NCBI GenBank assembly: GCA_031371785.1
Contig: JANMKC010000122.1
Coordinates: forward strand, 1-61,229
Direction of reading: 5' to 3'
Length of the DNA stretch: 61,229 nt
Source: Flavobacteriales bacterium
GTDB taxonomy: Bacteria > Bacteroidota > Bacteroidia > Flavobacteriales_F > PHOS-HE28
Positions 1 to 61,229 of this stretch are shown one piece after another. Within the stretch, counting starts at the first letter, position 1. Every line of letters begins with the position of its first letter. Under the pieces are notes generated by a model. It saw only the letters and a program-made list of their open reading frames with translations, was not told the DNA's origin and did no database searches. The position numbers and the translations under genes are program-made.

Positions 1-713
1 CACTCTCAAGGTCCCGCACACCGGCTGGAACACACACCACGTTGCGCAACGACTTCCTCATCGGCGCGATCACGGCCGACCTGCGCTGGGCCTTCCGCGA
101 AAAAATGGCACGCCTGCCGGGCCGGGAACTTTCCCTCGGCACGAAATATCCCGTGGTACATCTTCATGCGCTGCGCGCATGGAAGGGTTTGTGGGAAGGT
201 GAAGTGGGAACGTGGCGGTTGGATGCCATGGTGGAGAAGACCTTCCACATCCGGTTGGTGGGCGATCTCTCATTGCGGGTACTCGGCGGTATCGCCGATC
301 CCGGTTCGCCGATGCCGTTCCTGTACAACATGCGCGGCACGAACGGGGCAGGCCAGTTCCTGATCTCGGCGGACAACACCTTCGAGACGATGCGCCCGGA
401 TGAGTTCATGGCCGACAGGTATCTGTCTCTCCACATGCGCCACAGCTTCGGCACGCTGCTGGTGAAGGGCAAGCACTTCCATCCCAAGCCCGCCATCCTG
501 AGCAGTGCGGCATTCGGGGAATTGGCTCATCCTGAGTACCATCGCGGTCTGTCGTTCACCCCGCTGAAAGAGGGTTTCTTCGAGAGCGGCCTGCGCATCG
601 ATGACATCTTCAGCACGATCGGTGCGGGCATTTTCTATCGTTACGGCCCCTACACCTTCACCAAGGCCAGCGACAACTTCGTCCTCAAGCTTTCCGCTTC
701 GTTCGCGCTCTGA
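1..713 (+). CDS. C-terminal fragment of a large outer-membrane-type protein, truncated by the window edge (possibly DUF5686-like)
   Basis: The frame is open from nt 3 with no stop before 711-713, and the listed start at 42 is a TTG. The sequence ends ...GIFYRYGPYTFTKASDNFVLKLSASFAL, a hydrophobic/aromatic terminus typical of beta-barrel OMPs. The family guess is from memory only. Confidence 0.45.
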   Translation, partial: LSRSRTPAGTHTTLRNDFLIGAITADLRWAFREKMARLPGRELSLGTKYPVVHLHALRAWKGLWEGEVGTWRLDAMVEKTFHIRLVGDLSLRVLGGIADPGSPMPFLYNMRGTNGAGQFLISADNTFETMRPDEFMADRYLSLHMRHSFGTLLVKGKHFHPKPAILSSAAFGELAHPEYHRGLSFTPLKEGFFESGLRIDDIFSTIGAGIFYRYGPYTFTKASDNFVLKLSASFAL

Positions 714-807
714 GCTGCCGCAGGTCGGTATCGGGAAAGGTCTTTTCGTTCCTTTGCTCGCGCTCGTTGGCACCAGTGTGTTCCACGGCGTTCTCCCGGA
801 AAAAAAG

Positions 808-3207
808 ATGTGGGCCTGGCTCGCTAGCCGCGTTTTGCGCAACCGTATGGCGATCCTGATCGCGGTGGGCCTCATTACCGCATGGTTGGGCTTCGAGGCC
901 ACCAAGGTGGGCATGAACTACAAGCACGGTGGCCTGCTGCCCAATATCGACAGCGCCTACGTGGACTATGAACGCTTCCTGAGCACGTTCAAGGAGGACG
1001 GCAATGTGCTCGTGGTCGGTACGCAGGGCGAGGAGCTTTACACCCCGAAGAATTTCACCGCTTGGTACCAGCTCGGCAACAACCTGCACGCGATCACCGG
1101 CGTGGACAGCATCTTCAGCGAAGCGCACCTGTTCACACTGTTGCGCGACGATTCCTTGCAGCGGTTCCAGTTGAAGCAAGTGGTGAGCGCCCTTCCACGC
1201 ACGCAAGCGGAGATGGACACGCTGAAGAAGGGGATCCGTGCATTGCCGTTCTATCGCGGGCTGCTTTACAACGATAGCACGCATGCCAGCCTGATGATGG
1301 TGTTCGTGAACGCGAAGCTCTTCGATACCGATGCGCGACAGAAGGTGATCGACGCGATCGGGAAGCGCACGGACGCCTTCGCCGCGAGCACCGGCCTGCC
1401 TGTGTACCGCAGCGGCCTTCCATGGATACGCGTGAAGAGCACCAACCTGGTGAAGTCCGAGATGCCGCTCTTCATGATCATGAGCATGGCCCTGTGCGCA
1501 CTGCTGTTGCTGCTTTTTTTCCGCAGTTGGCGCGTTATGGGCATCTGCATGATGGTGGTGGCCATCAGCGTGGTGTGGACCTTCGGCTGCATGGCGTTGC
1601 TGGATTACAAGATCACCTTGTTGCAGTCCGTGATCGCGCCATTGGTGATCGTGACCGGTGTGCCGAACTGCGTGTTCCTGATCAACAGTTTCCATTACGA
1701 GTTCGTCCATCACGGCAATCGGGTGAAAGCCTTGCAGCGTGTCATCAGCCGCATCGGTGCCGCGGCCTTCATGACCAATGCGACCACGGCCGTAGGCTTC
1801 ACCACCTTCTGCGTAACGTACAGTGATGCGCTCGTTCAGTTCGGCTGGACAGCCACCATCGGCATCATGGTGCTGTGGGTGCTCAGCATGGTATTGATCC
1901 CCATCTTCTTCAGCTTCATGGGCGATCCGAAACCAAGGCATGTGAGCCACCTGGACCGCCACTGGCTCGACAAGGCCGTGGAGTGGATCGTGCGCATGTC
2001 CAAGGAGCACCGCCCGGCGATCTACATCGTTACCGCCATCGTTACGGTGCTCGCCTGCGTAGGCATGCTGCGCGTGAAAGACGAGAGCCGCATCGTGGAT
2101 GATCTGCCGGCGGACAATCCCGTTCTCACGGATCTGCGGTTCTTCGAAAGCAATTTCCATGGTGTGATGCCGCTGGAGATCGTGATCGACACGAAGAAGA
2201 AAGGAGGCGCGCTGAAGGATGCGACGTTGAAGCGCATCGAACGGCTCGGTGATACGCTCGCTCTCTATCCGGAATTCAGCAAGCCGCTCAGCATCGTGGA
2301 CGCCGTGAAGTTCACCAAGCAAGCGTTCTACGGCGGTGATCCCGCGCGCTACGAACTGCTCACCAGCACGGACAAGACCTTCATTCTGCCCTACGTGGAG
2401 AACGCCAGCAGCAAGCAGGGCATGGCCAAGGCTTTCATCGATAGCACGCGGCAAACCACACGCGTCACCGTGCAGATGGCCGATGTGGGCACTACGCGTA
2501 TGGAAGCATTGCTCACCCGGTTGCGGGCACAGACCGACAGCATTTTCCCGGCGGACAAGTTCAAGGTGACCTTCACCGGCACCAGCGTGGTGTTCCTGAA
2601 AGGCAGCGGCTACCTCGTGAGCAACCTCATCACGAGCCTTTTTTGGGCCATCGTGCTCATCGTTGCATTGATGGCGCTGCTTTTCAATTCGTTCCGCATC
2701 CTCATCGTTTCCCTCATCCCGAACGTGATCCCGCTGATCGTCACCGCCGGCATCATGGGCTTCTTCCACATCCCGATCAAGCCGAGCACGATGCTCGTCT
2801 TCGGCATCGCGCTGGGCATCGCCGTGGACAATGCGATCCACTTCCTGGCGCGTTACCGCATGGAGCTGAAACTTACCGGCCACGATCTCCGGCGCAGTGT
2901 GGATCTGGCGATACGGGAAGTGAGCGTGGGCATCATCTACACCAGTGTCGTGCTCCTCGCCGGTTTCTTCATGTTCGGCTTTTCGCACTTCGGTGGCATC
3001 AAGGCCCTGGGCATCCTCACGTCGATCACCTTGCTGGTGGCGATGTTCACCAACCTCTTGGTGTTGCCCGCACTGGTCCTCTCGTTCAACAAGAGGCTCA
3101 TGACGAAAGCCTTCGAGGAACCGCTGCTGGAGATCATGGATGAGGAGGATGATATCGATCTTGGCGAACTGAAATTGGAAACATCCAAAGAAGCGCCCAC
3201 CGAATGA
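808..3207 (+). CDS. RND/MMPL-family (sterol-sensing-domain type) membrane transporter
   Basis: The ORF is listed as 601..3207, but its first 69 codons overlap the upstream gene. The first sensible ATG is at 808 ([22 protein letters not shown]). The protein has two clusters of multiple hydrophobic helices separated by large soluble loops, the usual MMPL/RND permease layout. Confidence 0.8.
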
Positions 3208-4064
3208 AAGGCATCATCCTCGCCGGCGGCAGTGGCACGCGTTTGCATCCGCTCACCCTCGCGGTGAGCAAGCAATTGATGCCCGTGTACGACAAGCCGA
3301 TGATCTACTACCCGTTGAGCACGTTGATGGCGGCGGGTATCCGGGAGATCCTCATCATCAGCACACCGCACGATCTGCCCAACTTCCGCAAGTTGCTCGG
3401 CGATGGAAGGAACCTCGGATGCGAATTCAGTTATGCCGAACAACCCGTCCCGAACGGGCTCGCGCAGGCTTTCGTCATCGGTCGCGATCACATCGGGAGT
3501 GACAGCGTGGCGCTGATCCTCGGAGACAACATCTTCTACGGAAGTGGCTTGGGGCGCAAGCTCAACGAGCACTCATCGCTCGATGGCGGGCTCGTCTTCG
3601 CTTATCACGTCAGCGATCCGGAACGCTATGGAGTGGTGGAGTTCGATGAGGACGGCACCGTGCTGAGCATCGAGGAAAAGCCCGCGAAGCCGCGCAGCAA
3701 TTTCGCCGTGCCCGGGTTGTACTTCTACGACAACAGCGTGCTCGGCATCGCCGGGGATCTGAAGCCGAGCGCACGCGGCGAATACGAGATAACCGACGTG
3801 AACAAGGAATACTTGAGGCATGGGAAATTGAAGGTGGAGATCCTTGATCGCGGCACCGCATGGCTCGATACGGGCACTTTCGCTTCGCTCACCCAAGCGG
3901 GCCAGTTCGTGCAGGTGATCGAAGAGCGACAAGGCCTGCGCATCGGTTGCATCGAAGAGGTGGCGTTCAAGAAGGGCTTCATCGATGCGGCACAACTGGA
4001 AAGGCTCGCACAACCCTTGATGAAGAGCGGCTATGGGGAATATCTGATGAAGTTGTTGAAGTGA
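3204..4064 (+). CDS. rfbA: glucose-1-phosphate thymidylyltransferase
   Basis: The N-terminus [18 protein letters not shown] (the GXGTRL nucleotidyltransferase motif) and full-length similarity to RmlA ([35 protein letters not shown]). The ATG overlaps the transporter stop (ATGA). Confidence 0.95.
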
Positions 4065-4066
4065 GC

Positions 4067-5011
4067 ATGAACGGACATCGCGCGCTGTTCGATGCGCATC
4101 TGGAGAAGTGGATCGCGGAACTTCCGCAGGACGCGCTCCATGCCCCGATGGCCTACCTGTTGCGCCTTCCGGCGAAAAGAGTACGACCCACGCTGGTGCT
4201 CATGGGCTGCGAGCTCTTCGGCGGCCGGGCGGAGGATGCGCTCGATGCGGCGTTGGGGATCGAACTCTTCCACAACTTCACGCTGATGCACGACGACATC
4301 ATGGACGCAGCGCCGATGCGTCGTGGCCGACCCACCGTGCATGAGAAGTGGAACATGAACACCGCGATCCTGAGCGGCGACGCGATGCTGGTGAAAGCCT
4401 ATATGCGGATGGGCACGAATACGGATGTGCTCGCCTTGTTCAGCCGGTACGCGTTGCAGGTCTGCGAAGGCCAGCAGCGCGACATGGATTTCGAGGAACG
4501 TGACGATGTGCGGGTGGGCGAGTACCTCGAAATGATCCGGTTGAAAACAGCCGTATTGCTGTCGTGCTCGTTGCAAGTGGGAGCGACCATCGCTGGAGCG
4601 AGCGCGGATGATCGTGAACGTATCGGCGCTTTCGGCGAGCATCTGGGTCTCGCGTTCCAACTACGCGACGATCTGCTCGACGCCTTCGGTGAGCCGGAAA
4701 GAACGGGAAAGCAACAAGGCGGCGATCTGCGCGCGGGCAAGAAGACCTTCCTGTTGATCCGCGGATTGGAACGGAGCGTGCAAGAGGGCAGGAGCGAGCT
4801 GCGCGCTGAACTGGAAAAACCAACGGAACTCCGCGATCCATCGCGAATGCTTGGTACGATCGAAGCCTTGGGAGTGCGCGCAGAGACCGAGGCCGAGGTG
4901 ATGAGGCATGATGGCATCGCCTCCGCGCAATTGGACGCGATCCATGCGACGGATGAACGGAAGGCCGCGCTGCGCGAGCTCTCCGCTGCTTTGCTCGATC
5001 GCGTTCACTGA
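4067..5011 (+). CDS. polyprenyl diphosphate synthase (trans-isoprenyl diphosphate synthase family)
   Basis: The ORF is listed from 3860, but that part lies inside rfbA. The ATG at 4067 follows the rfbA stop. Both aspartate-rich motifs are present: LMHDDIMD and FQLRDDLLD. Confidence 0.9.
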   Translation: MNGHRALFDAHLEKWIAELPQDALHAPMAYLLRLPAKRVRPTLVLMGCELFGGRAEDALDAALGIELFHNFTLMHDDIMDAAPMRRGRPTVHEKWNMNTAILSGDAMLVKAYMRMGTNTDVLALFSRYALQVCEGQQRDMDFEERDDVRVGEYLEMIRLKTAVLLSCSLQVGATIAGASADDRERIGAFGEHLGLAFQLRDDLLDAFGEPERTGKQQGGDLRAGKKTFLLIRGLERSVQEGRSELRAELEKPTELRDPSRMLGTIEALGVRAETEAEVMRHDGIASAQLDAIHATDERKAALRELSAALLDRVH

Positions 5012-5907
5012 AGCGTGTCCTTCAAAGCTGACGAAAGTGTTCCATGTTGGAACCGGAAACCCGTGGCAAGCAATTTCGCGTTGCTCGCCCGCGATCCTTC
5101 GAGCAGCACATGGGCCAGTTCGCCCAGCACGATCTTGAGCGCCAATGCTGGGATCGCAGGCAAAATGAACGGACGCCCCAGCACCTTCGCTACGGCCTGC
5201 ATGAACTCGCGGTTCACGGGTTGATCGCTCGTGGTCACATTGTACGCGCCATGCATGCGGTCATCGGCGATAGCTCGCTGGTATGCACGTACGAGATCAT
5301 CGATATGTACCCACGGCATCCATTGCTTTCCACTGCCGAACGCTGCGCTGAGGCCCCAACGTGCGGGGGCGGCGAGTTTCGGCAGCGCGCCTCCATTTCT
5401 CGCGAGTACCATGGGCGTTCGCAATTTCACCACACGTGTGATGGTGCCCCATTCGTCTGCCCCATCCTCCCAATCTTTTGTCAGAAGGCCGATCGTGTCG
5501 TTCGCTGGAGGATCGTTCTCCGAAAAAACATGATCACCGGTGATCGCGCCGTAATAACCGATGCCACTGGCGCTGATGAAGGACTTCGGTCGGATGCCAT
5601 TTTCGATCGCGACCTTCAACAGAAGTCGCGCCGCACCACCACGACTTGCGCATAGCTGCTTCAAGCGTGACCTTGTCCAGCGCTTGTCGGCGATGCCCGC
5701 GCCGCTCAAGTGGATGACATGGTCCACGCCTTCCAATGCGCGAGCATCCACTTCGCCGCGCTCGATGTTCCATGCGAGCGCGCGCACCCCGTCGCGCTCT
5801 CCCGCCATGCGGCTCAACCAGCGCACGTCATGCCCATCGCGTTGCAATGCCTTGGTAAGCGCCCGCCCGATGAGGCCGCTTCCGCCGGTGATGAGGACGA
5901 TCGCCAT
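5005..5907 (-). CDS. TIGR01777/YfcH-like NAD-dependent epimerase family protein (SDR with DUF1731-type C-terminus)
   Basis: Rossmann N-terminus MAIVLITGGSGLIGRAL, about 300 aa, with a YfcH-like C-terminal region (LGRPFILPAIPALALKIVLGE...SNAKLLATGFRFQ). Confidence 0.8.
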   Translation of the reverse strand: MAIVLITGGSGLIGRALTKALQRDGHDVRWLSRMAGERDGVRALAWNIERGEVDARALEGVDHVIHLSGAGIADKRWTRSRLKQLCASRGGAARLLLKVAIENGIRPKSFISASGIGYYGAITGDHVFSENDPPANDTIGLLTKDWEDGADEWGTITRVVKLRTPMVLARNGGALPKLAAPARWGLSAAFGSGKQWMPWVHIDDLVRAYQRAIADDRMHGAYNVTTSDQPVNREFMQAVAKVLGRPFILPAIPALALKIVLGELAHVLLEGSRASNAKLLATGFRFQHGTLSSALKDTLQ

Positions 5908-5964
5908 GCAACGAAGGAACCGCGATGGCCGCCGTTCCTCCAGCGATCAACACATCGTTGACAA

Positions 5965-7848
5965 CTATCGCAAGAGCTGGAAGAAGGTCGTTCGCATGGA
6001 GCCCTCATCGATCACACGCAACGAATAGCCACCGTTCGGCAGGGAACTCGGCAACGCGATCTCCACACGGCCGTGTACGTTGTGCATAGGGAACACAGCC
6101 ACCAAACGTCCTTGCGCATCGATCACTTCCACGCGCTGTGCATTGGCGGGAACGCTGATCGACAAACTTCCACGGCTCGGATCCGGGAACAGATGGACAT
6201 CCTCGTTCACGCTTATCGGAGCGATGGAAGTGCCCAAGCAGGCCGGATCATTGGCGGGTAGGAGTGCTGTGATCGAGAGGCAGGCAACGGCGTTCGCACA
6301 GGGCACGGTACCCGGCACGGTATAGCAATACACTCCCAAAGGATCCGTTGCCGGGTCGAAGAACCCGCTGTGCGCTTGAGCGTCCGGTGAAGTCCAGCCA
6401 CCGCCGGGTTGAGGTGTGCCGAGCAGCGAATCGATCATGAGGACCGCGTCACCGTTCTCGCATACCGTGATGGCATTCTCGATCCCGGCATCCGAAGCCT
6501 GCACCGTGGTAACGGTGAGTACCGATGAGTCCGCCGGGCAATCGCCGATCGCGGTCACCACATAATGGTAGACGCCTGGTGAAACCTCCGTGAAGGTCCC
6601 GTCCGCATCCGGGCCGCCACCGAGGAGGTCGAACAGGTTGGGCGGCGGATCCGTGCTGCATATGCTGGCCGCGGTGTTCTCTCCGGCGTTCGGCGCGCTG
6701 GAAATGGTGATGGCGTACGAGAGGATCTGCGACGCGGGTTGTGGACAGGCATCGTCGGTGGCGTTTATCGTGAAGATGTAGGTGCCGGGAGCCACGCCAT
6801 CCGCGCTCCAGCACACGGTGGCGGTGGCCGGGTTCTCGCCGCTCACACTGAATACCGCACCGGGAAGAACGGTGGCCACGTTGCTCTCCAGCGCGAGGGT
6901 CTGCAGGTCATCCGGGTCGCTGATCACGGCATCGAAACAGAACGACGATCCGCCGCACACGGTAACGCTATAGTCATCCGTCTGCGTCACAGGACCGGTC
7001 AGGTTGGTGATGGTACCGGAGTTCGCATCCGGATTGTTGTTGGTGCAATCGATCACCACGAAAATGATGTCGCGCATCACCGAGCCGGTGAGTGCGTTGG
7101 CATCGTTGTACGCGTTCACTTGCACCGCGACGATGTAGTAGCCGATCAGTGCAGGCGTGAAATTCACCTGGCCTGTCGCCGCATCGAGGGTGATGCCGGG
7201 AACGGGCTCGGCACCGCTGAAGCCGGGCCGGTAGATCACCGGCTCCACCACGTTCGTAAAGCGGCGCGCGTCGATGAAGCTGTAGGCGAGTGAATCACCG
7301 TCCGGATCGCTCACGCCGAAGTTGTAGTTCACGGGTTGGTCCACGCACACATAGGGCAGTGCTGCTTCAGCGAAGACCGGCGAAGCATCGCAGACCGCCG
7401 TTGCGCTGTTCAGGACGGCTTCGATGTACTCGCCCTGGTTGCCGGTGAGGTTGAGCGAGGTGGCACGGCAGCAAATGTTCCAGCCTATCGTCCAGCTGTC
7501 GCATGGATCCAGCGCTATCTGCGTGTGGAACTCATAGAGCCGCATACCCGGCAATGTGCCGCCATTGCAGGTGCTATTGCCGATCTGCTGCGGGCAGAGC
7601 TGCGAAACCTCAACACCCTCCGGCACGGGGATCTGGCTCACATCGAAGGAGGTGCCGCACGAGCTGGCGAAATGCAGGTCCTGCGGGACCACGCTCGCCC
7701 CGCTGCAATCCACGAAGAGCTGGAGCGTCACATCATACTGGTGTTCGCCGAGGCAGGTCCAGGTGATATTGCCACCTGAATAATGGTTCGCAAGCGTGGG
7801 TAGTGAGAGCGTAGCGGCGATCAGGATGGCATAGAGGTTCCGGGTCAT
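5965..7848 (-). CDS. secreted multi-domain protein with a T9SS type A C-terminal sorting domain
   Basis: Signal peptide (MTRNLYAILIAATLSLPTLA). The N-terminal module is paralogous to that of the 4119-aa protein (GGNITWTCLG..., CDASPVF..., DPDGDSLAYSF). It also carries two NAG...C...W...YxYxV...C repeats. The Por_Secre_tail-like end reads LFPDPSRGSLSISV...GGYSLRVIDEG.... Confidence 0.8.
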   Translation of the reverse strand: MTRNLYAILIAATLSLPTLANHYSGGNITWTCLGEHQYDVTLQLFVDCSGASVVPQDLHFASSCGTSFDVSQIPVPEGVEVSQLCPQQIGNSTCNGGTLPGMRLYEFHTQIALDPCDSWTIGWNICCRATSLNLTGNQGEYIEAVLNSATAVCDASPVFAEAALPYVCVDQPVNYNFGVSDPDGDSLAYSFIDARRFTNVVEPVIYRPGFSGAEPVPGITLDAATGQVNFTPALIGYYIVAVQVNAYNDANALTGSVMRDIIFVVIDCTNNNPDANSGTITNLTGPVTQTDDYSVTVCGGSSFCFDAVISDPDDLQTLALESNVATVLPGAVFSVSGENPATATVCWSADGVAPGTYIFTINATDDACPQPASQILSYAITISSAPNAGENTAASICSTDPPPNLFDLLGGGPDADGTFTEVSPGVYHYVVTAIGDCPADSSVLTVTTVQASDAGIENAITVCENGDAVLMIDSLLGTPQPGGGWTSPDAQAHSGFFDPATDPLGVYCYTVPGTVPCANAVACLSITALLPANDPACLGTSIAPISVNEDVHLFPDPSRGSLSISVPANAQRVEVIDAQGRLVAVFPMHNVHGRVEIALPSSLPNGGYSLRVIDEGSMRTTFFQLLR

Positions 7849-7862
7849 GGCGAACGGGTTTT

Positions 7863-7889
7863 GGAAGGGACGTTGAAGTTAGCCCTTCC
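7863..7889 (-). terminator. possible hairpin terminator downstream of the 7936..8811 gene
   Basis: GGAAGGG-N13-CCCTTCC stem-loop lying 47 nt beyond the stop of the upstream minus-strand gene. There is no strong T-tract. Confidence 0.35.
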
Positions 7890-7935
7890 GACGATCGGCG
7901 AACATCGAATGTTGTCGCTTCGGGAGCGCTGACGA

Positions 7936-8811
7936 TCAGCGTGACTGCTCCAGCATCCGGAAGTCCTCGCTGATGAATCCTTCCTTCTTGCCGAACAATG
8001 CCGCGTCATCACGCAGGTACATCAGTTCGCCGGTATTGGCGTTGAAGATGCGCTTGAAGCACCATTTCGTTTTGTAGTCGCCGGTGATCACCACATCGCT
8101 GATGGCGACATCGGGCTGGCCGTTTTCAGCGGCGGCCATCAGCTGTGCGAGATCCATGATCTGGAGTTTCCTGGTATAGGTCTCCTTGGCTTTCGCGGCA
8201 TCGGGCACGCTCTTGTCCAGATGCTCCTTCGCGATCCAGAGGTCGATGTCCTTCACAAAACGGTTGCGGCTGGCGTAAAGACGATCGGCAGTGGCCTTGT
8301 CCGTGATCTTGCCGCTTTCAACTTGCTTCAAATAGTCCTGCAGGTTCTTCACATAGATGTTCAGCATGGCGCTGCTGGTATTGGCGAGCGCTTTCGCATC
8401 CACCATGATGCTCGCGAGCTCTTGCCCGGCGGGAAGGTTCGTGACGGCACCTGCCGTCACGCTCAGCGCTTCGCCCTTCTTTTGCTTCCAGCCTTGCACC
8501 AGCGCGAGGAAAACCGCATCATGCTTCTCCGCGTCGCTGCGCAGGATCTTCATCAGGTACGTCTTCGCGGGATCGAGCGGTTGCGTGGCCAGATCGTTGG
8601 CGCGGATGAAGTCCGTGCTCGCAGTGAATTTCCAGTTCGCCTTCATCGCGTTCATGATGTCGCGGTTGAAGGGTGAATCGCCGTCATCGAGCAACACCAG
8701 GGTGGTGCCGGTCTTTGCAGCCGTAACGGCTTTCGCGGTGAAGGTGCCGTATTGGGCGGTGGCGGTAAGCGCGGAGAGAACGGCGATGATGGTAAGAGCG
8801 GAGATGCGCAT
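7936..8811 (-). CDS. hypothetical secreted protein
   Basis: The ORF is listed to 8892, but the extra codons are translated from the heptamer repeat. The ATG at 8811 gives a clean signal peptide, MRISALTIIAVLSALTATAQ. No family was recognised. Confidence 0.65.
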   Translation of the reverse strand: MRISALTIIAVLSALTATAQYGTFTAKAVTAAKTGTTLVLLDDGDSPFNRDIMNAMKANWKFTASTDFIRANDLATQPLDPAKTYLMKILRSDAEKHDAVFLALVQGWKQKKGEALSVTAGAVTNLPAGQELASIMVDAKALANTSSAMLNIYVKNLQDYLKQVESGKITDKATADRLYASRNRFVKDIDLWIAKEHLDKSVPDAAKAKETYTRKLQIMDLAQLMAAAENGQPDVAISDVVITGDYKTKWCFKRIFNANTGELMYLRDDAALFGKKEGFISEDFRMLEQSR

Positions 8812-8814
8812 GAT

Positions 8815-8907
8815 GGATCGTTGATGGTTGTTGGTTGATGGTTGTTCGTGAGGTTGTCCATTGCGCGTTCGAACGCTACCAACAACCAACACCTAGCAAC
8901 CAAGAAC
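8815..8907. repeat. heptamer-arm hairpin element, copy 1 (divergent copy)
   Basis: The left arm is GGTTG-type (..TGATGGTTGTTGGTTGATGGTTGTT). The core is CGTGAGGTTGTCCATTGCGCGTTCGAACGCT. The right arm is CAACC-type (ACCAACAACCAACACCTAGCAACCAAG). It starts 4 nt upstream of the ATG at 8811. Confidence 0.75.
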
Positions 8908-8965
8908 CGATGGGCGACGAAAATAGTGCCGCGATCCAACGACCTTTGGCCGAGTTGTGAACCGC

Positions 8966-9325
8966 ATGCACGGGAAATTGTCAGCGACGGGCGTGGAGGG
9001 CCTGCGCAAGCGCTTGGATGAAGCGCAGGTGCTGCAAGAGACCGTGGCGCAATTGCGGAAGGACCTCAACGACGAGGGCATCCTGCTTCCGCCGACCGAT
9101 GAAAAGGCATTCGAGATGCTGCGTGCAGCTGTTCTTCATCTTATGGAAGGCTGGCAGCGTAGTGGTTCCACGGCGTTCTCGCGGGCCATCAACCGGGTAG
9201 ACCTTACAGAGCCGATGGTGGATGATGCGATAGCACGCGGGGGCACGCATGAGTTGGCAGGCATGATGGTATTGCATTGCTTGCAGAAGGTGCTTTCGCG
9301 GAAGCGGTTCGCAGGAAAGTTCTGA
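8966..9325 (+). CDS. hypothetical protein (small, soluble)
   Basis: The ORF is listed as 8957..9325 from a GTG. The first ATG is at 8966. Codon usage is typical of the host. No motif was recognised. Confidence 0.55.
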   Translation: MHGKLSATGVEGLRKRLDEAQVLQETVAQLRKDLNDEGILLPPTDEKAFEMLRAAVLHLMEGWQRSGSTAFSRAINRVDLTEPMVDDAIARGGTHELAGMMVLHCLQKVLSRKRFAGKF

Positions 9326-9448
9326 GCTTCTACCGCAAAGGGCGCGCGGTATGACCATCAGTGGACAATGCGTTGTGCATTTCTCAGCGTTCCCGGTGCC
9401 ATTGCGCCTCTGCGGTGAAGCACCCCGATCCTACCTTCGTAGCCTCGC

Positions 9449-12226
9449 ATGGACAAGTACTCCTATCTGAGCAACGTCGACAGTGCCTGGCTCGACGACC
9501 TGCACCAGCAGTACCAGAAGGACCCCGCCAGCGTGGAGACCGGTTGGGCACGCTTCTTCGAGGGGTTCGAGTTCGCCAAGGCCCTCCACGGTGATGGTGC
9601 TCCTGATGCGGTCGCTGAAGCTTCCGCGAAGGCAAGCGGCGGCAACGAGCGTTTTGAGAAGGAGTTCCGCGTCCTCGAACTGATCAACGCGTACCGCACT
9701 CGTGGCCACCTCTTCACGGACACCAATCCTGTGCGGGAGCGGCGCAAGTACACGCCCACGTTGGAGCTCGTGAACTTCCAGCTCAGCGATGCCGACCTGG
9801 ACACGGTGTTCACGGCCGGCAATGAAGTGAGCATCGGGCCGAGCAAGCTGCGCGACATCGTGGCGCTGTTGGAACAGACCTACTGCGCTAGCATCGGTGT
9901 GGAGTTCAAATACATCCGCAAACCCGAGAAGATCAAGTGGCTGCTGGAGCGCATGGAGAGCACGCGCAACACGCCTTCGTTCACGCTGGATGAAAAGAAG
10001 GAGATCCTGGAAAAGTTGAACGAAGCGGTGGTCTTCGAGAAATTCCTGGGGAAGAAGTTCATCGGCGCGAAACGCTTCAGCCTCGAAGGCGCGGAGGTGC
10101 TGATCCCTGCGTTGGACACAGTGATCGAGCACGGCGCGGACCTGGGCATCACCAAGTACGTCATCGGCATGGCGCACCGTGGTCGCTTGAACGTGCTGGC
10201 CAATACGATGCGCAAATCGTACGACGCCATCTTCAGTGAGTTCGAAGGCAAGGATTACGACGATGCGCTGCTGGAAGGTGATGTGAAATACCACATGGGC
10301 TACAGCAGTTTGGTGAAGACCAACACGGGAAAAGAAGTACGCCTGACACTCGCGCCGAATCCGAGCCATCTCGAAGCGGTGGGGCCGGTGATGCAAGGGA
10401 TCAGCCGCGCGATCATCGAGCACGACGACAATTTCGCGAAGGGTGTCACCGCCCCCATCATCATCCACGGCGATGCGGCGGTGGCCGGGCAGGGCGTGGT
10501 GTACGAGGTGGTGCAGATGGCCGGACTGAAAGCGTACGAGACCGGTGGTACGATCCACATCGTGGTGAACAACCAAGTGGGTTTCACCACCAACTATTTC
10601 GATGGGCGCACCAGCACGTATTGCACGGATGTCGCCAAGACCACGCTCTGCCCGGTGTTCCATGTGAACGGCGATGATGCCGAAGCCGTGGCGTACACCG
10701 TGAAGTTGGCGATGGATTATCGCCAGCAGTTCGCGCAGGACGTGTGGGTGGATATTCTCTGCTACCGGAAACACGGGCACAACGAAGGCGACGAACCGAA
10801 GTTCACCCAACCGCTGTTGTACAAGGCGATCGCTGCGCACAAGGACCCGCGCACGATCTACACCGAGGACCTGATCGCGAGCGGTGTGCAAGGTGCGAGC
10901 GAAATGGCGCAGGAGATGGAAACCTCCTTCACCGAGATGCTTGATGCGCGGCTTACGGAAGCCAAGCAAGTGCGCGTGGGGAAGATCACCAACTTCATGG
11001 AGGAGCGATGGAAAGGCTTCAAGCGCGCCGATGCGAGCGACTTCGCGACCTCCCCCGCAACCGGCGTGAAGAAGGAGGTGCTGAAGATGATCGGCGAGAA
11101 GCTCACGGTGATCCCCGAAGGCAAGCACTTCTTCAGCAAGCTGGAAAAGATCCTGAACGATCGCAAGGAGATGATGGCCAAGGAAACCCTGGATTGGGGC
11201 ATGGCCGAACTGCTCGCGTATGGATCGTTGCTGATCGAAGGGAAGCCTGTGCGTTTTACCGGCCAGGACGTGGAGCGCGGCACCTTCAGCCACCGCCATG
11301 CCGTGGTGCGGTTCGAGGACAGCGAGGAAGAGTTCATCCACCTCAAGCACATCCAGCAGGGGCAAGCGTTGTTGCAGATCTACAACTCCCTGTTGAGCGA
11401 ATACGCGGTGCTCGGTTTCGAGTACGGCTACGCGCTCACGAACCCCGAGGTGCTCACGATCTGGGAAGCGCAGTTCGGTGATTTCGTCAACGGCGCGCAG
11501 ATCATCCTCGATCAATACCTGTGCTGCGCGGAGGAGAAATGGAACACGCAGAACGGCATCGTGCTGTTGCTGCCGCACGGCTATGAAGGGCAGGGTGCGG
11601 AGCACAGCAGCGCGCGCATGGAGCGCTTCCTCAGCAGTTGCGCCGATGGCAACATGGTGCTGGTGAACTGCACCACGCCCGCGAATTTCTTCCACGCATT
11701 GCGCCGCCAGCTCGAATGGAATTTCCGCAAGCCGCTCGTGGTGTTCACACCGAAGAGCTTGTTACGCCATGCGAAGTGCGTGAGCAAACTGGACGACCTC
11801 ACAACAGGTGGCTTCCAGGAATTGATCGATGATGCTTCCGCCGATGCGAAGGAGGTGAGGACGGTGATCTTCACACAAGGCAAGATCCACTATGACCTCA
11901 TCGATCATCGCGAGAAGAACGGCATCACCGATACAGCGCTGGTACGTCTCGAACAATTGCATCCGTTGCCTGTGGAACAGATGCGCGCGGTGATCAGGAA
12001 ATACGCGAAAGCCGAACGTTGCCTCTGGGTGCAGGAAGAACCATTGAACATGGGCGCATGGACCTACATGGCGATGAACTTCACCGACATCAAGTTCGAA
12101 GTGATCAGCCGCCCGGCCAGCGGAGCTCCCGCCACCGGCAGCAGCAAACGCAGTGCGAACCAACAGATCGCGATCATCGAGAAAGCGTTCGCGAAGTCAA
12201 CGTCCACGGTAAACGCGAACACATAG
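9449..12226 (+). CDS. sucA: 2-oxoglutarate dehydrogenase E1 component
   Basis: A 925-aa protein with the characteristic N-terminus ([24 protein letters not shown]), the ThDP-binding region ([13 protein letters not shown]) and HGHNEGDEP. It sits directly upstream of the E2 gene. Confidence 0.97.
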
Positions 12227-12267
12227 ACCTTCCACTTTTTCCACCTCTCCACTTCTTACACTTCGCA

Positions 12268-13539
12268 ATGGCCAACATCGACGTAAAAGTTCCCAGTCCC
12301 GGCGAGAGCATCAGCGAAGTGCGCATCGCGCAATGGCTCGTGAAGGATGGTGATGTTGTAGCCAAGGACCAGGTGATCGCCGAGATCGACAGCGACAAGG
12401 CCACATTGGAGCTGAGCGCCGAGGCGAGCGGACAGATCAAGATCCTCGCGGCCGCCGATGCCACGGTGAACGTGGGCGATGTGGTGGCGAAACTGGATAC
12501 GTCCGTCAGTGTGCCGGTGAAGTCGGCGAAGCCAGTGGAAGCAGTGAAAGCAACAGCCGCAGCGACTTCTGCGAAGGCTGTTCCGGCAACGCCAACCAAC
12601 CAACCCCCGGCCTTCGCCGGGGCAACAACCAACAACCCACTGGCGCATGCCACCCCGGTCGCCAAAGCGATGCTCGATGAGAAAGGAATGAGCGCCGCCA
12701 GCGTGAAGGGCAGTGGCCCGAACGGCAAGATCACCAAGAGCGATGTGGCCGCGTATGTCGCGGGCGGTGTGAAGGTCGATGCTGTCGCGCTCAACGGTTG
12801 GGGCGGCACGCGCAACGACAGCCGCAACAAGATGAGCACGCTGCGCAAGAAAGTAGCCGAGCGGCTTGTCGCAGTGAAGAACCAGACCGCCATGCTCACC
12901 ACCTTCAACGAAGTGGACATGAGCGCGGTGATGGCCCTGCGCGACAAATACAAGGACAAGTTCAAGGAGCAGAACGGCGTGGGTCTCGGCTTCATGAGCT
13001 TCTTCACGAAAGCCTGCACGGAAGCGTTGCGCCTCTTCCCCAGTGTGAACGGTCAGATCGATGGCGAAGAGGTCGTGATGCACGACTATGCCGACATCGG
13101 GATCGCGGTGAGCTCACCGAAAGGATTGATGGTGCCCGTGCTGCGCAATGCGGAGAAGATGTCGCTCGCACAGATCGAAACGAGGATCAAGGAGTTGGCG
13201 GTGAAAGCGCGCGACGGCAAGCTCTCGCTCGATGAGATGACCGGTGGCACCTTCACCATCACCAACGGCGGCGTGTTCGGCAGCATGCTCAGCACGCCCA
13301 TCCTCAACCCGCCGCAAAGCGCCATCCTCGGCATGCACAATATCGTGGAGCGGCCGGTCGCGGTGCATGGTGAAGTGAAGATCCGCCCCATCATGTACGT
13401 GGCGCTGAGCTACGATCACCGCATCATCGATGGCAAGGAGAGCGTTAGCTTCCTGATGGCCGTGAAGCAGATGATCGAGGACCCGAGCAAGATGGTGTTC
13501 GGCGGGAAGGAGCCGGGAGAGGTGTTGTTGGGGTTGTGA
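12268..13539 (+). CDS. sucB: dihydrolipoyllysine-residue succinyltransferase (E2 of 2-oxoglutarate dehydrogenase)
   Basis: The ATG at 12268 gives [24 protein letters not shown]. It has a lipoyl domain with [13 protein letters not shown], an Ala/Pro linker, a peripheral-subunit-binding domain and the catalytic DHRIIDG motif. Confidence 0.95.
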
Positions 13540-13605
13540 GGGGGGCGTTGTTGGACCGATGGGCTGCAACACTCAACTTCGCGGACCGACCCGTTCAGTT
13601 GGATC

Positions 13606-15156
13606 ATGGCCAAACAGTTGAGCATCGAGTTTGAAGTTGCTCCTCAGGTGCTCACCCCTGAGGATATCTATGTCAACGCTGATGTGGGGCTTTTGAAGAA
13701 CCTATTTGAGGACAAACGCTTTGAGCGTAAGAGGGCGAAGTACTCACCTCAAGAACTTGGAGACTACTTCTCGATGTGGGCAAACACCCCTGAAGGTGGA
13801 CTAATCGCTCTGGGGATCGAGGATGATGGCAAGTGGTCTGGATGTGCTGGTCTTTCACAGGGCGAATTGAACGCTCGTGAATCAGCCGGTTCCATTTACT
13901 GTCCAGAAGCAGTTCATCGATCCAAGCGTATCGCATTCGTAAATGATCATGGAAAGCCTGATTTCCTGATCCTCTTCCAAGTCAACTATCATCCGAGCAG
14001 GGTGATCAAGACCTCAGAGGGAAAGGCGTTTGTTAGAATCGCGGATACCAAACACAAACTGCGCACAGAGGAGGAAAGGGACCTCGCACTTGACAAGGGA
14101 CAGATCCAATTTGAGCAAGAGCCCTGTGGGTTGGCCTACCCCGACGATTTTGATAATGCCGCCATCCAAAGATTCTTGACCAGCATACGCAAGGGACGCA
14201 AAGAGTTGGTCGACAAGACGGTTGAAGAAGTGTTGGTTCTCAGGTGTCTCGGACAAATGGTCAGAGGGAAGTTCCGACCAGACTTCGCTTGTGCATTGCT
14301 CTTCGGAAAGCAACCTGACCGGATCATTCCAGGATGCCGTATCCGGTTCTTGAGATTTGATGGCAAAGAGGAGGGTGCCGGGGTCAAGTTCAATGCGACC
14401 AAGGATGAAATCTTCGAGGGCAACATTCCCGATCTACTCCTTCAGGCTGAAAAGGCCCTGGATGGGCAACTCCGGAATTTCGCTCGACTGAACAGCCAGC
14501 AGAAATTCTCGATCATCTCAGAGTACCCAAAGGATGCATGGTACGAGGCTCTCGTGAATGCTCTTGTTCACCGTTCATACGGCAATGGTCAGGTGAACAC
14601 GCCGGTAGCCGTCAAGATGTTCGACAATCGCCTGCTTGTAGAGAGTCCAGGAGGGTTCCCTCCCTTTGTAAGTCCGGACAATATCTATGGGAACCATCGA
14701 CCGAGGAATCCAAAACTGATGGATGCGCTGTACTACATGGAGTATGTCAAGTGTGCCAGCGAAGGAACGCGCCGCATGCGCGAAGCCATGCGCGCTTCCA
14801 ACTTGCCAGATCCGGAGTTCGAACAAAAGCAGATCGGTAGCGCCAGGGTCCAAGTAGTTCTGAAGAACAACGTGGAGCAGCGGAAGGTCTGGATCGATGC
14901 TGACGTGACCGAACTTATTGGAGCGGCGATCGCAGGCGTCTTGGACGAGCATCAGAAGCGCATTGTCAACTATGTTGCCGAGCACTCGGAAATTACTGTG
15001 AGCGATGTGCAGCGAATGACAGGACTCAGTTGGCCAGCAGCTCGTAAGAGGCTTTCAAAGCTCGTGGACCTGCAGATCCTTCAGCATATGCACAAGGCGG
15101 GTAACGTGCGCGATCCTCAAGCGAAGTACGTTTTGAAAGGGAGGACGACGAAATGA
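13606..15156 (+). CDS. Schlafen/AlbA_2 domain plus HATPase_c_4 plus C-terminal winged-helix protein (COG2865-type putative DNA-binding/ATP-binding protein)
   Basis: The N-terminal AlbA_2-like block reads FERKRAKYSPQELGDYFSMWANTPEGGLIALGIEDDG. The HATPase_c_4 signature is EALVNALVHRSY...LLVESPGGFP. The C-terminal wHTH-like segment is RIVNYVAEHSEITVSDVQRMTGLSWPAARKRL. A/T-ending codons are more frequent than in the flanking genes. Confidence 0.75.
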   Translation: MAKQLSIEFEVAPQVLTPEDIYVNADVGLLKNLFEDKRFERKRAKYSPQELGDYFSMWANTPEGGLIALGIEDDGKWSGCAGLSQGELNARESAGSIYCPEAVHRSKRIAFVNDHGKPDFLILFQVNYHPSRVIKTSEGKAFVRIADTKHKLRTEEERDLALDKGQIQFEQEPCGLAYPDDFDNAAIQRFLTSIRKGRKELVDKTVEEVLVLRCLGQMVRGKFRPDFACALLFGKQPDRIIPGCRIRFLRFDGKEEGAGVKFNATKDEIFEGNIPDLLLQAEKALDGQLRNFARLNSQQKFSIISEYPKDAWYEALVNALVHRSYGNGQVNTPVAVKMFDNRLLVESPGGFPPFVSPDNIYGNHRPRNPKLMDALYYMEYVKCASEGTRRMREAMRASNLPDPEFEQKQIGSARVQVVLKNNVEQRKVWIDADVTELIGAAIAGVLDEHQKRIVNYVAEHSEITVSDVQRMTGLSWPAARKRLSKLVDLQILQHMHKAGNVRDPQAKYVLKGRTTK

Positions 15157-15251
15157 AGACTATGTGGACCCCGAACTGGAAGAGGAGTTCAGCACCGGTT
15201 TCAAAGTGCAGGAGTTGCGCATGGTCCGCGAACTATTGAAGCGACACTGAG

Positions 15252-15650
15252 ATGGCCTCCTTGAAGCCTGGAAAGAACATTTCCAAGAGTAGCTTGAAGA
15301 ACAAGCGACCGACGGACCCGATCGACGTGCTCATTCATACGCATCGTCTGCGGATCAAGGACGTCTATTTGGACAAATCGCTCGATCTGCTGTTGCTTGT
15401 GCTGAACAATGGCCAGGTCATCCGATCAGGCATTGAAGAGCACGCTCGTTTGCGCGGTGCTACGCAGTCGCGATTGGAAAAGTGGCAATTGATCGCAGGA
15501 GGCACGGGCCTTACATGGCCCGAATTGGACGAGGATCTTTCGCTGCGCGGGTTCATCCATTCATCTTCCGTGGATCAGGCGGTCCGCTCGCTTGCCGAAT
15601 CCAAGCCGAAGGTCTTGCAAGCGCGGAAGCACCAAGCAAGGAAAGCGTGA
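15252..15650 (+). CDS. DUF2442 domain-containing protein
   Basis: The central part matches the DUF2442 pattern from memory: RIKDVYLDKSLDLLLLVLNNGQV...RLRGATQSRLEKWQLIAGGTGLTWPELDEDLSLRGF. Confidence 0.65.
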   Translation: MASLKPGKNISKSSLKNKRPTDPIDVLIHTHRLRIKDVYLDKSLDLLLLVLNNGQVIRSGIEEHARLRGATQSRLEKWQLIAGGTGLTWPELDEDLSLRGFIHSSSVDQAVRSLAESKPKVLQARKHQARKA

Positions 15651-15697
15651 GCTTCACGCTCTCCCGATAAAATGGAAATCCAAGGCGCCGATACATC

Positions 15698-16453
15698 ATG
15701 GACCAGATCAAGATCACGGTCAGGCAATATCAACGAGCCATCGTAAAGGCCCTGAACTTCCGCCAGATCGAGGTACTGAAGGTCCTCTATTCGTTCCCCA
15801 ATTCTACTGCCACAGCCAAGGAACTGGCGAAGGCCATCAACCCGCACTCGCCGGCACCGATCGTGGCAAACAGGCAGGTAGGCTTAATCGGAAGATCCAT
15901 TGCGGAATATTCGGGCGTCACACTGCCCAGCTATCGGGATAGCAATGAGGATAAGCCCGCATATATCGCCGTAGTTGGGTGGTACGAGACTTCTGGCTGG
16001 GAAATGCAGAAAAATCTCCAGAATGCCTTGCTCGACCTTGAACTGGTCCGTGCGACCGACAGGGGTTCATTTCAACTTGAGCAGCTACCGACGGAGGAGA
16101 TGTTCAACAATGAGCAAGCGTTGCGCGAGGGGAAAGTGGTCATCGTTCATGTGGACAAATACGAGCGGAACAGGAAGGCGCGGGCCAAGTGCATCGAGCA
16201 CTTTGGCATTAGCTGTCAAGCCTGTGGTTTCGATTTCCACATGGCGTATGGAAAGATGGCGGAAGGCTACATACAGGTGCATCACGTTCGCCCCTTATCC
16301 GATGTCAGGAAGGAGTACAAGGTGGATCCCGTGAAGTACCTCATCCCGTTGTGCGCGAATTGTCATTGCACGGTCCATCTGTCAAACCCTGCAATGACCA
16401 TTGCTGCATTGAAGCGGTTGATCAAAAAGGCTGAACGGAGCCAAGCAAATTAA
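15698..16453 (+). CDS. HNH endonuclease, COG3183/McrA-like (putative type IV or stand-alone restriction nuclease)
   Basis: The C-terminal HNH/zinc-ribbon block is YERNRKARAKCIEHFGISCQACGFDF...GYIQVHHVRPLS...LIPLCANCHCTVH. The ~150-aa N-terminal region resembles that of other COG3183 proteins. Confidence 0.8.
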   Translation: MDQIKITVRQYQRAIVKALNFRQIEVLKVLYSFPNSTATAKELAKAINPHSPAPIVANRQVGLIGRSIAEYSGVTLPSYRDSNEDKPAYIAVVGWYETSGWEMQKNLQNALLDLELVRATDRGSFQLEQLPTEEMFNNEQALREGKVVIVHVDKYERNRKARAKCIEHFGISCQACGFDFHMAYGKMAEGYIQVHHVRPLSDVRKEYKVDPVKYLIPLCANCHCTVHLSNPAMTIAALKRLIKKAERSQAN

Positions 16454-16649
16454 GTCCCGTATCTCGCTCAGGCATTCATACCTGGATCGGAAGCTCACCG
16501 CGCCACCACAACCTGTTCTTCAGCACTTCGCGATGGGCAGTGCCCTTCTCCGGGCACCCGGAACAACACAGCGCGTTTCGGACAACACCGGCACCACTAC
16601 ATTGCGCGGCTGATGCGCTTGTTGCGCCGATCAGATCTTCCCCTCCACC

Positions 16650-17573
16650 ATGGCCGACCAGAAAGACCTCGACGCGCATTACACCACGATGGACAAGATC
16701 TTCCGCCTGAGCCTGGGCGAGAAGGGCGGATACAGCGGCGCGCGTTTCGATGGTGACTTCTCCATGACGCTGGAGCAGGCGCAGGAAAAGAAGCACAAGT
16801 TCATCATGGACCATTGCAACATCAAGAAAGGCAGCAAGGTGCTGGACATTGGTTGTGGCTGGGGTGCCTTCATCGATTACCTCAACCATCAGGGCGTGCA
16901 GACCACGGGCGTAGTGCTGGCGAAAGGTCAAGCGGATGCCTGCCGCGCGAACGGGTTGAACGTACACCACATGGATTCCAAGGCGATCAAGCCGGAGACC
17001 TTCGGGAAGTTCGACGCGGTATGCGCGATGGGCAGCCCCGAGCATCTGTGTTCTGTCGAGCAGTTCAGGGAGGGCAAGCAGGAGGAGATCTACAAGGCCT
17101 ACTTCCAGCAGGTGGCGGACCTGTTGCCGATGGGTGGTCGGTTCTACTGCCAGACCATGGTGTTCGGCCCGAACATGGTGAAGTTCGAGGACATCAAGTT
17201 CGGGCAGACCAACGTGTGGAAAAAGCGGAACGACTACAGCGGTGAAGAGCTGATGGACCTGGTGTGCGATGTGTTCCCCGGCTCGTGGCTGCCTTACGGA
17301 AAGGAAGGCATGATCGAACCCGCGAAGGAGCACTTCAAACTCGTCTCCGTGGACAGCGGCCGACTGGATTACATCGAAACGATCCATCGTTGGACCGCGG
17401 CCTTCAACAAGTTCAACCTCCAGAAGTACCTGCTGTACGCAACGCTGATCCCCAAGCTGGCGAGCAGTGATTTCCGCAAGTGGGTGCGCCGATACAAGAT
17501 CGCCCCGAATTTGCAGGTATTCGAGCGGGAGATCTTCGAGCACTACCGCATGGTGTTCGAGAAGGTGGCGTAG
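16650..17573 (+). CDS. SAM-dependent methyltransferase, cyclopropane-fatty-acyl-phospholipid (mycolic acid) synthase family
   Basis: The SAM motif I is VLDIGCGWGAFIDYL, and the layout is CMAS-like (SMTLEQAQEKKHKFIMDHCNIKKGSKVLD; EHL......Y..FFQ). The 366-aa ORF on the opposite strand is antisense noise. Confidence 0.8.
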   Translation: MADQKDLDAHYTTMDKIFRLSLGEKGGYSGARFDGDFSMTLEQAQEKKHKFIMDHCNIKKGSKVLDIGCGWGAFIDYLNHQGVQTTGVVLAKGQADACRANGLNVHHMDSKAIKPETFGKFDAVCAMGSPEHLCSVEQFREGKQEEIYKAYFQQVADLLPMGGRFYCQTMVFGPNMVKFEDIKFGQTNVWKKRNDYSGEELMDLVCDVFPGSWLPYGKEGMIEPAKEHFKLVSVDSGRLDYIETIHRWTAAFNKFNLQKYLLYATLIPKLASSDFRKWVRRYKIAPNLQVFEREIFEHYRMVFEKVA

Positions 17574-17580
17574 CACCCCT

Positions 17581-17623
17581 CGTCATCACGAGGCCGCTTT
17601 CGGGCCGAAGTGATCTTTGATCA
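17581..17623. repeat. half copy of the CGTCATCRCGAG...GATCTTTGATC palindromic repeat family
   Basis: CGTCATCACGAGGCCGCTTTCGGGCCGAAGTGATCTTTGATC closely matches the left half of the 53654-53749 element. It contains a small GGCC-N7-GGCC hairpin and lies just after the methyltransferase stop. Confidence 0.6.
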
Positions 17624-17695
17624 ACAGGTCGCGCGATTACCTTCGATCCCGGAAACACCGCACACCCCTTTTCCCAACAACCGAACGACATTCCC

Positions 17696-19252
17696 ATGAA
17701 GCCGAACACTACGCTCCGATCCTATCGATCCGATCTCTGGCGCAACGCCTTGCCTATCGCCGCAATGCTGCTCGCTCAAGCGGGCCATGCACAGACCATT
17801 TTCCTGGAGACCTTCGACGGCGGCGCCAGCACCACGGGCTTCACGGTGGACCAGACGAACACCACGGATTGCCGCTGGGAGTATGCCCCGGATTCCGCTG
17901 GTGCGTTCGATTTCAGCATCGATTTCGGAGGCTTCTGGCCCGCAGGCCCCGGCTTCGATTCGAGCTTCGTTTTCCTAGACAGTGATGCCTGCGGTGGCAC
18001 GGGTGTAGTGGTGGACAGTTACCTGTACTCCGCCCTGTTCGATGCCTCGGCCACGGGCAGCTACACACTTGCGTTTTCGCAGCAGTTCCGTGCGCGCCTC
18101 GCCTCATTCGCGAGCGTTCAAGTGAGTCCGGATGGAGGCAGTACATGGACCGAAGTGCTGAATGAGACCACCGATAACGTAGGCTATCCCAACCCTGCGG
18201 TCGTGACTACGATAGATATCACCGCCGCTGCCGCTGGTTCGGCCGCAGCGCAATTGCGCTTCGAGTTCTCGGCCGGTTGGGATTGGTGGTGGGCACTGGA
18301 CAGCATCAGCGTATCGCATGCGGGCTGTGCCTTCCCCACGAACCTCGCGGTGAGCAACGTGACAACTTCCGGAGCCACCTTCGCGTGGGACGACATCGGT
18401 AGCGCAGGCTACGAGTGGGTAGTGACCACGGGACCGGTGCCGGATGGATCCAATGGCGTGGCCACCGGCGATGGCTCGAACCTCACGGCGTCCGGACTGA
18501 CCGAGGCCACGACCTACTATGTGTATGTGCGATCGCTCTGCAATGGCGGCGGGAATAGCGCATGGAGCAGCGGCGTGCCATTCACCACCGCCATTACCAA
18601 CGACGAATGCGTGGGCGCATCCTTGGTGAACGTGAACATCGACGCGGTATGCGACAGCACCACGCACGGCACGGTGATCGGGGCCACGGCATCGGGCGTC
18701 ACTTCCACCTGTACCGGTACTGCGGATGATGATGTATGGTTCACCTTCACGGCGAACGCGGCCGTGCATCACATAAGTCTCATCAACCTCACGGGCTCCA
18801 CGCAGGACATGTTCTTCGCCGTGTGGTCCGGTCCATGCGCCAGCTTGGTCCTCGTTCCCAACTCCTGCAGCGACCCACAGGACGCGGAGATCGGTGGGCT
18901 CGTGGCGGGCCAGACGTACGACCTCCAAGTGTACACATGGACCTCCACCACAGGACAGACCTCGCAGTTCGATGTGTGCATAGGACCGTCCAACACCATC
19001 GGTATCCAGGAGCGTGAAGAGGCTTCCGCATTGCGCCTGTTCCCCAACCCGACGAACGGGATCCTTGCGCTGGACTATGCCGGTACAGGAGCGGTGAGCA
19101 TGCGCGTATACGACGTGCTGGGCCAGGTGCTGTCGCAACGCCCGATGACCTCCTCGATCGATGTCGCATCCTTGAGCAAGGGCACATACATGCTCGCATT
19201 GATCGATCGTGAAGGCCGCATCATCGCGCGTCGCCCCTTTGTGAAGGAATAA
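17696..19252 (+). CDS. secreted protein with an FN3-like domain, an ANDxC-type jelly-roll domain and a T9SS type A sorting domain
   Basis: Signal peptide (NALPIAAMLLAQAGHAQ). The FN3-like segment is PTNLAVSNVTTSGATFAWD...TYYVYVRSLC. The TNDECVGA...DDDVWFTF domain follows. The C-terminus is LRLFPNPTNGILALDY...GTYMLALIDREG. Confidence 0.8.
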   Translation: MKPNTTLRSYRSDLWRNALPIAAMLLAQAGHAQTIFLETFDGGASTTGFTVDQTNTTDCRWEYAPDSAGAFDFSIDFGGFWPAGPGFDSSFVFLDSDACGGTGVVVDSYLYSALFDASATGSYTLAFSQQFRARLASFASVQVSPDGGSTWTEVLNETTDNVGYPNPAVVTTIDITAAAAGSAAAQLRFEFSAGWDWWWALDSISVSHAGCAFPTNLAVSNVTTSGATFAWDDIGSAGYEWVVTTGPVPDGSNGVATGDGSNLTASGLTEATTYYVYVRSLCNGGGNSAWSSGVPFTTAITNDECVGASLVNVNIDAVCDSTTHGTVIGATASGVTSTCTGTADDDVWFTFTANAAVHHISLINLTGSTQDMFFAVWSGPCASLVLVPNSCSDPQDAEIGGLVAGQTYDLQVYTWTSTTGQTSQFDVCIGPSNTIGIQEREEASALRLFPNPTNGILALDYAGTGAVSMRVYDVLGQVLSQRPMTSSIDVASLSKGTYMLALIDREGRIIARRPFVKE

Positions 19253-19268
19253 GGAACTCGGTACGAAC

Positions 19269-19300
19269 GAAGAAAGGCGCCTTCAGGGGCGCTTTTCTTC
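19269..19300 (+). terminator. rho-independent-type terminator hairpin
   Basis: GAAGAAAGGCGCC-TTCAGG-GGCGCTTTTCTTC is a 13-bp stem with one G-U pair. The T-rich 3' side lies 17 nt after the stop at 19252. Confidence 0.7.
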
Positions 19301-19369
19301 GTGATGGCGGATCGTGTGAGGATCGATCCTCACGATATCCTCGGAGGTGTGCCACGGATCGACAGGTGC

Positions 19370-20077
19370 TTACTGCAAAGCCCTCCCTTTCCGTTTGAAA
19401 TGGTCGCTGAACTTCTCCCGCATACGAGCAGCGTGCTCATGCGTGATGAGCTGGTCGTCGAACCGTTTGAGGAAGCTCTTCGGGATGTGCGGATTGTTCA
19501 AAGTGGAACCGCGCGCCATGAGGTATCCCGCGCGCTGCTTGAGGACGGTAAGCATGAATGCCGGTGAGTATCCGCCCGCAACATCCATCGCGGCGCGGTA
19601 CTCTTCCAGCGTCCATTGCTTCTTGTAAAGTCGTTGAGCGTCCGCCAAACTGTAGTTGTCCTTCTCGCCGCAGATCACCGCGAGGTCTTGAAGCGTGAGT
19701 TTGCCTGACGCCAGCGCACCCAGATCGAAGTCGGGCTTGATGTAGCCCTCCACTTGGGCGATCCACGGTTCCATCTCGTCCGGCGTAAGGCAGAGCGTGG
19801 AGAGCAGGCGCGGTTTGCCGCGTGACCCCTCGGTGGAATAGTAGCCGATGACCCAGATCTTCTCGCGCCACTTGCGGATGTGCTCCATGCCCACATCGCG
19901 GGCTGTGGAGATCGAATCCGTCGTGGTGGATTTCACTTCCACTGCCACACGTAGTTTCTTGCTTTTCACGGTCGCCTCGAACCATGCGTCCTCACCTCCG
20001 CGCGAGTGGTCCGGATCCCAGACAAGGTTGAACAGGTTGCAGAGTTCCTGCTCGCGGCTATCGTCTTGAACAGCCAT
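19370..20077 (-). CDS. putative type II restriction endonuclease (PD-(D/E)XK-like)
   Basis: A 235-aa protein encoded 3 nt downstream of the m5C methyltransferase on the same strand. The candidate catalytic motif is D-X15-EVK (GEDAWFEATVKSKKLRVAVEVKSTT). No specific enzyme family was recognised. Confidence 0.6.
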   Translation of the reverse strand: MAVQDDSREQELCNLFNLVWDPDHSRGGEDAWFEATVKSKKLRVAVEVKSTTTDSISTARDVGMEHIRKWREKIWVIGYYSTEGSRGKPRLLSTLCLTPDEMEPWIAQVEGYIKPDFDLGALASGKLTLQDLAVICGEKDNYSLADAQRLYKKQWTLEEYRAAMDVAGGYSPAFMLTVLKQRAGYLMARGSTLNNPHIPKSFLKRFDDQLITHEHAARMREKFSDHFKRKGRALQ

Positions 20078-20080
20078 TGC

Positions 20081-21196
20081 TCACATCATCGCATCGAGTA
20101 TGGACCGCGCGACCCGATATGCGACAGGCGGGCAAACGGAGTTGCCGATCTGGCCAAGCTGTTGGTACACGGCGCCCTTGAATTGCCAATCCGCAGGGAA
20201 TCCTTGCAGCAGTGCGCAATCCTGTACTGACATGCGGAAGTGCCCGTTCTCCGGTGGGAAGTTGCTCGCCAATGTGCGATCGCGTTGCACGCCGTTCGGC
20301 CAAACACGCAAGGCACCCCATGAAGTGAGCGATGCTTTGCTGTTCACCACGCCGGTGCAACTGCGCGGGCCGGTGAACCCGGAGCGCAGTGTGGGCGCGA
20401 TGCCATCGGTGCCGATGTCCGGCAGGCCCAACGCTTCACGAACGCCGATGCAACGCGCTGTCGAGGAACCCGGTTCCGTGGCATGCGTGGCGACAGGGGG
20501 CGCGAAACGGCGATACTCTTCCGCGTTCCGGAAGCCGACGATGAAGACACGCTTGCGCGTTTGCGGCACGCCGAACTGTTCCGCCCGCATGATGAAACGG
20601 TGCAGATGGTACGTTCCGTTCAGCGGTGCTTCGATCGCTTCACGCACGAAATCCTTGAACTTCGGGTCCAGCAATCCGGGAACGTTCTCCGCAACGAACA
20701 CGCGCGGACGGATGGCCAGCACGGCCCGTACGAACGAGGGCCACATGTTCCGTTCATCCTCCGCGCCTCGCTGATGACCGGCGATGGAGAACGGCTGGCA
20801 GGGCGGGCCGCCGTGCAGCAGGTCCACGTCTCCTTTGTATGGTCGCCAATCCACCTGCCGCACATCGCCATCGGCACCCGCATGTATGTTCCACGCCGGC
20901 CGGTTGTGCAGCAATGTTTCGCCACAGATGGAGAGGATCTCGTACGCGGCCGCATGCTCGAAGCCCGCTCGCTCGAAACCCAGATCGAGCCCGCCGCCAC
21001 CGGTGAACATGGACAACGCGCGCAGCCCATGCGCCGCGATCGAGGGCATCAATTGGTTCGGGTCGAAGCGTGGTGTGTTCACCGGATGCACCGCCTCGAT
21101 GGTACCATGCACCAACGCCATCCGCTTTCGTTCGTTCGATCGCTGCGCGGTGCGGCGGTACTCGGCGCGGCGTTCAAGTGTCAGGGTATAGGCCAT
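20081..21196 (-). CDS. DNA (cytosine-5)-methyltransferase
   Basis: All conserved m5C-MTase motifs are present in order: FTGGGGLDLG (I), GGPPCQPFS (IV), ENVPGL (VI), QTRKRVFIVG (VIII), MSVQDCALLQGFP (IX), GNSVCPPVA (X). The listed start at 21247 is a TTG; the first ATG is at 21196. Confidence 0.92.
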   Translation of the reverse strand: MAYTLTLERRAEYRRTAQRSNERKRMALVHGTIEAVHPVNTPRFDPNQLMPSIAAHGLRALSMFTGGGGLDLGFERAGFEHAAAYEILSICGETLLHNRPAWNIHAGADGDVRQVDWRPYKGDVDLLHGGPPCQPFSIAGHQRGAEDERNMWPSFVRAVLAIRPRVFVAENVPGLLDPKFKDFVREAIEAPLNGTYHLHRFIMRAEQFGVPQTRKRVFIVGFRNAEEYRRFAPPVATHATEPGSSTARCIGVREALGLPDIGTDGIAPTLRSGFTGPRSCTGVVNSKASLTSWGALRVWPNGVQRDRTLASNFPPENGHFRMSVQDCALLQGFPADWQFKGAVYQQLGQIGNSVCPPVAYRVARSILDAMM

Positions 21197-21535
21197 GGTC
21201 CAGTTCCACAAAGCCGACGGAAGATCCGTCGAGAGAGCGCCGGACAATGTAGGAACGGGTGGTCGATCCTCTTCCCGATCGCCGGGCTTTCAGAACACAC
21301 TACCCATTCCGCCAGAGCAGTATGCCCAAACCTCAAACCTCGCGCAGGGTATAGCCTCGGACCCTGCGTTCTTTGCTTTCATGGGCCAATGTGGCTTGCA
21401 TAGGCGCATGACCAGTTTGCGCAGGGTCCCTTACTTTGGTGGAACGCACACCATGTTGTGAGATCCTGCGGGAGGAGGACCATCTGCACCGCAGGTCAGG
21501 TGATATCGCGAAGACTGATCAAGTAATAACGAACC

Positions 21536-22429
21536 ATGAAGCATGCACTTCTACTTCTTACCCTGTTCGCCGCCCAGGCGCAAGCGCAGATCATCTACAC
21601 GGACGTGATCCCCGATGAGGATCATCCACTCGGATGGACCAATGACACCTGCTTGATCGATCTGGACAATGATGGGACTGTGGACTTCGACGTAAGGTTG
21701 ATCGTCGACAGCTTGGGGCCTGCTTGTCCCGCACCATGCCTTCCTGGTTCTCATACGAGCCCGACCCATGTGCTTGCGGATCCGATGAACGGGAATGAGA
21801 TCGCCGACAGCGCCGCGACATTTCCCGCGGAGTTCGATCAAGGCGAACCGATCGATGCATCATTGGTTTGGGATCCGGATGCGGCACAACTCCTCATCGA
21901 GTACGTCGGAGCTTCCTGTCAGCATGTCGTTAATTTCTATTTCTGTTTCCCGACCACCCCGCATGGGGATTGGGGCATCACTTCGAACGGGTTTACGACC
22001 GGCTTCCTGGGTCTGCGATTCTTCATTGGAGCCAATAGGCACTATGGCTGGGCGCGTTTCAGCATTCACCGGAACGGCACCGGCATAACGAAGTACACCC
22101 TGCATGACTACGCCTACAACAGCGTGCCCGATGAGTTCATCCTCGCTGGCGATACCGGCATTGGCAGCTCGACGAACATGGTGGGTCTTTCACATCCATC
22201 GGTACGGATCGTTCCGAACCCCACGACAGGGAAGTTCACGATCGAGGGCCAGGACAAGTCGCGCGCAACGAGCCTGGTGATCCGCAATGCGATGGGGCAG
22301 GAAGTTCTTCGCTCCACGTTGAGCAGCCCGCATTCGGAGATCGATCTCACTTTGCAGCCCAGCGGCGTTTACTTCTTCACCATCGGAGCGTCGAAGGGGA
22401 TGATCATGAGGAAGCTGGTCAAGGAGTAA
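21536..22429 (+). CDS. secreted protein with a T9SS type A sorting domain
   Basis: Signal peptide MKHALLLLTLFAAQAQAQ and the C-terminus VRIVPNPTTGKFTIEG...SGVYFFTIGASKG. Confidence 0.8.
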   Translation: MKHALLLLTLFAAQAQAQIIYTDVIPDEDHPLGWTNDTCLIDLDNDGTVDFDVRLIVDSLGPACPAPCLPGSHTSPTHVLADPMNGNEIADSAATFPAEFDQGEPIDASLVWDPDAAQLLIEYVGASCQHVVNFYFCFPTTPHGDWGITSNGFTTGFLGLRFFIGANRHYGWARFSIHRNGTGITKYTLHDYAYNSVPDEFILAGDTGIGSSTNMVGLSHPSVRIVPNPTTGKFTIEGQDKSRATSLVIRNAMGQEVLRSTLSSPHSEIDLTLQPSGVYFFTIGASKGMIMRKLVKE

Positions 22430-22465
22430 GACATTCCGAACAAAGAAGCCAAACACTCCCCACCC

Positions 22466-22613
22466 GCGCTCGGGTGTTTCCCGAGTGCCATGGTCGTGCA
22501 TCCGCCTCTGGCGGCCTGCGGCAGCATTCGTGAAGCGGCCATACGCAAGTATCAGCGCACACCTGAGGGCCAGAGGCCGAGAGCATGCGGCACTCGGGAA
22601 ATACCCGAGTGCC
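22466..22613. repeat. ~148-bp intergenic element bounded by two CTCGGG-N5-CCCGAGTGCC hairpins, with an inner 9-bp inverted repeat
   Basis: The left hairpin is at 22466-22489 and the right at 22589-22613 (GGCACTCGGG-AAATA-CCCGAGTGCC, a perfect 10-bp stem). The inner inverted repeat is GCCTCTGGC (22504-22512) / GCCAGAGGC (22569-22577). Confidence 0.6.
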
Positions 22614-22744
22614 GGGATCGATCAACCGACTAGTGTCTTCATCGGTCGATCATATTGGCCGTCCGGACGGCGATTTCATTCCACTCAGCTATTGACACGA
22701 GGATCGGACCTCCAACATCTTGCGGCCCACCAAATCAAAAAAAC

Positions 22745-23851
22745 ATGAAAAAGACCTACTATTCCCTGTTAACGGTCCTGTGCCTTATCGGCACCGTACC
22801 AAGCATGGCCCAGTGCAACCTGGTATCCACGACCGTCGTGGGCCAACCCACTTGTGGCATGAGCAACGGCACCGTCCACATCAATGTAAGTGGTGGACAG
22901 ATCCCGTACACGTACTATTTCAACAGTGCCCAAGTGGCCGGACCGGACCTGAGCGATGTATCCGCTGGCGCGTACACCTATTGGGTGCATGATGCCGTTT
23001 ACTGCTGGTTCAAAGGCGATGTGGTGATCACCTGCCACGAAGATTGCCATTTCAAGACCTTTACACAAGGAGGCTGGGGCGCTGTGCCCAACGGCGGGAA
23101 CCCGGGCGTGTACATGACCGCGCATTTCGCCAGCGCTTTCCCGAACGGATTGACGATCGGTTGCAACCGCATCTTGCGCTTGACCAACGCTCAGGCGGTA
23201 ACTGACTTCCTGCCTTCAGGTTCCACGCCGAAGAAATTGTTGAACAACCTTTACCTGAATCCGGGAGGTAGCTACAACAACGTGCTCGCAGGCCAATTGG
23301 TGGCCGCCACGTTGAGCGTGACCTTCGACGCCGTGGATCCGACCTTCGCACCATCGGGTGGCGCTTTGGGCAATGGTGTGATCTCGAGCGGCACGTTCGC
23401 AGGCTGGACCGTAAGCAGCCTGTTGGCGGCTGCCAACCAGTTCATCGGCAACTGTTCTTCCTCCTATACCGCATCCCAGTTCAATGAGGCGCTTACCGCG
23501 CTGAACGAGAACTTCGACAACGGGATCTCGGACAACGGCTTCGTGATCTGCACCAAGGCCGGCGAGAACCGCTCGCTCCAAAGCGCGGAAGCGGGCATCG
23601 ACCTCGGCGTATTCCCGAACCCTGCCAGCGATATGTTCACGGTGAACGTGCAATTGCCTGCGGCGGGTGAGGGGACGATCGTCCTTTACGACATTACGGG
23701 CCGCATCGCCATGCAACAGAACTTCAGTTCCGAAGACTCGGCCGTTCGATCGATCCCGGTCAACGTCTCGATGCTGAACGCGGGCACATACACGGTTTCC
23801 GTGGCGTACAACAACACCCTGCGCACCTCACGCTTGGTGTTGGCCCGATAA
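22745..23851 (+). CDS. secreted protein with an SprB-type repeat and a T9SS type A sorting domain
   Basis: The ATG at 22745 gives MKKTYYSLLTVLCLIGTVPSMAQ. An SprB-like repeat follows (CNLVSTTVVGQPTCGMSNGTVHINVSGGQIPYTY). The C-terminus is GVFPNPASDMFTVNV...GTYTVSV. Confidence 0.8.
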   Translation: MKKTYYSLLTVLCLIGTVPSMAQCNLVSTTVVGQPTCGMSNGTVHINVSGGQIPYTYYFNSAQVAGPDLSDVSAGAYTYWVHDAVYCWFKGDVVITCHEDCHFKTFTQGGWGAVPNGGNPGVYMTAHFASAFPNGLTIGCNRILRLTNAQAVTDFLPSGSTPKKLLNNLYLNPGGSYNNVLAGQLVAATLSVTFDAVDPTFAPSGGALGNGVISSGTFAGWTVSSLLAAANQFIGNCSSSYTASQFNEALTALNENFDNGISDNGFVICTKAGENRSLQSAEAGIDLGVFPNPASDMFTVNVQLPAAGEGTIVLYDITGRIAMQQNFSSEDSAVRSIPVNVSMLNAGTYTVSVAYNNTLRTSRLVLAR

Positions 23852-23877
23852 GGAGGGTTGAACGGGTACAAAAGCCT

Positions 23878-23905
23878 CAAGGGCGCTCCGAACGGGGCGC
23901 CCTTG
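23878..23905 (+). terminator. hairpin terminator candidate
   Basis: CAAGGGCGC-N10-GCGCCCTTG is a 9-bp perfect stem lying 27 nt after the stop at 23851. There is no clear T-tract. Confidence 0.5.
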
Positions 23906-24028
23906 TCGCATTCATGGAGAGGTCCGCAGGACGGGGATCCGATGACATTCGCGTCCTGTTGTCATGTACCTTTCAACCTCGTAAGGATCCCATAGTCTTG
24001 TAAGGTGGAATCTGAAGGAACAGATCGC

Positions 24029-24358
24029 ATGCGACAGTGGGCAGGACATATTTTCGCGACGTGCGTCCTGATCGCCTCCGGGCTTTCGCTGCAAGCACAG
24101 GATCCCGCCGCAGCCCCTGGTACATATCAGTTGATGACGATCAACCCGAAGGTGCCGGAGGTCTTCACCACGGACCTGCGCGTCTTCATTGGAGCCCACC
24201 GCGCACTGGACCATGAGGTGCTGCTCCGGATAGGGCAGGTGACCTGGGTGCTGATCTACTCGCAAGCGGAGATCGACGCCCCCGGATTCCAAGCAGCGGA
24301 CGACATGATCGTACCGGTGGATCCGGCGACGCTCTTCAACAAACCGGAGATCAAGTAA
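24029..24358 (+). CDS. small hypothetical exported protein
   Basis: The ATG at 24029 gives MRQWAGHIFATCVLIASGLSLQAQ, a signal-peptide-like N-terminus. Its stop overlaps the start of the next gene (TAATG). No family was recognised. Confidence 0.5.
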   Translation: MRQWAGHIFATCVLIASGLSLQAQDPAAAPGTYQLMTINPKVPEVFTTDLRVFIGAHRALDHEVLLRIGQVTWVLIYSQAEIDAPGFQAADDMIVPVDPATLFNKPEIK

Positions 24359-26163
24359 TGTGGCCCGCATCGCTTCGCGGACCTTGTTCCGCACTCTTCC
24401 TCGTCTCCTGTGGTGTGATCGCGCAACCGGCGAACGACAACTGTGGCACCGCACAAGTGGTTCAGCCGAATGGAACTTGTTACAGTGGAACGACCGTGGG
24501 CGCCAACGACAGTTGGATCGGCACCGTAGGCTGTGCGGGCAACAATGTGGATGTGTGGTACAGCTTCGTAGCCACAGGGTCCGTAGCCAATTTCCAGGTC
24601 ACCAGCGGGACCATGGGCGGCAACATAGAGATCGTGCTCGTGTCCTCCACCAGTCCTTGCAACGGGCTTGGCTTGGAAGGTTCCGTTTGTGCACCGAGCC
24701 CGGTCGCCCTGGACGTGTCCTTTTCCTTGGTGGTCGGGAACACCTACTACTACACGATCTCCAGCACGGGTGCCACGGGAACCTTCACGACGTGCGTAAC
24801 CACCGCCAACACACCTCCCGCACCGGGGCTCGATTGCCCGACGGCATCAGCACTATGCACGAACGCCCCCTTCAGCCAGGGGAATTTCACGGGCATCGGT
24901 GCGACCGAGGAGATCTCCCAGAACAGTTGTTTCGGACTGGATGAAAGACAGTCGAAATGGTACACGTTCACCTGTTCCCGGAGCGGCACATTCCAGCTAT
25001 TGGTGAACCCGTCCAACTATACGGCCGGCCCGCAAACCGGTGATGACTTCGACTTCTCCCTGTGGGATGTCACCAACGGCTGCTACGTTTCCGCGAGTAT
25101 CCTCCCTGTGCCGATCGCGTGCAATTGGAGCGGTTGTGTGGGAAGCACCGGTATCGCACCGACCACACCGTACATGGCCCAGATCGCAGGCACGGACTAC
25201 CAGAACAACAACCCTCCGGGACCCGGTGATTGCCTCAGTTCCCAACAATGGATCACCACCAGCGTCACCTTGACGGCCTGTCACCGGTATGCATTGCTGA
25301 TCGACAACTACACGACCAGTTCAGGGGGCTTTTCGGTCGCTTTCGGGGGCACTGCGGTGATGGGACCCAATGGTGCGTTCACCTACACGCTCGATCCCAT
25401 GTGCTTGAAAGTGGTCGTGAACCGGGGGACCTACTGCACCGACAGCCACATGACCTACCAGTGGAATTTCGGCGATGGATTCACCTCGACAGTGGGCGTA
25501 CCGGGACAACATACGTATTTGGTGATGGGCGTCTACACGATCTCCCTCACCGTGACCGACGCTAACGGCTGTGTGGACACCTACTCGCAAACCGTGGATG
25601 TGGGTTGTACCACATTGCCGATCGAACTGGTCGACTTCACAGCGACCCCGTTCGATGGTTCGGTCCGTGTGGAATGGACCACCGCTTCGGAGTTGGACAA
25701 TGACCATTTTGTGGTAGAACGCGGCGTGGACGGGATCGGATTCTCTTCAGTAGGGATCGTGCAAGGTGCCGGGCACTCCACCCGATCCTTGCACTATGCT
25801 CTCACGGACGTTCAGCCTTTGGAGGGCCTCTCGTATTACCGCTTGCGCCAAGTGGATCACAATGGTGTTTTCACGGTAACGAAAGTCATCCCGGTGGTTT
25901 TCCAACGGTCGATGGGGGAGATACGGCTCTTTCCGATGCCGGTCAGCGACCACTTCTATGTCTCGGTCGAGCTGCCCCAAAGCGGCCATCTGGACCTGCG
26001 TGTTGATGACGTCTTCGGTCGGCAAGTGGCAGAACAGACAAGCGATGCGGTGAAAGGATCCAATACGGTCCGGATGGACCTCCCCCGGATCGTTCCCGGC
26101 GTCTATTTCTTGCGCACCCTGTCGGGTACCGACGAACGCACGGTCAGGTTTGTGACCGAGTAG
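24358..26163 (+). CDS. secreted protein with ANDxC jelly-roll domains, a PKD domain and a T9SS type A sorting domain
   Basis: It contains QPANDNCGTAQ...VDVWYSF, the PKD signature YQWNFGDGFTS...YTISLTVTDANGC, and the terminal IRLFPMPVSDHFYVSV...GVYFLRTLSG. Confidence 0.8.
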   Translation: MWPASLRGPCSALFLVSCGVIAQPANDNCGTAQVVQPNGTCYSGTTVGANDSWIGTVGCAGNNVDVWYSFVATGSVANFQVTSGTMGGNIEIVLVSSTSPCNGLGLEGSVCAPSPVALDVSFSLVVGNTYYYTISSTGATGTFTTCVTTANTPPAPGLDCPTASALCTNAPFSQGNFTGIGATEEISQNSCFGLDERQSKWYTFTCSRSGTFQLLVNPSNYTAGPQTGDDFDFSLWDVTNGCYVSASILPVPIACNWSGCVGSTGIAPTTPYMAQIAGTDYQNNNPPGPGDCLSSQQWITTSVTLTACHRYALLIDNYTTSSGGFSVAFGGTAVMGPNGAFTYTLDPMCLKVVVNRGTYCTDSHMTYQWNFGDGFTSTVGVPGQHTYLVMGVYTISLTVTDANGCVDTYSQTVDVGCTTLPIELVDFTATPFDGSVRVEWTTASELDNDHFVVERGVDGIGFSSVGIVQGAGHSTRSLHYALTDVQPLEGLSYYRLRQVDHNGVFTVTKVIPVVFQRSMGEIRLFPMPVSDHFYVSVELPQSGHLDLRVDDVFGRQVAEQTSDAVKGSNTVRMDLPRIVPGVYFLRTLSGTDERTVRFVTE

Positions 26164-26248
26164 CCTGCTCCTTCATCGGTTGTCACGATCCGGCCATACG
26201 GCGCACCGGAGTGGTCATCGGGGACCTGAAGAATATTCCTGAAAAGCG

Positions 26249-26273
26249 CGCGCCCCGGACAAGCCGGGGCGCG
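26249..26273. terminator. bidirectional terminator hairpin between convergent genes
   Basis: CGCGCCCCGG-ACAAG-CCGGGGCGCG is a perfect 10-bp GC stem flanked by GAAAAG on the plus strand, which reads CTTTTC after the stem on the minus strand. Confidence 0.75.
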
Positions 26274-26297
26274 TGCTCCCTTTCGCTGAACCCAACC

Positions 26298-28544
26298 CTA
26301 CTTGGACAGCACCTTGAATTCCGTTCGGCGATTGCGCTGGTGTTGCTCTTCGTTGCACTTGGTGCATTCGCATTTCTCCACCGGCATCGTTTCGCCATAG
26401 CCCTTGCTGGTCACGCGCGCCTTGTCGATGCCGTGCTTCACCACATGGTCCACGGCGCTCTTGGCGCGTTTCTCCGAGAGGTTCATGTTGTACGGGTCCT
26501 TCCCGCGGCAGTCGGTGTGCGAACTGAGCTCGATCTTCACTGTGGGGTTGTCCATCAGCGTTTGCACCAGCTTGTCCAGTTCGATGGCCGCGTCCGGGCG
26601 GATGTTCCACTTGGCCAGGTCGTAGTAGATGTTGTCCAGCCGCACCACCTGGTTCACTTCCAGCGGGAAGAGCTTGAAGTCGGTATGGATCACCGTGCTC
26701 GTTTTGCCCTTGGTGCTGATGCGTGCGCTCTGCTTGAAGAAGCCGTCCTTCTCCACCCGGATGCGGTAGTCCGATTCCGGCTGCAGGCTGAAGGTGTACT
26801 TGCCATCCGCACCGGTGACCAGCGAATCGATCTCGCGATCGTTCGCGTCGAAGAGCCGCACTTTCACACCGGCGAGCGGGGCCAGTGTTTCGCCGTGCAT
26901 CACCGTTCCCTCCGCACCATAGTCGTACTTGGTGAGTTCGATGGTCACATCGTTGAGCGGATCGATGTCCGGGTTGATGGCCACGCTGTTCTGCAGGTAG
27001 CCGTTCTTGGTAGCGCTCACGGTGTAGGCGCTCTTGAAGGGCAGTTCGATCTCGAACTTGCCGCCATCGAGCATGGTGATCTTCGCATCGTCGATGAAGC
27101 GGCCCGATCCGTCCTTCACGTCGAGCATGGCGGCATCGATGGGCTCGCGCGTTTTCTTGTCGATGATGTGCCCGCTGATATGCTGCATAGGCGGATGCAC
27201 GGTGCAGCCATAGATGTCGTCGCTGCCCTGCCCGCCGGTGCGATCGCTCACGAAGAAGCCGGTGCTGTCATCGCGCAGGAGGATCATGTTGCGATCATCG
27301 AAGCGCGTGTTGAGGGGGTAGCCCATGTTGATCACCGCACTCGGACCCTTCGGCGTGAGGCGGCAGTAGAAGATGTCATATCCGCCGAGTCCCGCGTGGC
27401 CATTGCTGCTGAAATACAGCACGCTGTCCCGGCTCGCGAAGGGGTACATCTCGTTGGCCGAGGTATTCACCTTGGAGCCCATGTTCACCGGCACGCCCCA
27501 CTTGTCGTTTCCCAGGTTCTCGCAGTACCAGATGTCGGTGCCACCGCTTCCTCCGGGCCGGTCGCTCACGAAGTAGAGGCGCTTGCCGTTCGGGCTGATG
27601 CATGGATGACCCGTATTGTATTCGGGGTCGTTGTGTTCGAAGGGAATGAGGCCACCCCATTCGCGCTGGTTGAACTCGCCCGCGGTGATCTCCGAGTAGA
27701 AGATGCCGAGCTTGAGTTCACCATTGCTCGCCTTGTGCAGGGTTCCGTAGAAGACGTTGTCGCGGGTGAAGTAAAGTCGGTGCGCGATGGAGTCATAGGT
27801 GGCTGTACCATCATGGTACCGGCTGTTCACATCCTTGCGCATGACGAGCGGTTCGGCTGCGCTCTGTCCCTTCAGCAGGGCGGTGTAGAGGTTGAGGAAC
27901 GGCTGGTCATCCCACTTGTACTGGTTCTTTCCGCCTATACCCTCGCCGCGTGCGCTGCTGAAGAGGAGCAGGTCGTCCATCACGGTAACACCGAGATCGG
28001 CCTCGGGGCTGTTGATGGGTATGGTGCGAACGGCGCACCGCGTACTGTCGCGCTTCAGGTTCATGAAGAAATCGGTGCGGCCCAAGTAGTCTTTCACGCG
28101 CGCATTGTCCGGGTCCTTCTGGGCATAAGCCTCATACTGCGCGAGCGCTTCGGCGTAGTGTCCGTTGCTGCGCAAAAGGTCGGCGTAGTCGAGCTGGTCA
28201 GGGGGGCTGAGCGGTGCCTTGTTCCCCATCTGCTTGTAGGCGGCCTCGGCCTTCAGGGGTTGGTCCGTACGTTGGTAGGCGAAGGCGAGCTTGCGCCAGT
28301 CATCGGGGGTGGCTTTGTCGCCCGCGGTGATGTCCTCATAGATCGCGGCCATCTTCGGATAATCGAACACGGCGGCGGCCTCGTCGGCCATGTGCTGCTT
28401 GAGCTTTTGACCGTGTGATGCCAGGGGCAGGAGGGAGAGCAGGGGCAGTAGCCAGTAGGCAGTGGCAGCAGGCAGGCGCAGAGGCCACTGCCGACTGCCA
28501 CTGCCTACTGCCAACTCGTGCGAAAGATTGTGCGTGGATCCCAT
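26298..28544 (-). CDS. PorE-like T9SS-associated protein (TPR, TolB-like beta-propeller, CarboxypepD_reg and OmpA_C domains)
   Basis: TPR-like N-terminal region (AFAYQRTDQPLKAEAAYKQM...AEALAQYEAYAQKDPDN). Repeated PD40 motifs (YFVSDRPGGSGGTDIWY; FFVSDRTGGQGSDDIY). Two ISGHIID/VMHGETL CRD-like segments. The OmpA_C end reads IELSSHTDCRG...NMNLSEKRAKSAV...NRRTEFKVL. This four-domain order matches P. gingivalis PorE (PG1058). Confidence 0.8.
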   Translation of the reverse strand: MGSTHNLSHELAVGSGSRQWPLRLPAATAYWLLPLLSLLPLASHGQKLKQHMADEAAAVFDYPKMAAIYEDITAGDKATPDDWRKLAFAYQRTDQPLKAEAAYKQMGNKAPLSPPDQLDYADLLRSNGHYAEALAQYEAYAQKDPDNARVKDYLGRTDFFMNLKRDSTRCAVRTIPINSPEADLGVTVMDDLLLFSSARGEGIGGKNQYKWDDQPFLNLYTALLKGQSAAEPLVMRKDVNSRYHDGTATYDSIAHRLYFTRDNVFYGTLHKASNGELKLGIFYSEITAGEFNQREWGGLIPFEHNDPEYNTGHPCISPNGKRLYFVSDRPGGSGGTDIWYCENLGNDKWGVPVNMGSKVNTSANEMYPFASRDSVLYFSSNGHAGLGGYDIFYCRLTPKGPSAVINMGYPLNTRFDDRNMILLRDDSTGFFVSDRTGGQGSDDIYGCTVHPPMQHISGHIIDKKTREPIDAAMLDVKDGSGRFIDDAKITMLDGGKFEIELPFKSAYTVSATKNGYLQNSVAINPDIDPLNDVTIELTKYDYGAEGTVMHGETLAPLAGVKVRLFDANDREIDSLVTGADGKYTFSLQPESDYRIRVEKDGFFKQSARISTKGKTSTVIHTDFKLFPLEVNQVVRLDNIYYDLAKWNIRPDAAIELDKLVQTLMDNPTVKIELSSHTDCRGKDPYNMNLSEKRAKSAVDHVVKHGIDKARVTSKGYGETMPVEKCECTKCNEEQHQRNRRTEFKVLSK
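28444..28512. repeat. GGCAGT-type hairpin element inside the 5' end of the PorE-like ORF
   Basis: A perfect 16-bp inverted repeat, CAGTAGGCAGTGGCAG (28453-28468) / CTGCCACTGCCTACTG (28497-28512). Its arms are built of GGCAGTA/GCCAGTA/GGCAGTG-like units. Confidence 0.7.
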
Positions 28545-28547
28545 CGA

Positions 28548-29555
28548 TCAGAAATAACGCGGTGAACGGATGCCTTTCAATTTGTTGCCGAACTCGAAGC
28601 CAAGCATGAACTCGTGGGACCCGCCGCTGTGGTCGTGCAGGATCGAGAGCGGATAGTCGTAAGCGTATCCCACGGTGAGGTCGTTCGTGAGGTTGTACTG
28701 CGCGAGCAGGCCCACCGCATCGGTATGCCGGTACATGGCACCGAGCCAGAACTTCTCATAGAAGAGGAAGTTGGCGGTGAGGTCGAAGCTGATCGGCGCA
28801 CCGTCCACGGCCTTCACCATGAAGGTGGGTTTGAACTTGATGTAGGTGCTGAGATCGAACACGTAGCCCCCGGTGATGAACCAGTGCGCGCGCTGGCCCG
28901 CCTGCCACACAGAGGCCGCCGTGCTGTCCGATATCGACGCGTTCTCGAAGAGTTTCGTGCTCAACATCTTCGGCGTGCTGATGCCGAGGTAGTGGCGCTC
29001 GCCATACCACATGGCACCGAAGCCGAACTGCGGATCGAGCTTCTGCTGCACGTTCTGCTGGAAGACCTGGTCGTTCTGTTCGAGCGGATGCAGCTCCGCG
29101 AACTTTCCTTGGAACAGGTTCATGCCGCCCTTGATGCCGAAGGCGAGCTTGGTGTTGTGGGAGAGGAACATGCGGTAGGCCACATCGACCATGAAGCCGT
29201 ACTGCGTTACCGGGCCATGCTCATCGCGCATCAACGTGCCGCCCACGCCCAGGCTCTCCATGAGGAAGGGGCTATGCACGGTGAGCGTTTGCGTGGTAGG
29301 CGCGCCAGCGAAGCCCACCCATTGGTGGCGGCTCAACGCCTTCAAGCTCACCCGTTCGGCGCTTCCCGCATAGGCAGGGTTGATCGCGAGCAGGTTGAAC
29401 ATGTACTGCGTGAACTGCGGATCCTGCTGCGCGCGGGAAACGTCCGGCAGCATAGTCATCGCGATCAATAGAGGAGCGAAATATCGCGCCCATGCAGCGC
29501 GGGGCCACGCGCCCGCGACGCGTGTATCGCCCAAGGAGAAGATCATGCGTGCCAT
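28548..29555 (-). CDS. PorP/SprF family type IX secretion system membrane protein
   Basis: The diagnostic N-terminal motif after the signal peptide is QQDPQFTQYMFNLLAINPAYAG. The protein is about 335 aa with a beta-barrel-like alternating pattern. Its ATG overlaps the stop of the giant cargo gene by 1 nt (TGATG). Confidence 0.9.
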   Translation of the reverse strand: MARMIFSLGDTRVAGAWPRAAWARYFAPLLIAMTMLPDVSRAQQDPQFTQYMFNLLAINPAYAGSAERVSLKALSRHQWVGFAGAPTTQTLTVHSPFLMESLGVGGTLMRDEHGPVTQYGFMVDVAYRMFLSHNTKLAFGIKGGMNLFQGKFAELHPLEQNDQVFQQNVQQKLDPQFGFGAMWYGERHYLGISTPKMLSTKLFENASISDSTAASVWQAGQRAHWFITGGYVFDLSTYIKFKPTFMVKAVDGAPISFDLTANFLFYEKFWLGAMYRHTDAVGLLAQYNLTNDLTVGYAYDYPLSILHDHSGGSHEFMLGFEFGNKLKGIRSPRYF

Positions 29556-32500
29556 CAGCGTTTCAGGTAGATGTATCCAGTGATCATGTCGTCGCCATTG
29601 CCCAGGTCGAGGACATAGTAGTAGGTGCTTTCGGGCAGTTCCTCGCCCCAGTTCATGTCGCCTTCACTACGGCCGTCCCAGTTGTTGTTGTAGGGGCTGC
29701 GGTCCAGCACCTGGCTGCCCCAGCGGTTGAAGACCTGGAAGGTGTTCTTTGGATAGTACTCCAAGCCCTCGATCACATACGTGTCGTTCACACCATCGCC
29801 GTTCGGGCTGAAGGCGTCGGGGATGGTGAGCTTCGCGCAATCGGTGAGCACCACCAGTATGCTGTCCGATGTCGTCCCGCAAACGCCGTTCACCACGGTC
29901 CACAGGAAGATGTTCTCGCCGAGCGCGAGCTGTGTCACATCCGTGGCGCTGTCCGCCGGGTCCACGATGTTGCCGGATCCACCGATCAACGTCCATGCGC
30001 CGATGGCGGTGTTGGAAAGCAGGGGTACCGCGTGCAATTGTGTTTCGGTGGTGTCCTGGCAATAGCTCTGGTCCGGTCCCGCGTCCGCTGGATGTTCCGA
30101 GGAGTCGAACACGGAGATGATCACCGCGTCCGACGTGCTTCCACACGCCCCGTTATCGATCGTCCACAAGAAGGTGTTCTCGCCAAAGCTGATGTCGGTG
30201 ATGGTGGTGAACGGATCGAGGGGATCGGTGATGGTGCCGCTGCCACTGCCGATAGTCCAAGCACCACTCGCTGGCGGTGTTGGCACGGTGGCGGTCATCG
30301 CCGCATCGCCGTTCGCCGGCACGCAGAATTGCTGGTCCGGTCCGGCGGCGGCCGATGGCGCATTGTTGTCGAAGAGGCTCACCACGATAGTGTCGGAGGT
30401 CAGGCCATTGGCACACGGTCCATTATTGATGGTCCAGGCCAGCACCAGGTTACCGACCCCGATCCCGGTGATGGCCGTTGTCGGTGACGACGGGTCCGCC
30501 AACTGGCCGGTGCCGGTCACGATGGTCCATTGACCGGTGGCCGGTGCGGTTGGGGCATTGCCCGCCATAGCGGTGCCGGTCGTTGGTGTGCATAGCTGCA
30601 CATCGGGTCCGGCGTTCGCGTTCGGCGATGCGGCATTGAAGATGGTGATCGTCAGATCGTCGCTCGTGGTTCCGCACGGGCCGTTGCTGATCGTCCAAGT
30701 GAACACGCTCACACCGACATCGAGATCGGTGATCCCGCTGTTCGGATCGTTGGGATCCGCGATGGTTCCCGTGCCGCTCACGAGCGTCCACGTTCCGCTG
30801 GCTGGATAGGTAGGCACGTTGCCCGCCATCGTTACCGTGTTCGGTTGCGTGGGTATGCAGATCGATTGGTCCGGTCCAGAGCCCGCAGGTGCCGCATTGC
30901 CATCGAACATCTGTATCAGTACCGTATCGGTGGTGGTTCCGCAGGCACCGTTGTCGATCGTCCACACGAAGATGTTGTCGCCCACGGCGATGTTGGTCGC
31001 AGTGGTCTGCGGGTCGCTCGGACCGGTGATCGTCGCACTGCCGCTGATGAGCGTCCAGCTACCGGTGCCGGGGAACGTGGCGGGGTTGCCAGCCATGGTG
31101 GCCGTTGTATTCGGTGTGCAGAACTGCTGATCGGGTCCTGCTGCGGCCGGTGCGGCGGTGCTGTCGAACACCGCTATGTTCACGGTGTCCTGCGAGGGTG
31201 GTCCTTGACCGCACTGTCCGTTGTACACCAGCCATTGGAAGGTGTTGTTGCCGATCGTGAGGCCGGTGATGCTGGCTGTGGGATCATGGATGTCGGAGAT
31301 CACACCGGTGCCGTTGATCAAGGTCCAAGTGCCTTCACCGGGGAAGGTGGGCACGAGCGCTTGCATCGTGGTGGTGGTATCGGGCGTGCAGTGTTCCTGG
31401 TCCGGTCCAGCGTCCGCAGCCGGTGCGGTAGGATCGTAGGTGTACACGAGCATCGTATCCGTGAGCAATCCATTGTTCGGGCAGGGGCCGAGGTCCAGCG
31501 TCCACACGAACGTGCTGATGCCGACGGTGAGATCGGTGATCAGGGTTGCGGTATCGAGCGGGTCGACGATGGTGCCGCTGCCGCTGGCCAAGGACCAGAT
31601 ACCTGTCGCGGGCAATTGCGGTGCTACGCCTTGCAGATGAATGGTGGTTTGCGGCAGGCAGGTTTCCAGGTCAGGACCGGCGTTCGGTGCGCTCGTGCTG
31701 TCGCTGAAGAGGATCACCGTCATGGTGTCCGAGGTGATCGGGTTGTTGCACGGGCCGTTGTTCACCGTCCATGCGAAGGTGTTGTAGCCGATGGTGAGGC
31801 CCACCACTTTGGAACCCGGATCATGCGTATCGGCGAAGAGGCCAGCACCGGAAACCAGCGACCATGTTCCCTCCGCGGGGAAGGTGGGCGTGTTGCCGGC
31901 GAGGTAGATGCTGTCCTGCGGTGTGCAGATCTCCACATCGGGTCCTGCGTTCGCGGGCGGGTTGAACTCGTCGTAGATGAACACGCTCACGCTGTCATGG
32001 CTGATGCCGCAGACGCCGTTCTCGAGCGTCCATACCAGGATGTTCTCACCCACGATGAGGCCGTCAACGTCCGTGGTCGGGCTCGCGGGATCGATGAAGT
32101 TGGCGCTGCCTTGTGCCACGCTCCACACACCGGTACCGGGAGCCGTCGCGTTGTTGGCGGCCATCGTTGTGCTCGTGTTCGGCGTACACTGCGATTGATC
32201 AGGACCCGCTGCGGCGGGCGGCGAGTTGAGGTCGAAGAGCAGGATGCTTGCATCGTCGCTCGTGAGTCCGTTCGCGCAGGGTCCATTGCTCACCGTCCAG
32301 GTAAAGACGTTCACGCCGATACCCAGATCCGTAACGGTGGTGTTCGGATCGCTCGGATCGGTGATCGTTCCTTGTCCGCTCGCCAGTGTCCATGTGCCCG
32401 TGGCTGGGAAGGTGTAAGAACTGCCCGCAAGGGTGGCGCTTGTTACCGGTGTGCAGATCTGCTGATCGGTACCGGCATCGGCCACAGGGTTGTTCACGTC

Positions 32501-35500
32501 GTAGACGAAGATGCTCACGAGGTCCGTGGTCAGCGGGTTGTTGCATGGCCCGTTGCTCACGGTCCATAGGAAAATGTTCTCGCCAATGGTGAGGTTGGTG
32601 ATCGCCGTGTTCGGAACGCTCGGATCGGCGATGTCGCCCGTACCCGTTACCAGCGTCCATGTTCCGGTGGCGGGGAAGGTGATGGCGCTACCGGCCATGG
32701 TGGTGTTCGTGTTCGGTGTGCAGAGTTCCTGATCCGGTCCTGCATCGGCCACGGGGTTCTGGTCATCGTAGAGGAAGATGCTCAGTTGGTCGGTGGAGAT
32801 GCCGCTCTCGCACGGCCCGTTGTTCACCGTCCAGCGGATGATCGTTTCGCCCACGGTCAACCCACTGATCGTCGTGTTCGGATCGTTCGCATCGGCGAAG
32901 GCACCGTTGCCCTGCAGGATCGTCCATGTTCCGATAGCCGGGAAGATCACATTGCTGCCCGTGAGCTGCGCGCTCGTGGTCGGGGTGCAGAGGCTCTGAT
33001 CCGGTCCCGCATCGGCCACCGGGTTGGTGGCATCGAAGAGGAATATGCTCATCGTGTCCGAGGTGAGCGGGTTGGCGCATGGGCCGTTGCTCACCGTCCA
33101 CACGAAGATGTTCTCGCCCACGGTAAGGCCGCTCACCGCCGAGTTCGGATCGCTCGCGTTCGCCACGTTGCCTGTGCCACTGAACAATGTCCAAGCGCCG
33201 GTGGCAGGGAAGGTGATGGGGCTGCCGCTGAGCACCGCATCGCTGGTCGGCGTGCAGAGCTGTTGGTCAGGGCCGGCGTTAGCAACAGGATTTTGGTCGT
33301 CGAAAATGAAGATGCTCACCTGGTCGGTGGTCGGTGCGCCGCAAGGTCCGTTGTCCACCGTCCACTGGAAGATGTTCTCGCCGATGGTGAGCCCGTCAAC
33401 GGCCGAGTTCGGATCGGAAGGATCGGCGATGTTGCCCGTGCCCCCGATCAGCGTCCACGATCCGCTCGCGGGGAAGGTTACTGCCGAGCCTTGCAGGTTG
33501 GTCGTGCTCGTCGGTGTGCAGAACTGTTGATCGGCACCGGCGTTCGCGCCCACGTTGTTGTTGTCGAAGAGGAGGATCGTGACGGTGTCCGAAGTGAGCC
33601 CGTTCGCGCAAGGTCCGTTGCTCACGGTCCATGCGAACACGTTCGCGCCGACGTCAAGACCGGTCACCGAGGAGTTCGGGTCGTTCGCGTCCGCGATCGC
33701 TCCGGCACCGCTCACCAATGTCCATGTGCCTTGTGCGGGGAAGGTGATGGCGCTGCCAGCGAACGATGTGCTCGTGGTCGGCGTGCAGAGGTTCTGGTCG
33801 GGCCCGGCGTTGGCCACCGGGTTGTTCACGTCGAAGACGAAGATGCTCACCACATCGGTGGTCAACGGGTTCGCGCAAGGCCCGTTCGCCATGCTCCATT
33901 GCAGGATGTTCTCGCCGATGGTCAATGCGCTTACTGTGGCGTTCGGGTCGTTGGGATCACTGAAGATGCCGGTGCCTTGCAGTACTGTCCATGTGCCTTG
34001 CGCAGGGAATGTCGCGTTGCTGCCGGCGAGTGTGGTGCTCGTGTTCGGCGTACACAGCTCCTGGTCCGGTCCCGCATCGGCCACCGGGTTCAGGTCGTCG
34101 AAGACGAAGATGCTCACCTGATCGGTCGTGATGCCGTTCGCGCACGGTCCGTTGCTCACGGTCCACACGAAGATGTTCTCACCCACGGTAAGGCCGCTCA
34201 CCGCCGTGTTCGGATCGTTCGCATCGGCAATGATGCCGGTGCCGCCCGCGAGTGTCCATGTTCCGCTCGCGGGGAAGGTGGGTGTGTTGCCCGCGAGGTT
34301 GGTCGTGCTCACCGGTGTGCAGATCTGCTGGTCCGGTCCTGCATCGGCCGCCGCGTTGTTCGCGTCGTAAACGAACACGCTCATCTGGTCGGTGGTGGTG
34401 CCGTTCGCGCACGGACCATTGTTCACGCTCCACTGGAAGATGTTCTCACCCACGGTGAGGCCGCTCACGGATGTGTTCGGATCGTTCGCATCGGCGAATG
34501 TGCCGGTGCCTTGCACGAGAGTCCATGTGCCTTGTGCGGGGAAGATCACGCTGCTGCCTGCGAGCGCGGTGCTCGCGGTAGGCGTGCAGAGTTCCTGGTC
34601 GGGTCCCGCGTTCGCATCGGCGTTGCCGTTATCGAAGAGGAAGATGCTCACCGCATCGGTGCTGCTTCCACACGGGCCGTTGCTGATGCTCCATTGCAGG
34701 ATGTTCTCGCCCACGGTCAATCCGCTCACCGTGGTGTTCGGATCATTCGCATCGGCGAAGGTGCCGCCACCTTGCAACACGGTCCATGTGCCCACGGCCA
34801 CGCCTACGGTGCTGTTCGCAGCGAGCGTGGCGGAAGTGGTCGGTGTACACAACTGCTGGTCGGGTCCCGCATCGGCGGAAGCGGCCGCGTTGTCATAGAT
34901 GTTGATCGTTACCTGGTCGGTAGTGATGCCACCGCAAGGGCCATTGTCCACGGTCCATAGGAACACGTTCGCACCGACACCCAGATCGATGACGGTGCTG
35001 TTCGCCGCCGTGGGATCGCTGATCGTACCGTTGCCGCTCACCAGCGTCCATGTGCCGGTGGAAGGGAAGCTGTAGTTGCTGCCGCTGAGGGTGGCGGTGT
35101 TCGTCGGCAGGCAGAGGTCCTGATCGCTACCGGCATTGGCCACGGCCTGTTGGGCGTCGTACACGAAAATGCTCACCAGGTCGCTCGAACTTCCGCAGGT
35201 GCCATTGTCCAGCGTCCATTGCAGTACCACTTCGCCCACGGCGAAACCATTGGCGGTAGCATTGGGATCGGCGGGATCGCTCAGTGTCACCGTGCCGCTC
35301 ACGACGCTCCAGAAACCGGTGCTCACCCCAGTGGGCGCGTTGCCTTGCAATTGCACGTTCGATCCGATGCCGCACACGCTTTGATCGGAACCGGCGTCGG
35401 CGTTGGGCGCGTTGTCATCGAACACGTTGATCGTTACCTGATCACTGGTGAAGCCTGTGCCGCAGGGGCCATTGTTCACGAACCAGGCGAACACATTGGC

Positions 35501-38500
35501 ACCTATGCTCAGATTGCTTACCGTGGAATTCGGCAGGGTCGGATCGGAGAAGGTGCCCGTGCCGCTCACGGTGCTCCACGACCCGGTGGCCGGGAAGATC
35601 AGCGTGCTCGCCTGCATCACCGTGGTGGTGGTTCCGCAGAGGTTCTGCGTGGGGCCCGCATCCGCATCCGGGGTGTTCGCATCATAAAGGAAGATGCTCA
35701 CCTGGTCGGTGGTGAACGCGTTCGCACAAGGCCCGTTGTCCACGCTCCACACGAAGGTGTTCTGGCCAACGCTCAATCCGTTCACCGTGGTGTTCGGAGC
35801 GTTGGCGTCCTGGAAAACACCGGTGCCCTGTGTCACCGTCCATACGCCGGTGGCGGGGAAGATGAGGCTGCTGCCGTTGAGCGTGGTGGAGGTAGTGGGT
35901 GTACACAGATCCTCGTTCGGGCCAGCGTTCGCCACCGGGTTGTTGAGATCATAGACACTGATCGTCACCTGATCGCTGGAGATCGGGTTGGCGCATGGTC
36001 CGTTGTTCAGTGTCCACTGGAAAATGTACACACCGGGCGAAATGCCGGAGACCGTGGTGTTGGGGTTGGTCGGGTTGGTGATGGTACCGGTGCCTTGTAC
36101 GATGGTCCAGAGACCGGTGGCAGGGAACGTCGGCGTGTTGCCGTTCAACAGCAGGAGCGCTACCGGCGTACACACGGATTGTTCGTTGCCGGCATTGGCC
36201 ACCGGGCTGTTCGGATCGTACACCGTGATGGTCACTTGATCGCTGGTGACACCCGGAGCGCAGGGGCCATTGTCCACCGTCCATTGGAAAACGTTCACGC
36301 CGATGGGGATCCCGAAGGCGAGCGTATTCGGATCGTTCGCATCGGAGAAATTGCCCGTGCCGCTTATCACGGTCCACACACCCTGTCCGGGGAAGATGGT
36401 AGCGCTGCCGTTCAAGGTCACCTGCGCCACGCCATTGTCGGAGCAGGCGCTCTGGTCGGCACCCGCGTCGGCCGCGCTCTGTCCCGCATCATATACATAG
36501 ATGGTCATCGGGTCGCTGCTCACGCCGCAAGCACCGTTGTTGATGTTCCATACAAGGATGTTCGCGCCCACGCCCAAGCCGCTCACGGAGGAGGTGGCGC
36601 TGGTAGCGTTGCCGAACGTGGCGGTGCCTTGCTGCACGGTCCAGGATCCGGTAGCGGGGAAGGTGGGTGCATTGCCCGCGAGTGTGGTGCTGGCCGCATC
36701 ACTGCAGAGGTTCTGGTCGGCTCCGGCGTTGGCCGCTTGTGCAGCGCCGTTGAAGACGTTGATCGTCACATTGTCCGTAGTGGTTCCCGGAACGCACGGA
36801 CCGTTGTTTACCATCCAGCTGAAGACGTTCGCTCCGAGACCGAGGCCGGTGATCTGCGAGTTGGGATCGCTGGCCGTTATGATCGTGCCGCTGCCGCTTA
36901 CGAGCGCCCATGTGCCGGTAGCTGGTGAGGTGAGTGGACTGCCGGCCATCACCGTGCTGGTGATCGGCGTGCAGAGGTTCTGGTCAGGCCCCGCATTGGC
37001 CGCGGGGTTCGCGGCGTCGAACACGAACACGCTCACTTGGTCGCTCGTGATCGGGTTCACACAGGGACCGTTGTCGATGGTCCATTGGAACACGCTCGTA
37101 CCCACGTCGAGCCCCGTTACGGTGGTGGTGAAGTTGTTCGGTGAGGTGATGATCCCGATGCCGCTCACCAAGGTCCATGTGCCGATGGCCGGATAGATCA
37201 CCGGAAGTCCTGATAGTGTGACCGTGTTAGGGAACGTGGGTACGCAGATGCTCTGGTCGGGACCGGCGAAGGCCACATCCTGGCGGTTGTCGTACACCTT
37301 GATCAGCACGTCATCAGTGGTCACCGCACCACAGGGGCCGTTGCTCACGGTCCAGCGGAAGATGTTGTCCCCGATGCCAAGGCCGGTGATCAGGGTAGTG
37401 GGACTGCCATGCGCCACGATGGTGCCGCTACCACTGACCAATGTCCAGTCGCCCGTTGCGGGGAAGATGAGGGAACTGCCCGCCATGTTGGTGCTGGTAT
37501 CCGGGCGGCAGAGCGATTGGTCGGGTCCGGCATTGGCCACCGGGTTGTTCGCATCGAAGAGGAAGATGCTCACCACATCATTGGTGATGCCGCTCGCGCA
37601 GGGTCCATTGTTCACTGTCCAGCGGAAGATGTTCTCGCCGACGATCAATCCGCTTACTGCGGTGTTGCGCAGGTTCGCATTGGCGAAGACGCCTGCACCT
37701 TGCACCACGGTCCACGTGCCGACGGCGGGCGCTATCACGTTGCTGCCTGCGAGCGTCGTGCTGGTTGTCGGTGTGCAGAGGTTCTGGTCAGGCCCGGCGT
37801 TGGCCACCGGGTTGGCGTTGCTGAATACCAGTATGGACACTTGGTCGCTGCTCGTTCCGCAGGATCCGTTGTTGATGTTCCACTGCACGATCACTGTGCC
37901 CACACCAAGACCGGTGAGGGTAGTGGTCGTTGCGTTCGGTGAAGTGATCGTGCCGGTACCGCTGATCAAGGTCCATGATCCGGTGGCGCTACCTATCGGT
38001 GCGTTACCGGTGACCGTGGCGACAGGGCTCGTGGAGCAGACGCTTTGATCCGCGCCCGCATTGGCGGGTTGTGCGTTCTGGTCGAAGATGTTGATCGTCA
38101 CCAGGTCGTTGGTAGCAGCACCGCACGGCCCGTTGATCACGGTCCATCGGAACACGTTCGCACCAACGCCAAGGTTGGAGATCGACGTGGTAGGCGAGTT
38201 CACTGCGGCGATGGTTCCGCTGCCGCCCACGAGGGTCCATGTGCCAGTGGCGGGGAAGATCACGTTGCTGCCCGCCATGGTCGCCGTGGTGAAGGGCGTA
38301 CACTGGTTCTGGTCAGGTCCGGCGTTGGCCACCGGGTTGTTCACGTCGAAGACGAACACGCTCACCTGGTCGCTCGTGGTGCCACAGGGTCCGTTGTTCA
38401 CGCTCCATTGGAACACGTTGTTGCCAACGCCGAGGTTGGTGATGGAGGTGAAGGGCGAAGCGGCCGCAGTGATGGTGCCGCTGCCACTGATCAAGGTCCA

Positions 38501-41500
38501 TGTGCCGATGGCCACGCCCACGGTAGGGCTGCCGCTCATCAATACGGTAGGGGTGGTGGAGCAGATGCTCTGGTCCGGCCCGGCACTGGCCACCGGAGCG
38601 TTGGCATTGTAGAGGTTGATCACCACATCATCGGTGGTGATGCCACCGCACGGTCCGTTGTTCACCGTCCAGCGGAAGGTGTTCGCACCCACGCCGAGAG
38701 CGGTGATGGTGGTGGTGCGCGAGAAAGGCGTGGTGATCGTTCCGCTGCCGCCGGTCAGTGTCCACGTTCCTGTAGCGGGGAAGATCACGTTGCTGCCCGC
38801 CATCGTGGCCGTGGTGTTCGGCGTGCAGAGGCTTTGGTCAGGTCCGGCGTTGGCTGGCGGGTTGTTCGCGTCGTAAACGAACACGCTCACCTGGTCGTTG
38901 GTGTTGCCGCATGCGCCGTTGTTCACCGTCCATTGGAAGATGTTGTTGCCAACGCCCATGCCGCTCACGCCGGTGCTGCTGGTGTTGGGTGAAGCGATGG
39001 TGCCCGATCCGCTCACCAGCGTCCATGCGCCGGTGGTGGGCGCCGTTACCGCACTGCCGGTGAGCGTTGCGCTCGGCGTGGTGGAGCACACGTTCTGGTC
39101 GGCACCCGCGTTGGCGATGGCCGCACCGTTGCTGTTCACCGTGATGGTCACATCATCGGTACTGATGGGATTCGCGCAAGGGCCGTTGTTGATCGTCCAG
39201 CGGAACACGTTCACGCCGGTACCGAGCGCGGTAACACCGCTGGTGGCGGAAGAAGGAGAAGTGATGGTGCCGCTGCCGCTGATCAATATCCACACGCCGG
39301 TGCTCGGCGGGGTCGGCGAGTTGCCCGCCAGCGTGGTGTTGATGTTCGGAGTACACTTCGTCTGGTCCGGTCCGGCATTGGCGGTGGCTGCGTTCTGGTC
39401 ATATATGGTGATCACCACCAGATCGGTGGAGGGCGCACCGCACGGCCCATTGCTTATCGTCCAGCGCAAAGTCACCGTGCCGATGGCGAGGTTCGTTACC
39501 GTGGAGGTAGGAGAGGTGGGTGTGGTGATGGTACCGGTCCCGCTCACGACCGTCCATGCGCCGGTGCTGGGCGCGGTAGGCGTGCTGCCCGCCATGGTGG
39601 CCGTGGGCGAACTGCTGCACACGCTCTGGTCCGGCCCCGCATTGGCGATCGGCGCTGCGGGATCGAAGCGCGTGATCGTTGCTTGATCGCTAGTAAGGCC
39701 GTTAGCGCAAGGGCCGTTGTTCACCGTCCACTGGAACACGTTCGCGCCCACACCCAATCCGGTGACACCTGAAGCAGGTGAGTTCGGGGCGGTGATCGAT
39801 CCTGCGCCGCTGACCAAGGTCCAATGTCCAGTGGCCGGTGAGATCGGTGTGTTTCCCGCGAGCGAAGCAGAAGTAGCGCATACCTGCTGGTCCGGTCCGG
39901 CGTTGGCAGGTGGGCTGTTCGGGTTGAACACGGTGACATTGACCGTGTCCTGCGTGAATGGTGGGACGCAGGGTCCGTTATAGATCGTCCAGAGGAACGA
40001 ATTCACGCCGGCGCTGAGACCTGAAACCGCGCTGTTCCGGAAATTCACGTTGACGAATACGCCGGTACCCGCGATCACTGACCAAGTGCCGTTGGCCGGT
40101 TGAGCGTTCATGGTGGTGCTGCTGGTGGGCAGGCACAATAACTGATCAGGCCCCGCATTGGCCGCGGGCTGAGCATAGTCGTACAGCATGATCGTCACCT
40201 GATCGGTGGTGGGTGCTCCGCAAGGGCCGTTCGAAATGGTCCATTGGAACTTGTTCTGGCCGATGGACATGCCATTGACCATTGAGTTCGGGTTGTTAGG
40301 GTCGGCGAAGGTGCCGGTACCATTGATGAGGGTCCATGTTCCTACTGCGGGTGGCACTGCGGCATTGGCTGCGAGTTGCCCCGACGTGCTCGGCGTGCAT
40401 AGCTGCTGGTTAGGCCCAGCGTCGGCCGCCGCCTGCGAGGCGCTGTAGTTCACCACGGTCACTTGGTCGCTCGTTATACCGCAGGGTGCGTAATCCAGTG
40501 TCCATTGGAAAACATTGTTGCCTTGCGCCATGCCGGTTACCACCGCGTTGGGATTGCTGACGCTGCTGAAGGTGCCGCTGCCGCTGATCACGGTCCATTG
40601 CGCGGGTGTTTGTGAATACGGCAGCACCGCCTGCATGGTCACCGTTCCGCATGCTTGCAGATCCGGACCCGCGTTGGCGGGCGCGAACGGCGGCGTCACG
40701 ATCACCGTATAGCCATACTGGTTGGTGCCGGTGAGCGGGCAGGCGTTGTCGTTCACCGTTATGGTGAAGGTGTTGTTGCCGATGTCCGCTGCTGTGGGGG
40801 TCCAAGTGAAGGTGCCGGTCTGGAAAGGCGAGCCGCTGGTGGTGAAATTGCCGCCCGGAATGCCGCCGCTGTAAACGATGGTCGTGTTCTGCCCCGCGTT
40901 CGCGTCATTGGTATTGATGGTGAAGGAGACGGGCGTTCCCGTGCACACCGTGGTGGTATAGTTGTTCGTGCCGTTCACACCGGTGGCGGTGGGCGACGAG
41001 TTGCCGGTACACACGCGCACCACGAACTGCACGTCGCGCGTCACCGCACCGATGAGCACGCCGTTGCGGTACTCGCGCACACGGTAAGTGACCACCGACA
41101 CCTGCTGGATGTCCGGTACGCAGGTGAGCGTTCCGGTGATGGGGTTCAGCACCACCGCGTTCGCTCCGCCGGTATTGTGGATCGGCTGGGCAACGGTGTA
41201 GCCCGCAGTGAAAGGAATGTTCACGTTGCCCGCAGTGCGCGGCTGGATGATCGCGTAAGCGAGGGAATCACCATCGGGGTCAAAGGCACCGGGGTTGTAG
41301 CTTATCGGTTGGCCGAGACAGTAGTAAGGTGTAGGGGCGTTGAGGAAGACCGGCGAATTGTCGCAGGGCGTCAGTGTCCGGTTCAAGTTGGTGTTCAGGT
41401 ACAGGCTCTGGTTGCCGGGGTTCTGCAACGAGGTGATCGCATTGTTGCGGCAGCAGAGCGCCCAGCTGATCACGAAATCGTTGCCCGTGCCACAGTTCGC

Positions 41501-41914
41501 ATACGGCGTAAGGCTGATGATCTTCGAGAAGGTGTATTCCTCCACGCCGTAGGTACCAGTCGCGTTGCTGCAGCGGTCGAGCTCCGACGGGCAGATCGGC
41601 GTGATGATCTGCACGCTCTCGAGCGTGAGGCATTGATCGAAATTGGCACCGCAGTTCGCCGATGCCACATTGAAGGAAAGGCCGTTGGTGCAATTGGTGG
41701 GTGCCGCTACGCCGTTGCAATCGCGGTAGAATTTCAACGTCACCTTGTACTGGTTGCTGCCCAGGCAGGTGTAGGTGAGCTCGCCCCCTACGGCGTGCGT
41801 GGCCCGTGCCTCATCGGGGCGGAGCAGCAGCGCCGAAGCGGCGATCAGCAGGTTGCGGAGAAGGGAACGGGTCGCTTGGACCGGGGTGCGTGGTGCGCGT
41901 AGGGATGATGCCAT
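29555..41914 (-). CDS. giant (4119 aa) cell-surface repeat protein with a T9SS type B (gliding-motility-associated, CHU_C-type) C-terminal sorting domain
   Basis: It has a signal peptide, a ~410-aa N-terminal module, and about 41 tandem repeats with the consensus ANAGPDQxLCTPxTSTxLAGSxxxFPAxGTWTLVSGTGxFxDPNDPNTxVSGLTVGENIFxWTVxNGPCxxxxTxDQVSIFVYD. The last 91 aa read LTIPDAFSPNGDGVNDTYVIEGLEYYP...FNRWG...YYYVLDLG...GYIYLKR, a type B CTD. Confidence 0.92.
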   Translation of the reverse strand: MASSLRAPRTPVQATRSLLRNLLIAASALLLRPDEARATHAVGGELTYTCLGSNQYKVTLKFYRDCNGVAAPTNCTNGLSFNVASANCGANFDQCLTLESVQIITPICPSELDRCSNATGTYGVEEYTFSKIISLTPYANCGTGNDFVISWALCCRNNAITSLQNPGNQSLYLNTNLNRTLTPCDNSPVFLNAPTPYYCLGQPISYNPGAFDPDGDSLAYAIIQPRTAGNVNIPFTAGYTVAQPIHNTGGANAVVLNPITGTLTCVPDIQQVSVVTYRVREYRNGVLIGAVTRDVQFVVRVCTGNSSPTATGVNGTNNYTTTVCTGTPVSFTINTNDANAGQNTTIVYSGGIPGGNFTTSGSPFQTGTFTWTPTAADIGNNTFTITVNDNACPLTGTNQYGYTVIVTPPFAPANAGPDLQACGTVTMQAVLPYSQTPAQWTVISGSGTFSSVSNPNAVVTGMAQGNNVFQWTLDYAPCGITSDQVTVVNYSASQAAADAGPNQQLCTPSTSGQLAANAAVPPAVGTWTLINGTGTFADPNNPNSMVNGMSIGQNKFQWTISNGPCGAPTTDQVTIMLYDYAQPAANAGPDQLLCLPTSSTTMNAQPANGTWSVIAGTGVFVNVNFRNSAVSGLSAGVNSFLWTIYNGPCVPPFTQDTVNVTVFNPNSPPANAGPDQQVCATSASLAGNTPISPATGHWTLVSGAGSITAPNSPASGVTGLGVGANVFQWTVNNGPCANGLTSDQATITRFDPAAPIANAGPDQSVCSSSPTATMAGSTPTAPSTGAWTVVSGTGTITTPTSPTSTVTNLAIGTVTLRWTISNGPCGAPSTDLVVITIYDQNAATANAGPDQTKCTPNINTTLAGNSPTPPSTGVWILISGSGTITSPSSATSGVTALGTGVNVFRWTINNGPCANPISTDDVTITVNSNGAAIANAGADQNVCSTTPSATLTGSAVTAPTTGAWTLVSGSGTIASPNTSSTGVSGMGVGNNIFQWTVNNGACGNTNDQVSVFVYDANNPPANAGPDQSLCTPNTTATMAGSNVIFPATGTWTLTGGSGTITTPFSRTTTITALGVGANTFRWTVNNGPCGGITTDDVVINLYNANAPVASAGPDQSICSTTPTVLMSGSPTVGVAIGTWTLISGSGTITAAASPFTSITNLGVGNNVFQWSVNNGPCGTTSDQVSVFVFDVNNPVANAGPDQNQCTPFTTATMAGSNVIFPATGTWTLVGGSGTIAAVNSPTTSISNLGVGANVFRWTVINGPCGAATNDLVTINIFDQNAQPANAGADQSVCSTSPVATVTGNAPIGSATGSWTLISGTGTITSPNATTTTLTGLGVGTVIVQWNINNGSCGTSSDQVSILVFSNANPVANAGPDQNLCTPTTSTTLAGSNVIAPAVGTWTVVQGAGVFANANLRNTAVSGLIVGENIFRWTVNNGPCASGITNDVVSIFLFDANNPVANAGPDQSLCRPDTSTNMAGSSLIFPATGDWTLVSGSGTIVAHGSPTTLITGLGIGDNIFRWTVSNGPCGAVTTDDVLIKVYDNRQDVAFAGPDQSICVPTFPNTVTLSGLPVIYPAIGTWTLVSGIGIITSPNNFTTTVTGLDVGTSVFQWTIDNGPCVNPITSDQVSVFVFDAANPAANAGPDQNLCTPITSTVMAGSPLTSPATGTWALVSGSGTIITASDPNSQITGLGLGANVFSWMVNNGPCVPGTTTDNVTINVFNGAAQAANAGADQNLCSDAASTTLAGNAPTFPATGSWTVQQGTATFGNATSATSSVSGLGVGANILVWNINNGACGVSSDPMTIYVYDAGQSAADAGADQSACSDNGVAQVTLNGSATIFPGQGVWTVISGTGNFSDANDPNTLAFGIPIGVNVFQWTVDNGPCAPGVTSDQVTITVYDPNSPVANAGNEQSVCTPVALLLLNGNTPTFPATGLWTIVQGTGTITNPTNPNTTVSGISPGVYIFQWTLNNGPCANPISSDQVTISVYDLNNPVANAGPNEDLCTPTTSTTLNGSSLIFPATGVWTVTQGTGVFQDANAPNTTVNGLSVGQNTFVWSVDNGPCANAFTTDQVSIFLYDANTPDADAGPTQNLCGTTTTVMQASTLIFPATGSWSTVSGTGTFSDPTLPNSTVSNLSIGANVFAWFVNNGPCGTGFTSDQVTINVFDDNAPNADAGSDQSVCGIGSNVQLQGNAPTGVSTGFWSVVSGTVTLSDPADPNATANGFAVGEVVLQWTLDNGTCGSSSDLVSIFVYDAQQAVANAGSDQDLCLPTNTATLSGSNYSFPSTGTWTLVSGNGTISDPTAANSTVIDLGVGANVFLWTVDNGPCGGITTDQVTINIYDNAAASADAGPDQQLCTPTTSATLAANSTVGVAVGTWTVLQGGGTFADANDPNTTVSGLTVGENILQWSISNGPCGSSTDAVSIFLFDNGNADANAGPDQELCTPTASTALAGSSVIFPAQGTWTLVQGTGTFADANDPNTSVSGLTVGENIFQWSVNNGPCANGTTTDQMSVFVYDANNAAADAGPDQQICTPVSTTNLAGNTPTFPASGTWTLAGGTGIIADANDPNTAVSGLTVGENIFVWTVSNGPCANGITTDQVSIFVFDDLNPVADAGPDQELCTPNTSTTLAGSNATFPAQGTWTVLQGTGIFSDPNDPNATVSALTIGENILQWSMANGPCANPLTTDVVSIFVFDVNNPVANAGPDQNLCTPTTSTSFAGSAITFPAQGTWTLVSGAGAIADANDPNSSVTGLDVGANVFAWTVSNGPCANGLTSDTVTILLFDNNNVGANAGADQQFCTPTSTTNLQGSAVTFPASGSWTLIGGTGNIADPSDPNSAVDGLTIGENIFQWTVDNGPCGAPTTDQVSIFIFDDQNPVANAGPDQQLCTPTSDAVLSGSPITFPATGAWTLFSGTGNVANASDPNSAVSGLTVGENIFVWTVSNGPCANPLTSDTMSIFLFDATNPVADAGPDQSLCTPTTSAQLTGSNVIFPAIGTWTILQGNGAFADANDPNTTISGLTVGETIIRWTVNNGPCESGISTDQLSIFLYDDQNPVADAGPDQELCTPNTNTTMAGSAITFPATGTWTLVTGTGDIADPSVPNTAITNLTIGENIFLWTVSNGPCNNPLTTDLVSIFVYDVNNPVADAGTDQQICTPVTSATLAGSSYTFPATGTWTLASGQGTITDPSDPNTTVTDLGIGVNVFTWTVSNGPCANGLTSDDASILLFDLNSPPAAAGPDQSQCTPNTSTTMAANNATAPGTGVWSVAQGSANFIDPASPTTDVDGLIVGENILVWTLENGVCGISHDSVSVFIYDEFNPPANAGPDVEICTPQDSIYLAGNTPTFPAEGTWSLVSGAGLFADTHDPGSKVVGLTIGYNTFAWTVNNGPCNNPITSDTMTVILFSDSTSAPNAGPDLETCLPQTTIHLQGVAPQLPATGIWSLASGSGTIVDPLDTATLITDLTVGISTFVWTLDLGPCPNNGLLTDTMLVYTYDPTAPAADAGPDQEHCTPDTTTTMQALVPTFPGEGTWTLINGTGVISDIHDPTASITGLTIGNNTFQWLVYNGQCGQGPPSQDTVNIAVFDSTAAPAAAGPDQQFCTPNTTATMAGNPATFPGTGSWTLISGSATITGPSDPQTTATNIAVGDNIFVWTIDNGACGTTTDTVLIQMFDGNAAPAGSGPDQSICIPTQPNTVTMAGNVPTYPASGTWTLVSGTGTIADPNDPNSGITDLDVGVSVFTWTISNGPCGTTSDDLTITIFNAASPNANAGPDVQLCTPTTGTAMAGNAPTAPATGQWTIVTGTGQLADPSSPTTAITGIGVGNLVLAWTINNGPCANGLTSDTIVVSLFDNNAPSAAAGPDQQFCVPANGDAAMTATVPTPPASGAWTIGSGSGTITDPLDPFTTITDISFGENTFLWTIDNGACGSTSDAVIISVFDSSEHPADAGPDQSYCQDTTETQLHAVPLLSNTAIGAWTLIGGSGNIVDPADSATDVTQLALGENIFLWTVVNGVCGTTSDSILVVLTDCAKLTIPDAFSPNGDGVNDTYVIEGLEYYPKNTFQVFNRWGSQVLDRSPYNNNWDGRSEGDMNWGEELPESTYYYVLDLGNGDDMITGYIYLKR
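29831..40681 (-). repeat. tandem coding repeat array (about 41 units of 85-90 codons, roughly 260 bp each) within the giant adhesin gene
   Basis: I counted 41 occurrences of the [AS]-[ND/A]-AG-[PAST]-[DN]-x-x-x-C unit start in the translated ORF. The units have diverged (not identical) at both protein and DNA level. Confidence 0.85.
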
Positions 41915-42249
41915 GTACCTGCGGAATGGTGGCCACCGCCTTCACACGCCCGCGTCTCGAAGAGAGTATTCGCCGCAGGCCCGGCCTTCGCCAGCGCATG
42001 CCATCAGTGAACAGGTACACGATGCGCACGCCTGTGTTCCGGACAGGTGCCGGACAAACCTATTTCCATCGCATGCGCTGAGTGCCGCAGGGGGCGCGCA
42101 CTTGTCAACACACGCATGTTCGGTGTATCAACGCGCGTTGCTTGTCCAAGCGCTACGACGCATTTGTCCTCGATGCCGGTCTCCATAACATGCTGTGCGT
42201 TCCAACTGAAAGCGGGATCGGCTCGATCATCCCACACCCTCGCGGTTCA

Positions 42250-42930
42250 CTACTTGATCCCGAACCGGCAGTAGTGTATCTTCTTTCCTTCCGCCAGCCA
42301 CATGCGCTCATAGAATGTGCGGATGTTCAACACGCGTTGTTCCTCTTCGCTCACACGATGGACCAGCTCGCCATACACATCGGCACTCTTTTCCTGCAAA
42401 GGCAGGTGGTGTAATTCCACTTGTTCCAGCGTGTATTCATAGAGCAAGGGACTGTCCGTCTTCAAGTGAACGAGGCCGCCGGGCTTCAACACTTCTTTGT
42501 AGCGCGCAAGGAAGAGCGGGGAGGTGAGCCGCTTGCGCGCTTTGCCTATTTGTGGATCGGAGAAGGTGAGCCAGATCCCGCTTATCTCTCCCGGGGCGAA
42601 GCAGTTCAGGAGATGGTCCACATGCGTGCGCAGGAAACCGACGTTGGTGAGTCCCAGCTCCCGCACGGTGCGTGCCCCACGCCAGATCCGTGCGCCCTTG
42701 ATGTCCACCCCGATATAGTTGCGCTCCGGCCGCAATTGCGCGAGCCCCGTGGTGTATTCGCCTTTGCCGCAGCCGAGTTCCAGCACCAATGGCGCATCAC
42801 GCTTGAAGAATTCGCTGTTCCATCTTCCCTTCAGCGGGAATTCACCGCGCGCGACCTCCTCGAAGGTGGGTTGCACCACATGCTCGAACGTGGCGTTCTC
42901 AGTGAAGCGTTCCTGTTTGCCTTTGCCCAT
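42250..42930 (-). CDS. trmB: tRNA (guanine-N7)-methyltransferase
   Basis: The ATG at 42930 gives MGKGKQERFTENATFEHVVQP. The SAM motif is LVLELGCGKGEYT, followed by NYIGVDIKG and FSDP. The listed 94-codon N-terminal extension is translated from the repeat element. Confidence 0.88.
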   Translation of the reverse strand: MGKGKQERFTENATFEHVVQPTFEEVARGEFPLKGRWNSEFFKRDAPLVLELGCGKGEYTTGLAQLRPERNYIGVDIKGARIWRGARTVRELGLTNVGFLRTHVDHLLNCFAPGEISGIWLTFSDPQIGKARKRLTSPLFLARYKEVLKPGGLVHLKTDSPLLYEYTLEQVELHHLPLQEKSADVYGELVHRVSEEEQRVLNIRTFYERMWLAEGKKIHYCRFGIK

Positions 42931-42952
42931 GGCCCGTTGTCGCTGATCAGGT

Positions 42953-43050
42953 CTGGTTGCTGGTTGTTGGTTGCTGGTTGTTGGTTGTTCGGCTGGGTGG
43001 TGGCAACCGGTCGGCGTTCGCCAACAACAAACAACCAGCAACCAACAACC
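42953..43050. repeat. heptamer-arm hairpin element, copy 2
   Basis: The left arm (42953-42989) is CTGGTTGCTGGTTGTTGGTTGCTGGTTGTTGGTTGTT. The core is CGGCTGGGTGGTGGCAACCGGTCGGCGTTCG. The right arm (43021-43050) is CCAACAACAAACAACCAGCAACCAACAACC. It lies between the divergent trmB and glycosyltransferase starts. Confidence 0.85.
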
Positions 43051-43087
43051 ATCGGCGGGCAAAGATGCGATCCCGACATTCGCCGTG

Positions 43088-44170
43088 ATGTTCGCCGGTG
43101 CCCGCATTCTCATCGCCCCGCTCGATTGGGGGCTCGGGCACAGCACGCGCGACATCCCCATCATCCGGCGCTTGTTGGAACTGGACGCCCGGCCGGTGAT
43201 CGGTGCCGACAAGGGACCGCTCGCGCTATTGCGTGATGAGTTCCCGGCGCTCCCGTGGGTGCGTATCCGCGGCGTGGAAGTACGCTATGCGAAAGGTGGA
43301 TCCCAGCGGTTGGCGATGGCCACGCAATTCCCCGCGATGCTGCGCTCATTGCGGCACGAACATGCGTTGCTGCTCGACATCTTCCGCGAGCAGAAGATCG
43401 ATGCGGTGATCAGCGATCAACGCTTTGGGCTTCGCACGGCGCACGTGCCGTCAGTGCTCATCACGCATCAGGTATTTCCGTTCACGCCTTTCGCGCAGTC
43501 AGCGCTGCGCCGCTTGAACCGCTACCAAATCCAGCGGTTCGACAAGTGCTGGATCATGGATGAGCCGGAAGCTCCCGGACTGGCGGGTACACTTTCGCAC
43601 GGCGCACAGATGCCCGCGAACGCGCGCTATATCGGTGCGCTCAGTCGTATGCGCGCAGGTATGAGCGTATCGCGCCGCTATCGCATCGCTGCGGTGATCA
43701 GCGGACCTGAACCGCAGCGGACCCTGCTTGATGATGCGCTTACGCGCCAGCTACGCGCCATCGACGGCGAACACTTGCTTGTGCGCGGACTGCCAACGGA
43801 ACCTGCGACGGATCGCATCGGCAACATCGAACGACGTTCCCACATGAACGCTCGCGACCTCAACGATGCGTTGCTCAACGCCGAGCACATCATCACCCGC
43901 AGCGGCTATACCACCTTGATGGACCTCGCCGTCCTCGGCCGTAGCGCATTGCTGATCCCAACACCGGGACAATCGGAACAGGAATACCTGGCGGAACTGC
44001 ACCAGCGTACGGGGCGGTTCACCTTCCAGCGGCAAAGCGAGCTCAACGTTCGCGCTTATGTGGAGCATACGCGGTCGACCGATCCCGGATCCGCGTCATT
44101 CGATAGTGCGTTGTTGGAACCGGCCTTGCAGGAACTCGCCACGATGATCCCACGCAACTCCGGAGCCTGA
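43088..44170 (+). CDS. glycosyltransferase (GT28/MurG-like, GT-B fold)
   Basis: The ATG at 43088 gives MFAGARILIAPLDWGLGHSTRDIPIIRRL, the typical N-terminus of this Bacteroidota GT family. The C-terminal part reads ITRSGYTTLMDLAVLGRSALLIPTPGQSEQEYLA. Confidence 0.7.
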   Translation: MFAGARILIAPLDWGLGHSTRDIPIIRRLLELDARPVIGADKGPLALLRDEFPALPWVRIRGVEVRYAKGGSQRLAMATQFPAMLRSLRHEHALLLDIFREQKIDAVISDQRFGLRTAHVPSVLITHQVFPFTPFAQSALRRLNRYQIQRFDKCWIMDEPEAPGLAGTLSHGAQMPANARYIGALSRMRAGMSVSRRYRIAAVISGPEPQRTLLDDALTRQLRAIDGEHLLVRGLPTEPATDRIGNIERRSHMNARDLNDALLNAEHIITRSGYTTLMDLAVLGRSALLIPTPGQSEQEYLAELHQRTGRFTFQRQSELNVRAYVEHTRSTDPGSASFDSALLEPALQELATMIPRNSGA

Positions 44171-44266
44171 CGGATCCACGCGCCCTCGCCTTCGCGAAGA
44201 GCGCTTCGGCGGAGCGCGGTACATTCGCACACTGCGTTCGCCGAAGCCTTGGCGAAGGCGCAAACG

Positions 44267-45511
44267 ATGATACTTCGCTCCGCTCCCTGTCTGTTCGTCT
44301 CCTTCATTGCGCTCACCGCCGTCGCCCAAGGCGATGCGGACAAGCAGCTGCAGCAGTTGCAGGTGCAGTACGATCAACTGGAGGAGCAACAGAAGTTGTT
44401 GCTCGGTCCGTTGGAAGATGCCAAGCTGAGAGTGATGGACCGCGACCTCGCGGCGCAGGGCCTTCCCGCGCTCGCGCCCGGCGATGAGGTGATCGCGCAT
44501 CCGGGCCATTCTTTGGTGTGGAGCGAGAAATACCACCAGCCCAAGTGGACCGCACACATTGTGATGCCGGACATCATGAAAGGAAGTCTCGCGCGCATCG
44601 ACACCTTCCTGCCCGACCCGATGGTGCATGGCAACACGGCCCTCTACTACGACTACCTGAACAGTGGTTACGATCGCGGCCACCAAGTGCCGAGCGCCGA
44701 TATGCGCTGGAGCCAGAAGGCGCTCGAAGCGACTTACCTCTACAGCAACATCTGTCCGCAGACACCCGACCTCAATCGCGGTTCATGGGCCGAACTCGAA
44801 GACTGGGGCCGCCGTTATGTCCACTATGCGAACGAACGCGTCTTCATCGTTACAGGGCCTGTCCTGAACGATGCGCTGCCGCTGCTGAACAAACCGAAAG
44901 CGAAGGACGATGTGAGCGTTCCTGTCTGGTTCTTCAAAGCCTTCGCCGATCTGGACGGACCGCAGAAAAAAGGCATCGCCTTCGTGATGAAGAACGGGTT
45001 GAACGATCACGACATGATCTCCTACGCGCTCTCGATCGACAGCGTGGAAAAACTCACCGGCCTCGATCTCTTTCCCGCGCTCGACGATAGTCTGGAGAAC
45101 AGGATCGAAGCGATGCGCGATCCGCAGGCGTGGTATGGCAAGGGCGATCCCAATTTCGGCGATGTGGAGCCCATGAAGGCACCGCTGCCCGGTGGACGCT
45201 ACAACACTACGCAGGCGAAATACCACATCGGCCAGAGCGCCACCATCTGTGGTACCGTAGTGAGCACACGCCGCACGCAGAAGGCCAATGCGGTCTACCT
45301 GAACCTGGACCACAACCACCCGCACCAGGAGTTCTACGCCACCATCTGGGACTTCAACGGCCCCAACTTCCACTACGACCCGGAGACCTACCTGGTCAAC
45401 AAGAAGGTCTGCGTCACCGGCAAGCTCACGTTGTACAACGACATCCCCCGGATCAGCGTGAACAACGAGAACGAGATCACGATGTGGGACGATGTGCTGA
45501 AGGGCCAGTAG
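44267..45511 (+). CDS. secreted DNA/RNA non-specific endonuclease (beta-beta-alpha-Me, Endonuclease_NS family) with a C-terminal OB-fold-like domain
   Basis: The ATG at 44267 gives the signal peptide MILRSAPCLFVSFIALTAVAQG. The catalytic motif is YDRGHQVPSADM...N..PQ. The C-terminal ~90 aa (ATICGTVVSTRRTQKANAVYLNL...VCVTGKLTLYNDIPRISV) look like an OB fold. Confidence 0.8.
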   Translation: MILRSAPCLFVSFIALTAVAQGDADKQLQQLQVQYDQLEEQQKLLLGPLEDAKLRVMDRDLAAQGLPALAPGDEVIAHPGHSLVWSEKYHQPKWTAHIVMPDIMKGSLARIDTFLPDPMVHGNTALYYDYLNSGYDRGHQVPSADMRWSQKALEATYLYSNICPQTPDLNRGSWAELEDWGRRYVHYANERVFIVTGPVLNDALPLLNKPKAKDDVSVPVWFFKAFADLDGPQKKGIAFVMKNGLNDHDMISYALSIDSVEKLTGLDLFPALDDSLENRIEAMRDPQAWYGKGDPNFGDVEPMKAPLPGGRYNTTQAKYHIGQSATICGTVVSTRRTQKANAVYLNLDHNHPHQEFYATIWDFNGPNFHYDPETYLVNKKVCVTGKLTLYNDIPRISVNNENEITMWDDVLKGQ

Positions 45512-45771
45512 GGTCCGATCTACCGCGCTATCGAACGACTTTCAGCGGGAAGTGGACCAGTGGACCGGTGCAGCAGTGTACCCCTGGACCATCTCCACCA
45601 GTTCCGCGATCCGAACAGCGCAACGGCGGATCATGCGGTGGGATTAGCGGACCGGTCGCGGATCGCACATCTGTTGCACTCTTGCATTGGTCAACTGGTA
45701 CACGCACCGGAAACGCATGGCTCCCTCCGGGATACCTTCGCAACGGCCTTGTGGCCGCGTTCCGATCCTGC

Positions 45772-48700
45772 ATGTTCCGCTCACGCTTCCGTTTCCATCC
45801 CGTTCTTCCTGTTGTGCTCATTCTCGGATCATGCGGTACGCATCCGGATCCGAACGGATCCGCGCAACCATCCAACGCACCGCACGGGCCGCTGTTCACC
45901 AGCGTTCCAGCGGATTCGAGCCACATCACCTTCAACAACACCATCACCGAATCACCTGACCTCAACTACTTCACCTATGTGTACGCATACAACGGTGGAG
46001 GCGTCGCCGTTGGCGACATCGATGGTGATGGCTTGCAGGATGTATACTTCACCGGCAACCAGGTCGGTGACAAGCTCTATCGCAACCTCGGCGGATTGAA
46101 ATTCGAGGACATCACCGACAAAGCGATCGGGCCGGAAGCGCATGAAGGCTGGCACACCGGCGTGACGATGGCCGACGTGAACGCGGATGGAATGCTGGAC
46201 ATCTACGTGTGCCGCAGCGGGCCCAGCCACGACACATTGCTCACCGCGAACCTGCTCTTCATGAACAACGGCGACGGCACCTTCGCCGAGCGCGCGCGCG
46301 ATCTCGGTGTCGCTGATTCTTCGCACAGCACACAAGCCGCTTTCTTCGATGCGGACAAGGATGGCGACCTCGATCTCTACGTGGCGAACCATCCCACCGG
46401 GCGCATGCACGGCCTCAGCAATTTCACCGCACTGAAGGCCGTGAAGGAGCATCGAGCGCCAACGGACCGCTTCTACCGCAACGATGCCGGTCATTTCACG
46501 GATGCCACCTATTCCGCCGATCTGCAGAACTTCGACTACACGCTCGGCCTCAGCGTGAGCGATCTCGATCAGGACGGCTGGCCGGACATCTACACCGGCA
46601 ACGACTTCGATGCGCCGGACCTGATGTATATCAATCGCGGAGCGAACGCCTCCACACCGGGGAGGCCGGGTGGGGTCTCTTTCTCCGAGCAGCTGCAGTT
46701 CCGCCTGCGGCACATCAGCAACTTCAGCATGGGCTGCGACGTGGCGGATTACAATAACGATGGGCTGCCGGACATCCTGTCGCTGGACATGACCGCGGAC
46801 GATCACCTGCGCAACAAGACCAACATGGCCAGCATGAGCCCGCAGAAATTCTGGGGGCTGGTGAACGGCGGCTACTTCTTCCAGTACATGGTCAACACAT
46901 TGCAGTTGAACAACGGCAACGGCACGTGGAGCGAAGTGGGGCAGCTCGCCGGCATCGCGCGCACCGACTGGAGCTGGGCCCCGTTGTTCGCCGATCTCGA
47001 CAACGACGGCTGGAAGGACGTGCTCATCACCAATGGCTATCTGCACGATGTGCGCAACAATGACTACACGCATTCCACCTACGACAAGCTCAAGAGCGGT
47101 TCTGATTTCTTTGGAACCCTCGGCCTCATACCCAGCACACGCATCCGCAACTACCTCTACCGCAACAATGGTGATCTCACGTTCGCAGACAGTTCGCAGG
47201 CATGGGGCTTCACCGAACCGATCAACAGCAACGGTGCCGCTTATGCCGATCTTGACAACGATGGTGATCTCGACCTGGTGATCAACAACATGGAAGCACC
47301 GGCTTCCATTTACAGGAACAACGCCACGAACTTGTTCGCCGACCGGCATTGGTTGCGCGTGAAGCCGCTGAAGGGCACAAGCGCAGCGCTCGGCACGAAA
47401 GTCTATGCGCGCATTGCTGGCACGGTGCAATACCAGGAACTCTATCCCGAACGCGGCTACGAGAGCTGCGTGGAGCCCGTGCTGCATTTCGGATTGGGAA
47501 AGGCGACGCTGGTGGATACGCTCGACGTGCAATGGCCCGATGGCAAGCGCACTCTGCTCACCAACGTGAAGGCGGATCAACTCCTCACTTTGGAACAGGA
47601 GAATGCGAACAGCTTGGTGCCACCGATCGCACCGCCCGATCCGGTCTTCCGCGAAGTGGCGGCTGATGTGGGATCGAAGTGGACGCAACAGGAGAACCCG
47701 TACAATGATTTCGAACTGGAAGTGCTGCTGCCGCACAAGCAGAGCGAACTCGGCCCGATGCTCGGCACCGGTGATGCGAACGGCGATGGACGTGATGACA
47801 TCTTCGTTGGCGGCCCGCACGGACAAGCGTCGATGCTTTGGCTGCAACGGCCCGATGGAACGTTCACCGCTTCTCCGTCACAACCGTGGACCACGCATGC
47901 CGACCAGGAAACGATGGGCAGCGTGTTCTTCGATGCGGACAAGGACGGCGACCAGGACCTGCTCATGCTCGCGGGCGGCAATGAAGAGGATCTACGCAGT
48001 CCCATCTACACGCAGCGCCTTTTCCTGAACGACGGCAAAGGCAACTACACCGAAGCGAGCGATCGCCTTCCACCGATAATGACAAGCGCCTTGCGCGCAG
48101 CAGCGGCGGATATCGATGGCGATGGCGACATGGACCTCTTCATCGGTGGTCGCACCACGCCCGCGCACTACCCCTTCGCACCACGCAGCTATCTGTTGCT
48201 GAATGACGGCACGGGACATTTCGTTGACGCGACCGAACAACTCGCTCCCGCCGCGATGGGTCCCGGCATGGTGACCGATGTGAAGTTCGCCGACCTCGAT
48301 GGCGACAAGGATCCCGACCTGCTGATCACCGGCGAATGGATGAACGTGATGTGGCTGCGCAACGACGGCGGACACTTCACCGATGCGAGTACCGATGCAG
48401 GTCTCGCCGCCACGCATGGTTGGTGGTACAGTGTGGCCGTTGCCGATGTGAACGAGGACGGGCACATGGACATCATCGCTGGGAACCTCGGCTGGAACAG
48501 CAAATTCCACGGCACGGCCGATCATCCGATACATGTGTACTGGGCCGACTTCGATGACAATGGGCGTCATGACATCGTGCTGGCGAAAGAGCGCGATGGC
48601 AAACAATTGCCCGTGCGCGGCCGCGAATGTTCCTCGCAGCAATGCCCGATGATCCTTGGCAAGTTCCCCACCTACACGGATTATGCGAACGCCGATCTGC

Positions 48701-49155
48701 GAACGATCTACACCCCGGAGAAATTGAATGGCGCGCTGCACTTGCAAGCAACGATGTTCCGATCCACCGTGTTCATCAGCGATGGCAAAGGGCACTTCAC
48801 GCCGCAGGTGCTGCCGAACATCGCGCAGGTCGCGCCTATCAATGCCATCATCCCGATGGACGTGGATGGTGACGGCCACATGGATCTGGTGTGCGCGGGC
48901 AACAACTGGGGCGCCGAGGTGGAGACCGCTCGCTATGATGCGGGCACTGGCCTGGTGCTCAAGGGCGATGGCAAAGGCGGTTTCGCGGCGATGACGGTGA
49001 TGCACAGCGGCTTCTTCGCTTGGGGCAATGTGAAGGACATGGCGTTGGTACGCACCGGTGCCGATAAACGACCGTTGATCGTCGTTGGCAACAACAACGG
49101 TGCGTTGCAGGCCTTCAAGCCATCCAAGGTGGTCAGCGCGCTTTCGGCAAAGTGA
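45772..49155 (+). CDS. VCBS/FG-GAP repeat protein with ASPIC/UnbV domain (CRTAC1 family), probable lipoprotein
   Basis: The ATG at 45772 gives MFRSRFRFHPVLPVVLILGSCG, a lipobox. There are many FG-GAP/VCBS motifs (DIDGDGLQDVY, DADKDGDLDLYV, DLDNDGDLDLV). The UnbV_ASPIC block reads WLRVKPLKGTS...GTKVYA...GYESCVEPVLHFGLG......VQWPDG. Confidence 0.85.
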   Translation: MFRSRFRFHPVLPVVLILGSCGTHPDPNGSAQPSNAPHGPLFTSVPADSSHITFNNTITESPDLNYFTYVYAYNGGGVAVGDIDGDGLQDVYFTGNQVGDKLYRNLGGLKFEDITDKAIGPEAHEGWHTGVTMADVNADGMLDIYVCRSGPSHDTLLTANLLFMNNGDGTFAERARDLGVADSSHSTQAAFFDADKDGDLDLYVANHPTGRMHGLSNFTALKAVKEHRAPTDRFYRNDAGHFTDATYSADLQNFDYTLGLSVSDLDQDGWPDIYTGNDFDAPDLMYINRGANASTPGRPGGVSFSEQLQFRLRHISNFSMGCDVADYNNDGLPDILSLDMTADDHLRNKTNMASMSPQKFWGLVNGGYFFQYMVNTLQLNNGNGTWSEVGQLAGIARTDWSWAPLFADLDNDGWKDVLITNGYLHDVRNNDYTHSTYDKLKSGSDFFGTLGLIPSTRIRNYLYRNNGDLTFADSSQAWGFTEPINSNGAAYADLDNDGDLDLVINNMEAPASIYRNNATNLFADRHWLRVKPLKGTSAALGTKVYARIAGTVQYQELYPERGYESCVEPVLHFGLGKATLVDTLDVQWPDGKRTLLTNVKADQLLTLEQENANSLVPPIAPPDPVFREVAADVGSKWTQQENPYNDFELEVLLPHKQSELGPMLGTGDANGDGRDDIFVGGPHGQASMLWLQRPDGTFTASPSQPWTTHADQETMGSVFFDADKDGDQDLLMLAGGNEEDLRSPIYTQRLFLNDGKGNYTEASDRLPPIMTSALRAAAADIDGDGDMDLFIGGRTTPAHYPFAPRSYLLLNDGTGHFVDATEQLAPAAMGPGMVTDVKFADLDGDKDPDLLITGEWMNVMWLRNDGGHFTDASTDAGLAATHGWWYSVAVADVNEDGHMDIIAGNLGWNSKFHGTADHPIHVYWADFDDNGRHDIVLAKERDGKQLPVRGRECSSQQCPMILGKFPTYTDYANADLRTIYTPEKLNGALHLQATMFRSTVFISDGKGHFTPQVLPNIAQVAPINAIIPMDVDGDGHMDLVCAGNNWGAEVETARYDAGTGLVLKGDGKGGFAAMTVMHSGFFAWGNVKDMALVRTGADKRPLIVVGNNNGALQAFKPSKVVSALSAK

Positions 49156-50170
49156 AGCTGAACGTGGTGCCTTTGCGTTCCTCGCTCTTCACGGTGATGG
49201 TACCGCCGTGCGCTTCGACGATGTGCTTCACGATGGCCAGGCCCAGCCCACTTCCACCTTCATTGCGCGCGCGGCTCCGGCCCACACGGTAGAAACGCTC
49301 GAACAATCGCGGCAGGTGCTCCTCGGCGATGCCGATGCCATTGTCGCCCACCTCCACCAGCACGCGATCACCCACATCGAACGAGCGCACCGCGCACCAT
49401 CCATCTTCGGTGCCGTAGTTGATGGCGTTGTTGAACAGGTTGGCGAAGACCTGCAGGAGGCGGCCATGATCGGCGCGCACGAAGACATCCTCTGCGAGTT
49501 CGTTCCGCAGTTCGATCCGGCCCTCCTTCGCGTTGCGCTCCAGCGTACCGATCATCTCGTTCACCGGTGCGTTCAGGTCCACGCGTTCCATCTCCATCTC
49601 CATCACCCCGCTTTCCAATCGCGTGATCAGGTCCAGGTCCTCCACGATGCGGATCAACCGGTCCACGCCATTGCTCGCCCGGCCCAGGAAATCGCGGTTC
49701 ACCTTGCCATCCTCCAGGCCGCCTTCCAACAGCGTGAGGATGTAGCCTTGGATGCTGAAGATGGGCGTGCGCAGTTCATGGGCGAGGTTGCCGATGAACT
49801 CGCGACGATAGCGTTCGCGCTCTTTCAGTCCGATGATCTCCTCGCGCTTTTCCGCCGCCCACGTACTCACTTCTTCCCCCACGGAGCCCAGCGGATCCTG
49901 ACCAACGCTCAAGACCGGCTCACCACCCTTTTGCGTCTCGTGGATGGTGCGATGGATCAGGTCGACGCGCTCCTGCACGAACCGCTTGATCAAATAGGAT
50001 GAAACGAAGAAGACCACCAGCCCCACGCCAAGACCGATCGATAGGGCAGGCCATGGGTCCGCGATCCCGCCCGTCTCCAATGCCACGGGAACCCATAGGA
50101 TCAACGCAACGCACAACGCCGCGATCAACGCGATGAGCGCGGCCAGTCTACGGGGTGATCGCAGGTCCAT
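49133..50170 (-). CDS. sensor histidine kinase (HisKA plus HATPase_c)
   Basis: The H-box is FIGNLAHELRTPIFSIQGY, the N-box is LLQVFANLFNNAINY, and the G-boxes are VGDNGIGI and GGSGLGLAIV. The N-terminus has two TM segments. The listed start at 50221 is a TTG; the ATG at 50170 gives MDLRSPRRLAALIALIAAL. Confidence 0.88.
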   Translation of the reverse strand: MDLRSPRRLAALIALIAALCVALILWVPVALETGGIADPWPALSIGLGVGLVVFFVSSYLIKRFVQERVDLIHRTIHETQKGGEPVLSVGQDPLGSVGEEVSTWAAEKREEIIGLKERERYRREFIGNLAHELRTPIFSIQGYILTLLEGGLEDGKVNRDFLGRASNGVDRLIRIVEDLDLITRLESGVMEMEMERVDLNAPVNEMIGTLERNAKEGRIELRNELAEDVFVRADHGRLLQVFANLFNNAINYGTEDGWCAVRSFDVGDRVLVEVGDNGIGIAEEHLPRLFERFYRVGRSRARNEGGSGLGLAIVKHIVEAHGGTITVKSEERKGTTFSFTLPKAR

Positions 50171-50294
50171 ACCTCGGCGACGAAGGTAGCCGCCGTTCCT
50201 CTCGGAAGCCTTGCGGGACAAGGCGCGCAGCCCGCCCCGGCTTAACGTGCCGGAAACATTCCACGGCTAAGTTCGCGCTCCTTTTTCCGGAACG

Positions 50295-51983
50295 ATGCGC
50301 TTCGGCGTTCTGCAATTCCTCCTGCTCGCGGGCTCCCTCGGCCTCTTCATATACGGTATGAAGGTGATGAGCGAGGGCCTGCAGAAAGTCGCCGGTGCCC
50401 GCATGCGCCGTGTGCTCGAAGCGATGACCAAGGACCGCTTCCGAGGTGTGTTCACGGGCTTCCTCACCACCGTCATCGTCCAGTATTCCTCCGTTACCTC
50501 GGTGATGGTGGTGAGCTTCGTGAACGCGGGACTGCTCTCCCTGCGCCAAGCCATTCCCGTGCTCATGGGCGCCAACATCGGCACCACGGTGAAGCTGTTG
50601 CTTTTCGCCTGGATCGGCTTCTCCTCGGTGAAGCTCTCGGTGATCGCTGTGCCCATCATGGGGCTCGCACTGCCACTGCTGTTCATGCGCAGTGGCCGCA
50701 TGAAGGCCATCAGCGAACTGATGATGGGTGCCGCGCTCCTCTTCCTCGGGCTCGATCTGCTGAAGGAGTACATGCCCATTCCCTCCGCGCAGGCGATGAC
50801 CTTCCTGCAAGGGCTCTCTTCGTACGGCATCGGTTCGGCCGTGCTCTTCACCCTCATCGGCGCAGCGCTGGCCATCGTTACACAGAGCAGCAGTGTGGCG
50901 CTCATCCTCACCGTGGTGATGTGCGAGAAGGGCATCATCGGCTACGAGATGGCCGCCGCGCTGGTGATCGGGGAGAACATCGGCACCACGCTCACGGCCA
51001 ACATCGCGGCGCTCGTGGGCAACGTATGGGCGAAGCGCGCCGCACGCGCGCACTTCGTCATCAAGCTCTTCGGCGCGCTCTGGGTCCTGCTCCTGTTCAA
51101 ACCTTGCCTCTCCGGCATCGCGATGCTCACCGAACGCATCAACCACGTGTCACCCTTCACCGACACAGCGGCGCTGAAGTGGTCGCTCACCTATCTGCAC
51201 ATCATTTTCAACCTGATCAACACGCTGCTGTTGCTGCGCTTTACCCCGTTCATCGAAAAGGTGGTCACGCGCATGGTGCCCTCGAAGGGCGCACCCGACG
51301 AGGAGTACCGCTTGGAGTACATCGACGACCCGATGATGGCACTGACGCCCGAACTCAGTCTCCTCGAAGCGAAGAAGGAGATCCTGAAATTCGGCGGGCT
51401 CTGCCACCGCATGATGGGCATGGTGCGCGACCTGCTGATCGAGAAGGACGCTGGCGAACGCAGCGCCCTGTTGGACCGCATCGCGCGTTACGAGGTGATC
51501 ACCGATCGCGTGGAAGTGGAGGTGAGCCGCTTCCTTACCAAGACGGGGACCGAGGCAGGTGACGAAAAACTCAGCGAGCGCATACGCGGAATGATCAGCA
51601 TCATCGGCGATCTGGAACGCGTGGGCGACATCCTCTTCCAGATGAGCAAGGGGCTGGAACGCAAAAGCGATGAGCGCCTGTGGTTCACCCCGGAACAACG
51701 CCAGAACCTGCTGGAGATGCTGCAACTCGTTGACAAGGCGTTCGAGGTGATGTTGCACAATCTCGAAGCGGACCGCGATGCCGTGAAGCTCGATGAAGCG
51801 ATGGAGATGGAACAGCACATCAACCAGCAGCGCGATGTGCTGCGCCGCGCGCATCTCAAGAGCGTGGAGAGCGGTGATCACAACATGAAGAGCGGGCTGG
51901 TCTACAACGATCTCTTCAATAGCTGCGAGAAGCTCGGCGATCACCTCATCAACGTGAGCGAGGCGTTGGTGGGGATGGTGTGA
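50295..51983 (+). CDS. Na/Pi cotransporter family protein with C-terminal PhoU-like repeats
   Basis: The N-terminus is LLLAGSLGLFIYGMKVMSEGLQKVAG, with repeated Na_Pi_cotrans segments (SSVTSVMVVSFVNAG; SSSVALILT). The C-terminal helical region resembles PhoU. Confidence 0.88.
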   Translation: MRFGVLQFLLLAGSLGLFIYGMKVMSEGLQKVAGARMRRVLEAMTKDRFRGVFTGFLTTVIVQYSSVTSVMVVSFVNAGLLSLRQAIPVLMGANIGTTVKLLLFAWIGFSSVKLSVIAVPIMGLALPLLFMRSGRMKAISELMMGAALLFLGLDLLKEYMPIPSAQAMTFLQGLSSYGIGSAVLFTLIGAALAIVTQSSSVALILTVVMCEKGIIGYEMAAALVIGENIGTTLTANIAALVGNVWAKRAARAHFVIKLFGALWVLLLFKPCLSGIAMLTERINHVSPFTDTAALKWSLTYLHIIFNLINTLLLLRFTPFIEKVVTRMVPSKGAPDEEYRLEYIDDPMMALTPELSLLEAKKEILKFGGLCHRMMGMVRDLLIEKDAGERSALLDRIARYEVITDRVEVEVSRFLTKTGTEAGDEKLSERIRGMISIIGDLERVGDILFQMSKGLERKSDERLWFTPEQRQNLLEMLQLVDKAFEVMLHNLEADRDAVKLDEAMEMEQHINQQRDVLRRAHLKSVESGDHNMKSGLVYNDLFNSCEKLGDHLINVSEALVGMV

Positions 51984-52072
51984 TGGTTGTTGGTTGTTGG
52001 TTGTTGGTTGTTCGGCTGGGTGGCATGACCAGTTCGGCATTCACCAACAACCAGCAACCAACAACCAACAAC
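51984..52072. repeat. heptamer-arm hairpin element, copy 3 (fills the gap between convergent genes)
   Basis: The left arm is (TGGTTGT)x4-like (51984-52012). The core is CGGCTGGGTGGCATGACCAGTTCGGCATTC. The right arm is ACCAACAACCAGCAACCAACAACCAACAAC (52043-52072). It starts 1 nt after the stop at 51983 and ends 4 nt before the stop at 52076. Confidence 0.85.
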
Positions 52073-52075
52073 TTA

Positions 52076-52588
52076 TCAGTGCAACATGATCGTATTCGTC
52101 GTCACCACATTGCTCTCGTGCAGGGCGCGATCGACGAGCTTCACCGTGGTGCGCACTGTATCGCCCACATCGATCGGTGGAAGGCCCAAGCGAATGCCGG
52201 GAAAGGGGCTCAGCGTTACCGCGAGTTCGCCGTCAAGTGCCTTGTTCTGCCCGGTAGGCGTGATCACCGGAACGCGGAAGTACCAGTAGGACTGCGCATC
52301 GGTCCACGCCCCGTTCCTGCGGATCTGGAAGTCACAGAAGAGATTCTTGTAGTAGACCGACGAAGTATCGTACGGCGGGAACGTGTCGCCCTGCGCCAGG
52401 CCGATATCGCCATCACCATCCGTGAAGTTGATCGCCAGTTTCAAGGTGTCCCCGCTTTGCACGAAACTCTTCAGGGTGATCGCCGGTTCCACCGGAAAGG
52501 CCTCCTTCTTCAGGCAAGCGCCGCACAGCGTGGCGACCACCGCCAAGGCAGCCGCTACTTTTGGCGCTGTTGTATGCTTCCGTTCCAT
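52076..52588 (-). CDS. hypothetical lipoprotein
   Basis: The ATG at 52588 gives MERKHTTAPKVAAALAVVATLCGAC, a lipobox-like signal. The listed start at 52597 is a TTG. No family was recognised. Confidence 0.6.
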   Translation of the reverse strand: MERKHTTAPKVAAALAVVATLCGACLKKEAFPVEPAITLKSFVQSGDTLKLAINFTDGDGDIGLAQGDTFPPYDTSSVYYKNLFCDFQIRRNGAWTDAQSYWYFRVPVITPTGQNKALDGELAVTLSPFPGIRLGLPPIDVGDTVRTTVKLVDRALHESNVVTTNTIMLH

Positions 52589-52611
52589 TGTCCCCAAATG
52601 TAATCCGGTAC

Positions 52612-53646
52612 GTGCCGCTTTCCCTTATCAGTGATCCCGCTTTGCTTGAACGCCCGTTCGCCATCGCCGGTACACAGGACTTCAACGCGTTCGCGCTCGA
52701 TCTATTCTTTTTGCATGCCGAGAGCAACCCGGTGTACCGTGGATTCCTGAAAGCACTGAACATCGATCCGGCGAACGTGCGCGATGTGGAGGACATCCCG
52801 TTCCTGCCCATCGGCTTCTTCCGGAACCAGCGCGTACTCCTTGATGGCGTGGAACCAGCTGTCACCTTCACGAGTAGCGGAACGACACACCTACGCCAAG
52901 GCCTCGGCGGGCAAGCTGGATCGATCACTAGCAGTCATCACGTTCCTTGGCCTTCATTGTACGAGCGGTCGTTCCTTACTTCCTTCACTTCGGCATACGG
53001 AGCTCCTTCGCGTTGGCGAGTGCTCGCGCTCTTGCCCGCCTACCTCGAGCGCAACGGCAGTTCGCTCGTGTACATGGCCGAGAAGTTGATCGGGGCCAGT
53101 GGCGATCCGCTCAGCGGCACCTACCTCTACCAGTACGATCGCCTCGCGGAAGTGCTCGCGCAAAGCGAGGCGGAAGCGAAGCCCACACTCCTGCTCGGCG
53201 TCACCTTCGCACTGCTCGACCTGGCTGAAAAACACCCGATGCCGCTGAAGCACACCGTGGTGATGGAGACCGGCGGCATGAAGGGTCGGCGGCCAGAGAT
53301 CGTGCGCGAGGAACTGCATCGCATCCTGAAAGAGGCTTTCGCGATCACCGCCGTACACAGCGAATACGGCATGACGGAACTGCTCTCACAAGCCTGGTCG
53401 CAAGGCGATGGATTCTATCGTTGCCCGCCCTGGATGCGCGTGCTCTTGCGTGAGGTGAACGATCCCTTCGCCCGCGTGGAAAATGGTCGCACTGGCGGCA
53501 TCGATGTGATCGATCTCTGCAACATCGCGAGCTGTCCCTTCATCAGCACGCAGGACCTTGGCCGCGCACACGACGATGGATCTTTCGAGGTGCTCGGGCG
53601 TTTCGATAACAGCGATGTGAGGGGGTGCAATCTGATGGTGGAATGA
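52612..53646 (+). CDS. LuxE/PaaK-like acyl-protein synthetase / acyltransferase family protein (start uncertain)
   Basis: The N-terminal region FNAFALDLFFLHAESNPVYRGFLKALNIDP...IPFLPIGFFRNQRV is typical of this Bacteroidota family. The ORF has no in-frame ATG near its 5' end. Candidate starts are TTG 52561, GTG 52612 and TTG 52642. Confidence 0.6.
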   Translation: MPLSLISDPALLERPFAIAGTQDFNAFALDLFFLHAESNPVYRGFLKALNIDPANVRDVEDIPFLPIGFFRNQRVLLDGVEPAVTFTSSGTTHLRQGLGGQAGSITSSHHVPWPSLYERSFLTSFTSAYGAPSRWRVLALLPAYLERNGSSLVYMAEKLIGASGDPLSGTYLYQYDRLAEVLAQSEAEAKPTLLLGVTFALLDLAEKHPMPLKHTVVMETGGMKGRRPEIVREELHRILKEAFAITAVHSEYGMTELLSQAWSQGDGFYRCPPWMRVLLREVNDPFARVENGRTGGIDVIDLCNIASCPFISTQDLGRAHDDGSFEVLGRFDNSDVRGCNLMVE

Positions 53647-53653
53647 CCGCTGT

Positions 53654-53749
53654 CGTCATCGCGAGCGGCGCATTTGGCCGCGAAGCGATCTTTGATCCTA
53701 CCCTGGCCAATCAAAGATCGCTTCGCTCGAAGACTCGTTCGCGATGACG
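53654..53749. repeat. nested ~96-nt palindromic element (probable bidirectional terminator; second repeat family)
   Basis: The outer inverted repeat is CGTCATCGCGA (53654-53664) / TCGCGATGACG (53739-53749). The inner perfect 17-bp inverted repeat is GCGAAGCGATCTTTGAT (53680-53696) / ATCAAAGATCGCTTCGC (53710-53726). It lies between convergent genes. Confidence 0.75.
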
Positions 53750-53874
53750 GATGGTTTCAGACCGCCTTCACCAAAAAGTAGTTCTTCTTCTCGCGCTGCA
53801 AGAGGATGAACCTGCTGCTGAGCCGGCCGCGTGCGTTCACCCCTGGTAGTCGCGAATGAAACAGGCTCACGCTC

Positions 53875-55173
53875 TCAATGCTTTGGACGGCGGCGAACAA
53901 AGACGGGCTTGTTCTTTGCCTTGTTCACTAAGAGGAACCGCTTGTGGAAAAAATCAGCATCAGTTATCCGGGTTTCAAGAGTTACACTCTGGCCGTTTAT
54001 TTTCAATGCACCTTCTTGAATTGCACGCTTCGCCTCCGCTTTGGATTTATAGATCGTGCTTCCGGTGGCTCCAGTCACCAGTTCGGTCACCAACATGGGT
54101 AGGGGAACGATCTCATTCAGGTCCGCACTTGCCGTGCTTCCGGAAGCGACGTTCCATGTCTCTTCGGACCAATCAGAGAAAGACCCTGTCTGTAAGCCCA
54201 AGTATACCCTGTCAGACTCCCGGACAACCAGATCCGCAGCAGCAGATCCATGCACTGTTGCGGTGATCACATAGGCCAGCTTTTTCTGAAGGTTCCGCAA
54301 ATGTTCGGCTTTGCCGTGCTCAGTGATCAAAGACTCGCATTCTTCTTGCGGCCACGTGGTGAAAATCTTCACGAAGCGGGCGGCATCCGCGTCGCTTTGT
54401 CGCAACCAGAATTGGAAGAAATCGAACGCCGTGGTTCTGCTCTTATCCAACCAAATGTTGCCGCCCTCGCTCTTGCCGAACTTGCTGCCATCGGCTTTGG
54501 TGAGCAGTGGTGTGGTGAGCGCGAAGGCCTCACCGCCATCCATGCGGCGGATCAGTTCGGTGCCCGTAGTGATGTTGCCCCATTGGTCGCTGCCGCCCAT
54601 TTGCAGCTTGCAGCCCTTGTTCTTGTAGAGCCAGTAGTAGTCATAGCCCTGCACGAGCTGGTAAGTGAACTCGGTGAAGGAGATGCCGGTCTCCATGCGG
54701 TTCTTCACGCTGTCCTTCGCCAACATGTAGCCCACGGGAATGTGCTTGCCCACTTCGCGGATGAAGCGCAGGAAACCCATGTCCTTGAACCAGTCGTAGT
54801 TGTTCACGAGTTCGGCCGGGCGCGTCGTCGAATCGAAGTCGATGAAGCGCGCGAGCTGTTTGCCCACGCATTCCTGGTTGTGGCGCAGCAGCTCCTCATC
54901 GAGCAGATTGCGTTCGCTGCTCTTCCCGCTGGGATCGCCCACCATGCCGGTGGCGCCGCCCACCAGCGCGATGGGCCGGTGACCGCTTTCTTGGAAGTGC
55001 TTGAGCATCATGATCTGCACCATATTGCCCACGTGCAGCGAATCAGCGGTGGGGTCGAAACCGATGTAACCGCTGGCCGGTCCCTTCAGCAGGAATTCCT
55101 CCGTGCCGGGCATGCTGTCGTGCAATAACCCGCGCCAGCGCAGCTCCTCCACATGGTTGCGTAGAATATCCAT
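53875..55173 (-). CDS. tyrS: tyrosine--tRNA ligase
   Basis: The ATG at 55173 gives MDILRNHVEELRWRGLLHD. The HIGH-type motif is SLHVGN and the KMSKS-type motif is KFGKS. The C-terminus has an S4-like domain. The listed 109-codon N-terminal extension is translated heptamer repeat (WLLVVGCWLL...). Confidence 0.95.
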   Translation of the reverse strand: MDILRNHVEELRWRGLLHDSMPGTEEFLLKGPASGYIGFDPTADSLHVGNMVQIMMLKHFQESGHRPIALVGGATGMVGDPSGKSSERNLLDEELLRHNQECVGKQLARFIDFDSTTRPAELVNNYDWFKDMGFLRFIREVGKHIPVGYMLAKDSVKNRMETGISFTEFTYQLVQGYDYYWLYKNKGCKLQMGGSDQWGNITTGTELIRRMDGGEAFALTTPLLTKADGSKFGKSEGGNIWLDKSRTTAFDFFQFWLRQSDADAARFVKIFTTWPQEECESLITEHGKAEHLRNLQKKLAYVITATVHGSAAADLVVRESDRVYLGLQTGSFSDWSEETWNVASGSTASADLNEIVPLPMLVTELVTGATGSTIYKSKAEAKRAIQEGALKINGQSVTLETRITDADFFHKRFLLVNKAKNKPVFVRRRPKH

Positions 55174-55222
55174 CGGCGGCGAAGATATTCCGGTGGGTGT
55201 TGAGCACGCGCAATGTTTGCCC

Positions 55223-55439
55223 GTTGTTGGTTGATGGTTGTTGGTTCCTGGCGAATTCGGACATGGTGCTACCACCCGGCCGAACAACCAACAACCAGCA
55301 ACCAACAACCAGCAACCAGCAACCAACAACCAACAACCAACAACCAACAACCAGCAACCAACAACCAACAACCAACAACCAGCAACCAGCAACCAGCAAC
55401 CAGCAACCAACAACCAGCAACCAACAACCAGCAACCACC
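55223..55439. repeat. heptamer-arm hairpin element, copy 4 (inverted orientation; one arm expanded to 22 ARCAACC units)
   Basis: The short GGTTG-type arm is at 55223-55246. The core (55247-55282) is the reverse complement of the copy 2/3 core. The CAACC-type arm (55283-55439) consists of 22 consecutive A[A/G]CAACC heptamers. Confidence 0.9.
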
Positions 55440-55471
55440 AAGGATCCTTTCGTTCCACCACCTTCGCGCCG

Positions 55472-56473
55472 ATGGATCTCGTCACCGGCGGCACAGGCAT
55501 CGTAGGCGTTCACGTGTTGAACGAACTGCTCGCGCAAGGACGCGCGGTGCGTGCGCTGCATCGGCGCGAAAGCGATCGCGAGCTGGTGCGGCGGGTATTG
55601 CGCCACTACCACGCGGACGGTAATGCGCGCTTCGATCGCATCGAATGGGTCGAAGGCGACCTGCTCGATGTGGGCTCGCTCCGCGATGCGATGCACGGCG
55701 TTGAACATGTCTTCCATTGCGCCGCGCTCGTCTCGTTCGATCCGCGCGACGCGAAAGCGATGTTCCTGCACAACATCACCGGCACGGCCAACATCGTGAA
55801 CGCGATGCTCGCGACCGATGCGCGCCGCTTGTGCCATGTGAGCAGCACGGCCACCATCGGCTTCCGCGCGGATGGCGGACCCAACAATGAGGACGTGCCT
55901 TTCACGGTGGACAAGAACGCTTCGCCTTATGCCGTGAGCAAGTACGAGGCGGAACTCGAAGTGCAACGCGGCATCGCCGAGGGCTTGCACGCGGTGATGG
56001 TGAACCCCTGCGTGGTGATCGGCCCAGGTCCAGCTGGCCGCAGCAGCATGACCATTGTGGAGCGCTTGCGGAAAGGGTCGCGCTTTTTTACGCCGGGCAG
56101 CAACGCGGTGGTGGACGCGCGCGACGTGGCCAGCGCGATGGTGTTGCTGATGGACACGGGCGTAAGCGGTGCCAGGTACCTGCTGATCGGTGAGAACCTC
56201 AGCTACCAGCAGCTCTTCACATTGATCGCGCAGCGTGCCGGGCATGCGGCCCCCACGATGCGCGCAGCACCGTGGATGCTGGAGATCGCTTGGCGCGCGG
56301 AGCAGCTGCGCACGCTCTTCGGTGGGCGACCGATGGTGACCGAACACACGGCGCGCACCGCTTCACGGCCAAGGAACTACGACGGATCACGGGCGCGTGA
56401 TCTGTTGAAAATGGAATTCCGTTCCGCGGAAGAGGCCGTGGCCAATACGCTCGCGTTCCTGGAGGATCAGTGA
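55472..56473 (+). CDS. NAD-dependent epimerase/dehydratase family protein (SDR)
   Basis: The ATG at 55472 gives MDLVTGGTGIVGVHVLNELLAQG, a Rossmann motif. A YxxxK-type motif is present (YAVSKYEAE). The upstream part of the listed ORF is translated repeat. Confidence 0.8.
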   Translation: MDLVTGGTGIVGVHVLNELLAQGRAVRALHRRESDRELVRRVLRHYHADGNARFDRIEWVEGDLLDVGSLRDAMHGVEHVFHCAALVSFDPRDAKAMFLHNITGTANIVNAMLATDARRLCHVSSTATIGFRADGGPNNEDVPFTVDKNASPYAVSKYEAELEVQRGIAEGLHAVMVNPCVVIGPGPAGRSSMTIVERLRKGSRFFTPGSNAVVDARDVASAMVLLMDTGVSGARYLLIGENLSYQQLFTLIAQRAGHAAPTMRAAPWMLEIAWRAEQLRTLFGGRPMVTEHTARTASRPRNYDGSRARDLLKMEFRSAEEAVANTLAFLEDQ

Positions 56474-56802
56474 GCGGTACTGTCCGCGCGCTGTTGCAGT
56501 TCCGTCAGGATCTCGGTGTACACACCCTTGAGTTCCTCCGGATGCTCCGCGTACCACTGGAAGGTCTTGCGGAATGCTTCTTCGGTGATGCCTTCTTCCT
56601 TGAACATGTCCGAGTAGTACTGCTTCACGGGCATGTCCTTCCGCTGGTCGATCACCATCTCGTGGTTCAGCCGGGCCTCGATCAATTGCGATCCGAGCAA
56701 CGCATGCTTGAAGGTGTCGCGCGGCAAGATGTCCTTGGGCACTTCCGCAGGGCGGGAACAGGCCGCGCAGGCGAGCATGAGGAGGAGGGCGTGCGGTTTC
56801 AT
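56467..56802 (-). CDS. DUF4296 domain-containing lipoprotein
   Basis: The ATG at 56802 gives MKPHALLLMLACAACS. The remainder (ILPRDTFKHALLGSQLIEARLNH...YYSDMFKEEGITEEAFRKTFQWYAEHPEEL) fits DUF4296. The start overlaps the pyrC stop (ATGA). The listed 342-aa ORF is an artefactual extension through pyrC antisense. Confidence 0.7.
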   Translation of the reverse strand: MKPHALLLMLACAACSRPAEVPKDILPRDTFKHALLGSQLIEARLNHEMVIDQRKDMPVKQYYSDMFKEEGITEEAFRKTFQWYAEHPEELKGVYTEILTELQQRADSTAH

Positions 56803-58136
56803 CGGTTGAACGAAAGTCGCATTCCACGCGCATCCCGATCCACTATGCCATCGTTGTACACGAGCGCTCCGTTCACCCATGTCTTCCACACGCGCGATCG
56901 GAAGCGCTGCCCTTCCATCGGCGACCACCCGCATTTGTACAGCAGGTTGTCCCTGGTCACTGTCCATGGGCGGTCCGGATCCACGAGCACGAGATCCGCG
57001 TAGTATCCTTCGCGTATGAAGCCACGCCGATCGATATCGAACAGCCGCGCGGGAGCGTGGCACATCTTCTCCACCACTTGTTCGATCGTGAAAACTTCCT
57101 CGTGCATGAGCTCCAGCATCGCAACGAGCGCGTGCTGCACCATCGGAGCGCCGCTCGGGCATTTCGTGTAGGGCAGCGCTTTCTCTTCGAGCGTATGCGG
57201 TGCATGGTCCGTAGCGATCACATCGATGCGGCCATCGATCACCGCTCGGCGGATGGCATCGCGATCGGTGGCGGTCTTCACCGCCGGGTTCCACTTGATG
57301 CGTGTGCCTTTCGTCGCATAGTCGGCATCGGTGAACCAGAGATGGTGTAAACATGCTTCGGCGGTGATCCGCTTGTTCTCGAGCGGCCCTTTCTCGAAGA
57401 GATCGAGCTCTCGTGCGGTGCTGATGTGCAGGATATGCAATCGCGTGCCGTGCTCCTTCGCACGCGCCACCGCGCTGCTGCTGCTGAGGTAGCACGCTTC
57501 GGCACTGCGGATCAACGGATGCTCTTCCAGCGGGATGTCATCGCCGTAACGTGCGATCGCGTTCGCGAGGTTGGCCTTGATCGTCGGCTCATGTTCCGCA
57601 TGTACGGCGAGGATCATGTGCGCCTTGCGGAAGAGCGCATCAAGCGTGTGCTCATCGTTCACCAGCATGTCGCCGGTGCTGCTGCCGAGGAAGGCTTTCA
57701 ACCCGCACACGTTGCGCGGGTCGGTGCGCAACACCTCATCGAGGTTGTTGTTGCCCACGCCCATGAAGAACGAGTAGTTGGCCACGCTGTGCGCCGCGCC
57801 CAATGCGTATTTCTCCGCGAGCAAGGGTTGCGTGAGCGCGTTCGGCACCGTGTTCGGCATCTCCATGAAACTGGTGATGCCACCGGCCACGGCCGCAGCG
57901 GATCCATGTGCGATGTCGTCCTTGTGCGTGAGGCCAGGTTCGCGGAAATGCACCTGATCATCGATCGCACCGGGCAACAGCCACTTGCCGTCAGCGACGA
58001 CGTCCTTCGCACCGCGTGCCGCACCGATGCCGCGCTCTTCCACGCGTTCGATCACACCGCTGCTTACATGCACATCCGCATGGAACACTCGGCCCTCGTT
58101 CACCAGTTGCGCGCCGCGGATCAGCCAGTTGTTCAT
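56799..58136 (-). CDS. pyrC: dihydroorotase (amidohydrolase superfamily)
   Basis: It carries DDQVHFREPGLTHKDDIAHGSAAAVAGGITSFMEMPNT, then ATDHAPH, and is about 445 aa. It sits in the conserved Bacteroidota order GT2 - dihydroorotase - DUF4296. Confidence 0.88.
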   Translation of the reverse strand: MNNWLIRGAQLVNEGRVFHADVHVSSGVIERVEERGIGAARGAKDVVADGKWLLPGAIDDQVHFREPGLTHKDDIAHGSAAAVAGGITSFMEMPNTVPNALTQPLLAEKYALGAAHSVANYSFFMGVGNNNLDEVLRTDPRNVCGLKAFLGSSTGDMLVNDEHTLDALFRKAHMILAVHAEHEPTIKANLANAIARYGDDIPLEEHPLIRSAEACYLSSSSAVARAKEHGTRLHILHISTARELDLFEKGPLENKRITAEACLHHLWFTDADYATKGTRIKWNPAVKTATDRDAIRRAVIDGRIDVIATDHAPHTLEEKALPYTKCPSGAPMVQHALVAMLELMHEEVFTIEQVVEKMCHAPARLFDIDRRGFIREGYYADLVLVDPDRPWTVTRDNLLYKCGWSPMEGQRFRSRVWKTWVNGALVYNDGIVDRDARGMRLSFNR

Positions 58137-58864
58137 GGCTCACTGCGCGCTTGCCTGATCGTGAACTTCATCTTCAACACGCCGAGGATCGCCTCGCGGA
58201 AGATGTTCGCGCTCATCTTGCTCGTGCCCTTCAAACGGTCCTTGAAGGTGATGGGCACTTCAGCGATGCGGAAACCCGCCAGCCGTGTACGGTATTTCAT
58301 TTCGATCTGGAAGGCGTAACCGATGAAGCGGATCTCATCGAGCGCCACGGTACGCAGTACGCGTTCGCGATAGCACACGAACCCTGCGGTGGTGTCGCGC
58401 ACGCCGAGCCAAAGGATCGCGCGCACGTAAAGCGAAGCCCCGTAGCTGAGCATGATGCGGTCCCAGCTCCAATCCTTCACATGGCCGCCCTTCACATAAC
58501 GCGAGCCCACGCTCATGTCCGCACCATCCTTCGCGCACGCATCATGCAGTCGTACGAGGTCGTCCGGATCATGGCTGAAGTCAGCGTCCATTTCGAAGAT
58601 GAACGCGTAGCCGCGCTTCAAGGCCCATTTGAAACCCGCGATGTACGCGGTGCCCAAGCCGAGCTTGCCTGCGCGTTGGACCAAGTGCAAGCGATCGCCG
58701 TAGGTGCGTTGCAGTTCCTTAACGATGCCCGCCGTGCCGTCCGGCGATCCATCATCCACTACGAGCACATGGAAGACAGGTTCCAACCGGAACACATGCG
58801 CGAGGATCTCCCGGATATTCTCCTGTTCGTTGAACGTGGGGATGATGACGAGGCGTTCTGGCAC
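58133..58864 (-). CDS. polyprenol monophosphomannose synthase (GT2, dolichyl-phosphate mannosyltransferase-like)
   Basis: The N-terminus is (GTG)PERLVIIPTFNEQENIREIL, followed by VVDDGSPDGT and MDADFSHDP. Its stop overlaps the pyrC start. Confidence 0.88.
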   Translation of the reverse strand: MPERLVIIPTFNEQENIREILAHVFRLEPVFHVLVVDDGSPDGTAGIVKELQRTYGDRLHLVQRAGKLGLGTAYIAGFKWALKRGYAFIFEMDADFSHDPDDLVRLHDACAKDGADMSVGSRYVKGGHVKDWSWDRIMLSYGASLYVRAILWLGVRDTTAGFVCYRERVLRTVALDEIRFIGYAFQIEMKYRTRLAGFRIAEVPITFKDRLKGTSKMSANIFREAILGVLKMKFTIRQARSEP

Positions 58865-58948
58865 GCGGCGCGAATGAGCCGCCGAAGATATCCCGCGAGG
58901 CCGCGCGTACTCTTCGGGAATGTCGCCGCTGTGTGATGGATCGTGAAG

Positions 58949-61229
58949 TCAGCGCACGAGCGTCACATGCCCGATCCGTTCGATGCGATCGGTGCCGAAC
59001 CGGTCCTTGCCCGATAATTTCCACACGTACACGCCGATGGGCACCGGTGATCCATTCCCGAAAAGGCCGTTCCATCCGTCGCCCATCACCGACGAAGAGA
59101 ACAGCGGCTGTCCCCAGCGATCGAAGATGTTGAACCGGTAGGTGGACGGATCGATGCCGGAAACGATCGGGGTGAAGATCTCATTGATCCCATCGCCGTC
59201 GGGCGAGAAGGCATTCGGAACGAACAGGCCAGCGCCTTGCGGAACGAGGATGTCCCTGCATACGGTATCGGAGCAATTCGCTGCCGCGAACGCGGTGAGG
59301 CATACCGTGTACTGTCCTTCCAGCTCACCAGGAAAGAGAAAGCTGGGATGCACCTCTTCGCTCGTACCCAGATCGGCGAAGCGCCAGAGGTAGCCGTTCG
59401 CACCGCTGCTGTTGTTCTGGAAGAACGCGAGCGACGCACCGGTATTCAGCTCCGGCGGCAGCACGGTGAAGTCCGCGACGGGGCGATCGAACACGTGTAC
59501 CCCGCCTGCGAGCGATACGGTCGTGCTGCATTGCGCACCAGCACTGATGGTGAGCGTGATCGTGTAGTTGCCGCTGGTCGTGTACTCCACGGGGTCCGGT
59601 GCGCACTGTGTGGATGTGTGGCCATTGCCGAAATCCCAAGTGCATGATCCATTGCCGCTGTATCCGCTGTTGAAGACCACATCGACAGGAGCGCAGCCAT
59701 CATTGACCGATGCGGTGATCACCGGTTGAGGAAGCGGGTTGATGGTAACGATCACTTGCGCCAAGTCCTGCTGGCACGGAGGAAGAGCATTCACCGTGTA
59801 GGTGTATGTACCGGATGCATCGGTTGAGGGATGAACCGTTCCGCTGAACGCGCTGCCGTCAGGTGCGGTCCATGAACCGGTGAGGTCGGCGCTCTCGCCG
59901 AGCAGCGGGTACAACGGGAAGGCGGCGGCATCGCTGCACACGGTGATCGCGGCATCATCGCCCGCGCTCGCTGCTGGAGAAACGATCACCGTTACCGTTG
60001 AAGCATCCGTTGCGCATGGCGCGATGCCTGCGACGGTGTATGTGTACGTGCCGGTGAACGACAGTCCGGGATGGAACGTGCCATTGAACGAGGAACCATC
60101 GGGACCTGTCCAGCTTCCCCCCGCATCAGGCGCACCGCCCAGCAGGTCGATCAAGGCCAGTGCTGCGTCGCTGCTGCACAATGCGACGTTCCCATTGTTG
60201 CCTGCGTTCGGTGCTGGGTTCACTTCCACATTGATGGACGCGCTCGCGGCCGGGCATGGCGCAACGCCTGCGACCGTGTAAGTGTAAACGCCCTGTACAT
60301 CCGCTGCGGGATCGAAGGTGCCGCTGGTCGCCGCGTTGTTCGGATCCGTCCATGTGCCTCCCGGATCCGGTGAGCCGTTCAAACTGCTGAACAGCTGCAC
60401 CACGCCGCTCGTGCTGCACAAGGTGACGTTGCCGACGCTCCCAGCGCTCGCCGACGCACTGATCGAAACCGTGACCACCGCGTGCGCATCGGCGCAGGAA
60501 GAATTGCTCGCCACCGTGTAGGTGTACGCTCCGTTCTGGGCGCTCGCGGGATCCAGCGTGCCGTTGAACGCCGCACCACCGGGCGCTGTCCATGTTCCGT
60601 TCGCATCAGGTGTGCCGAGGAGCGAACCCACGAGAGCGAACGCTGCCTGCTGGTCGCACAGTGCAATGCTGTTGTCCTGGCCCGCGTTCGGTCCCACGGA
60701 TACGCTCACCGTTACTGTTGACGATGATGGCGCACACACACCATTGGCCACGGAGTATGTGTAGACGCCTTGCACCGAAGAAGCCGGATCAAAGGTGCCG
60801 CTGAACGGAACATTGCCCGGACCCGTCCAAGTGCCGCCGATGTCCGGTGTTCCACTGAGTTGATCGAACAGCATGAACGGTACATCACCCGTGCAGCGCG
60901 ACATTGAAGTGCTGATCCCCGCATCCGCTGGTGCGTCGATGCTTACCGTGACCTGCGCGCTGGACGATGTGCATGGTGGAGTGCCCGTGATCGTGTAGGT
61001 GTATACTCCAGCGGGATCAGCAGCCGGATCGAGCAGGTTGCCGTGTGCCGCGCCACCGGGTGCGCTCCACGTTCCGCCCGCTTGCGCGCCGGTGAGCTGC
61101 GCGAAGAGATCCGCTGATGCACCATTGTTGCACAAGGTGATCGTGCCGTTCGTGCCTGCGTTCGGTGAGCTGGTTTCGTTCACCGTTACCGTGGATTGAT
61201 CCGCAAGGCAGGGCGCTGTTCCAGAGAGC
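58949..61229 (-). CDS. large repeat protein with a PKD domain and a T9SS type B C-terminal sorting domain; 5' end lies outside the window
   Basis: The frame stays open to the window edge; the listed start at 61183 is an internal GTG, and upstream codons read ..LSGTAPCLADQSTVTV. There are six ~78-aa NAG..(x)LC..(x)G.PD.GG.WT.P....GTFDP...GVYTYTV...C repeats. The PKD motif is CTWDFGNGHTS...YTITLTIS. The C-terminus is LFVPNAFSPDGDGINEIFTP...FDRWG...GVYVWKL...GHVTLVR. Confidence 0.88.
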   Translation of the reverse strand, partial: LSGTAPCLADQSTVTVNETSSPNAGTNGTITLCNNGASADLFAQLTGAQAGGTWSAPGGAAHGNLLDPAADPAGVYTYTITGTPPCTSSSAQVTVSIDAPADAGISTSMSRCTGDVPFMLFDQLSGTPDIGGTWTGPGNVPFSGTFDPASSVQGVYTYSVANGVCAPSSSTVTVSVSVGPNAGQDNSIALCDQQAAFALVGSLLGTPDANGTWTAPGGAAFNGTLDPASAQNGAYTYTVASNSSCADAHAVVTVSISASASAGSVGNVTLCSTSGVVQLFSSLNGSPDPGGTWTDPNNAATSGTFDPAADVQGVYTYTVAGVAPCPAASASINVEVNPAPNAGNNGNVALCSSDAALALIDLLGGAPDAGGSWTGPDGSSFNGTFHPGLSFTGTYTYTVAGIAPCATDASTVTVIVSPAASAGDDAAITVCSDAAAFPLYPLLGESADLTGSWTAPDGSAFSGTVHPSTDASGTYTYTVNALPPCQQDLAQVIVTINPLPQPVITASVNDGCAPVDVVFNSGYSGNGSCTWDFGNGHTSTQCAPDPVEYTTSGNYTITLTISAGAQCSTTVSLAGGVHVFDRPVADFTVLPPELNTGASLAFFQNNSSGANGYLWRFADLGTSEEVHPSFLFPGELEGQYTVCLTAFAAANCSDTVCRDILVPQGAGLFVPNAFSPDGDGINEIFTPIVSGIDPSTYRFNIFDRWGQPLFSSSVMGDGWNGLFGNGSPVPIGVYVWKLSGKDRFGTDRIERIGHVTLVR

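Follow-up and report, generated by a model that had tools for sequence, protein, structure and literature searches.

A probable mosaic of single-gene modules in a hypervariable slot after sucB of an uncultured Flavobacteriales bacterium

Three co-directional genes, for a Schlafen-type protein (g1), a DUF2442 protein (g2), and an HNH nuclease (g3), lie between sucAB and a methyltransferase gene in contig JANMKC010000122.1 of a Flavobacteriales bacterium (assembly GCA_031371785.1). An earlier note on this DNA took them for one three-gene insertion and a candidate defense locus, which raises the question of whether they form one system or came together from separate sources. We analyzed the whole stretch of 61,229 nt (hereafter the window) together with about 120 related loci. 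With a probability of about three in four, we consider that the region is a mosaic of three independent single-gene modules that have built up in a hypervariable slot directly after sucB.

Layout and composition of the region

All three open reading frames were confirmed on the forward strand, at 13,606 to 15,156 (g1, 516 aa), 15,252 to 15,650 (g2, 132 aa), and 15,698 to 16,453 (g3, 251 aa). They are flanked by sucB, which ends at 13,539, and by a gene for a CMAS-family SAM methyltransferase (16,650 to 17,573, forward strand). The domain assignments made before (AlbA_2/Schlafen, HATPase_c_4, winged helix-turn-helix [wHTH], DUF2442, and HNH) survived a Pfam search, in which every match exceeded the gathering score, and each family is indeed linked to phage defense or toxin–antitoxin biology; NCBIfam gave no matches for the three proteins. 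The GC content of the three genes was 0.525, compared with a window mean of 0.599 (SD 0.019), and was the lowest of any 2.9-kb stretch among 584 sliding windows. The GC3 values of g1, g2, and g3 were 0.59, 0.68, and 0.67, respectively, compared with 0.74 to 0.84 in the flanking genes. The dip, which the earlier note had noticed from a few lines of sequence, is not attributable to chance, and the composition looks foreign.

The genes are separated by 95 nt (g1–g2) and 47 nt (g2–g3). Because all three point the same way, lie close together, and lack a predicted terminator in the gaps, they may be co-transcribed; the Bacteroidota-type −7 promoter motif (TAnnTTTG) was absent 5′ of g1, g2, and g3. 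In agreement with the earlier reading, no tRNA was found in the whole window, and a search across it for direct or inverted repeats flanking the three genes, and for terminators, that could mark insertion boundaries gave nothing useful. Downstream of g3, a spacer (16,454 to 16,646, no strand) has no homolog in any relative, and the backbone homology, represented by the upstream region of the methyltransferase gene, restarts at 16,647. A weak PADLOC match to "mad2" prompted us to consider the methyltransferase as a partner of g3, but this was ruled out, as it is a backbone gene that is 89 to 93% identical in relatives without g3 or the other two genes.

Internal junctions and a broken toxin gene

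g2 matched DUF2442 (PF10387) with an E value of 4e-10. Its homologs are full-length proteins with 60 to 80% identity, and an intact DUF4160 gene comes before almost every one of them, as the earlier note had expected for this family; P0188, which is 77% identical to g2, is itself paired with DUF4160. In eight relatives (L009–L016), the intact DUF4160–DUF2442 pair is located directly after sucAB. These two domains also make up DhiTA of Dickeya dadantii, in which the toxin gene likewise comes first and overlaps the antitoxin gene; it was validated as a toxin–antitoxin pair, the toxin being the DUF4160 protein (PMC8198452).

Using the intact 79-aa DUF4160 proteins of L009–L014 as tblastn queries, we detected a 5′-truncated pseudogene of this DhiT-type toxin at 15,165 to 15,292 on the forward strand (E value of 4e-23, 72% identity). 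The remnant, which the earlier note had missed, keeps only codons 38 to 79 approximately, lacks the N-terminal part with the HVHV motif, contains an in-frame TGA at 15,248 to 15,250, and overlaps the start of g2 in the manner of the intact pairs. A Pfam scan of the 37-aa translation of the g1–g2 spacer alone found nothing, and the remnant was recognized only by tblastn. Its dN/dS was 0.13, equal in effect to the 0.14 between two intact copies, which marks the truncation as recent. At the sequence level, g2 and the remnant are the leftover of a DhiT/DhiA pair in which the 5′ half of the toxin gene is gone and a stop codon has been acquired, so that g2, an intact DUF2442 protein and by family a DhiA-type antitoxin, is now an orphan. 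Since, unlike in D. dadantii, the antitoxin alone is intact, the copy in the window is no longer a toxin–antitoxin system.

This remnant defines one side of the first internal junction (15,148 to 15,164, no strand), where homology to the g1 homolog of relative L001 stops at about 15,147 and homology to the DUF4160–DUF2442 cassette begins at 15,165. The second junction is a stub of 21 nt from the sucB tail (GCAAGGAAAGCGTGAGCTTC...), at 15,634 to 15,654 on the forward strand, in which g2 ends and which was also overlooked before; in relatives, a copy of the sucB tail follows the DUF2442 gene. Judged from these alignments, each of the internal junctions is a scar of truncation, and the three modules would have arrived or been fused through separate recombination events.

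The earlier note had stated that its claim fails if the three genes are never neighbors elsewhere, and they were never neighbors in the about 120 related loci. No two of them occurred together in the contexts of g1 homologs (0 of 6), g2 homologs (0 of 10), or g3 homologs (0 of 5), all of which are small samples, and none of the three was present in 80 species-representative loci or in 16 metagenome sucB loci. PADLOC 2.0, which the earlier note had proposed as a check, found no two proteins matching components of one multigene system: g1 matched only the N-terminal part of the SLFN-pAgo model (E value of 3e-42), g3 matched only mREase_IV (E value of 3e-6), and g2 had no match.

The slot downstream of sucB and its tail repeats

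Relative L001 carries a g1 homolog (86% amino acid identity) directly after sucB, at the same site and without g2 and g3, and L004 carries a g3 homolog (67%) alone directly after sucB, with a SucB tail that is identical in 41 of 41 residues and a methyltransferase that is 91.5% identical. In the close relative L110, the slot from sucB to the methyltransferase gene contains only one gene, for a 140-aa membrane protein, and among the relatives the space after sucB is filled in about 11 different ways. The comparison with relatives therefore upholds the earlier proposal of an insertion site downstream of sucB and contradicts that of a single insertion. Within this uncultured Flavobacteriales clade, the slot is hypervariable, and its sucB-tail repeats could serve to find further cargo.

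The repeated unit consists of the last 110 to 115 nt or so of sucB (13,425 to 13,539, forward strand), as delimited by blastn and by alignment of the copies in L009–L016 and L019, and its end coincides with the sucB stop codon. Extra direct copies, which occur in three lineages, bound the cassettes in these relatives; the copies are 84 to 97% identical, have differing start points, and are fused to non-sucB sequence (the 3′ end of DUF2442). Because cassettes in some relatives are bounded in this way, the alignments suggest serial integration at the 3′ end of sucB. Repeated integration inside the 3′ end would produce cassettes bounded by direct tail copies, and, with each copy running to the stop codon, sucB stays intact. 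In the window, the repeat is represented by the 21-nt stub only, and no tail copy follows g1 in L001 or g3 in L004; for this reason, the integration model is not established for the g1 and g3 modules. The sucB tail is not an unusually stable hairpin (z between −1.6 and +0.3).

Elements that insert at the 3′ terminus of a housekeeping gene and displace a copy of that terminus are known, for example, e14 or phage 21 at icd of E. coli. The direct sucB-tail copies that bound successive inserts in the relatives, each ending at the stop codon, are similar to this arrangement, but the cassettes are tiny (0.7–4 kb) and tandem and show no integrase, and the window differs further by keeping only the stub. 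No integrase family was listed among the called genes of L009–L016, and in a non-exhaustive search no slot showed an integrase; the sole mobility gene seen was a Y1 (IS200/RAYT-like) transposase, in L009, L011, L012, L019, and L098. In the tandem arrays of the relatives, this transposase, with REP-like hairpins, is often the first element. The REP-like palindrome that flanks it there is absent from the window, and a Y1 element was accordingly rejected as a participant here. Tandem cassettes each bounded by a tail copy, the failure to find an integrase, and the frequent first place of the transposase could also point to a hitherto undescribed form of integron-like cassette capture, in which recombination would take place at the 3′ end of a housekeeping gene and small defense or toxin–antitoxin modules would be collected there. 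We regard this as improbable; if it were true, the three genes in the window would be a degraded array of that kind.

The idea that g1, g2, and g3 constitute one new three-component defense system, inserted as a unit, draws on their shared direction, tight spacing, common low GC content, and lack of a terminator-like site between them, and on the defense association of each family. Against it stand the absence of the three as neighbors in the about 120 related loci, the relatives in which either g1 or g3 occupies this site by itself, the two truncation scars, one of which destroys the natural partner of g2, and the absence of a system-level match in PADLOC; this explanation is already largely refuted and, in our estimate, very improbable. 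Doubt can also be directed at the tail copies themselves, which could be artifacts of metagenome assembly and no signature of integration, since all loci derive from metagenome assemblies or MAGs and assemblers could be misled by mixed strains that differ in their cassettes after sucB. However, the arrangement is repeated across independent samples and assemblers (four ENA samples, four NCBI MAGs, and one GTDB representative), the copies are diverged, with varied starts and fusions to the 3′ end of DUF2442, and the stub in the window matches at the homologous position, which makes such artifacts hardly credible. Under the preferred mosaic reading, a false lead is removed, as a new three-gene defense system is absent here, and the region serves as a worked example in which neighboring positions and a common low GC content make separate genes of a defense hotspot look like an operon-like system. 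In kind, the locus is nothing unusual; as a hotspot, it is of modest interest.

The Schlafen protein and the HNH nuclease

g1 contains SLFN_AlbA_2 (PF04326; residues 35–152, E value of 2e-7, 31.8 bits against a cut-off of 25.3), HATPase_c_4 (PF13749; residues 332–409, E value of 3e-16), and HTH_24 (residues 446–490, E value of 8e-7). Its Ex4ExK catalytic motif (E35-x4-E40-x-K42) shows no variation among 45 homologs and at least 95% conservation among 120, and the GHKL motifs E314/N318 and P348-G349 are invariant across homologs. Foldseek searches with an AF2 model matched the N-terminal domain to the nuclease domains of SLFN11, SLFN14, SLFN13, and SLFN5 (E values of 2e-5 to 3e-3), with further matches to SLFN12 and 3LMM. 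The GHKL domain gave weak fold matches to the ATP-binding domains of DesK, AdeS, and PDK4 (E values of 6e-3 to 1.4e-2, probabilities of 0.47–0.92), and the C-terminal region matched MarR-type wHTH folds. g1 is a stand-alone prokaryotic Schlafen (pSlfn) of the class with SLFN_AlbA_2, a GHKL ATPase ("Schlatpase"), and a C-terminal wHTH, which is the commonest prokaryotic Schlafen class.

This architecture (PF04326, PF13749, and HTH) is identical to that of the "HisKinase-HTH" or Schlatpase-HTH pSlfns (PMC13056530; bioRxiv 10.64898/2026.05.29.728809), with the same catalytic Ex4(E/D)xK and ATP-binding residues, and g1, like them, is stand-alone, horizontally mobile, and without a fixed partner. 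The characterized pSlfns differ in having Ig-like, DUF262, or Argonaute sensors, and phage defense and tRNA cleavage by pSlfns were demonstrated for other fusions (PMC13056530). About 30% of pSlfns lie away from known defense genes. [quoted passage not shown] A member of the most abundant, functionally unproven bacterial Schlafen class is placed in a clear hotspot context. Distant homologs (L002, L003, and L114–L117) are solo genes without a common partner.

g3 matched HNH (PF01844) with an E value of 5e-5 and EcoKMcrA (PDB 6ghc) with 3.7e-4, the latter alignment being limited to residues 83–235. The model has an N-terminal winged-helix-like domain (1–125), a disordered linker, and a McrA-type HNH/Zn domain, in which C173, C176, H195, H196, C219, N221, C222, H223, and H227 are invariant. 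The two-domain layout, the C-terminal ββα-Me HNH domain with a Cys4 zinc site, and the stand-alone gene without a cognate methylase are shared with EcoKMcrA and type IV HNH enzymes. By contrast, no similarity to the 5mC reader of EcoKMcrA could be detected in the N-terminal domain, which has only a vague winged-helix resemblance and gave no significant Foldseek match. g3 is a McrA-type HNH endonuclease that stands alone and whose N-terminal domain is distinct, and it belongs to a small family of such enzymes with an uncharacterized putative reader. This domain most likely reads DNA; it would probably recognize a modified form and direct the HNH cut as in type IV restriction, although dependence on modification is a guess because the domain has no significant structural match. 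The distant homologs L005–L008 are solo genes, and tests for a conserved or common partner found none; small ORFs located 5′ of g3 homologs were tested and are not DUF2442.

Instead of an immune effector, g1 could be a resident DNA-binding regulator with a housekeeping role after sucB, according to the old COG2865 "transcriptional regulator" reading: it carries a C-terminal wHTH, it occupies the same position in two diverged genomes, its family is huge and broadly distributed and often solo among ordinary genes, and HisKinase-type pSlfns, the GHKL class of g1, gave no protection against a phage panel in one published screen (PMC13056530). The invariant nuclease and ATPase motifs, the atypical GC3 in both hosts, the absence of g1 from the closest relatives (L004, L110, and L107), and the tRNase activity of the SLFN-GHKL module make this unlikely. 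For g3, the alternative to a modification-dependent enzyme is a homing-type or otherwise selfish HNH nuclease, or else a restriction enzyme with conventional sequence specificity; this would fit the frequency of HNH domains among homing enzymes, an N-terminal domain other than the 5mC reader of EcoKMcrA, and the distant homologs encoded by phages. It is nevertheless rather unlikely: g3 interrupts no gene, McrA and type IV models match it best in both sequence and profile comparisons, no DNA methyltransferase adjoins it in the window or in L004–L008 (0 of 5 contexts), and the homolog in L006 adjoins a type I restriction–modification system. An m5C methylase is encoded farther along the window, at 20,081 to 21,247. 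A viral contig scan found no close relatives of g1 or g3, and a search of phage GenBank entries gave only distant matches (27–30% identity). Mobility of both modules is supported by the low GC3 of their homologs in their own hosts, which was 0.64 for the g1 homolog of L001, compared with 0.81 to 0.84, and 0.57 for the g3 homolog of L004, compared with 0.75.

Three genes between sucB and a methyltransferase

The earlier note had described three co-directional ORFs between sucB and a methyltransferase gene as an insertion and a candidate uncharacterised three-gene defence locus. The ORFs are present at its coordinates, namely, g1 (13606-15156, 516 aa), g2 (15252-15650, 132 aa), and g3 (15698-16453, 251 aa), all on the forward strand, and are flanked by sucB (3' end at 13539) and a CMAS-family methyltransferase gene (16650-17573). 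The domain calls also survive a Pfam search, with scores above gathering for SLFN_AlbA_2, HATPase_c_4, and HTH_24 in g1, DUF2442 in g2, and HNH in g3. NCBIfam gave no name for any of the three. In PADLOC, g1 covered just the first ~390 positions of the 1121-position pAgo model (E 3e-42), g3 matched mREase_IV (E 3e-6), and g2 had no match. The lower GC is real: no other 2.9-kb stretch of the 61-kb window has a GC as low as that of the trio (0.525; mean 0.599, sd 0.019), and GC3 is 0.59, 0.68, and 0.67 for g1, g2, and g3 compared with 0.74 to 0.84 for neighboring genes. Searches of the window found neither a tRNA nor a repeat flanking the trio, as the note had said. Long antisense ORFs on the reverse strand (9431-11695, 12174-13083, and 16476-17576) overlie sucA, sucB, and the methyltransferase gene; we rejected them as genes, as they are a common by-product of high GC3.

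Probable independent origins of the three genes

The g1 family is very large (>1,600 matches), with full-length homologs of ~50% identity spread over many phyla. The closest homolog (86% aa identity, L001) lies directly 3' of the sucB end, at the site that g1 occupies in the window, and is followed by unrelated genes without a DUF2442 or HNH gene; g1 homologs are also solo in five more distant contexts (L002, L003, L114/115, and L116/117). The g3 family is small (66 matches). L004 is from a closer relative (SucB C-terminus 41/41 identical, methyltransferase 91.5% identical) and carries, immediately 3' of sucB, a g3 homolog of just 67% identity without g1 or g2. Four other g3-homolog contexts (L005-L008) lack g1 and DUF2442 and share no conserved neighbor. 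Flavobacteriales MAGs contain full-length g2 homologs (60-80% identity). Nine loci (L009-L016) have such a gene just 3' of sucAB, and in every one an intact 79-aa DUF4160 gene overlaps it from upstream, which bears out the usual DUF2442-DUF4160 pairing; L017 has a solo g2 homolog at another site. We also scanned species-representative genomes with SucB and searched within 10 kb of sucB; none of the 80 loci, the closest being from uncultured Flavobacteriales MAGs (72-83% identity), then Salibacteraceae and Crocinitomicaceae, contained g1, g2, g3, or DUF4160. A metagenome scan with the sucB-tail core (the tail is described below) gave 16 further loci, none with g1, g2, or g3.

The junctions g1/g2 and g2/g3 are scars. 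The spacer between g1 and g2, in the frame ending at the g2 ATG, reads ...DPELEEEFSTGFKVQELRMVRELLKRH*DGLLEAWKEHFQE and aligns with residues ~38-79 of the DUF4160 protein found in relatives (tblastn E 4e-23, 72% identity), with an in-frame TGA at 15248-15250 and without the N-terminal part bearing the HVHV motif. Nucleotide homology to the L001 g1 homolog ends at ~15147, and homology to the DUF4160-DUF2442 cassette begins at 15165. The dN/dS of the remnant against intact DUF4160 copies (0.13-0.14) equals that of two intact copies against each other (0.14), indicating purifying selection over almost all of its divergence and thus a recent truncation. At the end of g2, 15634-15654 is a stub consisting of the opening 21 nt of a sucB-tail repeat (described below) that stands at full length 3' of DUF2442 in relatives; beyond the stub, the sequence changes to the g3 segment. 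The gene for a 4119-aa repetitive PKD/CHU_C-type giant protein lies inverted 14 kb away in the window (29555-41914, reverse strand) and in direct orientation ~2.4 kb 3' of the g1 homolog in L001 (4114-11702), implying that the region was inverted or rearranged, with the g1 end as a breakpoint.

A single new three-gene system is therefore unsupported, since g1 and g3 each occur alone at this site, g2 homologs follow DUF4160, and the junctions are scarred. The trio instead consists of three independent modules, each of a known kind, stacked in a hypervariable slot immediately 3' of sucB.

Repeated sucB tails and the variable slot

The slot content changes in almost every relative examined; examples are a 140-aa membrane protein alone (L110), a Y1 transposase, DUF4197, DUF2809, and T9SS proteins. 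The DUF4197 gene, which borders the slot in many relatives, is missing from the window. The final ~110-116 nt of sucB (window 13425-13539), whose right end is exactly the stop codon, recur 2 to 4 times in relatives as direct repeats bounding small cassettes (L009:3137-4925; L011:121-1909; L013:4625-9490; L019:1830-3198). Tail copies stand on both sides of the DUF4160-DUF2442 cassette in L009-L012, and after it and again 4 kb on in L013-L016; L019 has an extra copy 1.1 kb 3' of sucB. The extra copies are 84 to 97% identical to the native tail, and left ends group near the imperfect palindrome AAGGAGAGCGTGAGCTTCC; the tail has no significant fold. This is how the slot should look if integration recurred at a site inside the 3' end of sucB, with each event displacing the old tail downstream. 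A comparable arrangement is known from e14 in icd, with integration at a gene 3' end and a displaced old end. No integrase was seen in these sucB-downstream loci. No tail copy follows g1 in L001 or g3 in L004, so the arrival route of these two modules is inferred. The tail-bounded cassette arrangement of the relatives is the sole potentially new aspect.

A Y1 (IS200/RAYT-like) transposase occupies the first slot position, directly 3' of sucB, in five loci: it is ~205 aa in L009 (3368-3988), L011 (352-972), L019 (2409-3026), and L098 (1393-2010, reverse strand) and truncated in L012 (126-452). REP-like palindromes (CAGGCG-NNN-CGCCTG) flank it and are confined to these loci; the window has neither.

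Candidate functions of the modules

The architecture of g1 is the commonest among prokaryotic Schlafens (pSlfns). It is named HisKinase-HTH in one classification, comprising 19.2% of 5,930 pSlfns (PMC13056530), and Schlatpase bearing a short HTH at the C-terminus in a preprint that reports a GHKL domain in 58.6% of 103,533 prokaryotic SLFN proteins (bioRxiv 10.64898/2026.05.29.728809). The motif E35-x4-E40-x-K42 and the GHKL residues E314, N318, P348, and G349 are invariant across homologs. Along its whole length, the AF2 model (pLDDT 84) resembles 3LMM (E 1.5e-23); its N-terminus matches Schlafen nuclease domains, its middle weakly matches histidine-kinase ATP-binding domains (E 6e-3 to 1.4e-2, prob 0.47-0.92), and its C-terminus matches MarR-type wHTH domains. 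By analogy, g1 may cleave tRNA in an ATP-gated manner as part of abortive defence; however, the tested members of its own class, the HisKinase-type pSlfns, gave no protection in E. coli on the phage panel used (PMC13056530). Full-length but distant SLFN-GHKL-HTH relatives of g1 (27-28% identity) are also encoded by actinobacteriophages, including Mycobacterium phage Squirty (NC_026588.1, gene 31) and Gordonia phages Nymphadora, BatStarr, and others (gene 38), where their annotation reads "DNA helicase" or "hypothetical protein."

g2 encodes the antitoxin of a DhiTA-type pair, which has been validated in Dickeya with DUF4160 as the toxin and the toxin gene first (PMC8198452; see also PMC12065111), and is now an orphan.

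The g3 model has two confidently predicted domains joined by a disordered linker: an N-terminal domain with vague winged-helix likeness at most, and a C-terminal McrA-type HNH domain with a Cys4 zinc site. In L006 (1-8809), a g3 homolog (49% identity) lies directly 3' of a complete type I restriction-modification system (HsdM/S/R), a defence-island context for this family; a second small HNH gene lies 1.6 kb downstream. No methylase partner of g3 was found in any context examined, which favors a type IV-like, modification-dependent role as our best guess. Three kilobases from g3, a C5-cytosine DNA methyltransferase gene (20081-21247, reverse strand; Pfam E 4e-58; PADLOC MTase_II/DruM) adjoins a 235-aa ORF (19370-20077, reverse strand) with no match in Pfam, PADLOC, or PDB, and the two (19370-21247) are probably a type II restriction-modification pair. 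If g3 targets 5mC, its self-compatibility with this resident methyltransferase is in question.

Follow-up and report, generated by a model that had tools for sequence, protein, structure and literature searches.

A hairpin-forming repeat of about 95 bases, with stems made of a 7-base microsatellite, occurs in at least four copies in an uncultured Flavobacteriales bacterium. The window that we analyzed is one entire metagenomic contig of 61 kb (61,229 nt), and the copy count covers this contig alone. The element is genuine and has the appearance of a small dispersed element, but inverted heptamer repeats of a similar kind have been described before in other bacteria. We put at about even the chance that the four copies constitute one lineage-specific family of small non-coding foldbacks, spread by copying of the unit. 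The best reading of the kind of element is that it is non-autonomous and dispersed or mobile, much as REPINs, foldback elements or MITEs are.

Layout and folding of the four copies

Copies 1 to 4 lie at 8812-8908, 42953-43050, 51984-52073 and 55222-55441; their parts, neighboring genes and nearby promoter boxes are given here with strand in brackets.

8812-8908 (+): copy 1, core-forward and degenerate, found from the sequence and as a covariance match at 8812-8910 (81 bits)
8812-8846 (approximate), 8847-8880 and 8881-8908 (+): parts of copy 1, a GGTTGYT-type arm, a diverged core and four ARCAACC-type units
7936-8811 (-) and 8966-9325 (+): genes neighboring copy 1
8918-8925 (-): -7 promoter box TATTTTCG of gene 7936-8811; copy 1 begins 9 nt downstream
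42953-43050 (+): copy 2, core-forward, found by fold, repeat search and covariance match (106 bits)
42955-42989, 42990-43022 and 43023-43050 (+): parts of copy 2, five GGTTGYT units, the core and four ARCAACC units
42250-42930 (-) and 43088-44170 (+): TrmB-like gene and GT28-like gene neighboring copy 2
43060-43067 (-): box-like CATCTTTG, then CCCGCCGAT; copy 2 starts directly after those 9 nt
43075-43082 (+): GT28-like gene, -7 box GACATTCG; the ATG at 43088 follows after 5 nt
51984-52073 (+): copy 3, core-forward, with a fold of -59 kcal/mol (z -7.3) and a covariance match
51985-52012, 52013-52045 and 52046-52073 (+): parts of copy 3, four GGTTGTT units, the core and four ARCAACC units
55222-55249 (-): short arm of copy 4, four units (AGGAACC, AACAACC, ATCAACC, AACAACG)
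55250-55282 (-): core of copy 4, reverse complement of the copy 2 and 3 cores, 24-25/33 identical
55283-55441 (-): expanded arm of copy 4, about 22 GGTTGYT units (AACAACC/AGCAACC on the + strand); TRF, 22.7 copies, 92% matches
53875-55173 (-) and 55472-56473 (+): TyrRS gene and epimerase gene neighboring copy 4
55180-55187 (-): TyrRS -7 box TATCTTCG, outside copy 4; the ATG at 55173 follows after 6 nt
55459-55466 (+): epimerase -7-like box CACCTTCG, outside copy 4; the ATG at 55472 follows after 5 nt

A sequence-only reading of this DNA had placed four such copies at these sites, and all four were confirmed there with the architecture that it described. By our count the GGTTGYT arm has four or five units, the core 33 nt and the ARCAACC arm four units. 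Each element spans about 90-98 nt, except that copy 4 is longer through one arm of about 22 units. Shuffled sequence would lead one to expect 0.11 occurrences of GGTTGYTGGTTGYT with at most one mismatch; the window has 40. Period-7 arrays were detected by TRF at all four sites (the longest with 22.7 units at 55283-55441), and a repeat search recovered complementary arms of 27-38 nt, 87-97% complementary, which amount to terminal inverted repeats. The arm units, 4-22 per arm, are tandem GGTTGYT and not self-palindromic; their G tracts are GG only, without the G3-4 tracts of G-quadruplexes.

The long hairpin that had been predicted was also borne out by folding. Copies 2 and 3 gave -66 and -59 kcal/mol on the + strand (z -7.3 in both cases) and -58 and -51 kcal/mol on the - strand, and the sense-strand RNA of copy 2 has a predicted fold of -65 kcal/mol; the fold of the degenerate copy 1 is weak (z about -2). 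The consensus structure contains 35 pairs and joins two inverted arms and a spacer into one hairpin. A covariance model run unfiltered over the 61 kb returned exactly four copies, with scores of 81-106 bits, and no fifth. The element had been set apart from CRISPR arrays and from classic REP sequences, and we agree: the 7-nt units run head-to-tail around one unique core per element, without a repeat-spacer series, the arms are tandem heptamers and not single short imperfect palindromes, and a search of the whole window against Rfam at gathering thresholds gave no match. The claim that stems built of tandem heptamers are unusual was, on the other hand, overstated, given the inverted heptamer pairs of Xanthomonas (PMC4692102) and the finding that, among 120 GGTTGYT arrays retrieved from other phyla, 32 are foldbacks.

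The window holds a second, unrelated heptamer-armed hairpin at 28444-28516, composed of GGCAGTR-type and YACTGCC-type units (-54 kcal/mol, z -5.3), which sits in the signal-peptide coding part of an OmpA-like gene.

That the repeats are an assembly artefact, produced when low-complexity sequence of a metagenomic contig was collapsed or joined into a chimera, is hardly credible. The 159-nt array of copy 4 is as long as a short read or k-mer typically is, and its number of units could have been mis-assembled if it came from short reads; against an artefact, however, the flanks are unique at all four sites, the gene order across copies 2, 3 and 4 matches that of relatives exactly, the C/T variants of the arms are non-periodic and the core is distinct at each site.

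Common descent and proposed spread of the copies

The cores of copies 2, 3 and 4, the last of them in reverse complement as had been reported, are identical at 24-25 of 33 positions (shuffle p<=0.0005), and the nine differences counted earlier between copies 2 and 3 were found again. The core had been called conserved in the whole family; this holds for copies 2-4, whereas the core of copy 1 showed no significant similarity to the others (p 0.07-0.6). Copy 2 and the innermost five units of copy 4 carry the identical variant order T,T,C,T,C over five GGTTGYT units, the ARCAACC side of the core has exactly four units in every copy, and copy 4 is inverted relative to copies 1-3. Since homologous cores go together with a common variant order, the whole unit was copied rather than grown separately at each site. 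Alignment of the copies thus shows descent from a common ancestor, with the core homology covering copies 2-4. Of the 56 arm positions 5-6 differ, as do 1-2 of the 17 core-edge positions and 7-8 of the 16 central ones; this comparison shows that stems and core edges are conserved, and that the central 16 nt, the predicted loop, appear free to vary. Double changes were seen at 2 pairs only, in a set of four sequences that lacks statistical power for covariation in the core. The conserved stem and near-saturated loop are equally compatible with host-level selection for structure.

These data bear on the idea that each hairpin grew in situ, from a short heptamer seed beside a small hairpin, with slippage to expand one arm, intrastrand template switching to mirror it onto the other, and no mobility. 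Such growth would account for the slippage-type expansion seen in copy 4, for the C/T variants of copy 2 that are mirrored across both arms, for the heptamer foldbacks that surround unrelated cores in many phyla and for the hairpin that another heptamer type builds at 28444-28516. However, independent origin does not explain cores that are 24-25/33 identical, the five-unit variant order common to copies 2 and 4 or the constant four-unit arm, and the trmB leader of a relative is not a precursor of the copy 2 core: when an origin from an ancestral trmB leader hairpin was considered, the leader of relative L121 aligned with p=0.88 and its fold was not significant. We therefore regard growth in situ as improbable for the family; the core homology appears largely to refute it for copies 2-4, and an in situ origin is possible for copy 1 and for the hairpin at 28444.

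The relatives compared were seven syntenic loci, together about 95 kb of Flavobacteriales-like metagenome sequence with 60-65% GC and TyrRS proteins 65-86% identical. No GGTTGYT array and no exact triple heptamer was found in them, and the covariance model gave weak, non-significant matches only (best 17.6 bits, E 0.08). Gene order is kept in relatives (epimerase-TyrRS, the 159-174 aa ORF/NaPi-PhoU and GT28-TrmB), and the orthologous intergenic sites are empty, being shorter or of unrelated sequence; the gap filled by copy 3, for example, has an orthologue of 60 nt in L123, and in both L121 and L128 its length is 0 nt. Judged on these seven relatives, the family appears to be lineage-specific. 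As the empty sites come from distant relatives (at most 86% TyrRS identity), they document no recent insertion or excision. The sequence-only reading had staked its claim on there being more than four copies, some conservation in relatives or an effect on transcript boundaries; in the public data reached, with the source genome represented by one 61-kb contig, we found the four copies and none in relatives, which formally goes against the claim but does not decide it.

A query of genome contigs with (GGTTGYT)x3 returned arrays from many phyla among the matches listed, and the GGTTGYT foldbacks of these phyla surround unrelated cores. The combined arm and core pattern TTGGTTGTTCGGCYGGGTGG had one match in metagenome contigs (JGI), a chance match in AT-rich DNA. 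The foldback pattern had no match in viral contigs, a BLAST search of copy 2 against plasmids found nothing, and the core motif was absent from the other loci that were fetched. A six-frame chimeric protein query recovered the same heptamer only, in other organisms, and no core-sharing match.

No target-site duplication was found at any of the four copies, whose flanks hold direct repeats of 0-3 nt at most, and the insertion sites have no target motif in common; neither an IS element in the window nor a transposase/RAYT (Y1_Tnp) domain in about 40 window ORFs scanned was detected. Lacking target-site duplications, the element is not a classical TIR/TSD MITE. The suggestion of a MITE-like mobile element nevertheless fits best, in view of the homologous cores, the inverted copy, the arm-variant pattern and the empty sites. 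We propose that a discrete ancestral unit was copied into new intergenic sites, possibly by a single-strand, hairpin-recognising route (RAYT or IS200/IS605-like) or by recombination or repair; an element that is all hairpin and leaves no target-site duplication is in line with those routes, and not with a cut-and-paste TIR transposase. After insertion, replication slippage would alter arm length, as in copy 4, because the arms are a heptanucleotide microsatellite; the earlier expectation that slippage could change stem length is borne out by arms of about 22 versus 4 units in that copy. Counting against spread by copying are the small number of known copies, four on one contig, the failure to find the core motif elsewhere, and the missing transposase/RAYT domain and target-site duplications.

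Gene context and possible effects on the host

The gene context had been described correctly: copies 1, 2 and 4 lie between divergent genes, and copy 3 fills the gap between two convergent stop codons. The motif TAnnTTYG has 14 sites in the window (both strands), 10 of them with the ATG of a long ORF at most 150 nt downstream, and a -7 box TAyyTTCG stands 4-21 nt ahead of the ATG in most operon-first genes. A sigma-70 promoter scan showed no enrichment. Copies 1 and 2 start 9 nt past a Bacteroidota -7 box and end 4-22 nt before an ATG, which in the case of copy 1 (ATG at 8811) opens a signal peptide. For copy 2, comparison with the relatives L121 and L128 shows CATCTTTG/CCCGCCGAT to be homologous to their trmB promoter, TATTTTCG-CCGCCCGCT. 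A box scan found no -7 box between either of these two copies and the start codon (for copy 2, the trmB ATG at 42930). Given a -7 box 9 nt ahead of them, copies 1 and 2 are therefore predicted to be transcribed as 5' leaders; by these motifs, from which the start sites are inferred, they are probably the 5' leaders of mRNAs. A coding role of copy 2, through an ATG at 43053 in frame with trmB, was rejected, as the orthologues start with MGK, which corresponds to 42930. On its other side copy 2 adjoins the upstream region of the promoter of the GT28-like gene, whose GACATTCG has a homologous box, GACATTTG, in L121 and L128.

Copy 3 occupies the gap at 51984-52075 between the stops of a Na/Pi-PhoU gene (+) and a 173-aa gene (-), and its palindrome runs into both stop codons (TGAT...ATCA). 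Copy 4 lies between two boxes of which the TyrRS one, TATCTTCG, is kept in relatives and the epimerase one, CACCTTCG, recurs in L121. The suggestion of an insulator between divergent promoters fits copy 4 only; copies 1 and 2 are downstream of a -7 box, in the predicted leader. The terminator role, also suggested, found no support as far as canonical terminators are concerned: no T-run follows any copy on either strand, and a terminator scan listed none of the four, with 12 terminators found overall against 14.9 expected and hence no enrichment. The lone scan match near copy 4, at 55192-55221, comes from a flanking stem, with the first arm unit serving as its T-rich tail.

Under the preferred reading, a family spread by copying, effects on the host would be by-products of position. 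Copies 1 and 2 would place a stem of 28-35 bp at the extreme 5' end of an mRNA in an otherwise leaderless or short-leadered organism, where it could stabilise the 5' end, be cut by RNase III or impede translation; copy 3 would supply a 3' stem-loop to both convergent transcripts, and copy 4 would set two divergent promoters about 220 bp apart.

The hairpins might instead be selected by the host as cis-regulatory RNAs that control mRNA processing, stability or translation, with an arm length tunable by slippage as in hmw1A, a reading that we consider unlikely. The spacing of copies 1 and 2 between -7 box and ATG would suit it, as would the conservation of stem and core edges around a varying loop and the + strand fold, about 9 kcal/mol better through G-U pairs, which is an RNA-level signature. 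In addition, a Saprospiraceae locus has the same layout upstream of prfC, the foldback of L126 (-95 kcal/mol) ends about 14 nt before the phoU ATG, and hmw1A is an experimental precedent (PMC12721329). However, the contexts are mixed (5' leader, convergent 3' gap, between promoters), the strand favoured by G-U pairs differs from the predicted transcribed strand in copies 1 and 2, the neighbors are unrelated housekeeping genes (trmB, tyrS, a phosphate transporter) and copy 1 is decaying; moreover, the elements are absent from the orthologous sites in all seven relatives, so no regulatory need is conserved there.

We give little credence to the proposal that selection acts at the level of DNA, on binding sites for a nucleoid or regulatory protein or on cruciforms that insulate promoters or couple them through supercoiling. 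Three units make 21 bp, which is two helical turns; copy 4 lies exactly between the upstream regions of two divergent promoters, copies 1 and 2 adjoin back-to-back -7 boxes, the arm sequence itself is conserved beyond complementarity, and heptamer SSRs are reported to be over-represented in the intergenic DNA of several bacteria (PMC4692102). Yet there is no known candidate for the binding protein, copy 3 lies where genes end and away from promoters, the G-T pairs of the stem disfavour cruciform DNA relative to RNA, and GG-only tracts make G-quadruplexes unlikely.

Significance and comparison with known systems

Heptanucleotide repeats are reported to be over-represented in the intergenic DNA of many bacteria, and by 2015 there was 'no detailed literature' on their function (PMC4692102). 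The constrained stems, free loop and slippage-expanded arm described here link microsatellite biology with selfish DNA of the REPIN/MITE type. In addition, as most mRNAs of this organism are predicted to start a few nt from the ATG, an insertion between box and ATG would turn a leaderless message into one with a structured leader of 100 nt, and insertion between the -7 box and the start codon could be a simple route to rewire expression. With an uncultured host and 61 kb in hand, the practical value is limited for now.

Hairpins of the same heptamer with unrelated cores occur in Planctomycetota, Acidobacteriota, Gammaproteobacteria, Desulfuromonadota, Cyanobacteria and Bacteroidota, often beside start codons. 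The broader claim that GGTTGYT/ARCAACC foldbacks are one instance of a widespread, essentially uncharacterised bacterial class with a dedicated common mechanism seems to us quite doubtful. Recognition of heptad-periodic duplex or single-stranded nucleic acid by a conserved protein could be such a mechanism, as could a self-propagating cycle of slippage and fold-back templating; if that reading were true, the Flavobacteriales family would offer a tractable place to start, since its copied unit is discrete and its core edges are constrained. An association of the GGTTGYT arrays of all phyla with TAnnTTYG boxes was considered and dropped (11 found, 5.6 expected, not significant).

Among eukaryotes, the foldback (FB) elements of Drosophila have long inverted arms of short tandem repeats, of variable and unequal length, which fold back; unlike the Flavobacteriales element they are kilobase-scale, sometimes coding, and make target-site duplications. 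Dispersed heptamer direct repeats are known as the cyanobacterial STRR and as the TAACTGA repeats of Beggiatoaceae, Cyanobacteria and Bacteroidetes (MacGregor 2015, PMC4679880). They resemble the present arrays in being intergenic, often a few nt upstream of start codons, and patchy across phyla, but they are almost always direct (in BOGUAY, 169 direct sets vs one indirect) and have no inverted partner or conserved core.

REPINs are hairpin-forming REP doublets mobilised by RAYT transposases, and they set the precedent for non-autonomous mobile DNA of hairpin shape (Bertels & Rainey 2011, PMC3116915). Like them, the element described here is a non-coding, extragenic, long imperfect hairpin of about 100 nt with two inverted arms and a spacer, and in both cases it is the doublet as a whole that replicates and that is conserved better than singlets in decay (compare copy 1). 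The arms of REPINs, however, are single short palindromes with a conserved 5' tetranucleotide, whereas here they are tandem heptamers, and a REPIN system includes a cognate RAYT gene flanked by the repeats and has tens to hundreds of copies per genome; what the 61 kb shows is four copies and no RAYT domain in about 40 ORFs scanned.

In the 5'-UTR of hmw1A of H. influenzae, (ATCTTTC)n is transcribed and forms a long hairpin; RNase III cleaves its duplex, and the level of expression is set by the number of repeats (Rapun-Araiz et al. 2025, PMC12721329). As there, copies 1 and 2 have a heptanucleotide SSR in a predicted 5' UTR, with the repeats as an arm of a long RNA hairpin, and by analogy hmw1A may serve as a working model for these copies and possibly for copy 4. 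In contrast to the dispersed Flavobacteriales family, hmw1A is a single locus that encodes a phase-variable adhesin, and the other arm of its hairpin is G-rich and non-repetitive; its effects are experimental, whereas our element is known from sequence alone.

The closest precedent is provided by the inverted GGGAATC pairs of Xanthomonas campestris and X. axonopodis (Rehm et al. 2015, PMC4692102), with 70-75 inverted heptamer pairs per genome. Those arrays are mostly transcribed and differ in length between species (PMC4692102). In both cases tandem heptamers are intergenic, converge on opposite strands nearby and can form a stem-loop; both prefer four units (here on all four ARCAACC sides), and copy 3 resembles the Xanthomonas arrays next to stop codons (PMC4692102). 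The differences are that the heptamer is another one and not G-quadruplex-prone, that the host belongs to the Bacteroidota and not to the Gammaproteobacteria, and that three of the four Flavobacteriales copies lie at 5' or promoter regions, whereas the Xanthomonas pairs follow ORFs. Furthermore, the Flavobacteriales arrays flank a homologous 33-nt core (copies 2-4) in a discrete copied unit, which suggests that an inverted heptamer pair and its core can act as a single heritable unit.

A copied hairpin unit with heptamer arms

Direct reading of the sequence confirmed the four hairpin elements described in the sequence-only reading, each made of a GGTTGYT heptamer arm, a core and an ARCAACC heptamer arm:

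Copy 1, 8812-8908: starts 9 nt after TATTTTCG (8925-8918, minus strand); its end is 4 nt from the ATG at 8811, the first codon of a signal peptide
Copy 2, 42953-43050: starts 9 nt after CATCTTTG-CCCGCCGAT
Copy 3, 51984-52073: fills the gap between two convergent stop codons, the palindrome extending into both
Copy 4, 55222-55441, inverted: has the -7 boxes of TyrRS (55187-55180) and epimerase (55459-55466) on either side

The double heptamer GGTTGYTGGTTGYT, with at most one mismatch, occurs 40 times in the window against 0.11 expected from shuffles, and 39 of these occurrences fall inside the four elements. In the output of Tandem Repeats Finder, every core is flanked on either side by period-7 arrays. 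With all filters off, a covariance model derived from the four copies recovered copies 1-4 across the window at 81-106 bits and no fifth copy, its other matches being two weak, different hairpins. The hairpin family is real, far above chance and fully enumerated for this contig. Its arms measure 27-38 nt and are 87-97% complementary; the RNA folds of copies 2 and 3 reach -66 and -59 kcal/mol on the plus strand (z about -7), with -58 and -51 kcal/mol on the minus strand, and the fold of copy 1 (z about -2) hardly rises above shuffles.

With copy 4 taken as its reverse complement, all four can be aligned over their full length (alignments A1 and A2). The ARCAACC side has exactly four heptamers in all of them, and the GGTTGYT side four to five, except in copy 4, which carries about 22 (55283-55441, 22.7 units by Tandem Repeats Finder, as assembled). 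Copies 2, 3 and 4 have 33-nt cores that match, ungapped, at 24-25 of the 33 positions (shuffle p<=0.0005); the core conservation claimed at the outset thus holds for these three, the similarity of copy 1 not being significant. The GGTTGYT arms of copies 2 and 4 have in common the order T,T,C,T,C of T/C variants outward from the core, and in copy 2 these variants are mirrored on the opposite arm. Core homology, end-to-end alignment and shared variant order show that a unit of about 95 nt, arms plus core, was copied to several places: copies 2-4 are of common descent, the whole unit was copied, once in inverted orientation, and core homology contradicts the idea that the hairpins grew independently in situ. 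The arm of copy 4 has expanded, which shows that arm length alters after insertion.

The copies differ at 5-6 of 56 arm positions, at 1-2 of 17 positions at the core edges (CGGCYGGGTGG ... TTCRCC) and at 7-8 of 16 in the core centre. The stem is conserved over the loop, and this uneven placement of differences shows that stem and core edges are constrained or homogenised and that the loop is free. Inspection of the flanks of the four copies revealed neither target-site duplications nor a common flanking motif. Missing duplications and a shape that is hairpin throughout speak against TIR transposases; copying may have used a single-strand or hairpin-recognising route, or a recombination-based one.

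Position relative to promoters and gene ends

Counting both strands, the window has just 14 Bacteroidota -7 boxes of the form TAnnTT[TC]G; for ten, a long ORF has its ATG no more than 150 nt downstream, and for seven of these the distance is 6-39 nt. With one mismatch allowed, most operon-first genes have a -7 box 4-21 nt before the start codon. The local form is TAyyTTCG, usually followed by a CGCC-rich stretch (e.g. at 9432, 50188, 50268, 52602, 55187 and 58890), and sigma-70-type promoters are depleted (1 found vs 6.1 expected). Boxes so near the start codons suggest that the mRNAs are mostly leaderless or short-leadered.

Judging by its sequence, CATCTTTG-CCCGCCGAT is evidently the homologue of the trmB promoter TATTTTCG-CCGCCCGCT in L121 and L128, contigs from syntenic relatives. 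No -7 box lies between copy 2 and the trmB ATG; in relatives the trmB leader is 25-54 nt long and unrelated in sequence to the copy 2 core. The prediction for copies 1 and 2 is that each forms the transcribed 5' end of its mRNA, with the core in reverse and the CA-rich arm beside the start codon; the sense RNA of copy 2 folds at -65 kcal/mol. Comparison of the GT28/trmB spacing in the window (42931-43087) with that in L121 (14295-14447) and L128 (14412-14527) placed the two -7 boxes about 70 nt apart in the relatives and 7 nt apart, back to back, in the window. The window has thus lost a spacer of about 60 nt, and the 98-nt element has come in downstream of the trmB box; at 154 vs 153 nt, the intergenic regions are nearly equal in length.

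The TyrRS and epimerase boxes, conserved in relatives, flank copy 4 and would place it upstream of both promoters. A DNA-level binding or insulator role, also proposed initially, suits this site, but does not fit the other three copies. None of the four elements is followed by a T-run, and a terminator scan showed no enrichment of canonical terminators. We infer everything said here on transcription of the four copies from motifs; the 28-35 bp RNA stems, 5'-terminal or 3'-terminal, might affect stability, RNase III processing or translation. A long composite palindrome at 53654-53748, flanked by the convergent LuxE-like and TyrRS genes, has a perfect 17-bp stem (GCGAAGCGATCTTTGAT ... ATCAAAGATCGCTTCGC) inside an outer inverted repeat (GTCATCGCGAGCG ... 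CGTTCGCGATGAC), lacks heptamers and a T-run, and may be the organism's usual 3'-end structure.

The host contig and its relatives

The window is a complete metagenomic contig of 61,229 nt. Its Pfam matches (PorP/SprF, many Por_Secre_tail/CHU_C cargo proteins and an OmpA/TPR/PD40 protein) fit Bacteroidota; GC content is 60%. The nearest relatives of the TyrRS encoded at 53875-55173 are 65-68% identical, several being labelled 'MAG: Flavobacteriales bacterium' by source, and one partial protein reaches 86%. A SprB-like operon, which adjoins TyrRS in the relative L129, comprises in order:

29555-41914, minus strand: 4119-aa adhesin-like ORF with about eight 267-bp (89-aa) tandem repeats (32340-34792)
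28548-29555, minus strand: PorP/SprF
26298-28544, minus strand: OmpA/TPR/PD40/CarboxypepD_reg protein

Codons ~10-34 of this last gene (ATG 28544), in its signal-peptide region, contain a second heptamer-armed hairpin (28444-28516; GGCAGTR-type and YACTGCC-type units, -54 kcal/mol, z -5.3). Compared with the L129 orthologue, the region has 12 additional aa, and the hairpin looks like an in-frame, tolerated insertion into coding sequence. A possible defence or restriction island at 13606-21247 (a Schlafen AlbA_2 + HATPase_c_4 + wHTH protein, a DUF2442 protein, an HNH endonuclease, a CMAS-type methyltransferase, an ORF of unknown function and a C-5 cytosine DNA methylase) is missing from the fetched syntenic stretches of relatives. 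Two T9SS cargo genes enclose an inverted repeat (22463-22489 / 22589-22615; 27 nt, 89% complementary, 99 nt between arms), each arm including a small palindrome of its own (CTCGGG...CCCGAG).

Seven related Flavobacteriales contigs keep the order of genes found around copies 2, 3 and 4 (epimerase<>TyrRS, LuxE-like, a 159-174 aa ORF, Na/Pi-PhoU, histidine kinase, endonuclease, GT28<>TrmB), and this synteny across the sites makes an assembly artefact unlikely. The element is absent from the relatives' orthologous spacers, of 73-99 nt (epimerase/TyrRS), 0-60 nt (the convergent pair at the copy 3 site) and 116-153 nt (GT28/TrmB), and copy 4 is also missing from the relative with the 86%-identical TyrRS. 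In these contigs (~95 kb) GGTTGYT never occurs twice in a row, nor is any heptamer repeated exactly three times in tandem, and the covariance model found nothing significant in them (best 17.6 bits, E 0.08). Empty spacers and array-free relatives mark the family as specific to the window's lineage, the relatives being too distant for dating or catching an insertion event. Searching JGI metagenomes for the arm-plus-core pattern gave one match, by chance only; a six-frame 'protein' query, aimed at gene calls reading through the elements, returned no core-sharing sequence, and plasmid and viral collections gave no match.

The main rival reading takes the hairpins for host-selected regulatory RNAs, as the conserved stem and promoter-proximal placement might suggest; however, their contexts are heterogeneous, the flanking genes unrelated and the elements missing from all relatives, and we consider it rather improbable. 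The reading with the best support, at about an even chance in our estimation, makes them non-autonomous foldback elements of a REPIN-like type, a family specific to the lineage and with heptanucleotide-microsatellite arms.

Heptamer foldbacks in other organisms and known repeats

Runs of three GGTTGYT units, sought in one genome per species, amount to at least 120 stretches; the matches listed include Cyanobacteria, Bacteroidota, Planctomycetota, Acidobacteriota, Proteobacteria, Actinobacteria and others, and 32 of the 120 loci among them have a full-length foldback match to the covariance model. Inspection confirmed heptamer-armed hairpins with unrelated cores (e.g. L007, L031, L056, L095, L098 and L115), and foldbacks of this kind include:

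L126 (JGI contig), 53-171
L010, 5990-6100
L115, 1994-2090
L115, 7754-7857
L056, 1015-1122
L056, 4656-4757
L056, 5425-5510

That of L126, (GGTTGCT)5-core-(AGCAACC)10, folds at -95 kcal/mol and ends about 14 nt before the phoU start codon, and a Saprospiraceae MAG has TACTTTTG-ccgcccatt-foldback-prfC, the layout of copies 1 and 2. Several foreign foldbacks lie directly upstream of start codons (phoU in L126, prfC in L010), several loci hold more than one, and some cyanobacterial ones have arms of different heptamers with only 5-6 of every 7 positions paired. Across all phyla, the association of arrays with the -7 box motif was not significant. The heptamer also occurs in frame within protein linkers of E2 acyltransferases and DnaX: in other Bacteroidota, (AGCAACC)n or (AACAACC)n encodes NNQQPTT-type linkers (P0126, P0129, P0130). 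In the window's own SucB/E2 linker (12600-12640, lipoyl to E3-binding domain), CAACCAACCAACC occurs together with two AACAACC units and a small GC hairpin (CCCCGGCCTTCGCCGGGG).

Rehm et al. 2015, who noted that bacteria have an excess of heptamer SSRs and that these have hardly been studied, described about 185 GGGAATC arrays per Xanthomonas genome, with a modal length of four units and sited near stop codons, including 70-75 cases of two nearby arrays convergent on opposite strands, inverted pairs capable of forming stem-loops (PMC4692102). In Beggiatoaceae, Cyanobacteria and some Bacteroidetes, MacGregor 2015 reported direct TAACTGA heptamer arrays closely upstream of start codons (PMC4679880). 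In H. influenzae, (ATCTTTC)n upstream of hmw1A is transcribed and supplies one side of a long hairpin in the 5' UTR; RNase III cuts this hairpin, and repeat number tunes expression (Rapun-Araiz et al. 2025, PMC12721329). REPINs, as defined by Bertels and Rainey 2011 (PMC3116915), are REP doublets that form hairpins and are replicated as one unit with RAYT transposases. The family described here belongs to a poorly understood, already reported kind of bacterial repeat and is not a new category; new are the different heptamer, the conserved core, the discrete copied unit and the Flavobacteriales host.
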